Source of the DNA: Nostoc punctiforme PCC 73102 | GTDB taxonomy: Bacteria; Cyanobacteriota; Cyanobacteriia; Cyanobacteriales; Nostocaceae | NCBI RefSeq assembly: GCF_000020025.1 | Contig: NC_010628.1 | Coordinates: 3,090,001 to 3,122,000, forward strand | DNA: 32,000 nt | Direction of reading: 5' to 3' | Part shown: positions 1 to 32,000 of the stretch, one piece after another | Position numbering within the stretch: position 1 is the first letter of the stretch | Layout: each line of letters starts with the position of its first letter | Program-made: the position numbers and the translations under genes | Notes under the pieces: model-generated | The model's input: the letters and a program-made list of their open reading frames with translations, nothing else | The model's database searches: none | Told to the model about the DNA's origin: nothing

Positions 1-1
1 C

Positions 2-313
2 AATGCAGATCAAGATAAACTTTATGCTCATTCATTTTCTAAAGACGATCATTTCAGGCTATGTCAAATATTAAATAGATACAAGGGAAAAATAAAGTTT
101 CTTCTAACTTACGATAATAACGACACAATTAGAAATCTATATGAATGGGCATTGGAAATACACGACAAAGAATGGAATTATACAATTAGTAGAAGTGACG
201 ATCAAAAAAATGGGGAAAGTAAGCAAGATAACTTTAAAGGCGAACGATATAAGGGGAAAGAAATTTTTATATTAAACTACTCTTCTCTTGAATCTACTTC
301 TCTCAATTCGTAA
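2..313 (+). CDS. DNA N6-adenine methyltransferase (Dam/D12-class-like), C-terminal fragment; the 5' end lies outside the window
   Basis: Frame 2 is open from the window edge to TAA at 311-313. It is absent from the ORF track because it has no start codon. The translation ..HFRLCQILNRYKGKIKFLLTYDNNDTIRNLYEW...KEIFILNY resembles the C-terminal region of Dam-type MTases. The region is visibly AT-rich. Confidence 0.5.
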   Translation, partial: NADQDKLYAHSFSKDDHFRLCQILNRYKGKIKFLLTYDNNDTIRNLYEWALEIHDKEWNYTISRSDDQKNGESKQDNFKGERYKGKEIFILNYSSLESTSLNS

Positions 314-538
314 CAGTTAATTTAAAAGTTTAAATTATTATGATGAGGTAAAGTTCTGCATATTATAGTAAGCATTTAATTATTTTTACTTAATCAACCT
401 GAATACACATAAATTTATCTATTCGAGCAAAATCCTTTATAAAAAGTATCTAAAGTAGTAATTAATTGTAAAGTTTTCTATAAAACTAGCAAATGTATAG
501 TACAATCACTGACTTCTGATTACATAAAATTTAACTGT

Positions 539-2191
539 ATGACCTGGTTTTCCTTGTCCGTGCAACGGTGGGGTCGGATTACACAATTCCTATCTTTGTT
601 CTGTCTATGCTTATTTTTAGTTGTTAGTTGCGCTCCTCGTCCACAGCCTTCTACGCCACCATCGGGTTCTGTAAGTAGCCCTACAGGTGATGGTCGTATT
701 ACTATAGGTACAACAGCAAAGCCGAGAACCCTTGATCCAGCTGATGCTTATGAGTTAGCATCCTTGGGTTTGGTGTTTAATATGAGCGATCGCCTCTACA
801 CCTACGAACCAGGAAGTACGGAAATTAAGCCACAGCTAGCAACAGCATTACCTAAAGTCAGTCAAGATGCCTTAACTTATACCATCCCCTTACGTCAGGG
901 AGTGGTTTTTCACGATGGGACTCCCTTCAACGCCGAAGCAATGGCGTTTACCATCAACCGCTTTATTCAAAATAAAGGAAAACCCTCATTCTTGCTAGCT
1001 GATGTAGTAGATTCGGTAAAAAGTACAAGTGAGTATGAGTTAACCATTAAGCTGAAAAAGCCCTTTGCAGCCTTTCCTTCACTGCTGGCGTTTCCTGGAG
1101 TCTGTGCGGTTTCGCCAAAAGCTTACGAACTCGGTGCTGGTAAATTTAAGCCGAATATTTTTGTAGGAACTGGCCCTTACAAGTTAGCGCAGTATGGTAC
1201 TGATTCAATAAGATTTGATACGTTTGATAAATATTGGGGAGAAAAACCAGCTAACAAGGGTGTTAACCTCCAAATTCAAACTAGTCCGGTTAATTTGTTT
1301 AATGCTTTCCGTACAGGCGCTGTAGATGTAGCTTATCTATCGCTACAGCCAGATCAAAATCGGAGCTTAGAAGAAGGTGGTAAAAAAGGGGATTGGCAAG
1401 CGATCGCAGCTGAAGGTAGTGTAGTAAGCTATCTGGTATTGAACCGGAATCAAAAGCCTTTAGATAAATTAGAAGTCAGACAAGCGATCGCGTCAATAAT
1501 TGACCGTCCACTCTTAAATGAGCGGGCCTTACTTGGTCAAGCAGATCCGCTATATAGCATGATTCCCACAACATTTAAAGTTTCTGTACCATTATTCAAA
1601 GATGCTTATGGCGATGCTAACTTCGACCAAGCTAAAAAATTGTTAACTACTGCTGGTTTCTCCAAAGAAAATCCGGCAAAAGTCCAAATTTGGTATCCTT
1701 CTAGTTCGCCTACTCGTAGTTTGGCAGCACAGACGCTCAAATCTCTTGTAGATGCCAAAATGGATGGAATACTGCAATTTGAAGTTACCCCTGCTGAGGG
1801 CCCGACATTTTTTAAAGACATTGCCAAAGGATTATATCCAGGAGCTTTACTTGATTGGTATCCAGACTTTTTAGATCCAGATAATTACGTCCAGCCGTTT
1901 TTGTCTTGTGACAAAGGTTCAGTTGCTAAAGGATGTGAAGATGGAGGCAGTCAAACTCAGGGTTCGTTCTACTATAACGAAGCGATGAATAAACTGATCG
2001 ATCAACAACGCAAAGAGCTAAATCCCGAAGCGCGTCAGAAAATTTTTGCAGAAATTCAAAAGCAAGTAACTGCTGATGTACCTTACGTTCCCTTATGGCA
2101 AAGTAAAGACTATGTATTTGCTCAAAAAGGTGTGAACAGCGTACAACTTAACCCAACCCAAATTCTGGTTTACCAGACAATTAAAAAGTAG
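539..2191 (+). CDS. ABC transporter substrate-binding lipoprotein, family 5 (peptide/nickel, DppA/OppA-like)
   Basis: 550-aa ORF. The N-terminal signal has a lipobox-like LVVSC. The body is typical of SBP family 5 (..GPYKL..., ...DWYPDFLDPDNY...). Permease genes are adjacent. Confidence 0.85.
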   Translation: MTWFSLSVQRWGRITQFLSLFCLCLFLVVSCAPRPQPSTPPSGSVSSPTGDGRITIGTTAKPRTLDPADAYELASLGLVFNMSDRLYTYEPGSTEIKPQLATALPKVSQDALTYTIPLRQGVVFHDGTPFNAEAMAFTINRFIQNKGKPSFLLADVVDSVKSTSEYELTIKLKKPFAAFPSLLAFPGVCAVSPKAYELGAGKFKPNIFVGTGPYKLAQYGTDSIRFDTFDKYWGEKPANKGVNLQIQTSPVNLFNAFRTGAVDVAYLSLQPDQNRSLEEGGKKGDWQAIAAEGSVVSYLVLNRNQKPLDKLEVRQAIASIIDRPLLNERALLGQADPLYSMIPTTFKVSVPLFKDAYGDANFDQAKKLLTTAGFSKENPAKVQIWYPSSSPTRSLAAQTLKSLVDAKMDGILQFEVTPAEGPTFFKDIAKGLYPGALLDWYPDFLDPDNYVQPFLSCDKGSVAKGCEDGGSQTQGSFYYNEAMNKLIDQQRKELNPEARQKIFAEIQKQVTADVPYVPLWQSKDYVFAQKGVNSVQLNPTQILVYQTIKK

Positions 2192-2203
2192 TCATTAGTC
2201 CTC

Positions 2204-2248
2204 TGTCATTTGTCATTTGTAAAAATAAATGGCAAATGACAAATAACA
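2204..2248. repeat. Intergenic heptamer-repeat hairpin (GTCATTT units facing AAATGAC units) between the SBP and permease genes
   Basis: tgtcatttgtcatttg (2204-2219) pairs with caaatgacaaataaca (2233-2248). The core is a 9-bp perfect stem, extended with one mismatch, and the loop is ~13 nt. Confidence 0.7.
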
Positions 2249-2260
2249 AATAACTAAAAT

Positions 2261-3286
2261 ATGTCTCGCTCTAAAGCTTTACAATATTACATAGTTTCTC
2301 GGTTGCTTCTCGCACCACTTCAGCTATTAACAATTATTACCATTGTCTTTCTCTTATTAAGAGCAACACCAGGAGATCCCGCAGATGCAATTCTTGGTGG
2401 ACGTGCGCCAGAAGCTGCTAAAGAAGAATTGCGGAAACAACTAGGTTTAAACTTTCCTTTGTGGCTACAGTACCTAAATTACTTGGGAAGCATACTGCGC
2501 TTTGACTTGGGAACGTCTTTAATGAGTCGCGGACAGAATGTTTGGGACATCATTGGGCAATATTTCCCGGCGACGGTGGAGTTAGCAGTATGTAGTATGG
2601 CGGTTGCACTCATCGTTGGAATTGCGGTTGGGACTCTTTCAGCTTCTCGTCCTGGGACATATTTCGATGTCGGCGGGCGCTTATTTGGGATCATCACCTA
2701 CGCACTCCCCATGTTTTGGGCGGGAATGCTTTTGCAGTTGATTTTCTCAGTCCAACTGGGTTGGTTTCCCAATTCCAACCGCTTTCCGCCTAATCTTCCG
2801 GCTCCCACTCCTGTGACTGGGTTGTATACAATTGATAGCTTACTCGGTGGAAATCTCACCCAGTTTTTCACATCTTTGCACCATCTTGCCCTACCGAGTC
2901 TGACTTTGGGAATTCTGCTGAGTGGGATTTTTGAACGAATTGTGCGAGTGAATTTAAAGCAAACCTTGCAAGCAGATTATGTAGAAGCCGCTAGAGCCAG
3001 AGGTATTGGTGAAAATAAAATTTTAGCCTCCCATGCCTTAAAGAATGCTCTAATCCCAGTAATTACAGTCTTAGGATTAACTTTTGCCTCTCTGTTGGGT
3101 GGAGCGATTTTGACAGAAGTGACATTTTCTTGGCCTGGGTTAGCTAATCGACTGTATCAAGCGATCGCAGATCGCGATTATCCCACAGTTCAAGGGGTGC
3201 TAGTATTTTTTGGTGCGATCGTTGTGAGCGCCAGCATTTTGATTGATATTTTAAATGCTTATGTAGATCCGCGAATTCGCTACTAA
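2261..3286 (+). CDS. ABC transporter permease (DppB/OppB-like)
   Basis: 341-aa polytopic ORF with the typical N-terminus ..LLRATPGDPA.. and an EAA-like loop (DYVEAARARGIGENKILASHALKNAL). Confidence 0.9.
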   Translation: MSRSKALQYYIVSRLLLAPLQLLTIITIVFLLLRATPGDPADAILGGRAPEAAKEELRKQLGLNFPLWLQYLNYLGSILRFDLGTSLMSRGQNVWDIIGQYFPATVELAVCSMAVALIVGIAVGTLSASRPGTYFDVGGRLFGIITYALPMFWAGMLLQLIFSVQLGWFPNSNRFPPNLPAPTPVTGLYTIDSLLGGNLTQFFTSLHHLALPSLTLGILLSGIFERIVRVNLKQTLQADYVEAARARGIGENKILASHALKNALIPVITVLGLTFASLLGGAILTEVTFSWPGLANRLYQAIADRDYPTVQGVLVFFGAIVVSASILIDILNAYVDPRIRY

Positions 3287-3320
3287 CAAAAAGTTCTTAA
3301 TTCTTTCTAACCTTCTTGTG

Positions 3321-3346
3321 GGGTAGGCATCTTGCCTGCCCTTTTG
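3321..3346 (+). terminator. Rho-independent terminator after the permease gene
   Basis: GGGTAGGCA (3321-3329) pairs with TGCCTGCCC (3333-3341): 9 bp with one G-T wobble and a 3-nt loop, followed by TTTTG. Confidence 0.7.
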
Positions 3347-3407
3347 TATTAGATGAAGCAGTAAAATGTAGGTTGGGTTAAGCAAAGCGCAACCCAACAC
3401 AAAACTA

Positions 3408-3749
3408 TCATTTTGTCTGGGAAATATTATCGATTTGAGTTATCTGACCCAGAGATACTTTTACAGCTAATATGGGTATAGCAGTAGCTGCAATTAGAAC
3501 AGCAGTAGCCAGGATAATTGCGACTGGTTTACCACCATATTGGACTAAGACCTTAAAAATATTTTCTGCTGTCTGACCCCCAGCTTGAACTAATTCGACT
3601 GTATCTGATTTGCTTAAAGCAGCAGTAATATTTTCAGCGATATCGAGAAGTTGTTCTGTATTGTTTGACTGACTGGGAACATCTAGAGATTGAACTATTG
3701 GCTGTTGCTGTGTGGCTAAATTTTCATTTACAGGATAGTAAGTAGACAT
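3408..3749 (-). CDS. Hypothetical small protein with a C-terminal transmembrane helix
   Basis: 113-aa ORF. The N-terminal half is polar and Q-rich. The hydrophobic stretch PVAIILATAVLIAATAIPILAV lies near the C-terminus. I recognise no family. Confidence 0.45.
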   Translation of the reverse strand: MSTYYPVNENLATQQQPIVQSLDVPSQSNNTEQLLDIAENITAALSKSDTVELVQAGGQTAENIFKVLVQYGGKPVAIILATAVLIAATAIPILAVKVSLGQITQIDNISQTK

Positions 3750-3947
3750 CGTTTTGCACTCCTCTGTTGTTTCGATGTCTCTATATTCGCTTGTAGTCCA
3801 TAGTTATACGTAGGATGTAGGTAAATGTAGGATTAGGTCATAAATACAAAGAATATCTACATAGACGTAGGATTATGTAGGTTCTGCTGTAAAATAATAG
3901 ACTTATATCCAAGTGTTAACTTTACTCTACCAACTCAATCAGGTTAA

Positions 3948-4772
3948 ATGGAAGCTGAAGAAGCATTAGAGTCTATTAAGCAAATATTTAAGGAGAGAAA
4001 AGGAAACTTAGCATCACTGGGCAAGTTAGAAGAAAAAGTTTTTCTACTAAGTTGGCAAGGGATGAATTATAGTCAAATGCCTTCTAAAATAAAGAGGTCT
4101 AATCCTACTGCCAAACCATATACAGAACAGTATTTAAAAGAAATAGGTAAAAGTTTAAACGATAAGATTAAAAGAGTATTAAATATAGACGATCTTGATA
4201 AAAGAAATTTGAGAGAAGAACTTGAAAACTTTTTTGAGAGAAATTACAATTACTCTACTAAAAAACTATCTTATACCACTGCGCCAGAACCAGATTATAC
4301 TACTTCTCCAGAGTTAACTAATAATACTGTATCTGAGCTAAATCAAAATCCCTTCATTCCTTTTAGTGGCAGAGTAGAAGAAAAGTATCTATTTTTTGAC
4401 CGAGAGCGCGAAATCCGGCGAATATTTGAGGTACTGAATAGTGGTAGCGGACTAATTTTAGCGATCGCATTTGTTACTTCGGCGATCGCATTTGCTATTT
4501 CGGAGTTCGCATTTGTTATTTCAGCGATCGCATTTGTTACTTTGGAGTTCGCATTTGTTACTTCGGAGTTCGCATTTGCTATTTCGGAGTTCGCATTTGT
4601 TACTTCGGAGTTCGCATTTGTTACTTCGGGATTCGCATTTGTTATTTCGGGATTCGCATTTGTTACATCGGAGTTCGCATTTGCTATTTCAACGATCGCA
4701 TTTGCTATTATTGAGGGCTTATCTTCTCAAACTCCGAGGGTCGAGTGCATCTCTCAGCCCATCACCGAGTAA
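3948..4772 (+). pseudogene. Remnant of an HTH/STAND-type ATPase gene; only the N-terminal ~165 aa look native and the rest of the ORF is tandem-repeat-encoded
   Basis: The N-terminus has a LuxR/sigma-70 region 4-like HTH (LEEKVFLLSWQGMNYSQM...YTEQYLKEIGKSLNDKIKRVL). NPFIPFSGRVEEKYLFFDREREIRRIFEVLNSGSG follows, which is the segment that normally precedes Walker A in cyanobacterial STAND/AAA ATPases. No GKS/T P-loop follows. From 4461 the frame runs through a 21-bp repeat array, giving (EFAFVTS)n. Confidence 0.55.
4461..4712. repeat. Tandem array, 12 x 21 bp (consensus GAGTTCGCATTTGTTACTTCG; some units begin with HIP1 GCGATCGC)
   Basis: Units were counted directly: 4461, 4482, 4503 ... 4692. 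The array ends 7 nt before the stop of the convergent permease gene at 4719. All three + frames stay open, giving EFAFVTS and SHLLLRS repeats. Confidence 0.95.
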
Positions 4773-5834
4773 GTTGAATGCTAGCACTGTGAGAATAATC
4801 AACACAGCCGGCGGCCAAATTAACCAAGGTTGCAGTACCAAAATTGAAGCATTGCTAGCCAGAGAAAGCATATTTCCCCAAGAGGGGTCTGGTTGTTGAA
4901 TTCCCAAGCCGATGAGACTTAGTATCGCCTCTGCACCAATAAAGCTGGGAATTGCAAGAGTAGCGGAGATAACTACATAACTAGCCGTTTGCGGCAAGAC
5001 GTGGCGGAGGATTATATAAAGAGGGTTTGCGCCCATCGCGCGTGATGCTTGGACAAATTCTCGCTCTTTAATTGATAGTACCTGTCCCCGAATGACTCGT
5101 GCTAAACCAGCCCAGCTAATAACCGAAGTAATCACCACAATCAGCAAAAAGCGCTGGGTACTGCTTAAACCAGGTGGTAAGACTGCTCCCAAAGTCACCA
5201 AAAGATAAATACTAGGGAAGGTCATTAGCACTTCTGCCAAGCGCATAATGACGCTATCAGTCACACCGCCTAAATAACCGGAAATTCCACCAATGAGCAA
5301 ACCGAGGGGATAGGTAATGATAATGCCAAAAATCCCAATAAACATACTGATGCGACCGCCATGTAAGAGGCGACTAAATTGGTCGCGGCTTTGGTCATCA
5401 GTACCCAAGATATTGACTTTTGCGTCAGTTGTTGTGCCAAATAAATGCCAATTTAAGGGAATACCAGGAAAGATTGTGACTTCATCCCACTTGGGGGGTA
5501 GTGGCAAACTCATCTGCAACAATCGGTATTCTGGCCCGGAAACAAATAGACGTACAGGTGATGGCTTTTTGAAGTCTACGATGAGTTGGCGATCGCCTGT
5601 TTCTAAATTTGTGTCTCCCTGAGTTGTGGGATAAACATGGGGCCCGATAAACTGTCCTGATTGAGAAACCCAGTGTATCTGAGTTGGTGGCAGCAGTGAA
5701 CCATTAGGCTGTGAGGCATAAGGGTCATAAGGAGCCACGAAATCTGCTGCAATTACTGCTATGTAGAAAATTAACAGCAAAATCGCCCCAAATTGTGCCA
5801 AAGGATTTTTCTTTAGTCGTCGCCACCAATCCAT
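4719..5834 (-). CDS. ABC transporter permease (DppC/OppC-like)
   Basis: 371-aa ORF. The N-terminus is MDWWRRLKKNPLAQFGAILLL...DPY, followed by a periplasmic insert, then a permease core with the EAA loop (EFVQASRAMGANPLYIILRHVLPQ). Confidence 0.9.
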   Translation of the reverse strand: MDWWRRLKKNPLAQFGAILLLIFYIAVIAADFVAPYDPYASQPNGSLLPPTQIHWVSQSGQFIGPHVYPTTQGDTNLETGDRQLIVDFKKPSPVRLFVSGPEYRLLQMSLPLPPKWDEVTIFPGIPLNWHLFGTTTDAKVNILGTDDQSRDQFSRLLHGGRISMFIGIFGIIITYPLGLLIGGISGYLGGVTDSVIMRLAEVLMTFPSIYLLVTLGAVLPPGLSSTQRFLLIVVITSVISWAGLARVIRGQVLSIKEREFVQASRAMGANPLYIILRHVLPQTASYVVISATLAIPSFIGAEAILSLIGLGIQQPDPSWGNMLSLASNASILVLQPWLIWPPAVLIILTVLAFNLLGDGLRDALDPRSLRR

Positions 5835-5970
5835 AGTAGTTAGGAGTTATTAGTTATGAGTTTATGAGTTATTAAAGTTTTATCTTAATTCATAACTCAT
5901 CATTCTCAACTTCCCACTCCCCACTCCTAATTCCTGTACAGACACAGATTTTTCGCGTCTCTCCTAACTC

Positions 5971-6852
5971 TCAACTCCCCACACCTAACTTCTCTAAATA
6001 CTTCTGCTGTTCTTGCTGTTGTTTTTCGTGTTCTACAACAAACACGTTTGAGTAAAGATTAGCGAGAATTTGTTTGCCCTGTTGTGTCAATGATAGGTAA
6101 TGCAGCCCTTCTTGGATATAGGGATAGACACCATTCCAGTAAAACTTAGCGTAGTTATTCCGTAAATCGGCAGGGGTTTTATAGCCCAAAACTTTGTTTA
6201 CACCAGTTTCTTCAAACTCGTAAAATAAAGAAGTAATTTTCTTCAGGTAACGTGGGTCGCTTAGTTGACCAATCAAATCAGCAGCCCGGACTAATCCGGC
6301 AAAGCATTTTGTATCTTGATGATCTTCTGCCGCAGGCACGGGAAATCGTGTCAGTTCAATATTGCTCTTAATTGCCTCAGCATCTATTAACTTGTGACCT
6401 CCAAAACGCTCATCAATAAAAAGCTTGGCTCTATCAACATGATACGGCGTAAGACTGGCATCAGAAGCGCCAGGAGCGACAGAAACCATTTTGCCATTTT
6501 TACCTGTGGAATATAAGCCTACTGCTTCTTGGTCTAGTCGGCAAACTCCCTTAACGTAGCCAATATCATGGCTCACTAAGGAAATAATACAATGCAACCA
6601 GTCTTCACTGGAAACACCGCCTTCTCTGATGTGTTTGCCACGTAAGATTTCTTGCCCCACAAGGGTGACAAGAACTGTGTGTTCAACATTGTGATAAAGG
6701 GCATCGCTATTGGCAATGTTTTCCAAAGCCATGTTACCAGCCCAGGCGATAATATCCTGATAATCATTTTTAAAGCAGCCATAAGTGCGACGGTAGCCTT
6801 CTCGAATTTCATTTACAAAGGCATCAATTAAAATTTCAGTGGCATTGAACAT
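5971..6852 (-). CDS. HD-domain-like metal-dependent phosphohydrolase family protein
   Basis: 293-aa ORF with H..(YHNVEH)...HD (SLVSHDIGY) spacing typical of HD superfamily proteins. Its specific function is unknown. Confidence 0.5.
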   Translation of the reverse strand: MFNATEILIDAFVNEIREGYRRTYGCFKNDYQDIIAWAGNMALENIANSDALYHNVEHTVLVTLVGQEILRGKHIREGGVSSEDWLHCIISLVSHDIGYVKGVCRLDQEAVGLYSTGKNGKMVSVAPGASDASLTPYHVDRAKLFIDERFGGHKLIDAEAIKSNIELTRFPVPAAEDHQDTKCFAGLVRAADLIGQLSDPRYLKKITSLFYEFEETGVNKVLGYKTPADLRNNYAKFYWNGVYPYIQEGLHYLSLTQQGKQILANLYSNVFVVEHEKQQQEQQKYLEKLGVGS

Positions 6853-7419
6853 ATCTGGTGACTCTGGTAAATATCAATTATTTATTGATTTGATTGATTT
6901 CAAAATTCCACCATTAGGATCGCCCTGGCTGGAATTTAGGGTAATGGAGTTTGCTCATTTGTAACTCACGTGTAGCTGTGGACGCTAGCTTGAACTATCC
7001 CTGGATGTACAACTTTCTGACAAGACAAAGGCTTTAGAGGAGTTAGTATTTGCGTAGATAAAAGGTTTTGCTGGTTTAATAAAATACATTGATAGCTCAG
7101 ACTTTAATTAAATAATTCTAGATTAGCTTTATCAGTTTTTCATATATAAGCATTGGTTGACAGCGATCTAAATGGGTATATTGTGTGAGTTAGAGTAGCT
7201 AGATGAAATGAAATAATTTTTTGTATCATAATCTACAGAAAGGCTTCAATTAGTTTACGGCAGTAATATTTCTTAGCAAAGAAGTCCTATTATATACAAT
7301 TGCAAACAAAAGACATTTACTATGAAATGCGTCATAGTTGATGGGAAGTAAATAAATTTCAAGTTTTCTTAAGAAAATACCAAGATTGGTATGCGTAGAC
7401 AGAAAGTGGAGGTCGGACT

Positions 7420-8877
7420 GTGAGCGATGAAAGTGTTTCAGAAATCGAGGTGAAAGAAGCTATAACCTCTGAGGATGCTAACTTTTTGAGCAAATCAGAG
7501 CAAAAATCAACTAGGGCATGGTTGAAGCCATTATTTTTGGGTGCTGGTTTAGGAATTGCGATCGCCTTTGGTGGAATGAGTGTATTAAGTCATCTTCCAT
7601 CCCGTCAACAAAGCGCGGTAGCGGATAAAAAAATTAACCCATCAATGACAGTTACTATCGCCACAGTAGAAGCCGCCCGTGTTGTGCGGACTCTTAAAAC
7701 TACTGGAACTGTAGCAGCACGTGATTTAATTCCGGTTCTACCACAGACAAACGGTTTACAAATCAAAAGTATCCCTGAAGATGTTAAAGAAGGGGTTTTT
7801 GTCAAAAAAGGTCAAGTTTTGGCGGTGTTGGATGGTTCCATATTGCAAAGCCAAATTAGCCAAGCAAAGGCAGATGTCGAATCAAAACAAGCCGATGTCG
7901 AATCCAAACAAGCAGATTTGGCATCCAAGCAGGCAGATTTGGCATCAAATAAAGCCATAGTCCAGCAAAAACAAGCAGATTTAGCTCAAGCGAAGGCAAA
8001 GCTAGAAGAAGCCGCCAAAAATTATCAGCGCTATCAACAACTGGCTGATTCTGGAACCATTAGTAGGCAAGAACTTGATACTCGTTCCTACGCTGTAAAA
8101 ACTGCCATACAAGTTGTGAATCTATCCCAAGAAAACCTGCGTAGTGCCCAGGCTAATATCGGCAGCGCCCAGGCTAATATTAGTAATGCTCAAGCTATTA
8201 TCAACAAAGCCAAAGCTGATGTCCGCAGCAGTGCCGCTAGGGTGCAACAACTACAAACTCAGTTGGAACAAACTGTGATGCGTGCGCCGGTTTCTGGAGT
8301 CATCGCGGAGAAACTGGCCAGAGTCGGTGATGTGACTGGTGTGCCGCCGCAAACGCAGGTGGGAACCGTGATTGGTGGCACACAAAAGCTATTTTCGATT
8401 ATCCGAGATGAAAAGTTAGAACTTCAAGCGAAGGTTCCTGAAATTCAATTAAATCAGGTGAAAATTGGCGCATCTGTGCAAATTACTTCAGATGTCGATC
8501 AGCGCGTGCGATCGCAAGGACGAGTCAGAGAGATTCAACCACAGGTGAACGATCAAAGGCGAGAGGCTACAGTCAAAATTGACTTACCGCCAACCACTTT
8601 ACTTAAACCAGGGATGTTTGCGAATGCTGCAATTACTACTAACTCAGCGATGACGATGGTAGTGCCGCAAAAAGCAGTCCAATCTCAAGCAGATGGAAGT
8701 GTAATTGTATTCACCTTATCAAGTGGAGATATAGTTCGCAGCCAGAAAGTGGACTTAGAAAATCCTACAAACGGCGACAAAGTAGAAATTAAGAGTGGGT
8801 TGCAGTTAGGCGATCGCATCGTAGTTGATGGTGCAGGATATCTCAAAGATGGTGATAAGGTTCGAGTTGCAAATTGA
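7420..8877 (+). CDS. Efflux RND transporter periplasmic adaptor (MFP/HlyD family)
   Basis: GTG start and an N-terminal TM segment. It has a long coiled-coil hairpin and C-terminal beta-barrel motifs (MRAPVSGVI...; ..IVVDGAGYLKDGDKVRV). It lies directly upstream of the RND pump gene. Confidence 0.9.
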   Translation: MSDESVSEIEVKEAITSEDANFLSKSEQKSTRAWLKPLFLGAGLGIAIAFGGMSVLSHLPSRQQSAVADKKINPSMTVTIATVEAARVVRTLKTTGTVAARDLIPVLPQTNGLQIKSIPEDVKEGVFVKKGQVLAVLDGSILQSQISQAKADVESKQADVESKQADLASKQADLASNKAIVQQKQADLAQAKAKLEEAAKNYQRYQQLADSGTISRQELDTRSYAVKTAIQVVNLSQENLRSAQANIGSAQANISNAQAIINKAKADVRSSAARVQQLQTQLEQTVMRAPVSGVIAEKLARVGDVTGVPPQTQVGTVIGGTQKLFSIIRDEKLELQAKVPEIQLNQVKIGASVQITSDVDQRVRSQGRVREIQPQVNDQRREATVKIDLPPTTLLKPGMFANAAITTNSAMTMVVPQKAVQSQADGSVIVFTLSSGDIVRSQKVDLENPTNGDKVEIKSGLQLGDRIVVDGAGYLKDGDKVRVAN

Positions 8878-8878
8878 A

Positions 8879-8963
8879 AGGAATGGGGAATGGGGAATGG
8901 GGAATGGGGAATGGGAGAAATGACTAATGACTAATGACTAATGACCAATGACCAATGACAAAT
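8879..8963. repeat. Two adjacent STRR-type heptamer arrays: (AATGGGG)x~5, then (AATGACT/AATGACC/AATGACA)x6
   Basis: Read directly from the sequence. TGACCAA is the complement of TTGGTCA, one of the STRR heptamers known from heterocystous cyanobacteria. The arrays lie in the MFP-RND intergenic spacer. Confidence 0.9.
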
Positions 8964-8983
8964 CCAAAATCTAAAATTTTCTC

Positions 8984-11900
8984 ATGTCCTTTAATATCTC
9001 AGCTTGGTCGATTAAAAAACCTGTTCCTACGATAGTTTTATTTTTAATTTTGACGGTTGTGGGTTGGTTCTCCTTTTTATCCTTGGGGATTGATACTAAC
9101 CCAAATATTGATGTCCCAACAGTTTCGATCAAAGTCACCCAACCAGGTGCAGGCCCAGCCGAACTAGAATCCCAAGTGACGAAAAAAATTGAAGATGCCG
9201 TCGCGGGGTTGGGCAATATCGATTTTATGATTTCCACCGTCAGCGATGGGAATTCTAAGACGACAATCAACTTTGTTTTGGGTACAGATAGCGATCGCGC
9301 CACCAATGATGTCCGCAATGCGATCGCTCAAATTCGCCAAGATTTACCCCAAGAGATCAACGATCCAATTGTGGAACGTCTAGACTTTGCCGACGGCCCG
9401 GTGATTACTTACGCGGTTAAATCAGATAAGCGTTCTGTAGAAGAGTTAAGCAATATTGTCGATCAAACTATTAGCCGCGCCTTATTGGGAGTCCGTGGTG
9501 TCGCCCAAATTCAACGTGTGGGTGGAGTTGACCGAGAAATTCGGATTAATCTGAGTCCCAGCCGCTTACAATCTCTGGGTATCACCGCCACTCAGGTAAA
9601 CGACCAAATCCGCGATTTAAACATTAACTTACCTGGCGGACGGGCTGAAGTCGGCGGTAGCGAACAAAGTATCCGCACATTAGGAAGTGCCGCCAGTGTG
9701 GATATTTTGAAAACCTACGAAATCCTCTTACCACAAGGCGGTTCCGTACCATTATCCAGTTTGGGAACTATAGAAGATAAATTTGGTGACGTGCGCCAAG
9801 CTGCTACCTTAAATAATCAACCTGTGGTAGCTTTCCAAGTGTTGCGTAGTACTGGCAGCGTTCTGGTGACAGTAGAACAAGGAGTGAAAGCAGCTGTCAA
9901 AGAACTGGAAAAAACACTTCCCGCAGATGTCAAACTAGATTTGATTTTTACTAGAGCCGATGTTGTTCGCCAATCATACCAAAGCACTATTGATGAATTA
10001 ATTCAAGCTTCGGTGCTGGCTGTCATCGTTATTTTAGTATTTTTGCGGGACTGGCGAGCAACATTAATTACGGCTGTTGCTTTACCATTGTCAATAATTC
10101 CCACTTTCGCAGTGCAGCAAGCCCTTGGTTACACCCTCAACAACATGACTTTGTTGGCATTAGCGCTGGCGGTGGGCAACTTGGTAGATGATGCCGTGGT
10201 GGAAATTGAAAACATGGAACGGCATATCGCTATGGGCAAATCAGCTTGGGATGCTGCTTTTGAATCTGCCGACGAAGTAGGATTAGCGGTAATCGCAAGT
10301 TCAGCAACGATTATTGCCGTGTTTATGCCCGTTGCTTTTATGGGTGGGATTCCGGGACAATTTTTCCAACCATTTGGTGTTACCGTTGCCGTTTCCACAA
10401 TTTTCTCAACTCTTGTCGCGCGGATGGTTACACCGATGATGGGGGCGTATCTTTTAAAAGAGGCAGGGGAGCAGGGGAGCAGGGGAGCAGGGGAGCAGAG
10501 GGAGCAGAGGGAGCAGAGGGAGCAGAGGGGCAGGGGAGCAGGGGGAGTAATAAGATTGTTTAATTTCAAGTTTGCAATCCCAGGTAGAAAGCAGGGAAAC
10601 AGAACACTCAGAACTGACAACCGTCGGGGGTTTCAACCTTATAGATCGTTATTACAATGGGCGTTACGCCATAGATTGACCACAATGGCGATCGCTTTAG
10701 CTTTCTTCATTGCCAGTCTGATGCTGGTTCCTTTAATTCCCAAGGGTTTCGTTGATGATGGCGACTTTGGGATTTCTAACGTATCTATAGAACTACCTCC
10801 AGGTTCGACATTAGAAGACGTTAATAAGGTAGTCACACAGGCAACTGATATCATTCGGCAAAACCCAGTAGTTGAACGTGTACTAGCAACCGAAGAGATC
10901 AATTCTGCAAGCCTGGCAATTAATCTCAAACCTAGAGAAGAACGAAAGATTTCTCAAAAACAGTTTGAGGAACAAGTACGCCCTGACTTTGAGCAAATAC
11001 CAGGAGCGAGAATTAGTTTTCAAAGTCAGTCACCAGGCGACAGTCGGAAGGGTTTATCAATTGTTCTCAGAAGTGAAAATCCCGAAGCATTGAATCAAGC
11101 GGCTGATGCCCTAGAAAAGCAAATGCGATCGCTACCAGGATTGGTAGAAGTGTCTTCGACTGCAAGCTTGGTGAAACCAGAGATTTTAGTAATTCCTAAC
11201 CCACAACGGGCAGCAGATTTGGGAGTGACAGTACAAGCGATCGCTCGGACAGCTTCTCTGGCCACCATCGGCGATAATGAGGCCAACTTGGCAAAATTTA
11301 ATTTAAGCGATCGTCAAATCCCGATTCGCGTACAAATCGATCCGAAAGTGCGGGCTGACATTAACACAATCACAAATCTGCAAGTCCTCAGTCAAAATGG
11401 CAAATTGATTCCCCTAGTGGCAGTTGCAGATATCCGTTTTGGTAGTGGCCCTGCAACCATCAACCGTTACGATCGCGCCCGTCAAGTTGCCGTAGAAGCC
11501 AATTTACAAGGGATTTCTTTGGGAGAGGCAGTAGAAACAATCAACAAACTACCTGTGATGCAAAACTTACCGCCAGGGGTAGTACAGCAACCCTCCGGTA
11601 GCGCCAAAATTATGCAAGAAATTTTTGGGCGCTTTGGTGGCGCGTTAGGGCTGGCATTAATGTGTATCTATGCGATTCTGGTGTTGCTGTATAACAACTT
11701 TCTGCATCCATTATCGATTATGGCGGCCTTGCCCTTTTGTTTAGGCGGCGCACTGGTGGCGTTGATGGTTGCTCAAAAACCATTGGGGATATATGCCTTG
11801 ATTGGTATCGTGTTGCTGTTGGGGATTGTCACCAAAAACTCAATTCTGTTGGTGGATTATACAATCATCAACATCCAAGAAGGCAAAACTCAGCGTCAGG

Positions 11901-12166
11901 CACTCGTAGAAGCTGGCGTGTCACGTCTGCGTCCGATTTTAATGACTTCTCTGGCAACGATCGCCGGGATACTGCCCCTAGCGTTAGGAATTGGCGCAGG
12001 TTCTGAAGTTCGGCAACCAATGGGAATTGCCATTATGGGCGGTTTCACAACTTCCACCCTGTTGACACTGGTAGTAGTGCCAGTGATATTTAGCTACATT
12101 GACAACTTCCAAACTTGGATTATGAATACATTGCGCTGTGGATTTGGCAAGAAACCATCGCGTTAA
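8984..12166 (+). CDS. RND efflux transporter permease (AcrB/AcrD/AcrF family)
   Basis: 1060-aa ORF with two 6-TM halves and large periplasmic loops. The N-terminus is typical (SAWSIKKPVPTIVLFLILTVVG). It is paired with the MFP gene. Confidence 0.95.
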   Translation: MSFNISAWSIKKPVPTIVLFLILTVVGWFSFLSLGIDTNPNIDVPTVSIKVTQPGAGPAELESQVTKKIEDAVAGLGNIDFMISTVSDGNSKTTINFVLGTDSDRATNDVRNAIAQIRQDLPQEINDPIVERLDFADGPVITYAVKSDKRSVEELSNIVDQTISRALLGVRGVAQIQRVGGVDREIRINLSPSRLQSLGITATQVNDQIRDLNINLPGGRAEVGGSEQSIRTLGSAASVDILKTYEILLPQGGSVPLSSLGTIEDKFGDVRQAATLNNQPVVAFQVLRSTGSVLVTVEQGVKAAVKELEKTLPADVKLDLIFTRADVVRQSYQSTIDELIQASVLAVIVILVFLRDWRATLITAVALPLSIIPTFAVQQALGYTLNNMTLLALALAVGNLVDDAVVEIENMERHIAMGKSAWDAAFESADEVGLAVIASSATIIAVFMPVAFMGGIPGQFFQPFGVTVAVSTIFSTLVARMVTPMMGAYLLKEAGEQGSRGAGEQREQREQREQRGRGAGGVIRLFNFKFAIPGRKQGNRTLRTDNRRGFQPYRSLLQWALRHRLTTMAIALAFFIASLMLVPLIPKGFVDDGDFGISNVSIELPPGSTLEDVNKVVTQATDIIRQNPVVERVLATEEINSASLAINLKPREERKISQKQFEEQVRPDFEQIPGARISFQSQSPGDSRKGLSIVLRSENPEALNQAADALEKQMRSLPGLVEVSSTASLVKPEILVIPNPQRAADLGVTVQAIARTASLATIGDNEANLAKFNLSDRQIPIRVQIDPKVRADINTITNLQVLSQNGKLIPLVAVADIRFGSGPATINRYDRARQVAVEANLQGISLGEAVETINKLPVMQNLPPGVVQQPSGSAKIMQEIFGRFGGALGLALMCIYAILVLLYNNFLHPLSIMAALPFCLGGALVALMVAQKPLGIYALIGIVLLLGIVTKNSILLVDYTIINIQEGKTQRQALVEAGVSRLRPILMTSLATIAGILPLALGIGAGSEVRQPMGIAIMGGFTTSTLLTLVVVPVIFSYIDNFQTWIMNTLRCGFGKKPSR
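10461..10547. repeat. G-rich short tandem repeats inside the RND CDS: (CAGGGGAG)x4, (CAGAGGGAG)x3, then further CAGGGG units
   Basis: Read directly. They encode AGEQGSRGAGEQREQREQREQRGRGAGG in the linker between the two transporter halves. Confidence 0.9.
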
Positions 12167-12176
12167 TAATTAATTG

Positions 12177-12203
12177 TAGAGACGGCGATTTATCGCGTCT
12201 TCT
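12177..12203 (+). terminator. Possible hairpin terminator after the RND gene
   Basis: AGACGGCGAT / ATCGCGTCT form an imperfect inverted repeat with one bulge around a TT loop. The downstream T-tract is weak (TCTT). Confidence 0.3.
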
Positions 12204-12345
12204 TAACCAAATCGTATTGCTTCCTTACAGCGTATTTACCCCACCCTAACCCTCCCCTTGCAAAGGGGAGGGAACAAGATTTTCCGGTTTCCCCCCTTGA
12301 CAAGGGGGGATTAAGGGGGGTAATTCGACTTGTGTGTACACCAGA
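12195..12345. repeat. Hairpin-rich dispersed-repeat element, related to the elements at 12920, 13533 and 17330
   Basis: Contains CCCTCCCCTTGCAAAGGGGAGGG and CCCCCCTTGACAAGGGGGG hairpins. It shares the cttaacc(a/g)aatcgtattg and cttgtgtgtacacc motifs with the other copies. Confidence 0.7.
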
Positions 12346-12525
12346 GAGGTTAATTTCCCTACTCCCAATTCCCTTAAATACTGTGCGATCGCATTTACCA
12401 CTGGGAATCATAACAAACAGATTCACCAGAGTAAATATACAATGGCTTACCAAAACATCACCGCTTCCCTTTCCCCAGCAGATATCCAATAAATTAAAGC
12501 AGCCTTTGCGACTATCCAAGCAAAG

Positions 12526-12918
12526 ATGCCCTTTCTCGTAACCCTGAGTGCAGAAGAACGACGTAACTTATTTAAAATGGGCGATAAAAGACTAGCTTTT
12601 GTCAACAATAGCCTGATTGCTGCCCAATCTAACCGAGACATTTTACCAGCCAGCTTTGATTTAGATGAGTTCATCCGGGATTATCAACTAGCCGCCACGC
12701 TTACCGAAGTTTTGATTGGACTGCGACAACTGACAGAACAAGTAGATGATACCTTAATGGCAGTTGGTAGCGAAGCAATGGGCAGCAGTTTGACAGTTTA
12801 TGATTACGTCAAGACAGCTGCTAAGAAAACTCCAGGGTTAAAAATAATAGCTGAACAATTAGGCGAACGCTTTAAAGCGATTAAAAAGAAACCTGCTAAA
12901 GCTGCTGTCGATTCTTAA
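12526..12918 (+). CDS. Conserved hypothetical protein; possibly N-terminally truncated by an in-frame TAA at 12490-12492
   Basis: 130-aa ORF. In the same frame upstream, ATG 12442 gives MAYQNITASLSPADIQ-stop-IKAAFATIQAK, which runs directly into MPFLVTL... and reads like native protein. Confidence 0.6.
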   Translation: MPFLVTLSAEERRNLFKMGDKRLAFVNNSLIAAQSNRDILPASFDLDEFIRDYQLAATLTEVLIGLRQLTEQVDDTLMAVGSEAMGSSLTVYDYVKTAAKKTPGLKIIAEQLGERFKAIKKKPAKAAVDS

Positions 12919-12919
12919 A

Positions 12920-13133
12920 GGATTTTTTAAAAGCCTTTAGTGATGTAGCAAATACTTTGAGATCCCCCTAAATCCCCCTTAAAAAGGGGGACTTTGACTC
13001 CGGTTCCCCCCTTCTTTAAGGGGGGTTAGGGGGGATCTCCAATGACTATGCACAAAAAGCGTGACTTTGACTCCGGTTCCCCCCTTTTTTAAGGGGGGTT
13101 AGGGGGGATCTCGAATGACTATGCACCAAAACC
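12920..13133. repeat. Dispersed hairpin element copy A (+ orientation) with an internal ~73-bp tandem duplication
   Basis: The run tagtgatgtagcaaatactttgagatccccctaaatcccccttaaaaagggggactttg matches copy C. The gactttgactccggttcccccc...ggggggatctc.aatgactatgcac block occurs twice (12990-13062 and 13063-13133). Confidence 0.85.
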
Positions 13134-13171
13134 CGAGCAGTATTAGTTAGGGGGTATAAACACTAGAAAAT

Positions 13172-13558
13172 ATGACAAATAAACTCAATAGCAGCAATCA
13201 CCATTTACCTTACAATCCAAAGCTTGTAGAAAGAGCGAAAGAACTTCGTAAAAATATGACCCCAGCAGAAAAAAAGCTGTGGTATGAATATTTGAGAAAT
13301 TTTCAATTTCGGGTTTTAAGACAACGACCGATTAATCATTTCATAGTTGATTTCTACTGTCCTACTTTAAAAATAGTGATTGAAGTTGATGGGGATAGCC
13401 ATTTTACAGATGAAAGTCAAGAGTACGATCTAGAGAGAACAAACATTTTGGAAGGCTATGGTTTAAAGATTATTAGGTTTACAAATAGTCAAGTTTTAAA
13501 TCACTTTGATAGTGTGTGTGAGCAGATACAGCGTCTGATCCCCCCTAGCACCCCTTAA
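13172..13558 (+). CDS. DUF559 (Vsr-like) endonuclease domain protein
   Basis: 128-aa ORF with the typical DUF559 run: MTPAEKKLWYEYLRN...FRVLRQRPINHFIVDFYCPTLKIVIEVDGDSH...DLERTNILEGYGLKIIRFTNSQV. The last ~8 codons and the stop lie inside repeat copy B. Confidence 0.85.
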   Translation: MTNKLNSSNHHLPYNPKLVERAKELRKNMTPAEKKLWYEYLRNFQFRVLRQRPINHFIVDFYCPTLKIVIEVDGDSHFTDESQEYDLERTNILEGYGLKIIRFTNSQVLNHFDSVCEQIQRLIPPSTP

Positions 13559-13745
13559 AAAGCTACGGTGTACACACAAGTTTTCTAGAGTTGCGCCATA
13601 GGCTTTTGATCCCCCCAACCCCCCTTAAAAAGGGGGGCAAAACCTCTCAAAGTCCCCCTTCTTAAGGGGGATTTAGGGGGATCTCAAAGTATTTGCTACC
13701 GAGGAGAGGACTTTTCAAATATCCTCTTAACCGAATCGTATTGAA
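13533..13745. repeat. Dispersed hairpin element copy B (inverted relative to copies A and C)
   Basis: The reverse complement of 13533-13745 aligns by eye with 17330-17530 over most of its length (roughly 85% identical). Shared runs include ggtgtacaca.aag, gatcccccc..cccttaaaaagggggg and agaggat.tttgaaaag. Confidence 0.85.
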
Positions 13746-13780
13746 AGTTTCCTAAGCAAAATGAGATGTATCTTTTGGTC

Positions 13781-13890
13781 AATGAACCTCAGAACTTTGT
13801 GAATGAACCTCAAAGCATCGGCGATGAACCTCAGAGCTTTGTGAATGAACCTCAAAGCATCGGCGATGAACCTCAGAGCTTCGTTAATGA
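13781..13890. repeat. Tandem array, ~5 x 21 bp (AATGAACCTCARARCWTYGKB), inside a 50-codon ORF (13766-13918)
   Basis: The NEP/DEP codon triplets recur at 13781, 13802, 13823, 13844 and 13865, with a degenerate copy at 13886. The ORF reads MYLLV(NEPQNFV)(NEPQSIG)(DEPQSFV)(NEPQSIG)(DEPQSFV)NESLILAHEH. Confidence 0.9.
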
Positions 13891-13999
13891 GTCTTTAATA
13901 CTCGCCCACGAACATTAAAGGCTCTCAATCAGGAATTAGGAATTGCAAGGTTGTTATTATACTTTTAGCCGCGTGTAATCTGCCACCTTGCCCCAAATT

Positions 14000-16900
14000 A
14001 TGCTCACCATACCCCGCCACACCAGCAGATCGCTCTTTTTCCTTTTCTGTTTCACCCTACTCCTAACTCTCTTCCTCTCCCTACCTTGGGTAAACGCCAA
14101 AGAAACCCCCAAACCCAAACCCCAAGATTGGCAGATTAACGGTATAGTAGCCGCCCTTGATGACGGACACGACCAAGTTAAGAAATCTGCTTTTGACAAA
14201 CTCAATGAATATGATTTGCAAAATTTAAAATCAGTAGTTGAGAAACCAGAAAATATTGCTGACAAAGCCTTCAACATCCTCAAGGATAAATCCGTTGACA
14301 GTGATGTTCGTTCCAGTGCAGCAGTGGCATTGGGAAATCTGGGGGAGGCTGCCAAACCCTACGTCAAAGACATCCTCGACATCCTCAAGGATAAATCCGT
14401 TGACATTAATGTTCGTTCCAGTGCAGCAGAGGCATTGGGAAATCTGGGGGAGGCTGCCAAACCCTACGTCAAAGACATCCTCGACATCCTCAAGGATAAA
14501 TCCGTTGACAGTGATGTTCGTTCCGGTGCAGCAAAGGCATTGGGAAATCTGGGGGAGGCTGCCAAACCCTACGTCAAAGACATCCTCGACTTCCTCAAGG
14601 ATAAATCCGTTGACAGTTATGTTCGTTCCGATGCAGCAGAGGCATTGGGAAATCTGGGGGAGGCTGCCAAACCCTACGTCAAAGACATCCTCGACTTCCT
14701 CAAGGATAAATCCGTTGACAAAGATGTTCGTTCCGGTGCAGCAGAGGCATTGGGAAATCTGGGGGAGGCTGCCAAACCCTACGTCAAAGACATCCTCGAC
14801 TTCCTCAAGGATAAATCCGTTGACAAAGATGTTCGTTCCGGTGCAGCAGAGGCATTGGGAAATCTGGGGGAGGCTGCCAAACCCTACGTCAAAGACATCC
14901 TCGACATCCTCAAGGATAAATCCGTTGACAGTTATGTTCGTTCCGGTGCAGCAGAGGCATTGGGAAATCTGGGGGAGGCTGCCAAACCCTACGTCAAAGA
15001 CATCGCCGACATCCTCAAGGATAAATCCGTTGACAGTAATGTTCGTTACGGTGCAGCATCGGCATTGGGAAATCTGGGGGAGGCTGCCAAACCCTACGTC
15101 AAAGACATCCTCGACTTCCTCAAGGATAAATCCGTTGACAGTGGTGTTCGTTCCGGTGCAGCAGTGGCATTGGGAAATCTGGGGGAGGCTGCCAAACCCT
15201 ACGTCAAAGACATCCTCGACATCCTCAAGGATAAATCCGTTGACATTAATGTTCGTTCCAGTGCAGCAGAGGCATTGGGAAATCTGGGGGAGGCTGCCAA
15301 ACCCTACGTCAAAGACATCGCCGACATCCTCAAGGATAAATCCGTTGACAGTGGTGTTCGTTACGGTGCAGCAGTGGCATTGGGAAATCTGGGCGATGCT
15401 GCCAAACCCTACGTCAAAGACATCCTCGACTTCCTCAAGGATAAATCCGTTAACAGTTATGTTCCTTACGGTGCAGCAGTGGCATTGGGAAAGATAAAAC
15501 AACTCGAATTAAATGAGATTGTGGTAATTCTGGATAGCGTCTATTACGCAGGTCAATCAGAATTTGCACGGTGGCGATTTTTAACCTATTTCCTTGGTGG
15601 CGGCACTGATGAAGTCAAAACACTGCTTACATGGCTGGGGTTTCCTAAAAAAATTCCTGCTTCCTTACCCCATGACCAAGGCGTGAAAACTCTCAACATC
15701 TTTGCCCAAGCCTGGGAACCCAGCCAAGATTTTGCTCGATTACGGGAAGACTTAGCCAAACAAATCGCTGTAGTCGCCAGAAAAGTCTCTTGGCAACCCC
15801 AAGATATTGTTATTTTAGAAACTCACTACAAAAACCTCAAAAAAGCAGGATACAGTGAAACCGACTCACTGCAAGCAGCCATAGTTAACCTCAAAGGTTG
15901 GCAGTGGTTTTTCAACGCCAGAATCACCATCCTCACTCACGCTGCCTTCTGGCTTCTCCTCATCTTTGCCTACCCCAAATCCCCCCAAATCCAAGCCATC
16001 TTCTTCTGGAACCCGTGGGTACGCCGTATTCTCGGCATGGGCTACGTCGGCTTTCTCCTCACCTGGGTTCCCTTTTTCCGCCGCAAATTACTTGAACCCT
16101 TCAAGCCTTCCCTGTTAGCCGATGCCGGGTTAGATAACTTTCATGACCAATCATACTTCCCCCAGTCGCAAGTCAAAGTTACTTCGGGCGACATCCTCCC
16201 CATTACCGCCGCCCTCCCCAGCATCAAAGGACAAATCATCTTAGAAGGTGATTCTGGCTTAGGCAAGTCGATGTTTCTCCGCCATCTGTTGCAAAATCAA
16301 GAGCGCATTGTTGTTTACCTCCCCGCCCAAAAATGCGATAAAGGCGTAATCGAAGCCATTCAAGAAAAGCTACACGGGCAAGCCCAAGATGCGGGCTTCC
16401 TGAAAAACCTGATTTACAGTGGTGCAATTGACATCTGCATCGACGGACTCAACGAAGTCACCGCCGAAACACGGGCGAAAATCTGTCAGTTTGTCGAAAG
16501 CTATTTCCGGGGCAACATTATTATGACAACCCAGCCCCTAGAGTGGACACCACCCTCAACCGCCAAAACCTATTATTTGCAACCCTTAGAACAAAGCCAA
16601 ATTCAAGAATTTTTGCTTTCCCGCCAGCAGCGACTCCCCAAAGATGCCAAAATTCAAGGCGCTGATTACGCCCAAGCCTGCACCAATTATTTAACAGAAG
16701 TCCTCAAAGACCAACAAGCTCAAGAAGAATTAGAGGCTGCCCGTCGCATTCTCTCCAATCCAATGGATTTAACTGTAGTTGCCTTGATGTTATCCCAAGG
16801 CAAACATCCTAATTTATTCCGCCTGCAAGAACAGCAATACAACTTAATGGCGGCAGAATACCTCAAAGAATGGAATCAAGAATTTCCCTTAAAGAAATTC

Positions 16901-17302
16901 TCCGCCGCCGTCTACGAAATGCGACTCCAAGACAAACAAGCCTTACCCGCCGATGAATTTCACCAAGTCGCCATGTCTTTGTCAGACGAGAAATACAAAA
17001 TGGTAGTCAGCCGTCAGTGGCAAGATGACAAAGGTGAAGCCAAAAAAGAATGGTACTTCCGCCACGATAAAATCATGGACTTCTTCTTAGTGCAGAACTT
17101 TTTGGGCGAAACTGATGCCGCCGAAGGACTATTAGTTGATAGAATGGGCGATCCGCGTTTTCGTGGCGTTTATTTCTTGCTAGCAACCTTACTTCCTTTA
17201 GATGCAGCCAAAGAACTGCGAGAAGATTTGATTCAATACGCGGCTGATACCAAAGACAATACGGTGAGTAATACCTTTGTACAGTTGTTACGGACTAGAT
17301 AA
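14000..17302 (+). CDS. Large membrane-associated protein with an N-terminal hydrophobic/signal-like segment, 12 HEAT-like repeats, two hydrophobic segments and a NACHT-like P-loop NTPase (STAND type)
   Basis: ATG at 14000; the ORF track starts at an in-frame TTG at 13988. The signal-like N-terminus is SLFFLFCFTLLLTLFLSLPWVNA. Twelve 35-aa repeats read LKDKSVDxxVRxxAAxALGNLGEAAKPYVKDILD. Hydrophobic segments are ITILTHAAFWLLLIFAY and ILGMGYVGFLLTWVPFF. NTPase motifs are Walker A GDSGLGKS (~16247-16270), Walker B IDICIDGLNEV (~16430-16460), IIMTTQP (TSRP-like) and ..WYFRHDKIMDFFLVQ (winged-helix-like). Confidence 0.85.
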   Translation: MLTIPRHTSRSLFFLFCFTLLLTLFLSLPWVNAKETPKPKPQDWQINGIVAALDDGHDQVKKSAFDKLNEYDLQNLKSVVEKPENIADKAFNILKDKSVDSDVRSSAAVALGNLGEAAKPYVKDILDILKDKSVDINVRSSAAEALGNLGEAAKPYVKDILDILKDKSVDSDVRSGAAKALGNLGEAAKPYVKDILDFLKDKSVDSYVRSDAAEALGNLGEAAKPYVKDILDFLKDKSVDKDVRSGAAEALGNLGEAAKPYVKDILDFLKDKSVDKDVRSGAAEALGNLGEAAKPYVKDILDILKDKSVDSYVRSGAAEALGNLGEAAKPYVKDIADILKDKSVDSNVRYGAASALGNLGEAAKPYVKDILDFLKDKSVDSGVRSGAAVALGNLGEAAKPYVKDILDILKDKSVDINVRSSAAEALGNLGEAAKPYVKDIADILKDKSVDSGVRYGAAVALGNLGDAAKPYVKDILDFLKDKSVNSYVPYGAAVALGKIKQLELNEIVVILDSVYYAGQSEFARWRFLTYFLGGGTDEVKTLLTWLGFPKKIPASLPHDQGVKTLNIFAQAWEPSQDFARLREDLAKQIAVVARKVSWQPQDIVILETHYKNLKKAGYSETDSLQAAIVNLKGWQWFFNARITILTHAAFWLLLIFAYPKSPQIQAIFFWNPWVRRILGMGYVGFLLTWVPFFRRKLLEPFKPSLLADAGLDNFHDQSYFPQSQVKVTSGDILPITAALPSIKGQIILEGDSGLGKSMFLRHLLQNQERIVVYLPAQKCDKGVIEAIQEKLHGQAQDAGFLKNLIYSGAIDICIDGLNEVTAETRAKICQFVESYFRGNIIMTTQPLEWTPPSTAKTYYLQPLEQSQIQEFLLSRQQRLPKDAKIQGADYAQACTNYLTEVLKDQQAQEELEAARRILSNPMDLTVVALMLSQGKHPNLFRLQEQQYNLMAAEYLKEWNQEFPLKKFSAAVYEMRLQDKQALPADEFHQVAMSLSDEKYKMVVSRQWQDDKGEAKKEWYFRHDKIMDFFLVQNFLGETDAAEGLLVDRMGDPRFRGVYFLLATLLPLDAAKELREDLIQYAADTKDNTVSNTFVQLLRTR
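14270..15495. repeat. Intragenic tandem repeat, ~11.6 x 105 bp (HEAT-like units), with very high nucleotide identity
   Basis: GCCAAACCCTACGTCAAAGAC recurs every 105 nt (14351, 14456, 14561 ...). It generates spurious long ORFs in the other + frame and on the - strand. Confidence 0.95.
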
Positions 17303-17329
17303 GTGGGCATGATTATTTTCTTTGTGTTT

Positions 17330-17530
17330 TAGAGGATGTTTGAAAAGTTCTTAGTGATGTATCAAATCCTTTTAGATCCCCCTAAATCCCCCTTAAAAAG
17401 GGGGACTTTGAAAGCTTTTTGCCCCCCTTTTTAAGGGGGGTTGGGGGGATCAAAAGCTTATGGGGCAACTCTCAAAGACTTATGTGTACACCGTAACTTT
17501 TTAAGGGAGGTTAGGGGGGATCAATAAGTG
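17330..17530. repeat. Dispersed hairpin element copy C (+ orientation)
   Basis: It begins 28 nt after the stop of the NTPase gene and is the inverted partner of copy B. It contains CCCCCTTAAAAAGGGGG and CCCCCCTTTTTAAGGGGGG hairpins. Confidence 0.85.
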
Positions 17531-17620
17531 TCTAAAATCACAGCCAAATACTTTTTAAACAACCTCTTGAGCAAAGTTGCATAGCACCACAAAGTTAATT
17601 TAGGGGATAATCATAACCGA

Positions 17621-19213
17621 TCATTCATGTTCTATTGCGATCGCTCTTGGGGCATCGCCAACTGTTGCCAGTTGTACTGTAAATGTGGAACCTTCATATA
17701 ATTTACTTTTTACAGAAATAGATCCCCCACAGCGCAGCAGCAATTGCTGTACTATTGTTAACCCCAAGCCAGCACCAGCATAATCTTCTGTAGCTGATGT
17801 ACGCACACGATAAAATCGCTCAAAGATTTTAGCAATCTCGCTTTCGGCAATACCAATCCCTGTATCGCGGAATTCTAATTGGACATAATCGCCTTGAAGA
17901 CGGGCACGCACCCATACTTCACCCCCATTAGGAGTAAACTTAATGCTGTTGTGCAGCAGATTAATTACAATCTGCCTCAGCCCACCACTCACACACCAAA
18001 TAGATGGCAGTTCAGTGGGTACGGTGTAGGCTAGCATAATCCCTTTTTCTTGGGCTAAAGGTTGGTACGTACTAACTACTCCAGGTACAATATCTGAGAG
18101 CCGCACCGACTCCAAAACCATCCCCTCCAAATTACGTTCTAGTTGCACCAGTTCCAACAAACCTGTAATTAAAGAATTTTGTTGATCGCACTGGGTATTT
18201 AACATCTGTAAATAGCGTTGTCGCTGCGTAGGTTTGAGATTAGGAGAATTCAATAACGAAAGTGCTGTTTTGATATGCGTCAGGGGTATACGCAATTCCT
18301 GACAGAGATTTTTCAGATATTCATCTTGCAATTGTTCTTTGTTGTGCAGTTCTTGATTTATCTGCTGCAACTTGGTGGTGCGAGCTGTGATGATTTGGCG
18401 ATTAATTTCATCCTGTCGCAGGAGTTGTTTTGCAAATAGTTGACTCATCGTTGCCGCTTCCGGCATCGTTGGACAAATAAAATCAGCAGGTACAATTGGC
18501 GATGATTCTGGCGCGTAGACACCTGGTAGCTTGTCGTTAGATATCGCTTTTTGGATACCATTTAATACTTGCTGAATTACTCTTCCCTCAACAGTGGTGA
18601 TAATCAGCAATGGCTGATTTTTATTAGAATTTACCTTCCCTAATGTCTGATTTTTGCGTTTTTTAAGTGGTCGATGAGCCAAAATTAAACTACAAAACTG
18701 GGGTGATAACACCATCAAAAAGTTTTCCCGTCGCAGTTGGCTATCTGGTGGCAGGTGAACGGTGACATGATGAGTAGATGAGAAAGATGAGGGGGAAGGG
18801 TGCAAAGGAGAGGAATTTTCCCCCTGTTCGCTGCCCCCTGCTCCACTTCGGCTCCCTTCTCTACGAGAGGCTGCGCCAACGGCTTCGCTCAGGGCAGGAC
18901 GCTCAGTGACCACCTGCTCCCTGCCCCCTGCTTCCTCATCTCCCTGTTTTTCATTTTCGTCAAGCTGGCAAGTATAGATGATACTAAACGCACCCACTGA
19001 GGATTGGTAACGCGCTAATTCTGATTGCCAAATTTTTTCTGGTGGTAGCTTCACCCATAAAGTGGCTGCAATTTGCTGCTCAATTAGTAAGTCAATTTGC
19101 GCTCTCACCAGTGATAGCAGAGTCGCAGGACTGAGGGACAATGGTTTTGGAGGCACTTGCACTCCCATAACCAGTTGATAAACAGACAGATCCTTAGCCA
19201 GAGAAACATTCAT
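17621..19213 (-). CDS. Sensor histidine kinase (N-terminal sensory domain + HisKA + HATPase_c)
   Basis: H-box ELRIPLTHIKTALSLL, N-box LLHNSIKFT, G1 DTGIGI and G2 GAGLGL are present. The N-terminal domain is interrupted by a low-complexity, repeat-encoded insert. Confidence 0.9.
   Translation of the reverse strand: MNVSLAKDLSVYQLVMGVQVPPKPLSLSPATLLSLVRAQIDLLIEQQIAATLWVKLPPEKIWQSELARYQSSVGAFSIIYTCQLDENEKQGDEEAGGREQVVTERPALSEAVGAASRREGSRSGAGGSEQGENSSPLHPSPSSFSSTHHVTVHLPPDSQLRRENFLMVLSPQFCSLILAHRPLKKRKNQTLGKVNSNKNQPLLIITTVEGRVIQQVLNGIQKAISNDKLPGVYAPESSPIVPADFICPTMPEAATMSQLFAKQLLRQDEINRQIITARTTKLQQINQELHNKEQLQDEYLKNLCQELRIPLTHIKTALSLLNSPNLKPTQRQRYLQMLNTQCDQQNSLITGLLELVQLERNLEGMVLESVRLSDIVPGVVSTYQPLAQEKGIMLAYTVPTELPSIWCVSGGLRQIVINLLHNSIKFTPNGGEVWVRARLQGDYVQLEFRDTGIGIAESEIAKIFERFYRVRTSATEDYAGAGLGLTIVQQLLLRCGGSISVKSKLYEGSTFTVQLATVGDAPRAIAIEHE
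18815..18950. repeat. Dispersed repeat inserted in frame in the kinase CDS: a hairpin-element core flanked by C-rich CTGCCCCCTGCT(C/T)C runs
   Basis: The reverse complement of 18845-18876 is ggcgcagcctctcgtagagaagggagccgaag. This is near-identical to 28030-28061 inside the nrdJ intron. Confidence 0.8.
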
Positions 19214-19333
19214 GAGTCAAGCACAATAAGGATGAAGCAAGAAATAATTCTGTCTCGATTTTCACCTTTATCTGTCCATCTTTTACAAAAACCCTACGGA
19301 AAGAAACATTAACTATAAAAAAATCTACCCATA

Positions 19334-19408
19334 GGGGGAAGGGGAGAAGGGGGTAGGGGAGCAGGGGGCAGGGGGTAGGGGAAGCAGGGGGAGCAAGGGG
19401 AGCAAGGG
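19334..19408. repeat. G-run-rich tandem repeat, (GGGG/GGGGG separated by 2-5 nt) x ~10, upstream of the kinase gene
   Basis: Read directly: gggggaaggggagaagggggtaggggagcagggggcagggggtaggggaagcagggggagcaaggggagcaaggg. Confidence 0.9.
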
Positions 19409-19505
19409 AAGAAAAACTATTGATTATTAGCCCATTCCCCATACTTCGACTGCGCTCAGTACAAGTTCCTTATGCCCAATTCCCAATGCCCTATGCCCAA
19501 ATAAA

Positions 19506-21008
19506 TTAAGCTTGGCTATTAAGTCTTTGCTGTAAAGCGTCGCGTGCGTGTTCTCGGTCGTCAAAATGGATTTTTTCGGTGCCGAGAATTTGGTAGTCTT
19601 CGTGACCTTTACCAGCAAGCAGCACTCCATCACCTGGTTGTGCTTGTAAAATAGCAGTACGAATTGCAGTAGCCCGATCGCAAATTACCATTGGTTTTAC
19701 TGTTTGGGCAATTCCCGCCAAAACGTCTTCTAAAATCCGTTCTGGGTTTTCTGTGCGAGGATTATCTGATGTCACCACTGCCACATCAGCTAATTCAGCA
19801 GCAATTCTACCCATAATTGGGCGCTTAGTGCGATCGCGATCGCCGCCACAACCAAACACGCAAATTACCTTCCCAGGTATAAATGGACGTGCAGCTTTCA
19901 GCAAGTTTTCCAAGCTATCGGGTGTGTGGGCATAATCCACAATCACGCTAATATCCTGGTCAGAATTAATCTGTACCCGTTCCATTCGTCCGGGAACTCC
20001 GGGAAACTCAGGTATTACAGATGCCACTAACTGCAAATCTAGCCCTAAGTGTAAAGCTGCTCCTACGGCTGCTAAAAGATTTTCTAAATTATATTGTCCG
20101 ACTAGTGGCGATCGAAAAGCTACGTCACCTTTTGGTGTATGTAATATCCCACTGACACCATTCGGCTCGTAACTTAAATCACTCATCCATAAATCAGCGC
20201 TATTGTCGTTGACGCTATAACTCCAAACCCGTTCGGAATCTAAGGAGGCAATTAACCGCTTTCCGTAAGAGTCATCAGCATTAATTATTGCCCGTCCCTT
20301 GAGATAATCAGGGCTAAACAACAACGCTTTAGCGGCAAAGTAATCTTCCATATCGCGGTGATAGTCGAGATGGTCTTGAGTCAGATTACTAAATACCGCT
20401 ACCTCAAATTGACAGCCCAGCACTCTACCTTGAGCCAAAGCGTGAGAACTTACTTCCATCACCCCGAACTCACTACCAGCATTTACAGCCTCTGCCAGTT
20501 GCTGTTGCAGTTCCACTGCAAAGGGTGTAGTGTGGGCAGCAGTTTGCTCAAAACCTGCCCAACGAGTGTAGAGAGTTCCCATCAAAGCTGTGGCGAGATT
20601 AGCTTTGATCAGAAGAAATTCAATAATATGGGTAGTTGTAGTTTTGCCATTGGTACCAGTCACGCCTACCAGCTTGAGTTTTTGCCCTGGATAACCATAA
20701 AAAGCACTAGCTATCTGGGCACAAGCTTGAGTTATGTTACTTGCACTGATGACCACAGCCTCATTTGTGGGGGGATTTTTTTGTGCAGCTTCGGGAGAAA
20801 CGATCGCAGCCACAGCCCCCGATGCGATCGCACTTTGCCAAAATTCCCCACCATCAACCCGCGTTCCTGGCATCCCAATAAACAAATCTCCCACACCACA
20901 AGCATGGGAATTGGTCTTCAAACCCCTAACTTCCACATCCTCCAAAGTCGGATGACTAGCCAATTGTTCAACACTGTCTACCGCCGTTAGTAATTCCCGC
21001 AATTTCAT
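19506..21008 (-). CDS. murE: UDP-N-acetylmuramoyl-L-alanyl-D-glutamate--2,6-diaminopimelate ligase
   Basis: 500-aa ORF with the Mur ligase P-loop GVTGTNGKTTT and the meso-DAP-specific DNPR motif (VTSDNPRTENP). Confidence 0.95.
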   Translation of the reverse strand: MKLRELLTAVDSVEQLASHPTLEDVEVRGLKTNSHACGVGDLFIGMPGTRVDGGEFWQSAIASGAVAAIVSPEAAQKNPPTNEAVVISASNITQACAQIASAFYGYPGQKLKLVGVTGTNGKTTTTHIIEFLLIKANLATALMGTLYTRWAGFEQTAAHTTPFAVELQQQLAEAVNAGSEFGVMEVSSHALAQGRVLGCQFEVAVFSNLTQDHLDYHRDMEDYFAAKALLFSPDYLKGRAIINADDSYGKRLIASLDSERVWSYSVNDNSADLWMSDLSYEPNGVSGILHTPKGDVAFRSPLVGQYNLENLLAAVGAALHLGLDLQLVASVIPEFPGVPGRMERVQINSDQDISVIVDYAHTPDSLENLLKAARPFIPGKVICVFGCGGDRDRTKRPIMGRIAAELADVAVVTSDNPRTENPERILEDVLAGIAQTVKPMVICDRATAIRTAILQAQPGDGVLLAGKGHEDYQILGTEKIHFDDREHARDALQQRLNSQA

Positions 21009-21061
21009 GTTGTGAACCTCGTCACATTCTTAATCTTGCGCTTATTCTGCATTATTTTTTT

Positions 21062-21337
21062 CTAATTGGCTAAATACTTACGCAACATTTGCTCCAACTG
21101 TTGCACACTAGCACGAGGAGAAGGACGCGGCAATGGTTTTTCCTCTGTGTCCTCTGCGCCTCTATGGTTCGATAAATAAAGTACTGGCACTTCATACTCA
21201 TACGCACTGAACCAATCGTCACGAGTCGTAATATCCCTAATTTCCAACTCGAAACTGAGATTTTGGATTTTTTCTAGCTTTTCTTGCAATCCTTCGCATA
21301 AATGACAGCCGGGTTTACTGTATAAAATTAATCGCAT
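21062..21337 (-). CDS. Glutaredoxin-like (thioredoxin-fold, DUF836-type) small protein
   Basis: 91-aa ORF with MRLILYSKPGCHLCEG (a CxxC motif after beta1). It carries a repeat-encoded segment, NHRGAEDTEE. Confidence 0.75.
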   Translation of the reverse strand: MRLILYSKPGCHLCEGLQEKLEKIQNLSFELEIRDITTRDDWFSAYEYEVPVLYLSNHRGAEDTEEKPLPRPSPRASVQQLEQMLRKYLAN

Positions 21338-21434
21338 TTGAGTTGGGGTAAAAAGTTATAAGTTTTAGAATAACGTAGACGTTTCGGCTTGCCGCAGGCT
21401 ACCACAGAGGCGCAGAGGACGCAGAGGAGGAGAA

Positions 21435-21623
21435 ATGAGAAGAGAAGGGTTTGATGTGGGTGAGTATGTTGATCTTATGGCGTTGTTGTTAGATTTGCAG
21501 CTAAGAGATGAGTATCGGGATGAGGTAGTGGCAAATTTTGAGAGAATTAGTGCGATCGCTAATCTTGTAAATTCATTCCCTTTACCAGAAGAAATTGAAG
21601 TTGCACCAGTTTTTGAACCATAA
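21435..21623 (+). CDS. AtzG-like small protein (DUF4089), putative partner subunit of the AtzE-like amidase
   Basis: 62-aa ORF. The pattern YVDLMALLLDLQL..EYRDEVVANFERISAIANLVNSFPLPEEIEVAPVFEP matches my recollection of the AtzG/GatC-like family. An AtzE-like amidase gene lies 0.7 kb downstream. Confidence 0.55.
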   Translation: MRREGFDVGEYVDLMALLLDLQLRDEYRDEVVANFERISAIANLVNSFPLPEEIEVAPVFEP

Positions 21624-21725
21624 TTGCTTCCAGAATAGCTATGTTGATGTTTTAGTGATTTTACTGAGTTTGCAATATAACTAGCGATCCTAAAATATTG
21701 ACCGACTATACCTTGGAAAAATCAG

Positions 21726-22352
21726 ATGAATAATTTCAATGCTGCTAGTTCATTGAAATCTGTAGGTGTTGGTAGATTATTGGTGCGGTTGCTTTGGGTG
21801 CTGTTAGGATTTGGTATTGCTTCTACACTATTTTCTTTGTTAGAAGTCATGGCAAAGCCACTTTATCAGCTACTTACTTCTATTGATAAACTGGTAGGAA
21901 TAGTTTTATTATTTATCAGTTTAATTTCAATTATTGTTTTTTTGATTTGGCTATATCGTCTCCATGCCGATTTAAAAAATCTCTTCAAGGAATATCTGAT
22001 TACACCAGGAGGTGCGATCGCACGATTCATAATTCCTATATATAGCCTTTGGGGAATAGCCAACACGTTGTCTACATTTGCCGATCGATTTAAAGCAGAA
22101 GGTGGTGATTTAACACGTTTAAGTGAACAAGTGCGATCGTTAATCGGGCCGCTATATGGTTTTATGATCGGGTCAAACGTTTTGAATCGGATCGCTCTTA
22201 GAATAGCTGTTAAAAATCCTCAAGATGAGTTTCTGCCTTTTTGGTTTTTATTATCTTGTATTTTAGAGTTAGGTTCTACGGCTATTTTGCTACAACTAGC
22301 AAAAACTATGCAGACTGCTATTATTCAAAAAGCTAAAAGCGCTATCTCTTAA
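21726..22352 (+). CDS. Hypothetical multi-pass membrane protein (DUF4328-like)
   Basis: 208-aa ORF with about 4-5 hydrophobic helices and an IIVFLIWLYRLHADLKNL motif. Confidence 0.5.
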   Translation: MNNFNAASSLKSVGVGRLLVRLLWVLLGFGIASTLFSLLEVMAKPLYQLLTSIDKLVGIVLLFISLISIIVFLIWLYRLHADLKNLFKEYLITPGGAIARFIIPIYSLWGIANTLSTFADRFKAEGGDLTRLSEQVRSLIGPLYGFMIGSNVLNRIALRIAVKNPQDEFLPFWFLLSCILELGSTAILLQLAKTMQTAIIQKAKSAIS

Positions 22353-22362
22353 ATATTTCAGT

Positions 22363-23769
22363 ATGAATTTTGATTCCGTCGATGCCATAACAATATCAGC
22401 TGCTGTACGCGAAGGCAAAGTTAGCGCTGTGGAAGTTACTAAAGCTGCGTTAGCACGAATCGCAACGCGGAATCATTTATTCAATTGTTTTACGGCTATA
22501 ACTGCTGAGACAGCTTTAACAGATGCAGCCCGCATTGACAGGGAAATTACCCAAGGTAATAATCCGGGAACCCTTGCTGGTGTCCCTTTTGCGGTGAAAA
22601 ATCTCTTCGATATTGCTGGTTTAACGACTCTGGCGGGGTCAAAAATCAATGCAGATAACCCAGCCGCTACCCAAGATGCAACAGCAATAGCGAAGCTGAA
22701 ACAAGCGGGTGCTGTGCTGGTTGGCGCTTTGAATATGGATGAGTACGCTTATGGGTTTGTGACAGAAAACTCCCATTACGGTGCTACTCACAACCCCCAT
22801 GATTTACAGCGAGTTGCTGGTGGTTCATCGGGTGGTTCGGCGGCGGCTGTTGCTGCTGGGTTAGTACCTCTGACGCTGGGTTCTGATACTAATGGTTCAA
22901 TTCGCGTTCCGGCGGCGTTGTGTGGCGTTTTTGGTTTGAAGCCAACCTATGGAAGGTTATCTCGTGCTGGGGTAGCTTTATTTTCTAGCAGTTTTGATCA
23001 CATTGGCCCTTTTGCCCGTTCGGTGCAAGATATTGCTACGGTGTTTGATGTGCTTCAAGGAGAAGACGATCGCGATCCAATTTGCACAAAGCGTCCGCCT
23101 GAATTGGTTTTACCACAACTCAAACAAGATATTTCTGATATCAGAATTGCCATTGCTGCTGATTATTTCACCAAAGGCGCGGAACCGGAAGCTTTAGCAG
23201 CAGTGCAAAAGGTAGCTGATGCTTTGAATGTTACTGAATACGTAACCATACCAGAAGCACACCGCGCCCGTGCAGCAGCTTTTGTGATTACAGCTAGCGA
23301 GGGCGCAAATCTGCATTTGGATAAATTGCGTAGGCAAAGCCCACCGAAGGTATCGCGTCCTCAAGATTTCGATCCAGCGACACGCGATCGCTTTTTGGCT
23401 GGGGCGTTAATTCCTAGTAGCTGGTATCTGCAAGCACAACGCTTTAGAAAATGGTATCGCGATCGCGTTCGGGAAGTTTTTCAAAATGTCGATGTAATTC
23501 TTGCCCCAACTACACCAATTTCTGCACCGCTAATTGGTCAACAAACTATGATTTTGGATGGGGAAGAGATTCTTGTCCGTCCTCATTTAGGATTATTTAC
23601 TCAACCATTATCTTTTATTGGTTTACCAGTTTTATCAGTACCAATTCAGCGTCCAAATGCCTTACCTTTAGGTGTGCAATTGATAGCAGCACCATATAAT
23701 GAAGCGTTAATTTTACGGGTTGCGGCTGCGTTAGAGGTAAAGGGTGTAGTTTCAGCACCAATAGTCTAG
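22363..23769 (+). CDS. Amidase-signature family amidohydrolase (AtzE-like / GatA-related)
   Basis: 468-aa ORF with the amidase signature GGSSGGSAAAVAAGL, the Ser-cisSer-Lys context (FAVKNL..., GSDTNGSIRVPA) and an AtzE-like NMDEYAYGF..EN.HYG block. Confidence 0.85.
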   Translation: MNFDSVDAITISAAVREGKVSAVEVTKAALARIATRNHLFNCFTAITAETALTDAARIDREITQGNNPGTLAGVPFAVKNLFDIAGLTTLAGSKINADNPAATQDATAIAKLKQAGAVLVGALNMDEYAYGFVTENSHYGATHNPHDLQRVAGGSSGGSAAAVAAGLVPLTLGSDTNGSIRVPAALCGVFGLKPTYGRLSRAGVALFSSSFDHIGPFARSVQDIATVFDVLQGEDDRDPICTKRPPELVLPQLKQDISDIRIAIAADYFTKGAEPEALAAVQKVADALNVTEYVTIPEAHRARAAAFVITASEGANLHLDKLRRQSPPKVSRPQDFDPATRDRFLAGALIPSSWYLQAQRFRKWYRDRVREVFQNVDVILAPTTPISAPLIGQQTMILDGEEILVRPHLGLFTQPLSFIGLPVLSVPIQRPNALPLGVQLIAAPYNEALILRVAAALEVKGVVSAPIV

Positions 23770-23837
23770 TAAGAATTTAGAATTTAGAATCCAGAATTAA
23801 TAAACGCCAGATTCTAAATCAATGGTTGGGCTATCCA

Positions 23838-24236
23838 TCAGACTGAAAATGCCTTACCGTCAGTTTGACCTTTTGGTGTCGTCCCATGCGCGGCCTGATC
23901 GATCCTGGTCCAGACCTCGTTCGCCATCAGCTCCATAGAGCGCCGGGCGAGCGCTGGATCGGTCCAGTCGTGGCCCGTGTAGAGCAGTGTGCCGAACGCG
24001 CCGACCTCGTTGCGGAATGCAAGAATCTGGTCTGCGACGCTCTGGGGGGTTCCCGCGATTACGAGACGCTCGATGCACCGCTTCGTGGAGAGTTCGGAAT
24101 CCGGCTGGTCAGCGAGCACGACCGCTTCGCGATCCTCGCGGAGAACGTCCCCATAGAAACGGGACAGCGGGTGGACGGGCTGGATGAAGAATCCGAGCTT
24201 CAGGGAGTTCTGCATTGAGTCTTTATAGTCGTTCAT
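23838..24236 (-). pseudogene. Internally deleted luciferase-like (LLM-class) flavin monooxygenase remnant on a GC-rich foreign fragment
   Basis: The N-terminal LLM start (KLGFFIQPVHP...DVLREDREAVVLADQ) is fused to an LLM C-terminal region (..RLVIAGTPQSVADQILAFRNEVG..DW.D...ARRSMELMANEV). About 200 aa of the TIM barrel is missing. The G+C content is visibly much higher than in the flanks, which produces overlapping ORFs on both strands. Confidence 0.6.
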
Positions 24237-24426
24237 TCGTTCCGTAGTTACAAAAACTCATCCTTTGATAGCTAAACTAACATCTGTAGTTAATACAACT
24301 TAAGCTGTACTAATAAATGTAGATACTTTAGTTACAAATACTTGTCATTATATAAATAAAACTTTAGTTTTATTTGATAAAATCATTTATCAATTATACA
24401 AAGTCCTTAAATGATAAGTAAACTAG

Positions 24427-24610
24427 AAGTTTTAGTTACTACAGATTGTTCTGAACTTATCACTTAACAAGTTTTAGTAACTACAGCTTGCTCTGGAGTT
24501 ACAAACAAACAAATTTTATTAACTACAGCTTATTCTAGAGTTACAAACGAACAAGTTTTAGTAACTACAGCTTGTTCTGGAGTTGATACAGCTTATTCTG
24601 TAGTAGGGTG
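24427..24610. repeat. Tandem array, 4 x 42 bp (AAGTTTTAGTAACTACAGCTTGTTCTGGAGTTACAAACRAAC); each unit has an internal inverted repeat GTAACT..AGTTAC, and degenerate copies extend upstream to ~24243
   Basis: Units start at 24427, 24469, 24511 and 24553. Fragments such as gtagttacaaaaac, ctgtagttaatacaac and tttagttacaaatac occur at 24243-24350. Confidence 0.85.
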
Positions 24611-24778
24611 CGTTGCACTGCACGATAACGCATCATCTTAAAAATATAAAATTATACCTAATTTGGCAGAATGAGAAATTATCCTACAAAATACAATAAT
24701 TATTGTGGATTTTGCTGAACCAAAATTTAGCTTCAGTAGGGCATAGTAATTTTAGAAACCTCACAAGGAAGTAAATCT

Positions 24779-25166
24779 ATGTCTCAAAGAAAACGCACAT
24801 CTCGCGTTTTAGAAAATGCTGAGTTAAGATTCGCTGGACTCAAAGCAATAAATCCCAATCTGGATCTTGGGGATGCTTATAACTTAATAAACCTGACACA
24901 ATTACTTGAACAGGTACGTACCAAGTTAGAGGGGGCATAACACTATTCTCAGCACGATTGACTCTTCCAAATTAGAACTTGAAGAGTTAGAACAAACTTT
25001 GGGCGCTTTCTCAGAGAAAATGCTCACAGGGATTGCTTTTAAATACGGCAAAGACAGCCGCGAATATGAGATGGCTGGTGGAGTTCGCAGAAGTGAGAGT
25101 CTCCGTAAAAGCAGAGCGACTCGCTTAAAAACTGTTGCCAAGAAAGCATCAAGCCAGAGTGTTTAA
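24779..25166 (+). pseudogene. Conserved-looking hypothetical gene split by a frameshift at a G5 run
   Basis: ATG 24779 gives MSQRKRTSRVLENAELRFAGLKAINPNLDLGDAYNLINLTQLLEQVRTKLEGA-stop (24938-24940). A coherent continuation, ..HNTILSTIDSSKLELEELEQTLGAFSEKMLTGIAFKYGKDSREYEMAGGVRRSE..., runs in another frame to TAA at 25164-25166. The switch point is GGGGG at 24931-24935. Confidence 0.5.
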
Positions 25167-25196
25167 CTAATTCGTAATGACGCTTTCTACAAGACG

Positions 25197-25251
25197 CTGC
25201 GCGTACCCCTATACCGAAGCAAGCTACGCGCAGCATTCGGCTAATTTTTTA
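25197..25251 (+). terminator. Possible hairpin terminator / dispersed hairpin
   Basis: CTGCGCGTA (25197-25205) pairs with TACGCGCAG (25225-25233). The T-run at 25245-25250 is 11 nt downstream of the stem, which is not canonical spacing. Confidence 0.3.
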
Positions 25252-25284
25252 TTCATGCGCCTCATCCCTGAATTTGTGCGCGGG

Positions 25285-25794
25285 TTACACTCCATCAAAA
25301 GTAGATGGATAAAAAACTTTTCCTTTATACCTTTTTTGATAGCTTTGCAGTGGTTTAACCATGAAGACATCCTCTGGTACTGGAAAAGGAGACTCGATTT
25401 CATAAACAACAGAAGGCTGAAAGCCAAAGCGAGTATAGAAGTGGGGATGGCCAAGGACAATCACTATAGCTTCTTTCTTTGCCTCTGCTATTTCTAACCC
25501 TGCTTTTATTAGTGCGCTACCAATACCCTGTCTTTGAAACTGTGGATAAACTGCTAAAGGTGCTAAACCGATTACCTGTAGCGTTTCTTCACCCACTAAA
25601 TCAATGTAGCTGAATAAAATATGACCGACTACAACATTTTCAATCTCTGCAACCAGAGAAAGTTCTGGAATATAGCGGTCAGAACGGCGAATTTTCTCTA
25701 CAAGTTTAGCCTCATTTTCTTGCCCAAAAGCTAATGTATTCACCTCAGCTATTACTGTGTAATCTGACAGAGTTTCATAACGGATATCGATCAT
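25285..25794 (-). CDS. GNAT family N-acetyltransferase
   Basis: The likely start is the ATG at 25794 (MIDIRYETLSDY...), not the longer track ORF. The acetyl-CoA motif is QRQGIGSALIKAG. Its ATG overlaps the upstream gene's stop as ATGA. Confidence 0.85.
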   Translation of the reverse strand: MIDIRYETLSDYTVIAEVNTLAFGQENEAKLVEKIRRSDRYIPELSLVAEIENVVVGHILFSYIDLVGEETLQVIGLAPLAVYPQFQRQGIGSALIKAGLEIAEAKKEAIVIVLGHPHFYTRFGFQPSVVYEIESPFPVPEDVFMVKPLQSYQKRYKGKVFYPSTFDGV

Positions 25795-26300
25795 TTTAAA
25801 ACTAATTCCATAAAAACCCACTTTGCTCGGTATTCTAAAGGAATCTCTGTTTTTTCTAAATACGGCTCGATATCCTGAAAGCCACATACACGATAAAGTG
25901 TATGTGCTTCCTTTGCAGAAGGGGCGCTGTCTAAACGAATCTTTGAGTAACCAATATTAGAAGCTTCATTGATGATAGTTTCTAATAATGCTTTACCGAT
26001 TCCTTTTTTGCGAAATTCTGGTCTTACATACATCCTTTTAAGTTCGCCAATATCTTCACCAATTTTTCGCAAGCAAGCGCAACCTGCTATTTTTGCCTCG
26101 TATTGTCCCAAAAGCAAGCGTCCTGAAGGGGGTATAAATTCGTGCAGTTGAGTCATATATTGCTCAAAGAATGTATTCACATCTAAATTGATGCCGAACT
26201 GATGGCTGGCTATCAACTTAGTCTCGTTAAAATATTCCCAAAACAGTTCGTGTATATGAGATTTATGTTCGTCAATCTCTACCTGTATAATTTTAAGCAA
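25791..26300 (-). CDS. GNAT family N-acetyltransferase
   Basis: 169-aa ORF with RKKGIGKALLE. It has a TTG start at 26300, preceded by GGAGG 8 nt upstream and an in-frame TAA two codons upstream. Confidence 0.85.
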   Translation of the reverse strand: MLKIIQVEIDEHKSHIHELFWEYFNETKLIASHQFGINLDVNTFFEQYMTQLHEFIPPSGRLLLGQYEAKIAGCACLRKIGEDIGELKRMYVRPEFRKKGIGKALLETIINEASNIGYSKIRLDSAPSAKEAHTLYRVCGFQDIEPYLEKTEIPLEYRAKWVFMELVLK

Positions 26301-26556
26301 ACTTTATGCCTCCGCTAATTAATTGAATAAAAATCGGTATAAAGAGAATTTACTTGCAGTTAGCTTGTGATAATTTAAACACAGCACAAAGCTCTTACCC
26401 AAGGGTGAGGGACATTATACATCATAAATTTATGTTGGAAATAGTACGGGCTATAGCTAGCGTAAAGTGGACAATTTGACAATCTTTAATACTCAAACTA
26501 CTTGGCGTATAGTCATAATCTGTCCGCACGCAACAAGAACGCAAGACACTTAATAT

Positions 26557-27783
26557 ATGGTTCGAGAGCTAGAAAAAAAACGCCAGAGTGCAAAGTTTCC
26601 CGAAACAGCACCGGCTGCTAATCCCGTATTTTTTAGAACCTATAGCCGCCGGACTAAGGCGGGACTAAGGGAAACATGGGATGAGGTATGCGATCGCACT
26701 CTCCTCGGCTTAGTCGAGTTGGGAAAGCTCACTCAAGAAGAAGCTGCCATACTGGATAAGATGCAGCGCAACTTGAAAGCTATGCCCAGTGGACGCTGGC
26801 TATGGGTTGGTGGCACAGACTGGATAACCAAACCAAAGAACTTTTCCGGCGCTTATAATTGCACCTCTACCAATCTCGAAGACTGGAGTGCCTTCGGATT
26901 AATGATGGATCTGGCAATGATGGGCTGTGGTACTGGAGCCGTCCTAGAACCACAATTTATTAACCAGTTGCCCCCTATTCGTAATCAACTGAATGTTACT
27001 GTACAAGGTGAAATTGGCAGCACTCCTGTGCAACAGCGACGTGAATATACTCAAACTCATATAGAAGGCAATAAGGTCACTATTCACGTTGGAGATAGCC
27101 GTGAAGGTTGGGTTGAATCATATCAAGCCCTATTAGAACTCTCTACTGATGAACAGTTTTCAGCAGCAGTTGAAGTATTAGTTGATATCAGCGATGTCCG
27201 AAAAGCGGGAGAAACTCTCAACGGCTTTGGAGGAGTTGCTAATCCTGTGAAATTACCCGGACTTTATCAGCGTTGTGCTTCCATCCTGAGTAAAGCTGTA
27301 GGACGACAATTAAGTTCAGTTGAATGTTGTTTGTTAATCGATCAAGCTGCTGTAACAATTGTTGCAGGTAATATCCGAAGAAGCGCGGGGATGCGTCAGT
27401 TTATTGCTGACGATGAACAAGGAGCTACTGCCAAAGATAACTTATGGCAGCAAGATGAAAATGGCAATTGGCGAATCGATCCAGAGCGTGATGCACTCAG
27501 GATGGCAAACCATACCAGAGTTTTTCACCGAAAACCAACCTTAGAAGAATGTCTGAATGCTGTCCGCAAACAGTATTATAGCGGCGAGGGAGCGATTCAA
27601 TGGGCTGGTGAAGCCGTAGCGCGATCGAACATTGATTTGCTGCCAACACAAGCTTTGAAAGTTGAATTTTTACAAGCTTATGAACAAGGAACAGCAAAAC
27701 AGTGGTTAGAAGAACGTTATTCAAATCTTGATGCTAATGAGTTAGAACATCGTTTAGCTCGCTATGGGCTAAATCCGTGTGGT
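26557..27783 (+). CDS. nrdJ: Adenosylcobalamin-dependent ribonucleoside-triphosphate reductase (class II RNR), exon 1
   Basis: The N-terminus ..FPETAPAANPVFFRTYSRR.. is typical of cyanobacterial NrdJ. The exon ends at ..GLNPCG, the first part of the catalytic NPCGEI motif. The genomic frame then hits TGA after one more codon. Confidence 0.85.
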
Positions 27784-28166
27784 AAGTGATTTTGCCTCAC
27801 GTTAAAAACCTCGCAAAAACGGGGAAAGCTGAGATGCTAATCCCGTGGTAATCAAAGGAATTAAAAAGTCTTTGACACCGTACAGCGTAGAGAGTGAAAC
27901 TAGATAACATCAGAAATTTGTGTCTAGAATATAATCTCTCCAAGAGTGCGGGGGTGGATGTGAAAAACACTTGTGTTGAGCGGCTTTCCCTGAGCGTAGC
28001 CGTAAAGCCTGCGGCATAGCTACGCTTAGGGCGCAGCCTCTCGTAGAGAAGGGAGCCGAAACACTTTTATTATCTGAAGTCACATCTGCAAAAGGTACGC
28101 GGAGCTACTGCAAATAATCAAGCAGTAGAACTAGGGGATAAAAAGCCTCTAGGGTAACAAAGAAAG
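27784..28166 (+). other. Group I-type intron (383 nt, no ORF) interrupting nrdJ
   Basis: The 5' exon ends in U (27783) and the intron ends in G (28166). GCCUCAC (27794-27800) pairs with 5' exon GUGUGGU (27777-27783), including a U-G wobble at the splice site (P1). The immediately adjacent GAUUUU (27788-27793) pairs with 3' exon GAAAUC (28167-28172) (P10). Several internal stems are visible. Joining the exons restores NPCG-EIIGSNFHCNLSEV in frame. Confidence 0.75.
27972..28064. repeat. Hairpin dispersed repeat (MITE-like) nested in the intron
   Basis: The termini gtgttgagcggctttccc and gggagccgaaacac are imperfect inverted repeats. There is an inner palindrome gcgtagc...gctacgc. The core is shared with the kinase insert at 18845-18905. 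Confidence 0.75.
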
Positions 28167-29240
28167 GAAATCATCGGCAGTAATTTCCACTGCAATTTGT
28201 CAGAGGTTCACCTCAATCAAATCGACCCACGTAACTACAAAGAACAAGAAGAGGCTTTCACTGCTGGGGCGCTATCTGTAGCAGCACTTTTAAATCACAA
28301 ATTCTTGGAACCACGCTATCAATACAGCCGTGAATTAGACCCGATTGTGGGAGTTTCTTTTACAGGTTTATTTGATTTCTTTGTCCATGCTTTTGGTGTT
28401 GATTGGTTGCGCTGGTGGGAAGCAGGAAGACCTGCAACACCCCAAGGATTAGCTTTCAAGCGTGAGGAAGAAAAATATCTAAGCTCTTGGAAAGATATTG
28501 TACATCGTGTAGTTTGGGATTATTGCGATCGCCACAATCTCAAACGTCCAAATCGCTGTACCACAGTCCAACCCAGTGGTACTAAGGCTTTGTTAACTAA
28601 TGCTAGTTCAGGATGGCATCCCCCCAAAGCCCAAAGATTTATTCGCCGCATCACCTTCGGCAAAAATGATCCAGTAGCTTTAGCCTGTATTGACTACGGT
28701 TACAATGTCATTCCCTCACAATCAGACAAAGATGAACAGGGCAATTTGCTCAACGATCCCTTTGATTCACGGGTGAGTGAATGGCTAGTAGAAATCCCTG
28801 TTTCTGTATCTTGGGCAGATTTACCAGGTGCTGATGAAATTGATGTTTCTAAGTTTTCAGTCTTAGCCCAATTTGATTTTGTCCTCCAGGTTCAACGCTG
28901 GTATGTGACTCACAATACATCAGCTACTTTGGAACTGCGTTCTGATGAAATCGAACCTTTGGGACAGAAAATCTATGAAACTATTCAGAGCGATCGGGGA
29001 TATATTTCAGCAGCTCTTTTAGCTCGTTTTGATGACTTGCAATCATTCCCACGTTTACCATTTGAACCAATAGACAAACCAACCTACGAGCGCTTGAATC
29101 AAGAGGTGAAAACACGGCGGAAAACAGATGATTTCTGTGCAGTCTTAAGCCGCTACGATTTAGGTGAAATGTCAGAGGCTGGCCCTAGTGGTTGTGATTC
29201 TGATAAATGTATGTTTCCCGATCAGCAACCAAGCTCATAA
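28167..29240 (+). CDS. nrdJ: Class II ribonucleotide reductase, exon 2
   Basis: Same frame as track ORF 28197-29240, extended upstream to EIIGSNFHCNLSEVHLN. The C-terminus carries the redox cysteine pair (..GCDSDKC..). Confidence 0.85.
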   Translation, partial: EIIGSNFHCNLSEVHLNQIDPRNYKEQEEAFTAGALSVAALLNHKFLEPRYQYSRELDPIVGVSFTGLFDFFVHAFGVDWLRWWEAGRPATPQGLAFKREEEKYLSSWKDIVHRVVWDYCDRHNLKRPNRCTTVQPSGTKALLTNASSGWHPPKAQRFIRRITFGKNDPVALACIDYGYNVIPSQSDKDEQGNLLNDPFDSRVSEWLVEIPVSVSWADLPGADEIDVSKFSVLAQFDFVLQVQRWYVTHNTSATLELRSDEIEPLGQKIYETIQSDRGYISAALLARFDDLQSFPRLPFEPIDKPTYERLNQEVKTRRKTDDFCAVLSRYDLGEMSEAGPSGCDSDKCMFPDQQPSS

Positions 29241-29389
29241 GGTGAAATAACATCAACTTAGGGTAGGCACTATTTATTTACAGAACTTAGGCACGAGTTA
29301 CGGAATAACGAACCACAGAGACGCAGAGGACACAGAGAAATGAGAGTTTGAAAAATGTTGTGCGTAAGTCCTAATTTATTACAATAAAC

Positions 29390-29427
29390 AGCAGTGGTTT
29401 AATATGACATTAAACCACTGCTTTTTC
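29390..29427 (+). terminator. Rho-independent terminator after nrdJ
   Basis: AGCAGTGGTTTAAT (29390-29403) pairs with ATTAAACCACTGCT (29409-29422): a 14-bp perfect stem with a 5-nt loop, followed by TTTTT. Confidence 0.85.
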
Positions 29428-29428
29428 T

Positions 29429-30442
29429 ATGAAAGCTTACGAAATTAAAAGCAACGCTGGGATTGATGCCCTTGCATTAGTCGATCGCGCTGAACCAAAA
29501 CCAACTGCGGGACAAGTTCTCATTCAAGTCAAAGCAACATCCTTAAATTACCGCGATTTGCTCGTCGCTGAGGGTGCTTACGGTGCTGGACAGAAATATC
29601 CCTTAATTCCCCTATCTGACGGTGCAGGGGAGGTTGTGGCGGTGGGGGAAGGTGTGACACGGGTGAAAATAGGCGATCGCGTCGCTGGTATTTTCTTCCA
29701 AGACTGGATTTATGGCTCTTTAACCAAAGAGAAAATGAAATCCGATCTCGGAGGCGGTATCGATGGAATGCTGGCTGAATATGTCGTATTACACCAAGAT
29801 GCTTTGGTAATATTACCTGATTATTTATCCTACATTGAAGGGGCAACTTTACCCTGTGCAGCAGTCACAGCTTGGCATGGACTGGTGACAAAAGGCAATA
29901 TTGGCGCAGGTGATAATGTTTTATTACTCGGTACTGGGGGAGTTTCGATTTTTGCTCTCCAGTTTGCCAAGATACATGGTGCTAGAGCAATTATTACTTC
30001 CAGCAGTGATGATAAATTAGCACGAGCTAAACAGCTTGGTGCTGACGAGACAATCAACTACAAAACAACACCAGATTGGGAAAAGCAAGTTTATCAATTA
30101 ACTAATCGCACTGGTGTAGATCATGTAGTTGAAGTAGGCGGTGCAGGTACTCTGCCAAAATCACTACAAGCAGTCCGTATTGGGGGACGGATTAGTTTGA
30201 TTGGCGTATTGTCAGGAAGAGGAAGTGAAATTGACCCCATGCCAATACTTTTTAAGAGTTTAACAGTTCAGGGCATTTATGTCGGCAGTCGAGAAATGTT
30301 TGAGGCGATGAATCAGGCGATGCAACAGCATCAAATCAAACCAATTATTGATCGAGTTTTTCCTTTTGCTGAGGCACGAGAAGCTTATCATTATCTTAAA
30401 AGTGCGGCTCACTTTGGGAAAATCGTAATTCGTAATTCGTAA
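29429..30442 (+). CDS. NAD(P)-dependent MDR-family oxidoreductase (zinc-type alcohol dehydrogenase / quinone oxidoreductase-like)
   Basis: 337-aa ORF with a GroES-like N-terminal domain and a Rossmann motif, LLLGTGGVSIFALQFAK. The last codons and the stop are supplied by a (CGTAATT)x4 heptamer array at 30424-30451. Confidence 0.85.
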   Translation: MKAYEIKSNAGIDALALVDRAEPKPTAGQVLIQVKATSLNYRDLLVAEGAYGAGQKYPLIPLSDGAGEVVAVGEGVTRVKIGDRVAGIFFQDWIYGSLTKEKMKSDLGGGIDGMLAEYVVLHQDALVILPDYLSYIEGATLPCAAVTAWHGLVTKGNIGAGDNVLLLGTGGVSIFALQFAKIHGARAIITSSSDDKLARAKQLGADETINYKTTPDWEKQVYQLTNRTGVDHVVEVGGAGTLPKSLQAVRIGGRISLIGVLSGRGSEIDPMPILFKSLTVQGIYVGSREMFEAMNQAMQQHQIKPIIDRVFPFAEAREAYHYLKSAAHFGKIVIRNS

Positions 30443-30476
30443 TTCGTAATTTTAAAGAGTTTAATTCTATTAAGAC

Positions 30477-30606
30477 TAGCCCTTTCAATGTGACTCTTAA
30501 AATCTCTGCGTTCTCTGTGCCTCTGCGGTTTAAAAGCATTTTATTGAACCACAGAGACGCAGAGTACATAGAGAAAAGAAGAATTTTATCCACCTTGAAA
30601 GGGCTA
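30477..30606. repeat. Long imperfect palindrome (MITE-like) containing an inverted pair of CACAGAGACGCAGAG-type repeats
   Basis: agccctttcaa (30478-30488) faces ttgaaagggct (30594-30604). Nested inside, ctctgcgttctctgtgcctctgcggtt faces aaccacagagacgcagagtacatagag. Confidence 0.8.
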
Positions 30607-30620
30607 ACTAACCTATCTAT

Positions 30621-30653
30621 GTTTCAAGTGAGAATTTAAACCCCACTTGAAAC
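30621..30653. terminator. Intergenic hairpin between the convergent oxidoreductase and GST genes
   Basis: GTTTCAAGTG (30621-30630) pairs with CACTTGAAAC (30644-30653): a 10-bp perfect stem with a 13-nt loop. The flanks are A/T-rich but there is no clean U-tract. Confidence 0.35.
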
Positions 30654-30670
30654 ATAATTATGAATTACGT

Positions 30671-31338
30671 TTAAACGGCAGCGAGAGTAGGTGCAGCGAA
30701 TTTAGCGTATCGCTCGATGTAGAATTCCTTAGAGTGAGCGATCACTTTCACAGATTCACGCTCTTTCAAAGCATGTTTCCACTGGCGTACACGGGTAAAC
30801 TCTTCTGGTATCCCGAAACCACGATACTGCTTTAGTGCAGCCCAGCGCTCAAACCAAGGGAAATAGGTGAAATCGACCAAACTGATAGATTCACCAAACC
30901 AGTAAGGGCCTTCCCCAGAAAGCTTTGCCAAACCTTCGTTTTCAATGAATTCCAGGTGTTTGTATAGTTCCTGTTTAGCTTCTTCTTGTTTTTGGGGATC
31001 TGAACTCCGCAGTAGGGTAGAAAAAGCGGGGACGAACCTGGTGTTAGCAAAATCGATCCAAATACGAGCCTGTGCCCTTGCAATGGAGCTGTTGGGTAAC
31101 AGTGGTGGATTGGGAAATACCTCATCGAGATATTCGTTAATTACTGCTGATTCCCAAACTCGGTTATCGTCATGAGTTAGTGCAGGTACTTTACCATAAG
31201 GGGAAACTTTGGTAAAACCTTCAGGCTTATTCTGCAAATCAATTTCAATCAAATCGAAGTCAATGCCCTTTTCTTGAAGTACCAACCGGGTACGGTGAGC
31301 ATAAGGACAAATTCGGACTCACCACTCAGCACTTTTAT
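30671..31338 (-). pseudogene. Omega-like glutathione S-transferase (CPYA active-site type) with an apparently damaged 5' end
   Basis: The GST body is intact from TTG 31285 (VLQEKGIDF...KVPAL...). The active-site segment VRICPYAHRTR lies in frame upstream of that TTG and directly follows an in-frame TGA (31319-31321). A second frame reads IKVLSGESEF up to a TTT run (31309-31311). ATA, not ATG, overlaps the upstream gene's stop. Confidence 0.5.
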
Positions 31339-32000
31339 GGTGCTGGGTTTGGCGACTGAGCATGAACTATATCCAACTCTTCCAAAATGTCTTTACTGAG
31401 AACTACATCCACACTTTCCAAATTCTCTTTGAGTTGTTCTAATGTCGTAGCACCAATGATTGTGCTAGGCACAAACCAACGACTCCGCACAAATGCCAAA
31501 GCCAAATGCGCTGGACTTAGTTGATAGCGCTTGGCAATATCTATGTAAGCTGCTACAGCTTCACTGACTTTTGGTTTTAAGTAACGTTGACCAAAATTTT
31601 CAAATAAACTGAATCTTGCTTTTTCTGGTTTGCCATTTAGATATTTACCAGTCAATAAACCAAATGCCAAAGGACTATAAGCTAGTAATCCAATTTCTTC
31701 GTAATAAACTGCTTCTGCTAAGGCTCCATCAAATACTCGATTCAGTAAGTTGTAAGCATTTTGAATCGAAACAATTTTGGGCAATCCTAATTGTTTAGCA
31801 GCATTACTAAATTGGGCAACTCCCCAAGGTGTCTCATTACTCAAACCGATATAGCGAATTTTTCCCGCTTTAATTACGTCGGCAAAAACTGCTAGCTGTT
31901 CAGCGATGGGAACGGTTTCTCCCACTTGAGTTGGATCGAATACAGTTTGCCCAAACCGTGGCACGTAGCGATCGGGCCAGTGGATTTGGTAAAGATCAAT
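31335..32000 (-). CDS. Aldo/keto reductase (Tas-like NADP(H)-dependent oxidoreductase), C-terminal part; the 5' end lies outside the window
   Basis: The frame is open to the window edge (..IDLYQIHWPDRYVPRFGQT...). AKR motifs include IRYIGLSNETPWG. The track's M at 31964 is an internal GTG codon. Confidence 0.85.
   Translation of the reverse strand: MDLYQIHWPDRYVPRFGQTVFDPTQVGETVPIAEQLAVFADVIKAGKIRYIGLSNETPWGVAQFSNAAKQLGLPKIVSIQNAYNLLNRVFDGALAEAVYYEEIGLLAYSPLAFGLLTGKYLNGKPEKARFSLFENFGQRYLKPKVSEAVAAYIDIAKRYQLSPAHLALAFVRSRWFVPSTIIGATTLEQLKENLESVDVVLSKDILEELDIVHAQSPNPAP

What the first reader, a model, noticed from the sequence alone, without database searches (positions are those of the whole stretch)
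14270..15495. Twelve near-identical 105-bp HEAT-like repeats that differ almost only by nonsynonymous changes at the same few codons
Aligned by eye, the 35-aa units are (I/F)LKDKSVD[xx]VR[xx]AA[x]ALGNLGEAAKPYVKDI(L/A)D.
- The adjacent residue pair after VD runs SD, IN, SD, SY, KD, KD, SY, SN, SG, IN, SG, SY.
- The pair after VR runs SS, SS, SG, SD, SG, SG, SG, YG, SG, SS, YG, YG.
- The residue after AA is V, E, K, E, E, E, E, S, V, E, V, V.
- Apart from the degenerate last unit, the rest of each unit is essentially unchanged, including third-codon positions. The only synonymous change I noticed is GGG>GGC in unit 11.

Near-zero silent divergence with variation confined to a fixed set of positions is what repeat proteins with a programmable or diversifying recognition surface show; TALE repeat-variable diresidues are the conceptual parallel. 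Plain decay of duplicated units would not give this pattern. The variable positions flank the conserved VR..AA.ALG helix of PBS-lyase-type HEAT repeats, so they should line up on one face of the solenoid.
Basis: seen in the sequence. Interest (0 to 1): 0.8.

Follow-up and report, generated by a model that had tools for sequence, protein, structure and literature searches.

The report
Hypervariable HEAT sensor of membrane NACHT protein
A filamentous cyanobacterium carries twelve almost identical 35-residue HEAT repeats that differ only at a few surface positions; they form the fast-evolving binding face of a membrane-anchored relative of NOD-like immune receptors, a pattern known from fungal receptors but, in the literature I could search, not described for this protein family.

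Summary
In-frame 105-bp units start at 14276: 11 full units plus a degenerate twelfth. Units 1-11 have 14 variable nucleotide columns, one of them synonymous.

The variation sits on codons 9, 10, 13, 14 and 17, with dimorphic codons 1 and 34. These five codons lie on one face of helix A. They align exactly with the randomised binding positions of artificial alphaRep HEAT binders.

The gene (14000-17302) encodes signal peptide, HEAT array, helical linker, transmembrane segment and a C-terminal NACHT-type STAND NTPase. The NTPase fold matches NLRC4, NLRP3 and NOD2.

Relatives across Nostocales have 2-14 extractable units and almost entirely private variable residues. In 23 independent arrays, pN exceeds the silent rate only at codons 9, 10, 13, 14, 17 and 34 (ratio 2.5, CI 2.05-3.11).

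One array is shared at 96-98% identity by two gene backbones that differ at pS 0.54, so arrays move between copies.

A retroelement (DGR) origin is rejected: no reverse-transcriptase-like motif or template copy was found, and synonymous adenines are invariant.

Best reading: repeat reshuffling plus diversifying selection on a ligand-binding face, as in fungal NLR repeats. The new features are the HEAT repeat type and a probably periplasmic sensor placed N-terminal to the NACHT module. The ligand and output are unknown.

The parts
14000..17302 (+). Whole gene (1100 aa from ATG 14000; the ORF lister starts at TTG 13988): signal peptide, HEAT array, helical linker, transmembrane region, NACHT-type NTPase
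   Evidence: ORF list; Pfam HEAT_2 at 1.5e-55 and weak AAA_22/AAA_16; coordinates checked
14000..14098 (+). Signal-peptide-like N-terminus (aa 1-33, MLTIPRHTSRS-LFFLFCFTLLLTLFLSL-PWVNA|KE)
   Evidence: Hydropathy peak of 2.24. N-terminal hydrophobic segments followed by small-residue motifs that resemble signal-peptidase sites (my reading of the printed N-termini) recur across the family. Cleavage and export are inferred, not shown.
14099..14275 (+). N-terminal helical region preceding the array (possible N-cap)
   Evidence: Helices in the AF2 model; only 50-87% aa identity to relatives
14276..15430 (+). Eleven complete 105-bp (35-aa) HEAT-like units. Hypervariable codons are 9, 10, 13, 14 and 17 of each unit; codons 1 and 34 are dimorphic.
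   Evidence: pLDDT about 90, with helix A spanning unit positions 9-21 and helix B spanning 23-35 plus the next unit's 1-3
15431..15535 (+). Twelfth unit, degenerate from codon 21 onward (probable C-cap of the solenoid)
   Evidence: The same truncated terminal unit (HMM positions 1-21) is present in most relatives inspected.
15536..15916 (+). Helical linker domain between the array and the membrane segment
   Evidence: AF2 helices at pLDDT 62-70; 53-84% aa identity to relatives
15917..15973 (+). Transmembrane helix (aa 640-658, ARITILTHAAFWLLLIFAY)
   Evidence: Hydropathy. A hydrophobic segment about 110 aa before the Walker A is conserved in most of the 150 representatives.
16028..16078 (+). 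Second, weaker hydrophobic segment (aa 677-693, ILGMGYVGFLLTWVPFF) flanked by RR and RRK; possibly re-entrant or peripheral
   Evidence: mean K+R of 2.2 before and 3.2 after; the topology is inferred
16247..16270 (+). Walker A motif (GDSGLGKS, aa 750-757)
   Evidence: G, S, G, G and K are invariant in alignments A1 and A2
16427..16456 (+). Walker B motif (IDICIDGLNE, aa 810-819), resembling the NACHT signature D[GAS]hDE
   Evidence: signature definition taken from 10.1101/2022.07.19.500537
16112..17299 (+). NACHT-type STAND NTPase module as modelled (aa 705-1100)
   Evidence: AF2 model with pLDDT 89.4 and pTM 0.82. Foldseek top hits are NLRC4, NLRP3 and NOD2 at E 4e-10 to 1e-7 and TM about 0.6. 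A sequence profile has NLRC4 as best PDB hit at E 0.0027.

Best explanation
The array encodes the ligand-binding surface of a membrane-anchored NLR-like receptor found mainly in filamentous cyanobacteria. Each 35-residue unit is a helix-turn-helix HEAT module. Residues 9, 10, 13, 14 and 17 project from one face of helix A, so eleven stacked units give a continuous stripe of about 55 variable side chains on the concave face of the solenoid.

Shown here:
- The units are kept nearly identical at the DNA level while copy number changes between relatives.
- Whole arrays are exchanged between diverged gene copies.
- Amino-acid changes at the surface codons accumulate faster than silent changes.
- The C-terminal module has the NACHT fold.

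Inferred:
- Homogenisation occurs by unit duplication, deletion and recombination (unequal crossing-over or gene conversion).
- Diversifying selection retains new binding specificities.
- The array is exported to the periplasm, a single membrane span follows it, and the NACHT NTPase is cytoplasmic.
- Ligand binding outside the cell would switch the NTPase into an oligomeric active state, as in other STAND proteins.

The ligand (phage component, competitor product or kin signal) and the output are unknown. No effector domain is present in the protein.
For: The pattern is real and clustered: window scaffold pS 0.008 against hypervariable pN 0.311.

Family-wide behaviour:
- 658 homologues were found; the top 120 are Nostocales plus Microseira and Trichocoleus. 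Full-length sizes step by 35 aa.
- Extractable arrays hold 2-14 units.
- There are 262 distinct five-residue variable signatures, and only 15 are shared between loci. Eight of the window's nine signatures are private.
- In 23 arrays (199 units, window excluded), pN over the overall pS exceeds 1.5 only at codons 9, 10, 13, 14, 17 and 34. The five-codon ratio is 2.52 (bootstrap CI 2.05-3.11) against 0.50 for the scaffold.
- At hypervariable codons 10, 13, 14 and 17 the third position is conserved while positions 1-2 vary.

Orthologous test: the collinear arrays L013 and L047 give hypervariable pN 0.161 against scaffold pS 0.069 (Fisher P = 0.016).

Array exchange: the same pair is 96-98% identical over units 1-7, 62-86% over the rest of the gene, and has C-terminal pS 0.538.

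Binding face: the best PDB sequence hits are alphaRep binders, with position-for-position alignment of the variable sites. Those sites lie on the concave face, through which the binder contacts its target in a solved complex (PMC3754942). The AF2 solenoid has pLDDT about 90 and matches alphaRep-7 (4zv6) at TM 0.80.

NACHT module.

Conserved architecture: an N-terminal hydrophobic signal, a HEAT ectodomain (37 of 45 distant members) and a membrane segment about 110 aa before the Walker A.

Precedent: fungal NLR WD, ANK, TPR and HEAT repeats show the same syndrome (PMC4986451; 10.1101/2020.01.06.895854).
Against: - No functional data exist, and the gene matches no PADLOC or NCBIfam model.
- The domain order (repeats N-terminal, NACHT C-terminal, no effector) is the reverse of canonical NLRs.
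- The topology is uncertain. A second hydrophobic segment exists, and the K+R counts around the first membrane segment do not clearly favour out-to-in insertion.
- pN/pS estimates on recombining repeats are approximate, and the window alone gives only P = 0.085 for the nonsynonymous excess.
- The closest syntenic relative (L004; MurE 99.4% aa identical) has a degenerate, heterogeneous array, so high homogeneity is not a constant property of the locus.
- Silent divergence of unit scaffolds between some species (0.03-0.09) is far below the 0.30-0.54 measured in the neighbouring gene and the C-terminal domain. Within-lineage concerted evolution cannot explain this; it needs inter-genome exchange or nucleotide-level constraint.
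Confidence: 0.7

Rival explanations
1. Targeted hypermutation by a diversity-generating retroelement (DGR) or a similar templated mechanism: a reverse transcriptase copies a template repeat with adenine-specific errors into the units.
For: Every hypervariable nucleotide column in the window includes A among its states (my rough chance estimate is about 1%, post hoc). DGRs that diversify STAND-associated sensors are reported in multicellular bacteria (PMC10907252, listed; abstract only, not read). Unit scaffolds are unusually conserved at silent sites between species, as an invariant template would produce.
Against: - No reverse transcriptase appears among the window's ORFs, and no RT-like motifs occur in the window or in 80 related loci, about 1 Mb in total.
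- There is no unit-like copy outside the array.
- Only 3 of 28 consensus adenines vary. The adenines at freely synonymous third positions lying between and just after the hypervariable codons (GCA GCA GCA GGA; columns 45, 48, 54, 60) are invariant in all 11 units.
- Family-wide, A is not the dominant state at most variable positions, and residues such as K, W, E and Q occur, so there is no AAY-type design.
- The target is a tandem HEAT array, not the single C-type-lectin or Ig variable region that, to my knowledge, DGR targets normally carry.
Confidence: 0.03
2. Very recent amplification of one unit followed by neutral change at unconstrained surface positions (relaxed constraint, no positive selection).
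For: Units 5 and 6 are identical and units 2 and 10 differ by 2 nt, showing recent duplication. In the window alone the nonsynonymous excess is not significant (P = 0.085). Surface positions of solenoids tolerate substitution.
Against: - Neutral sites cannot diverge faster than silent sites, yet hypervariable pN is 0.311 against pS 0.008-0.012 in the window.
- In 23 other arrays the ratio is 2.5 times the silent rate, with a bootstrap CI that excludes 1.
- In the collinear orthologue pair it is 0.161 against 0.069.
- Third positions of hypervariable codons 10, 13, 14 and 17 stay conserved.
- Other exposed scaffold positions, such as the K and D residues, do not vary.
Confidence: 0.1
3. Assembly artefact: the near-identity, the copy number or the combinations of variable residues result from collapse or chimeric joining of reads from several paralogous arrays.
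For: By my count from the locus table, roughly 30-35 of the 80 related loci have a contig end within about 1 kb upstream of the C-terminal match, where the array lies, and many database proteins are labelled 'partial'. The exact protein is not on record, and the neighbouring MurE is on record only on contigs under 2 kb. Several genomes hold at least two paralogues.
Against: The window's array is in frame throughout, with a coherent cap unit. The same pattern, with the same variable codons, recurs in many independent assemblies, including L043 from Nostoc carneum NIES-2107, whose record is titled 'nearly complete genome'. Collapse would change unit number and order, but it would not create codon-specific variation.
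Confidence: 0.07
4. The HEAT array is a housekeeping scaffold or adaptor (for example a PBS-lyase/NblB-type bilin or phycobiliprotein binder, or an envelope-assembly factor). On this view its variable positions track co-evolution with an endogenous partner, not with non-self.
For: Source annotations include 'PBS lyase' and Pfam HEAT_PBS matches. A copy sits in a conserved chromosomal context (RND pump, orf130, [DUF559], gene, histidine kinase, MurE) in several genomes. No known defence model matches.
Against: - NblB and lyase NCBIfam scores are far below their cut-offs (49 bits against 300).
- A signal peptide, a membrane segment and a NACHT module do not fit a cytoplasmic lyase.
- An endogenous partner would not favour 262 nearly private signatures, unit-to-unit diversity within one protein and copy-number variation from 2 to 14.
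- The gene evolves much faster than its neighbours. Against L004, MurE is 99.4% and AcrB 96% aa identical, while this gene is 76-87%.
Confidence: 0.12

Closest known systems
Fungal NLR repeats with high internal conservation (HET-E/HET-D/NWD family WD40; ANK, TPR and HEAT arrays of Podospora NLRs; Paoletti 2007, Chevanne 2010, Dyrka 2014)
   Same: - Near-identical tandem units attached to a NACHT/STAND NTPase.
- Repeat-number polymorphism.
- A handful of positively selected positions on the concave binding face.
- Repeat exchange within and between family members.
Sources: PMC4986451; here.
   Different: - Bacterial (Nostocales), not fungal.
- HEAT/PBS-type 35-residue units.
- The repeats are N-terminal to the NACHT, separated from it by a membrane segment, and probably extracytoplasmic.
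- No N-terminal effector domain.
- No known incompatibility or defence phenotype.
Artificial alphaRep HEAT-like binder libraries (Urvoas 2010; Guellouz 2013)
   Same: Same repeat family, with the core motif DxxVRxxAAxALG. The natural hypervariable positions 9, 10, 13, 14 and 17 align exactly with library positions 18, 19, 22, 23 and 26. The fold matches at TM 0.80 to 4zv6. Both have a variable number of identical-scaffold modules.
   Different: - alphaReps are synthetic 31-residue consensus modules, whereas these are natural 35-residue units.
- alphaRep position 30 is also randomised; the corresponding residue here (N21) is invariant in the window.
- Codon 34 varies here but not in alphaRep.
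Bacterial NACHT (bNACHT) and other STAND antiphage proteins (Kibby et al.; Avs)
   Same: A NACHT-fold NTPase. That paper reports that 58% of cyanobacteria encode NACHT proteins and that genomes with three or more tend to be multicellular. It lists HEAT, TPR and LRR arrays as 'antigen receptor-type' domains, and TM-containing forms proposed to sense periplasmic or membrane signals (10.1101/2022.07.19.500537).
   Different: There is no PADLOC hit and Pfam NACHT is not detected. The sensor is N-terminal and there is no effector domain. Hypervariability within a near-identical array was not described there, as far as I could read.
TALE repeat-variable diresidues
   Same: Near-identical tandem repeats of about 34-35 residues whose specificity residues sit at fixed positions.
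   Different: This is a different fold family, with five or six variable positions on a helix face where TALEs have two in a loop. There is no evidence for nucleic-acid binding or a one-repeat-one-symbol code. The protein has a signal peptide and a membrane anchor.
Diversity-generating retroelement targets in multicellular bacteria
   Same: Hypervariable putative antigen sensors linked to STAND-type conflict systems in cyanobacteria (PMC7159879; PMC10907252, abstract).
   Different: No RT-like motif, no template repeat and no adenine bias were found, and the fold is not C-type lectin. Diversity here is germline, spread across tandem units, and moved by recombination.

Membership tests
HEAT / PBS-lyase-type alpha-solenoid repeats | Significant match to HEAT-family profile HMMs | tested here: met
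   Pfam HEAT_2 at 1.5e-55 (185.9 bits against a cut-off of 27.7) and HEAT_PBS at 5.8e-36
HEAT / PBS-lyase-type alpha-solenoid repeats | Helix-turn-helix units stacked into a solenoid | tested here: met
   The AF2 model has pLDDT about 90 in the array and two helices per 35-aa unit. Foldseek hits are importin-beta, CAND1 and alphaRep-7 (4zv6: TM 0.80, rmsd 3.3, 37% identity).
NACHT clade of STAND NTPases | P-loop with Walker A GxxxxGK[ST] | tested here: met
   GDSGLGKS at aa 750-757; invariant across alignments A1 and A2
NACHT clade of STAND NTPases | Walker B with the D[GAS]hDE signature | tested here: inconclusive
   The window has DGLNE, with N in place of the first acidic residue; one family member has DGLDE. 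Signature definition.
NACHT clade of STAND NTPases | NBD, helical domain and winged-helix domain architecture resembling solved NACHT proteins more than other AAA+ proteins | tested here: met
   Foldseek: NLRC4, NLRP3 and NOD2 at E 4e-10 to 1e-7 and TM about 0.6 over 410-470 columns. The next tier is ORC/Cdc6 and Avs4 at about 1e-5 and TM about 0.3.
NACHT clade of STAND NTPases | Match to the curated Pfam NACHT model or an NCBIfam model | tested here: not met
   Only AAA_22 and AAA_16 matched, both below their cut-offs. NCBIfam gave no hit for the C-terminal 601 aa. A sequence profile against the PDB gives NLRC4 at E 0.0027 only. Some sources nevertheless name fragments 'NACHT domain-containing protein'.
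NACHT clade of STAND NTPases | Nucleotide-dependent oligomerisation and signalling | not testable with these tools
   Needs biochemistry
NLR-type sensor repeats with high internal conservation under diversifying selection | Repeat units more than 85% identical to each other | tested here: met
   Units 1-11 differ pairwise by 0-10 of 105 nt
NLR-type sensor repeats with high internal conservation under diversifying selection | Repeat-number polymorphism among alleles or orthologues | tested here: met
   2-14 extractable units among relatives; protein lengths step by 35 aa. True alleles of the same species were not available.
NLR-type sensor repeats with high internal conservation under diversifying selection | A few codons with nonsynonymous rate above the silent rate | tested here: met
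   Codons 9, 10, 13, 14, 17 and 34 have pN/pS of 2.25-2.79; the five-codon CI is 2.05-3.11. The orthologous pair test gives P = 0.016. The estimates are Nei-Gojobori proportions, not recombination-aware models.
NLR-type sensor repeats with high internal conservation under diversifying selection | Selected sites map to the ligand-binding face | tested here: met
   The sites align to alphaRep binding positions, lie in helix A within a 140-degree arc.
NLR-type sensor repeats with high internal conservation under diversifying selection | Exchange of repeats between gene copies | tested here: met
   The L013 and L047 arrays are 96-98% identical on backbones with pS 0.54
NLR-type sensor repeats with high internal conservation under diversifying selection | Canonical order: N-terminal effector, central NOD, C-terminal repeats | tested here: not met
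   The order here is signal peptide, repeats, TM segment, NACHT, with no effector domain
Diversity-generating retroelement target | Reverse transcriptase and template repeat; adenine-specific variation | tested here: not met
   No RT among the window's ORFs and no RT-like motif in 32 kb or in 80 loci; no template copy; synonymous adenines invariant. The rest of the genome was not available.
TALE-like programmable repeats | Two specificity residues per repeat in a loop, each reading one nucleotide | tested here: not met
   Five or six variable positions on a helix face, a HEAT fold, and a protein with an export signal and membrane anchor
Phycobilisome lyase / NblB HEAT proteins | Match above the cut-off to an equivalog model | tested here: not met
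   NblB scores 49.3 bits against a cut-off of 300; the putative lyase PRK09687 scores 48.2 against 275
Catalogued antiphage defence systems (PADLOC) | Match to a PADLOC model | tested here: not met
   No hit for the C-terminal 601 aa

The most novel reading that the evidence does not exclude
This family is a transmembrane NLR. An exported, germline-encoded hypervariable HEAT solenoid would sense extracellular or periplasmic non-self, such as phage receptor-binding or injection proteins, competitor toxins or kin signals. It would signal across the membrane to a cytoplasmic NACHT switch. The sensor arrays would be drawn from a pool of units and whole arrays that is exchanged between paralogues and between Nostoc genomes. 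That exchange would explain why unit scaffolds are about 10-fold less diverged at silent sites than the rest of the genome.
Probability: 0.3. Interest if true: 0.8.

Novelty: new variant of a known kind. Interest (0 to 1): 0.6.

Why it matters
To my knowledge, NLR/STAND receptors studied so far sense ligands inside the cell. A family whose hypervariable sensor lies outside the membrane would extend that paradigm and give a tractable bacterial model for outside-in NACHT signalling.

The arrays are also a natural counterpart of the alphaRep binder library. Evolution has sampled hundreds of combinations on the same five positions that protein engineers chose to randomise. This natural repertoire could inform binder design.

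The evidence for array swapping between deeply diverged gene backbones, and for unit scaffolds conserved at silent sites across species, bears on how bacteria generate receptor diversity without dedicated mutators.

In practice these arrays break short-read assemblies, so the family is systematically truncated in databases.

Tried and rejected
- DGR hypothesis. I pursued it after noticing that every hypervariable column includes A. It was rejected on invariant synonymous adenines, the absence of an RT motif or template copy, and the family codon spectra.
- Positional orthology between the window's units and those of L007 or L013: none found.
- Homogenisation between paralogues of the same genome: the comparisons were uninformative because several arrays were out of phase or too short.
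- A sharp island of identity at the array borders between the window and L007: not clear-cut, with the array at 90-94% and the rest of the gene at 80-92%. The L013/L047 pair does show it.
- My first regex for extracting units was too strict and was replaced by a unit HMM. About six arrays remained out of phase and were excluded.
- NCBIfam and PADLOC gave nothing for the NTPase.
- Model coordinates are not exposed, so the 3D mapping rests on secondary structure, helical-wheel geometry and alphaRep homology.
- Exact-sequence look-ups of the protein failed with both start codons. The neighbouring MurE is on record only on contigs under 2 kb. The source genome and same-species alleles could therefore not be examined.
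- Rfam found nothing in the window.
Full report
**1. The observation**

Tandem Repeats Finder gives a single array at 14274-15492 with period 105, 11.6 copies and 94% matches. It lies inside one long ORF, 13988/14000-17302 on the + strand. In that frame the units start at 14276. Units 1-11 are complete, and unit 12 follows the consensus for 20 codons and then diverges.

Units 1-11 have 14 variable nucleotide columns, in these codons:
- codon 1 (I/F)
- codon 9 (S/I/K)
- codon 10 (D/N/Y/G)
- codon 13 (S/Y)
- codon 14 (S/G/D)
- codon 17 (V/E/K/S)
- codon 23 (the single synonymous change)
- codon 24 (E>D, once)
- codon 34 (L/A)

Within the array, Nei-Gojobori pS is 0.008 for the 30 scaffold codons and pN is 0.311 for codons 9, 10, 13, 14 and 17.

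The bare count of 14 nonsynonymous to 1 synonymous variant codons is only marginal (P = 0.085), because there are few events. The clustering is highly non-random:
- 9 of 14 variable columns lie in five codons (P = 2.5e-6, post hoc).
- 7 of the 8 amino-acid-variable codons are among the seven most variable codons across the 29 arrays, which include the window's own (P = 1.2e-6). The window-free analysis singles out six of the same codons.
- Positions 1-2 of the hypervariable codons vary in 8 of 10 cases, against 3 of 35 third positions (P = 3e-5).

**2. The gene**

From ATG 14000 the product is 1100 aa. It has the following parts:
- A classical-looking signal peptide (positively charged n-region, hydrophobic core, PWVNA|KE).
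- A short helical region.
- The 12-unit array.
- A helical linker of about 125 residues.
- A strongly hydrophobic segment at aa 640-658.
- A weaker hydrophobic segment at aa 677-693, flanked by RR and RRK.
- A P-loop NTPase with Walker A GDSGLGKS and Walker B IDICIDGLNE.

Pfam recognises only the HEAT repeats confidently. NCBIfam and PADLOC do not recognise the C-terminal half.

An AF2 model of the C-terminal 396 aa, built with 17 diverse homologues, is confident (pLDDT 89.4, pTM 0.82). Its best structural matches are NLRC4, NLRP3 and NOD2 (E 4e-10 to 1e-7, TM about 0.6 across about 410-470 columns). ORC/Cdc6, Avs4 and clamp loaders follow well behind. A sequence profile also has NLRC4 as its best PDB hit (E 0.0027). 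I therefore treat it as a divergent NACHT-type STAND module. The Walker B signature D[GAS]hDE is only partly kept (DGLNE).

**3. The family**

The NTPase module alone finds 741 representatives at E of 0.001 or better among 1.84 billion 50%-identity clusters. In the 150 best, the architecture recurs: an N-terminal hydrophobic signal, an ectodomain of 200-1300 aa, a hydrophobic segment about 110 aa before the Walker A, and the NTPase at the C-terminus.

Even among 45 members that my unit HMM matched in at most two stretches, 37 carry Pfam HEAT repeats. The juxtamembrane sequence is among the most conserved parts of the protein.

N-termini across the family look like Sec signal peptides followed by small-residue motifs that resemble signal-peptidase sites; that is my reading of the sequences printed. 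The second hydrophobic segment has basic residues on both sides. The topology that best fits is an exported HEAT domain, one membrane span, a re-entrant or peripheral second segment, and a cytoplasmic NACHT. I rate this at about 0.65. It is inferred, not shown.

**4. The variable positions form one face**

The AF2 model of the array (pLDDT about 90) gives, per unit, a loop (positions 4-8), helix A (9-21) and helix B (23-35 plus positions 1-3 of the next unit). Positions 9, 10, 13, 14 and 17 have the i, i+1, i+4, i+5, i+8 spacing. That places them within a 140-degree arc of helix A.

The closest solved sequences are artificial alphaRep binders (4xl5_C at E 6e-22, and others). HMMER aligns the window's variable positions exactly onto the alphaRep library positions, DxxVRxxAAxALG. 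According to Guellouz et al. 2013, positions 18, 19, 22, 23, 26 and 30 were randomised to mimic natural variability. They lie on the concave face through which the binder contacts its target in a solved complex (PMC3754942). The model also superposes on alphaRep-7 (4zv6; TM 0.80, rmsd 3.3 Å, 37% identity).

**5. Relatives**

The C-terminal 601 aa has 658 homologues. The top 120 are Nostocales plus Microseira and Trichocoleus, at 71-90% identity, and full-length sizes step by 35 aa.

A scan of one genome per species returned 191 relatives, of which 80 loci were kept. Several genomes hold two copies. By my count from the locus table, roughly 30-35 of these contigs end within about 1 kb upstream of the C-terminal match, where the array lies.

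Extracted arrays have 2-14 in-phase units. The scaffold xLKDK(S/T)VDxxVRxxAAxALGNLGEAAKPYVKDI(L/A)D is conserved, and the residues at 9, 10, 13, 14 and 17 differ everywhere. There are 262 distinct five-residue signatures, only 15 of them shared between loci. Eight of the window's nine signatures are private.

**6. Selection**

Over 23 in-phase arrays (199 units, window excluded), within-array pN divided by the overall silent rate exceeds 1.5 at exactly six codons: 9, 10, 13, 14, 17 and 34 (range 2.25-2.79). The five helix-A codons together give 2.52 (bootstrap over arrays 2.05-3.11), and the scaffold gives 0.50.

At hypervariable codons 10, 13, 14 and 17 the third position is conserved (T 80%, C 65%, T 93%, G 84%) while positions 1-2 vary. 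This is the signature of selected amino-acid replacement on a homogenised background, not of locally raised mutation.

L013 and L047 provide a clean orthologous test. Their nine units are collinear, and hypervariable pN is 0.161 against scaffold pS 0.069 (Fisher P = 0.016).

**7. Array dynamics**

The window's array is the most homogenised of those examined, with scaffold pS of 0.008 against 0.02-0.45 elsewhere. Units 5 and 6 are identical, and units 2 and 10 differ by 2 nt.

The closest syntenic relative is L004 (Nostoc sp. LEGE 12447), with MurE 99.4%, AcrB 96% and orf130 96% aa identity. It carries a heterogeneous, partly degenerate 13-unit array, and its gene is only 76-87% identical. The homogenised array is therefore lineage-specific and recent, and the gene evolves much faster than its neighbours.

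L013 and L047 are 96-98% identical over units 1-7. They are only 62-86% identical over the rest of the gene, are unalignable outside it, and have C-terminal pS of 0.538. The same array therefore sits on two deeply diverged backbones.

More generally, unit scaffolds of the window differ from those of several other species by pS 0.03-0.09. The adjacent C-terminal domain differs by 0.35-0.52 and the neighbouring orf130 by 0.30-0.32. Other arrays are at background divergence (0.35-0.58).

Within-lineage concerted evolution does not lower long-term silent divergence. This pattern therefore needs transfer of units or arrays between loci and genomes, or nucleotide-level constraint. I favour transfer, because diverged arrays exist. 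Transfer also parallels the exchanges within and between family members described for fungal NWD genes (PMC4986451). This part remains only partly explained.

**8. Retroelement alternative**

I noticed that every hypervariable column includes an A state and took the DGR idea seriously. The evidence argues against it:
- No reverse transcriptase appears among the window's ORFs.
- No RT-like motif occurs in the window or in about 1 Mb of related loci, and there is no unit-like copy outside the array.
- Only 3 of 28 consensus adenines vary.
- The adenines at fully synonymous third positions lying between and just after the hypervariable codons (GCA GCA GCA GGA) are invariant in all 11 units, although adenine mutagenesis would change them at no cost.
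- The family codon spectra do not fit AAY-type templates.

**9. Comparison with what is known**

The syndrome consists of near-identical sensor repeats on a NACHT/STAND protein, copy-number polymorphism, a few positively selected sites on the concave face, and inter-copy exchange. It is well described for fungal NLRs with WD, ANK, TPR and, in Podospora, HEAT arrays (PMC4986451). It has been noted for WD and TPR repeats of bacterial NLRs (10.1101/2020.01.06.895854).

Bacterial NACHT proteins with HEAT, TPR or LRR 'antigen receptor-type' domains, and with TM regions proposed to sense periplasmic signals, are catalogued in 10.1101/2022.07.19.500537. My literature searches found no description of three things:
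- this HEAT-TM-NACHT family;
- its hypervariable alphaRep-like face;
- the inverted, probably outside-in architecture.

I classify it as a new variant of a known kind.

**10. Limits**

- There is no experimental evidence for function, ligand, topology or output.
- The pN/pS values are uncorrected proportions on recombining repeats.
- Six arrays were excluded for phase problems.
- The window's source genome and same-species alleles were not found, so strain-level polymorphism and assembly correctness remain untested.

Noticed in passing
L013:5990-6934 and L047:5990-6934: Two Nostoc genomes carry collinear nine-unit arrays that are 96-98% identical over units 1-7. They sit on gene backbones with silent divergence 0.54, in different genomic contexts, which indicates transfer of a whole array between diverged copies.
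   Followed up: yes
window 14276-15430 compared with L007, L013, L047 and L067: Unit scaffolds are 5-10 times less diverged at silent sites between species (pS 0.03-0.09) than the adjacent C-terminal domain (0.35-0.52) or the neighbouring gene orf130 (0.30-0.32). Within-lineage concerted evolution does not explain this.
   Followed up: partly
L004:5357-8806: The closest syntenic relative (Nostoc sp. LEGE 12447; MurE 99.4% aa identical) has a heterogeneous, partly degenerate 13-unit array. Its gene is only 76-87% identical to the window's, far more diverged than the flanking genes.
   Followed up: partly
window 13778-13890: A 42-bp tandem repeat (2.6 copies, 95% matches; also read as period 21) lies in the intergenic region about 110 bp upstream of the HEAT-NACHT start codon. 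Its function is unknown.
   Followed up: no
window 12981-13131: A 73-bp direct repeat (2.1 copies, 93% matches) with G-rich runs lies between orf130 and the DUF559 endonuclease-like gene.
   Followed up: no
window 12526-12918: A 130-aa ORF with no Pfam or PADLOC match is conserved at 86-96% aa identity immediately upstream in the syntenic lineage of the HEAT-NACHT gene and is absent next to the other paralogue lineage. The DUF559 gene (13172-13558) is inserted between them in only some genomes.
   Followed up: partly
window 10463-10547: An 8-9-bp G-rich tandem repeat inside the AcrB-like RND pump gene encodes an in-frame low-complexity insert (GEQGSRGAGEQREQREQREQRGRGAGG).
   Followed up: no
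window 4455-4709: A tandem repeat of period 21, 42 or 63 bp (11.5 copies at period 21) lies inside ORF 3948-4772, which has no Pfam match. It sits between the ABC transporter permease genes.
   Followed up: no
window 26557-29240: The B12-dependent ribonucleotide reductase looks fragmented. ORF 26557-27789 matches only the N-terminal alpha and insertion domains. It is followed by a 400-bp gap and then by ORF 28197-29240, which has no Pfam hit. This could be an intein, an intron or a frameshift. Rfam found nothing there.
   Followed up: no
window 14231-15502 (- strand) and 14238-15497 (+ strand, other frame): Both alternative frames stay open through the whole array (423 and 419 aa). This is a mechanical consequence of a stop-free repeat unit and is not evidence of overlapping genes.
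   Followed up: no
window 19332-19409 and 8880-8963: Short heptamer and G-rich tandem repeats occur in intergenic regions.
   Followed up: no

Follow-up and report, generated by a model that had tools for sequence, protein, structure and literature searches.

A Nostoc punctiforme protein annotated as "PBS lyase HEAT" may be a membrane-spanning NLR-like receptor with an exported hypervariable repeat sensor

Analysis of a 32,000-nucleotide stretch of Nostoc punctiforme PCC 73102 DNA (hereafter the window) points to a single-polypeptide, membrane-spanning NLR-like receptor, acting as an outside-in conflict sensor, as the best explanation of one of its genes, a reading to which we assign a probability of about 0.6. 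The gene occupies positions 13988-17302 of the forward strand as a single ORF of 1104 amino acids counted from a TTG codon at 13988, or of 1100 amino acids counted from the annotated ATG at 14000, with the stop codon at 17300-17302; residues are numbered here according to the 1104-aa form, in which the signal peptide begins at residue 5 (ATG 14000). The public record (ACC81045.1 / WP_012409039.1 / UniProt B2J9L8, Nostoc punctiforme; P0284) is 100% identical to the ORF, and ACC81045.1 / WP_012409039.1 is annotated as a "PBS lyase HEAT" protein and nothing more. From the N- to the C-terminus the protein comprises a Sec-type signal peptide, 12 αRep-like HEAT units, a helical juxtamembrane domain, a TM helix, a hydrophobic element and a NACHT module. 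The features claimed in a preliminary description of this DNA were all found where it had placed them, and the layout is seen again in hundreds of homologues and hence is not due to chance.

Predicted export of the N-terminal half by a Sec signal peptide is strongly supported. The putative signal peptide (14000-14098, forward strand; residues 5-37), read directly and conserved in full-length homologues, consists of an n-region (MLTIPRHTSRS), an h-region (LFFLFCFTLLLTLFLSL) and a c-region (PWVNA) with a predicted cut between VNA and KE; the signal-like LSLPWVNA/KE segment originally noticed lies at residues 32-39. The assessment was rule-based, requiring an n-h-c layout and small residues at -3 and -1, all of which the window sequence has, and the hydrophobic core gave an insertion energy of -4.3 kcal/mol on a simplified Hessa scale. 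Among 120 family representatives with long N-regions, 90 carry an N-terminal hydrophobic core, which is followed by a small-x-small site in 82 of the 90. Directly behind the signal peptide, an N-terminal ectodomain cap (14099-14272, forward strand; residues 38-95) includes the family-recurrent motif PKPKPQDWQINGIVAALDD and shows the consensus W...G..AAL.D in the family comparison.

The cap leads into a HEAT array of the αRep/PBS-lyase HEAT-like type (14273-15493, forward strand; residues 96-502), in which ten complete 35-aa units (residues 123-472) are accompanied by a partial and a degenerate one, the repeated element being a helix-turn-helix unit with the motif LKD..D..VR..AA.ALG. A repeat array upstream of the NTPase, as first described, is real both as DNA (Tandem Repeats Finder: 14274-15492, period 105 nt, 11.6 copies, 94% matches) and as protein (Pfam HEAT_2, E = 1.5e-55; HEAT_PBS, E = 5.8e-36). 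The HEAT_PBS match, a weak NCBIfam NblB match and the "PBS lyase" label used by the sources would suit a PBS-lyase/NblB-type HEAT protein acting on phycobiliproteins, as annotated, yet the NblB match scores 49 bits where the cut-off is 300, the match concerns the repeat type alone, which artificial αRep proteins have in common, and lyases have no signal peptide, membrane element or NACHT module. Furthermore, the family is present in non-photosynthetic Proteobacteria, in Bacteroidia and on rhizobial plasmids. The 49-versus-300-bit shortfall, together with the signal peptide and TM helix, effectively refutes a phycobilisome lyase/NblB identity, which we consider extremely improbable.

Variation among the HEAT units is restricted to a small set of positions (8, 10, 18, 19, 22, 23 and 26 of the unit). 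Pairwise comparison of the units in the window array yielded 182 non-synonymous versus 9 synonymous differences, confined to 7-8 unit positions, and at the hypervariable positions pN was 0.306 as against a pS of 0.010. The restricted pattern recurs in 24 arrays, for which pooled per-position pN/pS values were ~0.9-4.7 at the hypervariable positions, while the remaining positions, taken as a class, gave per-array values of 0.15-0.58. Near-identical units with few positively selected positions are the mark of highly-internally-conserved (HIC) repeat immune sensors, and the array appears to evolve in the manner of such a sensor. Both repeat number and paralogue number differ between strains, and several Nostoc genomes hold at least two paralogues. 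Fungal HET-E/D and NWD-type NLRs combine near-identical DNA repeats, few positively selected surface positions and strain-variable repeat numbers; the likeness to the window array is one of description, and the fungal repeats are WD40, ANK or TPR units C-terminal to the NOD of cytosolic proteins, whereas those of the window are HEAT units at the N-terminus.

In αRep binders the randomised positions lie on the concave binding face (PMC3754942), and five of the hypervariable positions (18, 19, 22, 23 and 26) align with these randomised concave positions (PMC3754942). The best PDB sequence matches of the window units are αRep chains (E down to 1.3e-35) in the same register, D-xx-VR-xx-AA-x-ALG being identical in both, although the window units are 35 rather than 31 aa long, αRep position 30 is not variable in the window, and the window array, unlike αRep binders, is natural, apparently exported and joined to a TM helix and a NACHT module. 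A predicted concave HEAT face with a fixed set of hypervariable residues is thus strongly supported, and the coincidence of natural with engineered positions suggests a natural repertoire of binding specificities. What these positions establish is that the binding surface varies; they do not establish a role in immunity.

Multicellular bacteria have DGR-diversified STAND/NACHT sensors, some of them predicted to face the periplasm (PMC10907252), and these resemble the window family in attaching diversified putative antigen sensors to NACHT/STAND modules; in the DGR sensors, however, a retroelement acts on a C-type-lectin fold (PMC10907252), whereas the changes in the window array are not adenine-specific. 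A DGR target was rejected for the array, its variable codons differing at all four bases (CTC/GCC, ATC/TTC, TCC/TAC). No template repeat for the array was found and no reverse transcriptase was present among the window ORFs scanned. The array's diversification, judged from the repeat sequences, is by repeat recombination and selection.

Following the array is a conserved helical juxtamembrane domain (15494-15916, forward strand; residues 503-643), delineated from the AF2 model (mcaa3efd45cbb; pLDDT about 90-96) and from conservation and without a Pfam match. In the model its last helix runs unbroken, as one helix over residues 625-661, into the TM helix (15917-15973, forward strand; residues 644-662, ARITILTHAAFWLLLIFAY), in which H651, W655, L658 and Y662 are near-invariant. 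Next comes a nearly invariant membrane-proximal hydrophobic element (15974-16114, forward strand; residues 663-709) that reads P-K-SPQIQAIFFWNPWV-RR-ILGMGYVGFLLTWVPFF-RRK-LLEPFKPSL; R679 and G683 (99% each), Y686 (100%), P695 and R698 (96% each) are conserved, conserved Arg/Lys flank both sides of each hydrophobic stretch, and the AF2 model splits the element into helices of 6-7 residues (pLDDT 71-80). Two hydrophobic segments between array and NTPase were confirmed, at residues 646-662 and 681-697, with a third, shorter stretch between them (residues 666-678). Only residues 644-662 form a long continuous helix, with an insertion energy near zero, and as a convincing TM helix they support the membrane tethering proposed earlier; the second stretch is 17 residues long, bracketed by conserved RR and RRK, and unfavourable for insertion when its flanks are counted. 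There is thus strong support for one predicted TM helix, continuous with the juxtamembrane helical domain, crossing the membrane, and residues 663-709 are probably re-entrant or embedded in the inner leaflet.

The idea of a possibly extracytoplasmic repeat domain gained support from family-wide signal peptides and from alternative N-domains of periplasmic type: in non-HEAT members the domain after the signal peptide is secretin N0 (2e-23), STN (1.4e-17) or PDZ, kinds best known from the periplasm. At the other end, some members carry fusions after NACHT, namely TIR_2 (3.8e-15), EAD11 (7.9e-17) or EAD2 (8.7e-16); a cyclase hit was marginal. Because the N-terminus would lie outside, given the signal peptide and the periplasmic-type N-domains, and the C-terminal add-ons would be cytoplasmic, the number of crossings should be odd, and we infer from the family evidence a topology with HEAT outside, one crossing and NACHT inside. 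The preliminary description had pointed out that a cleaved signal plus two TM helices would leave the NTPase outside the cell, and of the solutions that it offered the family-level evidence favours the re-entrant one.

Another arrangement would be a membrane-tethered, wholly cytoplasmic NLR, with an uncleaved N-terminal anchor and a central TM hairpin, that senses intracellular ligands at the membrane. A hairpin puts both domains on one side without a re-entrant element, each of the two hydrophobic stretches is ~17 aa long, the second (residues 681-697) is the more hydrophobic on the Eisenberg scale and, on sequence alone, hydrophobic enough for a two-TM hairpin, and HEAT-like repeat proteins such as phycobilisome lyases are usually located in the cytoplasm. 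We nevertheless judge this arrangement improbable, since N-termini from different phyla resemble canonical cleavable signal peptides (positive n-region, AXA site), homologues with the same TM and NACHT swap HEAT for STN, secretin N0 or PDZ, and the second stretch, besides its RR/RRK brackets and unfavourable insertion, is helix-broken in the model.

The C-terminal half (16115-17299, forward strand; residues 710-1104) comprises an NBD, a helical domain, a winged helix and a C-terminal helical domain, and its assignment as a genuine NACHT NTPase module, predicted to be cytoplasmic, is strongly supported. All four NTPase motifs of the preliminary description were located on the forward strand: Walker A GDSGLGKS (nt 16247-16270; residues 754-761), Walker B IDICIDGLNE (nt 16427-16456; residues 814-823), the sensor-1 strand IIMTTQP (nt 16517-16537; residues 844-850) and the winged-helix His motif FRHDKIMDFF (nt 17057-17086; residues 1024-1033). 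Walker A conforms to GxxxxGK[ST], its G, S, G, G and K being invariant in 71 diverse homologues; Walker B conforms to hhhhDG-h-[DN]E, with D-G-L-N invariant and E nearly so; and R and H of the FRHDK motif are invariant in diverse homologues. The sensor-1 strand aligns, but an invariant Gln (TTQP) replaces the TSRP-type Arg. The AF2 model (pLDDT 89) shows an NBD, helical domain and winged-helix fold, and Foldseek returned NLRC4 (3.3e-7), NOD2 (7.9e-7) and the NLRP3 NACHT (2.3e-5, TMt 0.54) as best PDB matches, the alignment to 8zem covering 485 columns. This ranking, together with a family-profile match to NLRC4 that runs from Walker A to sensor 1, upholds the NACHT-like STAND assignment, although Pfam NACHT PF05729 scored 15.4 bits against a threshold of 26.7, over the P-loop only, and relatives in this divergent family reached 20-26 bits at best.

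These animal NLRs, to which the C-terminal 400 aa are structurally closest, have the winged-helix His motif in common with the window protein, and in NLRC4 (LLDGYNE) align with its Walker B, for which DG[LY]NE is the common form. They differ in their cytosolic location, in having an LRR sensor at the C-terminus and a CARD or PYD at the N-terminus, in the sensor-1 Arg that is Gln in the window protein, and in sequence, identity being 10-13%. Among bacterial systems, the bNACHT anti-phage proteins, as described by Kibby et al. (bioRxiv 10.1101/2022.07.19.500537), resemble the window family in having a NACHT-clade STAND module, in being enriched and multi-copy in cyanobacteria, and in using superstructure-forming repeats, HEAT included, as "antigen-receptor-type" sensors; TIR and EAD-type outputs in relatives are a further likeness. 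Their described layout, however, is an N-terminal effector, NACHT and a C-terminal sensor in a cytosolic protein, and no HEAT-before-NACHT architecture occurs in the portion of its Table S1 covered. The window family reverses the bNACHT/Avs layout, placing a putatively secreted N-terminal sensor before TM, NACHT and an optional C-terminal effector, and the window protein departs from the tripartite order of effector, NTPase and sensor. The reversed order and the lack of an NLR/Avs match in PADLOC bear out the original view that no described bacterial NLR system corresponds to it, and we found no literature on a HEAT-TM-NACHT family. By analogy, the order of signal peptide, solenoid ectodomain, single TM and cytoplasmic signalling domain would be that of Toll-like receptors and plant LRR receptor kinases, and one family member (P0220) ends in a TIR domain as well; those receptors, however, have LRR ectodomains with no homology to HEAT, and they lack a NACHT NTPase as cytoplasmic engine.

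Under the favoured reading, the hypervariable HEAT surface would bind a variable extracytoplasmic ligand, for example a phage or competitor protein that gets as far as the cell surface or periplasm, or a non-self molecule of another kind, and binding would be relayed through the rigid juxtamembrane/TM helix, which may free the NACHT module for nucleotide exchange and oligomerisation, as happens in cytosolic NLRs. Relatives may draw their output from a C-terminally fused TIR or from an EAD adaptor recruiting an effector. Because the window protein has no TIR/EAD-type domain, and none of its residues after NACHT form an effector or adaptor domain, its output might, speculatively, arise when the invariant membrane element clusters (perturbing the membrane, forming a pore or setting off an abortive response) or involve an unlinked partner. 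It is possible, if a good deal more tentative, that the family constitutes a bacterial transmembrane pattern-recognition receptor in which a rapidly diversifying HEAT antenna, exposed at the surface or in the periplasm, senses non-self proteins and NACHT oligomers drive a pore, a lesion or a TIR/EAD output. Its ligands would then be phage tail or ejection proteins, competitor toxins or foreign kin, met before or during envelope breach, and NACHT oligomers on the cytoplasmic face could cluster H651, W655, Q669, N675, R679 and Y686 into a pore or lesion or, alternatively, fire fused TIR domains or EAD-recruited effectors.

To our knowledge, the NLR/STAND immune receptors characterised to date, those of bacteria, fungi, plants and animals alike, all sense their ligands intracellularly, and extracellular sensing is left to receptors of unrelated classes, TLRs and receptor kinases among them. 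Here, a NACHT switch in a widespread bacterial family appears to be connected by a single, highly conserved membrane module to an exported hypervariable repeat sensor, pointing to a transmembrane counterpart, in bacteria, of normally cytosolic innate-immune receptors. If so, NLR-type signalling can operate across a membrane, the system, being a single gene of the model organism Nostoc punctiforme, is genetically tractable, and it would add a new class of defence/recognition gene, missed by the current Pfam NACHT and PADLOC models and labelled "PBS lyase"; the pattern-recognition version, if true, would combine TLR topology with an NLR engine in a prokaryotic hybrid.

The family numbers 849 clusters at 50% identity, in which TM and NACHT always form one C-terminal unit and N-terminal HEAT occurs in 38 of 44 diverse members. 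It is found mostly in filamentous cyanobacteria but extends to Proteobacteria, Bacteroidia and other phyla; members lie on four plasmids, conjugative and rhizobial ones included, and none was found on sequenced phages. Nostocales account for 79 of the best 80 species-representative loci, and the NACHT half, 70-92% identical across Nostocales and beyond, looks vertically inherited. This vertical look was counted against a defence role, most defence genes being patchy.

Such conservation would also suit a conserved transducer of envelope or cell-wall signals in filamentous cyanobacteria, with a role in physiology or development instead of immunity, in which HEAT binds an endogenous periplasmic component (peptidoglycan machinery, septal junction, exopolysaccharide or a symbiosis cue) and NACHT is a regulatory switch. 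Consistent with it are the dominance of Nostocales, the synteny with AcrB and a 130-aa gene kept in clade A, an ordinary chromosomal context, the absence of an effector domain and of phage association and, weakly, Mur ligase genes close by in two genomes. Hypervariable, positively selected positions and concerted evolution, however, are unexpected for a conserved self ligand, relatives carry the fused TIR and EAD adaptor domains typical of conflict systems, strains differ in paralogue and repeat number, and the family reaches conjugative plasmids and unrelated phyla; we consider a transducer unlikely, and the conflict sensor remains our preferred reading.

The window gene has ordinary chromosomal genes as neighbours (ABC transporter, RND pump, histidine kinase, MurE) and lies in no defence island, and the homologue neighbourhoods compared revealed no conserved partner gene. 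It is not a ubiquitous housekeeping gene in a fixed context, its neighbourhood being kept only within one Nostoc orthologue clade. Points counted against the best explanation were the lack of an effector domain and of a partner gene, the ordinary chromosomal setting, the sensor-1 Gln and the Pfam and PADLOC misses. Of the two partners proposed initially, DUF559 turned out not to be one, and the 130-aa gene (12526-12918, forward strand), an upstream neighbour of the HEAT-NACHT gene, proved to be syntenic in one clade (26/33 clade-A loci vs 0/16 clade-B loci) but a clade-specific neighbour rather than a system partner or core part; searches of its product against Pfam, NCBIfam, PADLOC and PHROG gave no match. 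A 21-nt tandem repeat (ATGAACCTCARAGC...) at 13782-13907 of the forward strand, 80-200 nt upstream of the start codon, precedes the gene in 12 loci (11 of clade A and the clade-B locus L077) in 1-10 copies that keep the 21-nt phase, and may be a regulatory element.

A single ORF fills the interval, running from 13988 to 17302 on the plus strand and encoding 1104 aa counted from a TTG start (the numbering used here). Its product is 100% identical to the public protein P0284 (ACC81045.1 / WP_012409039.1 / UniProt B2J9L8), whose gene starts at an ATG at 14000 on the 8,234,322-bp Nostoc punctiforme chromosome and specifies 1100 aa, and whose sole public name is 'PBS lyase HEAT domain protein repeat-containing protein'; a 'PBS lyase' function was rejected on comparison with NCBIfam. 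The signal-like N-terminus (...LSLPWVNA/KE) is followed by a tandem repeat array at 14274-15492 (105-nt period, 11.6 copies, 94% matches), which matched Pfam HEAT_2 at 1.5e-55, by hydrophobic stretches at residues 646-662 and 681-697 with a shorter third between them (666-678), and by an NTPase half carrying the Walker A motif GDSGLGKS (residues 754-761), IDICIDGLNE (814-823), IIMTTQP (844-850) and FRHDKIMDFF (1024-1033). Architecture and NACHT membership were assigned with high confidence, and we class the protein as an NLR-like STAND receptor with an inverted, transmembrane architecture. Two other-frame ORFs through the HEAT array, 14231-15502 (-) and 14238-15497 (+), of 423 and 419 aa, are artefacts of the stop-free tandem repeat and not genes.

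The Pfam NACHT and PADLOC models miss the family, which is mislabelled in databases. For the C-terminal half Pfam returned nothing but sub-threshold P-loop matches, AAA_22 at 2e-4 and NACHT scoring 15.4 bits (cut-off 26.7); no informative match to this half came from PADLOC, PHROGs or NCBIfam, and a PDB search with the NTPase half as a single sequence gave none. A first AlphaFold model, built on a shallow alignment of 68 close homologues, was unusable (pLDDT 59.7), and a second, built on 71 sequences at 36-90% identity, reached a pLDDT of 89 and a pTM of 0.69. Foldseek against the PDB placed NLRC4 (3.3e-7), NOD2 (7.9e-7) and the NLRP3 NACHT domain (2.3e-5, with 485 columns aligned and a target TM-score of 0.54) first, ahead of ORC, AAA+ proteins and Avs4, and the family profile matched NLRC4 by sequence as well (5e-4) over a span from Walker A to the sensor-1 strand, with the unusual DG[LY]NE Walker B common to both. 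The F-R-H-D-K block, invariant in the 71-sequence alignment, is the winged-helix histidine motif; a departure from the norm is the invariant glutamine (TTQP) in place of the sensor-1 arginine. The C-terminal half is a true NACHT module. The sequence features listed in the preliminary description were all found in the window, which confirms that observation, and its interpretation was supported: the half it had called NACHT-like is the one for which structure search and family profile converged on NLRC4.

The HEAT array showed an uneven pattern of variation. Pairwise comparison of its ten complete 35-aa units gave 182 non-synonymous and 9 synonymous codon differences, with all amino-acid variation held by unit positions 8, 10, 18, 19, 22, 23, 26 and 33. 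When units were compared within arrays by the Nei-Gojobori method for 24 independent arrays (204 units, from 80 genome loci), positions 8, 10, 18, 19, 22, 23 and 26 were variable within 22-24 of the 24 arrays and, pooled over arrays, had pN of 0.18-0.51 and pN/pS of 0.87-4.7; for all other positions, taken as a class, per-array pN/pS was 0.15-0.58, and single framework positions rose above this in a few cases where pS was very small. The window array had a pS of 0.010 in both classes and a pN of 0.306 at hypervariable positions versus 0.003 elsewhere. Unit number ranged from ~4 to 15 across genomes. By sequence, the PDB entries that the units matched best were artificial αRep binders (down to 1.3e-35), whose randomised positions (D-xx-VR-xx-AA-x-ALG) align exactly with window positions 18, 19, 22, 23 and 26. 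Those αRep positions were picked from natural variability, lie on the concave face and contact the target in solved complexes (PMC3754942). Unit pattern and αRep alignment together point to concerted evolution of the framework combined with diversification of a defined binding face. Fungal NLR repeat sensors have been described with this signature, a homogenised framework with a few diversified positions, and on its sequence the array appears to behave like an immune sensor. A DGR was rejected as the source of variation, since substitutions were not adenine-specific and a template repeat was absent.

The region between array and NTPase was almost invariant across 148 representatives: H651 was conserved in 90%, W655 in 100%, R679 in 99%, G683 in 99%, Y686 in 100% and R698 in 96%, and Y662-P663, Q669, F673-W674-N675, P695 and P704-F705 were likewise conserved. 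The pLDDT-89 model has one helix of 37 residues (625-661) that begins in the juxtamembrane domain and continues across the first hydrophobic segment; beyond it the chain is broken, at lower confidence, into helices of 6-7 residues (666-672, 676-681, 687-693). Conserved Arg/Lys clusters (664, 679-680, 698-700, 706) all lie C-terminal to the first helix, each later hydrophobic stretch has positive charges at both ends, and these later stretches are evenly hydrophobic rather than amphipathic. Insertion energies estimated on a simplified Hessa scale with no position terms were -4.3 kcal/mol for the signal-peptide core, -0.2 for the first segment, +2.0 for residues 681-697 (+7.2 with flanking arginines) and ~+10 for the middle stretch. 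Read most simply, the region would make one true crossing, at 644-662, and then form a re-entrant or inner-leaflet-embedded element.

Sidedness could be read from the domains that relatives carry at either end. Most representatives with intact N-termini open with a canonical signal peptide: among 120 with long N-regions, 90 had an N-terminal hydrophobic core, followed in 82 of these by a small-x-small site. Most of the others visibly begin within a HEAT repeat, a sign of probable truncation in the gene call. A clear signal peptide (...ARASFA/ATP) is present in the rhizobial plasmid member L088, and in HEAT-less members the signal peptide leads directly into a secretin N0 domain (P0194, 2e-23), an STN domain (P0204, 1.4e-17) or N0 plus PDZ (P0164), all families known chiefly from the periplasm. 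A minority of members extend past the NACHT module, with TIR_2 in P0220 (3.8e-15), EAD11 in P0176 and P0238 (up to 7.9e-17), EAD2 in P0248 (8.7e-16), a marginal class III cyclase in P0250, a second STAND-like ATPase, or two domains without a family; TIR, EAD and NTPase domains act in the cytoplasm. Exported N-terminal domains and cytoplasmic C-terminal fusions together place the N-terminus outside and the C-terminus inside, with an odd number of crossings. No EAD11-bearing effector (EADs are defined in PMC7159879) was found beside an EAD11 member, downstream of which lie a 2OG-Fe(II) oxygenase and then the contig end. The second ATPase (~550 aa; GLFGLRKSGKTS...GGHPF; weak nSTAND1 match) is fused after NACHT in P0122, P0127, P0145, P0178 and P0198, making these tandem-NTPase receptors.

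An exhaustive search with residues 630-1104 recovered 849 clusters at 50% identity; 489 scored below 1e-30. Among the best 150 of the 849, membrane element and NACHT matched together as a single unit that lay at the C-terminus or close to it and was preceded by ~100-1260 aa of N-terminal sequence. HEAT repeats were N-terminal in 38/44 diverse representatives, so that signal peptide-HEAT-TM-NACHT is the family norm and no one-off fusion. Named members were chiefly filamentous cyanobacteria (Nostoc, Anabaena, Nodularia, Calothrix, Scytonema, Moorena, Phormidesmis), joined by Microcystis, Gammaproteobacteria (Ca. Kentrum, Competibacteraceae), Desulfovibrio, Ca. Wunengus, Bacteroidia, Bipolaricaulia and Entotheonellia; 270 loci were confirmed among 185,579 species representatives, and four plasmids, one from Calothrix and three rhizobial, carried a member. 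Several Nostoc genomes had at least two paralogues, falling into clades ~90% (clade A) and ~78% (clade B) identical to the window protein. A phage origin was rejected, with 0 matches in 50,697 phage records and one matching IMG/VR contig. That contig (L086, IMGVR_UViG_2832142748_000002, 74 kb), the sole match in the viral contig collection and either truly viral or host DNA that was mis-binned, encodes a 1279-aa protein (ORF 1658-5497) whose C-terminal module is 51% identical to that of the window protein. L088, on the conjugative Rhizobium leguminosarum plasmid p3 (NZ_CP071629.1, CDS 3691-8010), encodes 1439 aa with the same invariant membrane element, a ~740-aa ectodomain without a Pfam match and a ~200-aa C-terminal domain, also without one, that carries a PD-(D/E)xK-like 'IDVK' motif and is common to members P0206, P0216, P0245 and P0267; a 166-aa gene overlaps its stop codon. 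Many homologue loci begin <1 kb from a contig end, short-read assemblies breaking systematically inside the HEAT array, and for this reason a sizeable fraction of the public homologues is 'partial' and database repeat numbers are unreliable.

Bacterial NACHT proteins as ordered by Kibby et al. run from N-terminal effector through NACHT to C-terminal sensor, and the window family reverses this order, with a secreted N-terminal sensor, a TM helix and a C-terminal NACHT. Their 'TM regions' class may read intramembrane or periplasmic signals, and the accessible part of their Table S1, in which TM segments are not recorded, has no HEAT-before-NACHT entry; Doré et al. predicted some DGR-diversified NACHT targets to face the periplasm (PMC10907252). 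Our literature searches found no description of a C-terminal NACHT linked by a TM helix to a secreted N-terminal HEAT sensor, in keeping with the initial failure to match the protein to a described bacterial NLR-type system, and searches by accession and architecture found no mention of the window protein. We give a probability of roughly 60% to an outside-in conflict sensor, in which an extracytoplasmic ligand would bind the concave face of the HEAT array, the signal would run via the continuous juxtamembrane/TM helix into the NACHT module, and this would swap nucleotide and oligomerise like cytosolic NLRs; output in relatives would be TIR or effectors recruited by EAD. The window protein itself ends ~70 residues past the winged-helix motif. 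Its output is a matter of speculation: clustering-induced membrane perturbation is one candidate, given how extremely conserved the polar residues of the membrane element are, and an unlinked partner is equally possible.

Around the receptor the window encodes an Opp-type ABC transporter, an HlyD + AcrB pump, a 130-aa protein, DUF559, a DICT histidine kinase and MurE, and the receptor locus is no defence island. This ordinary context, together with apparent vertical inheritance, speaks for the main rival reading, a conserved envelope-sensing regulator of filamentous cyanobacteria, against which count the hypervariable face, paralogy, plasmid carriage and the TIR/EAD fusions of relatives. No conserved partner genes were found across the window and five distant loci, and no neighbour was shared with the Nodularia, Calothrix, Competibacteraceae, Moorena, metagenomic or EAD11 member loci. 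The preliminary description had proposed DUF559 and the 130-aa protein as possible partners, a suggestion that did not hold: in clade A (33 loci) the 130-aa gene directly preceded the receptor in 26, AcrB was present in 11 and DUF559 in 8, and each was absent from all 16 clade-B loci, a clade-limited presence that marks them as syntenic neighbours and not system components.

The 130-aa gene (12526-12918, +) is 87-97% conserved and matched nothing in Pfam, NCBIfam, PADLOC or PHROGs. The DUF559 (Vsr/endonuclease-like) gene (13172-13558, +) has repeats at 12945-13126 and 13536-13699. In the window an 89-nt palindromic element rich in G/C lies on either side of this gene in inverted copies (88% complementary), and the gene seems to have been inserted between the 130-aa gene and the receptor. 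The receptor gene is bracketed by a 145-nt MITE-like palindromic element of the GATCCCCC..AAAAAGGGGG.. type at 13536-13680 and 17379-17523, with inverted arms (81% complementary) and more copies at 12945-13126; these elements may be nothing more than Nostoc intergenic repeats or terminators of the ordinary dispersed kind, or they may mark a mobile cassette. A 21-nt tandem repeat (ATGAACCTCARAGC...) at 13782-13907, 80-200 nt 5' of the start codon, is found again upstream of the gene, with 1-10 copies that keep the 21-nt phase, at 12 loci (11 in clade A, including L009, L011, L012, L018, L028, L035, L043, L047 and L069, and L077 in clade B). It may act in regulation or as a copy-number-variable (phase-variable) promoter element, and since ATG opens every unit, mini-ORF coding is also possible. 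Within the AcrB ORF (8984-12166), an in-frame 8-nt tandem repeat (GGGAGCAG) at 10459-10547 yields a Gly/Glu/Gln/Arg-rich insert (GEQGSRGAGEQREQREQREQRGRGAGG), and the DICT histidine kinase ORF on the minus strand contains an insert of similar low complexity, judged at the protein level, at ~18800-18970.

Follow-up and report, generated by a model that had tools for sequence, protein, structure and literature searches.

The stretch of Nostoc punctiforme PCC 73102 DNA analysed here (32,000 nt, hereafter "the window") contains two open reading frames, at 26557-27789 (410 aa, with a C-terminus reading ..NPCGK*) and 28197-29240, which are the two halves of a class II ribonucleotide reductase gene, nrdJ. 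If the 383 nt between 27784 and 28166 are deleted in silico, the flanking sequences join in frame as ..GLNPCG|EIIGSNFHCNLSEV.., and the resulting 766-aa ORF runs without interruption (..ARYGLNPCG|EIIGSNFHCNLSEVHLN..) and aligns through the junction with the L. leichmannii enzyme RTPR (PDB 1L1L, GTNPCGEISLAN..CNLFEV). This bears out the original prediction that removal of the segment rejoins the two halves and restores the active-site block at NPCG|E. The insert is positioned between the Gly and Glu of the catalytic finger loop (Asn-Pro-Cys-Gly-Glu), and the downstream ORF is called from a TTG start 10 codons further on, with loss of the residues EIIGSNFHCN. Among intron-bearing alleles, some of which show dS >1, exon dN/dS is 0.04-0.10, and both nrdJ exons are under purifying selection. 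The coordinates of all features are collected in Table 1.

Exon 1 ends in T (27783) and the insert in G (28166), and the same T|...G boundaries are present in all 33 family members that we compared. An internal guide, GATTTT-GCCTCAC, lies at 27788-27800, as had been read from the sequence beforehand, and when its pairs were re-derived they again gave a P1 of 6/7 pairs with a U.G wobble at the splice site. The additional pair C27776-G27801 lengthens this helix to 7/8 pairs, and it is invariant in 23 of the 23 aligned sequences, such that P1 with its U.G wobble takes the form expected of a group I intron. The same can be said of the terminal omega-G (33/33) together with the P10 pairing to the 3' exon (GAUUUU/GAAAUC). 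P10 had been described as perfect; all six positions do pair, but one of the pairs is a U.G wobble, and so the helix is not strictly perfect. Its covarying position follows the synonymous 3'-exon Ile codon ATC/ATT (AU:10, GC:7), and it is this covariation, together with the T|...G boundaries of all 33 members, that places the splice-site signals beyond chance. The first in-frame stop falls at codon 2 past the 5' splice site in most family members (28/33), at codon 3 in three and at codon 7 in two of the 33, while the 3' motif GGATAAAAAGCCYNTAGGNTAACAA is present in more than 120 viral contigs.

For the interior of the insert, we evaluated a P1-P10 model on an alignment of 23 family members, with slid partners and 500 shuffles as controls. 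The alignment accommodates a complete group I fold, comprising P1, P3-P9.1, P10 and the P3/P7 pseudoknot; 95.1% of its cells pair, versus 36-48% when partners are slid. Compensatory double changes occur at 47 of the 76 pairs, and the covariation score of 0.477 (0.05-0.09 in controls) is equalled by none of the 500 shuffles. The core P3-P9, whose assignment the original prediction had proposed as a check, is arranged in the order P3-P4-P5-P6-P7-P3'-P8-P7'-P9, with P7 crossing P3 to form the pseudoknot. RNAalifold and single-sequence RNAfold agree on the nested helices, each recovering P1, P3, P5, P6, P7.2, P8, P9 and P9.1 (z = -4.35), and RNAfold also recovers P4 and P7.1. For the P4/P5 region, 48 viral relatives show pairing in 96.8% of cells. 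Within P7, G27885-C28100 is invariant (23/23) and is presumed from its sequence context to be the guanosine-binding pair, and three other P7 pairs covary (GCGUA/UACGC, GACUA/UAGUC, GAGUA/UACUC, GCAUA/UAUGC). This G-C pair beside a bulged A, the AAAA of J8/7 and the adenines of J4/5 and J5/4 are consistent with a group I intron as a sequence signature, and in one relative (L084) the stretch spanning J8/7 and the P7 3' strand, AAAAUAUAGUCGG, resembles the Rfam consensus AAGAUAUAGUC. Two candidate assignments were dropped in the course of this work: GAAUAUAAUCUCUC as J8/7 plus the P7 3' strand, given that covariation defines P7 as GCGUA/UACGC, and an ACC/GGU helix enclosing P4-P5, given that RNAalifold pairs GGU with the ACC after P6a.

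Table 1 Positions in the window of the nrdJ exons, the very probable group I intron and its structural elements
Feature	Position	Strand	Support
nrdJ exon 1, codons 1-409, C-terminus Asn-Pro-Cys-Gly	26557-27783	+	ORF list; Pfam RNR-II_ins_dom and RNR_Alpha; alignment to 1L1L
Very probable group I intron, 288-nt core plus P8 insertion	27784-28166	+	Fold, covariation, same-site homologues; exact stretch missing in L166 (run RNA or genomic DNA)
P1: 5' exon CGUGUGGU (27776-27783) with internal guide GCCUCACG (27794-27801), wobble U27783.G27794 at 5' splice site	27776-27801	+	Pair list; invariant 23/23
In-frame UGA stop, codon 2 past 5' splice site	27787-27789	+	Stop survey, 33 family members
P10 guide GAUUUU, partner the first six exon-2 bases GAAAUC (28167-28172)	27788-27793	+	Pair list; covariation, column 15/740 AU:10, GC:7
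P3 5' strand CCUCGC, partner GCGGGG 27948-27953; A-rich J3/4 next	27809-27814	+	6/6 pairs compensatory, 100% of cells pair; RNAalifold, RNAfold
P4 CGGGG/UCCCG, J4/5 AA, P5 AGC/GCU (loop UGAGAU), J5/4 AA	27820-27845	+	Covariation; J4/5 and J5/4 adenines invariant
P6 GGU/ACC and P6a UCAAAGG/UCUUUGA; J6/7 GUA 27880-27882 next	27847-27879	+	P6a 7/7 covary; GGU/ACC from RNAalifold, RNAfold
P7 5' strand C-A(bulge)-GCGUA, partner UACGC-G 28096-28101	27883-27889	+	Covariation, 100% of cells pair
P7.1 GAGAG/CUCUC and inner helix P7.2 CUAGAUA/UGUCUAG, between P7 and P3'	27890-27940	+	10/12 pairs covary
P8 GUGGAUGUG 27954-27962 / CACAUCUGC 28081-28089, loop enlarged	27954-28089	+	8/9 pairs covary
Secondary insertion in P8 loop: 86-nt element with 13-bp hairpin and second copy of 8-nt AAACACTT (first copy 27965-27972)	27973-28066	+	Absent from L082, L083; direct repeat, hairpin
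J8/7 AAAAGG and P7 3' strand UACGCG	28090-28101	+	AAAA invariant
P9 CUACUGC/GCAGUAG and P9.1 CUAGGGG/CCUCUAG (loop AUAAAAAG)	28105-28152	+	Covariation, RNAalifold, RNAfold
3' tail GGUAACAAAGAAAG, terminal omega-G 28166	28153-28166	+	Last base G in 33/33 members
nrdJ exon 2, N-terminus Glu-Ile-Ile-Gly-Ser-Asn-Phe-His-Cys, stop codon included	28167-29240	+	ORF list; 1L1L alignment; dN/dS 0.04-0.10 in both exons

The interval 27784-28166 is very probably a 383-nt group I intron that splits the B12-dependent nrdJ at its active-site loop, and for this intron we infer both catalytic chemistry and independence from protein. Under the proposed pathway, the pre-mRNA would fold into P1-P10, and free guanosine held at P7 G27885-C28100 would attack the bond after U27783 (in its wobble with G27794), with the adjoining guide GAUUUU positioning the 3' exon through P10. 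The terminal G28166 would then take over the G site, and the free 3' OH of exon 1 would attack after G28166, ligating GGU|GAA and restoring the Asn-Pro-Cys-Gly-Glu loop. The UGA two codons into the intron would halt ribosomes that read on from exon 1.

As originally noted, the intron is devoid of a homing-endonuclease ORF, both in the ORF list and in its frames, which are full of stops and hold only small ORFs of 41-57 aa. In relatives, the P8 loop tolerates ORFs of 0.5-0.9 kb, which encode GIY-YIG or PD-(D/E)xK-like endonucleases at various stages of decay (endonuclease ORFs are carried by L088, L131, L145 and L102). Of the relatives' endonuclease ORF, only the final ~29 codons persist in the window, where they overlap P8'-P9.1 (E=1e-14), and they have probably been retained because of this overlap with the ribozyme core. 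The window copy has lost its homing endonuclease gene and has gained a small repeat within the P8 loop. This secondary insertion accounts for about 94 nt of the 383-nt intron, and the ribozyme core measures 288 nt, the same as that of L082 and L083; 31 bases of the repeat element are identical to window 18847-18877 on the minus strand, and a 53-nt part matches L002 at 89% identity. The repeat insertion is a point absent from the original prediction. Viewed as a whole, the locus displays the life cycle of a homing intron, with endonuclease-bearing, decaying and endonuclease-free copies, followed by invasion by a small repeat.

A potential alternative is that the insert derives from a group I intron yet does not self-splice autonomously, either requiring a protein cofactor or being excised inefficiently or in a regulated manner, for example through the P8 repeat or through coupling to translation. 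The foreign stretch of 94 nt lodged in the P8 loop and the lack of a maturase or endonuclease ORF would fit such a scenario, and the conserved in-frame stop near the 5' splice site points to an interplay with ribosomes; translation reportedly affects the splicing of T4 introns (references cited in PMC3984707 and PMC3653736). We nevertheless consider this explanation unlikely, given that the repeat sits in a peripheral loop where relatives accommodate far longer ORFs, and that every core helix is intact despite the insertion. Furthermore, a ligated junction exists in contig L166 (Logan assembly of SRR8435153, a run that may be RNA or genomic DNA), which corresponds to window 26560-27783 plus 28167-30217, with 27784-28166 exactly missing and 0 mismatches over 3.27 kb. 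L166 is thus 100% identical to the MITE-bearing allele of the window, and its junction, whether the source library is RNA or genomic DNA, matches the predicted exon-exon ligation. Two contigs with the same sequence from other runs (L081, L163) keep the intron and end inside its repeat element.

The existence of this exon-fused contig, from RNA or genomic DNA, also weighs against a genuinely split nrdJ, in which the two ORFs would be translated apart and assemble non-covalently, the spacer being merely intergenic. Gene callers do annotate two ORFs, and split ribonucleotide reductases exist in phages (PMC3045599, PMC3653736), with precedents in the fractured nrdA of phage Aeh1 and the nrdJ-a/b of Thermus phage phiYS40 (both in PMC3653736). 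However, the break would lie between Gly and Glu inside the catalytic finger loop, the downstream ORF as called from its TTG start would lack EIIGSNFHCN, and the supposed spacer is a covarying ribozyme fold that pairs with both exon ends through P1 and P10, all of which makes a split gene very improbable. Hardly credible is the idea that nrdJ is a pseudogene into which a mobile element (MITE or IS) has jumped: 27973-28066 is indeed a dispersed repeat flanked by an 8-nt duplication, but it is nested within the intron, outside coding sequence, while divergent cyanobacteria share the 288-nt core at the same position and exon dN/dS stays at 0.04-0.10 with alleles of dS >1 included. An intein is ruled out by stops in all frames of the insert, and a group II intron by its size and lack of a domain V.

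The group I intron of the window has many counterparts, as homologous inserts occupy the identical site in 36 of 80 metagenomic nrdJ loci (69 of them informative), always with T|...G boundaries, and 115 exon-1 homologues among the closest 120 measure 409-423 aa, ending at the same site. A contig search with the joined protein, in which ranking favours contiguous matches, returned only uninterrupted nrdJ alleles. One locus, L133, carries a second and unrelated group I intron at the identical site, which scores 77 bits on Rfam Intron_gpI. This IC3-type, tRNA-Leu-like intron resembles that of the window in its G|E insertion point, U.G wobble, omega-G and small size (245 nt), yet differs in sequence and subgroup and in being recognised by Rfam, and its P1 shows compensating changes in exon and guide (UUGCGGU / GCCGC). 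Inteins target the same active-site loop, lying two codons before the intron site (NP|C) in 11 of the surveyed nrdJ loci and eight codons after it (FH|C) in six, although unlike the intron they are in frame, without stops, and removed at the protein level. This one active-site loop of nrdJ draws several independent mobile elements: two group I introns that are unrelated to each other and inteins at two positions all lie within a span of ~10 codons.

The covariance search suggested as a check in the original prediction did not recover the intron, since Rfam 15 Intron_gpI (RF00028) gave no match on the window at the gathering threshold, and Rfam 15 contained no group I or group II match on 27600-28400 even at E<=10. 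Apart from L133, the other 19 loci searched were likewise unmatched by Intron_gpI at gathering. As controls, phage T4 td was unmatched by the same model at E<=1, and 11 viral homologues were unmatched at the gathering threshold. Because the same library misses T4 td and these homologues, the negative result on the window is a false negative and uninformative; a match to Rfam is a tool criterion and not a defining biological feature of group I introns. A SAM_alpha match overlapping P1 was dismissed as chance (19.6 bits versus a gathering threshold of 36). We also built our own covariance model, R1, which covers the P3-P7 5' half and derives from cyanobacterial sequences only. R1 scores 72 bits on phiCD211 and 71 bits on cr118_1, and matched 54 places in 80 viral loci, while its scores on experimentally proven introns are not significant (T4 td 8 bits; Twort 16 bits, E=0.2); consequently, the tie to proven ribozymes is one of architecture and short motifs only. 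With regard to subgroup, the 51-nt arm at 27890-27940 forms two covarying helices between the P7 5' strand and P3', a feature of subgroup IA, and significant similarity to the proven IA2 introns of T4 td and Twort was not found. The window intron, without P2 and with its P7.1/P7.2 arm, hence looks IA-like, a label that is architectural only.

An intron of this kind in the class II ribonucleotide reductase gene of N. punctiforme has been known since 2007, as the original prediction had suggested in more general terms for cyanobacteria. PMC2853384, PMC1995217 and PMC12702839, citing Meng et al. 2007, describe a group I intron in this gene as spliced; the source is Meng, Zhang & Liu 2007 (J Bacteriol 189:2150), on the class II (RIR) intron of strain PCC 73102, which lacks P2 according to the citing review PMC12702839. 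The published intron shares with ours the gene family, genus-level lineage, intron class, lack of P2 and the presence of a transposable element inside, although that copy contains a full insertion sequence and the window copy an 86-nt repeat element only. The only group I site found in surveyed cyanobacterial nrdJ is the G|E site of the window, and for this reason the two introns very probably belong to the same family and site.

Close relatives of the intron abound in phages and are seen in C. difficile phage phiCD211/phiCDIF1296T, crAss-like phage cr118_1, Lak-A1, Enterocloster phages, Staphylococcus phage 6ec and more than 120 IMG/VR contigs, none of them experimentally characterised as far as we searched. 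They are homologous to the window intron in ribozyme sequence and structure, with a covarying P4-P6, an identical 3' terminal motif and a position between gene halves, but their host genes encode tape-measure/tail proteins or a DNA helicase, in phages of Firmicutes and Bacteroidetes. We tentatively raise the possibility, itself rather doubtful, that the window intron is part of a large class of IA-like introns that lack P2 and cohere in sequence, a class that cyanobacterial nrdJ has in common with many phages whose hosts are unrelated (crAss-like, Lak, Clostridioides, Staphylococcus), that the current Rfam model systematically misses, and that perhaps constitutes an undescribed or under-annotated subgroup. 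If true, most Nostocales genomes would contain an nrdJ mis-annotated as "split" or "pseudo", and the expression of nrdJ, possibly the sole route to dNTPs, would depend on, and possibly be gated by, ribozyme splicing. The chief value of these observations lies in annotation, as gene callers and Rfam miss the intron, and annotations of very many cyanobacterial genomes show nrdJ, an essential gene for the synthesis of DNA precursors, as a pair of ORFs or as a pseudogene; current understanding of group I introns and of ribonucleotide reductase biology is left unchanged.

Among well-known systems, the introns of T4 td, nrdB and nrdD/sunY and of Twort nrdE (IA2) resemble the window intron in being group I elements that interrupt conserved active-site codons of ribonucleotide reductase or thymidylate synthase genes. 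Further features that the T4 and Twort IA2 introns have in common with the window family are additional helices separating P7 from P3' and the location of endonuclease ORFs in peripheral loops. In contrast to the window intron, td possesses P2 and has its ORF in P6, and P7.1/P7.2 form one continuous arm in the window. Short motifs are nonetheless common to the two, td reading AAACGGGGAA...AAUCCCGUGCUAA and the window AAACGGGGAA...AAUCCCGUGGUAA.

The 383-nt insert at 27784-28166 (+ strand), which splits nrdJ, the gene for a class II (B12-dependent) ribonucleotide reductase (RNR), at the active-site motif NPCG/E, is very probably a functional group I intron, judging from sequence comparisons. 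The original prediction of such an intron was correct in both observation and interpretation, as borne out by a covarying fold, a conserved insertion site, the junction in a contig that has the two exons joined (L166) and purifying selection on the gene. The two forward-strand ORFs at 26557-27789 (410 aa, with the C-terminal sequence ..GLNPCGK before the stop) and 28197-29240 had been read as halves of one class II RNR; removal of the insert indeed yields a single 766-aa ORF, and the joined protein aligns across the junction with the Lactobacillus leichmannii B12-dependent reductase 1L1L (GLNPCGEIIGSN.FHCNLSEV vs GTNPCGEISLANGEPCNLFEV). Pfam domains in exon 1 are the class II RNR insertion domain and the RNR alpha domain. 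The proposed splice-site details also hold: the last exon base is U (T at 27783) and the last intron base G (28166), while in the contiguous internal guide GATTTT (27788-27793) directly precedes GCCTCAC (27794-27800). P1 forms 6 of 7 pairs, the one at the splice site being a U.G wobble, and is lengthened to 7 of 8 by C27776-G27801; all six P10 pairs form, one as a U.G wobble.

The insertion site is widely shared. Searching proteins with the exon-1 ORF gave 835 relatives, and 115 of the best 120 (from Nostoc, Anabaena cylindrica, Tolypothrix, Scytonema, Sphaerospermopsis, Microcoleus and Symplocastrum) are 409-423 aa long and broken off at the same place. We also scanned metagenomes with the C-terminal 200 residues of exon 1, searching for both exons in each of the 80 loci retrieved. 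A homologue of the window insert lies exactly between ..CCGTGTGGT and GAAAT.. in 36 loci, an unrelated 245-nt insert occupies the same point in one (L133), the same loop holds one or two inteins in 12, nrdJ is uninterrupted in 20 and in 11 the contig ends too early; among these 80 loci, no group I insertion site other than the one between G and E was seen in nrdJ. All 33 extracted family members (253-1159 nt) have T immediately before the insert and G as its last base, and in 28 of them the second codon past the 5' splice site is a stop.

The search for a group I core with covariance models, suggested alongside the original prediction, was negative: in the window nothing reached the Rfam 15 gathering threshold, and no group I match appeared even at E<=10. 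With the same library, the IC3-type intron at this very site in L133 scores 77 bits (Intron_gpI). Yet its group I model, RF00028, matched neither the td locus of a T4-like phage (L175) at E<=1, T4 td being the textbook self-splicing group I intron, nor, at the gathering threshold, any of 11 IMG/VR loci carrying the best viral homologues of the window intron. RF00028 is blind to these IA-type introns, and since it misses both td and these homologues, absence of a covariance-model core would lead to a false rejection. Given the negative Rfam search, the fold was worked out by comparison of family members, and formally tested on a MAFFT alignment of 23 distinct members.

Predicted helices of the window intron and the insertion in its P8 loop (intron coordinates, 1 = 27784, unless stated)
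Feature	Position	Remarks
P1	exon -7..0 with 11-18	
P10	5-10 with exon 2 bases +1..+6	
P2		absent
P3	26-31 with 165-170	J3/4 = AAAAA
P4	37-41 with 58-62	J4/5 = AA
P5	44-46 with 53-55	J5/4 = AA
P6	64-66 with 94-96	J6/7 = GUA
P6a	69-75 with 86-92	
P7	C100, bulged A101, 102-106; partner 313-318	
P7.1	107-111 with 153-157	
P7.2	117-123 with 138-144	
P8	171-179 with 298-306	J8/7 = AAAAGG
P9	322-328 with 339-345	
P9.1	348-354 with 363-369	
3' tail		GGUAACAAAGAAAG
P8-loop insertion	window 27973-28066	86 nt plus second copy of AAACACTT; first copy at window 27965-27972; relative to L082 and L083

The complete P3-P9 set could be assigned in this way. In the alignment, 95.1% of cells in the model are paired, as against 36-48% when partners are slid by 1-3 columns, 47 of 76 pairs have changed on both sides (10-21 with slid partners) and the covariation score is 0.477 (0.05-0.09 with partners slid 1-3 columns); not one of the model values was attained in any of 500 shuffles. 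All six P3 pairs covary with every cell paired, and P7 has four versions with compensating changes (GCGUA/UACGC, GACUA/UAGUC, GAGUA/UACUC and GCAUA/UAUGC), beside which the G-C pair adjoining the bulged A is invariant, the classical signature of the guanosine-binding site in group I introns. In the comparative model P3 and P7 cross to form the pseudoknot typical of these introns. RNAalifold, for which pseudoknots are out of scope and which was run without knowledge of the model, recovers P1, P3, P5, P6, P7.2, P8, P9 and P9.1 and adds a GGU/ACC base to P6; RNAfold on the window intron alone gives the same helices together with P4 and P7.1 (z = -4.35). The J8/7-P7' and P7 5' stretches of one relative, L084 (AAAAUAUAGUCGG and GUACAGACUAGAG), are similar to the group I consensus in Rfam (AAGAUAUAGUC and GUUCAaAGACUA). 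An additional arm between P7 and P3' is a hallmark of subgroup IA, to which the modelled intron would belong as an architectural label only.

Alternative identities for the insert and its gene can be considered together with the evidence for splicing. An intein or a coding spacer is ruled out because stop codons abound in all three forward frames of 27784-28166. That nrdJ might be a pseudogene is likewise excluded by dN/dS values of 0.04-0.10 among intron-bearing alleles (552-556 codons over both exons, dS up to about 3), which imply strong purifying selection. The exon-1 protein search also returned two 698-aa proteins (P0040 and P0047) in which NPCGEIIG is continuous. P0040 is encoded by L166, a 3275-nt contig assembled by Logan from SRR8435153. 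Its two aligned blocks, window 26560-27783 and 28167-30217, follow each other directly and have no mismatches and one single-base gap each, so that the contig equals the window minus exactly the predicted intron. In other runs, contigs with this sequence keep the intron (L081, 100% identical; L163, 99.5%) and end within its repeat element, and DNA assemblies tend to stop inside repeats. The 410-aa unspliced product is reported from four other samples (SRR16479525 is named), with SRR8435153 not shown among them in the look-up. The simplest reading, strong but not conclusive, is that L166 would be assembled cDNA of the window strain. L166 and a second intron-less contig, L167, from different runs and strains, start at window 26560 and about 26553, only a few bases from the nrdJ start codon (26557), and this shared start may be a real RNA 5' end or a processing site.

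The active-site loop has attracted other mobile elements. The L133 insert (3101-3345) is an IC3/tRNA-Leu-like group I intron that differs from the window's, sits at exactly the same G/E site and has a guide suited to that allele's synonymous exon changes. Inteins occur at NP/C, two codons upstream and before the catalytic Cys (L126, L139, L147, L151, L154, L155), at FH/C, eight codons downstream and before the Cys of FHCNL (L135), or at both (L103, L106, L108, L132, L150), all in frame, and four loci combine the intron with another insert about 8 codons downstream (L116, L120, L122, L134). With inteins on either side of the intron site, the loop is a hot spot that has received at least four independent mobile elements, and a tidy case of one at an enzyme active site. 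Elsewhere in the nrdJ genes of other cyanobacteria, inserts of about 1.96 kb at residue ~86 (L019, L142) and of 1143 nt at residue ~545 (L098) have lengths divisible by three and are probably inteins, and in L001 a duplicate of 22 N-terminal residues lies 630 nt upstream. In L088 (2056-2133), the exon-1 region of the nrdJ gene that also has an endonuclease-bearing group I intron contains or adjoins a group II intron domain V (Rfam Intron_gpII, 59 bits; D5 family, 66 bits).

The P8 loop is longer in the window intron than in the 288-nt introns of L082 and L083. Its 86-nt element is flanked by the 8-nt direct repeat AAACACTT and contains a 13-bp hairpin (CCCTGAGCGTAGC/GCTACGCTTAGGG); 31 of its bases recur identically at window 18847-18877 (-), and 53 nt have a match outside nrdJ in a Cyanocohniella contig (L002 2367-2419). 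It looks like a small dispersed, MITE-like repeat nested in a tolerant loop. In L088, L131 and L145 this loop holds a 322-345-aa ORF (intron nt ~177-1143) with a PD-(D/E)xK-like motif, for which Pfam reports NUMOD3, a zinc finger and, below its cut-off, Phage_endo_I at 4e-6; the ORF of L102 encodes a GIY-YIG/NUMOD protein above Pfam cut-offs, and HTH-rich ORFs also occur in the family, L096 being among the ORF-bearing loci. Decayed fragments of the long ORF persist in L124, L140 and L097, while the window and L082 retain only its last 29-35 codons (E=1e-14), consistent with the earlier claim that the window intron has no homing-endonuclease ORF. The remnant (window about 28068-28154) corresponds to P8'-P7'-P9-P9.1, so that the C-terminus of the long ORF is encoded by the ribozyme core, in agreement with the remark that the distal coding region of such ORFs often lies in conserved intron sequence (PMC2677866). 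The family shows the usual homing endonuclease cycle of invasion, decay and loss.

Relatives also occur in phages. BLASTN with the 288-nt core gave partial matches between tail genes of Clostridioides phages phiCD211 and phiCDIF1296T, between two DNA helicase ORFs of crAss-like phage cr118_1, and in Lak-A1, Enterocloster phages and Staphylococcus phage 6ec, the match in 6ec and related Staphylococcus phages being limited to the last ~40 nt of the core, inside the tape-measure gene. Our own covariance model, R1, built from cyanobacterial sequences only and covering P3 5' to P7 5', has a single match in the window and scores 72, 71 and 31 bits on three of these phages. The 3' motif GGATAAAAAGCCYNTAGGNTAACAA is present exactly in >120 IMG/VR contigs, and in 80 of these that we fetched R1 marks 54 places, usually 100-200 nt upstream of it; in the viral relatives 96.8% of P4, P5 and P6 cells are paired and 14 of 15 pairs covary. 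The R1 matches, shared motif and covarying P4-P6 point to a common phage-type intron class, to which the window intron would belong. R1 gave no significant score on T4 td or Twort, although td shares the short motifs AAACGGGGAA and AAUCCCGUG.UAA with the window intron. In phiCD211 (L172 2487-2742, 2768-3033), a homologue lies directly upstream of a stretch annotated in GenBank as misc_RNA Intron_gpI, and Rfam 15 at E<=0.01 reported neither; the tail genes may here be separated by two introns in tandem, unless the annotation is imprecise.

RNR genes are classic hosts of group I introns (T4 nrdB and nrdD, Twort nrdE, Bacillus prophages and B. anthracis; PMC3984707, PMC3653736), and RNRdb held >100 curated cases by 2009 (PMC2795772). 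The original prediction's belief that some cyanobacterial RNR genes carry them is supported by an Arthrospira class I gene with two, each followed by a stop codon just past the insertion site (PMC2853384), and by the work of Meng, Zhang and Liu (2007), who, according to later papers, reported that the class II RNR gene of N. punctiforme PCC 73102 contains a group I intron which itself harbours an insertion sequence (PMC2853384, PMC1995217, PMC3984707); PMC12702839 cites them on the absence of P2 from some group I introns. Since both lie in the same gene, lack P2 and host a transposable element, and a single group I site was seen in that gene, we infer, indirectly rather than by direct comparison, that the window intron is of the same family, and hence that an nrdJ intron of this kind was already known. 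Its value for annotation is that Rfam and gene callers miss this intron in most Nostocales genomes. Other repeats in the window include a 105-nt unit (14274-15492, x 11.6, 94% identity), which is in frame (35 codons) and so probably encodes a repeat protein, and many short heptamer or octamer tandem repeats typical of Nostocales (e.g. 8880-8963, 10463-10547 and 19332-19409).
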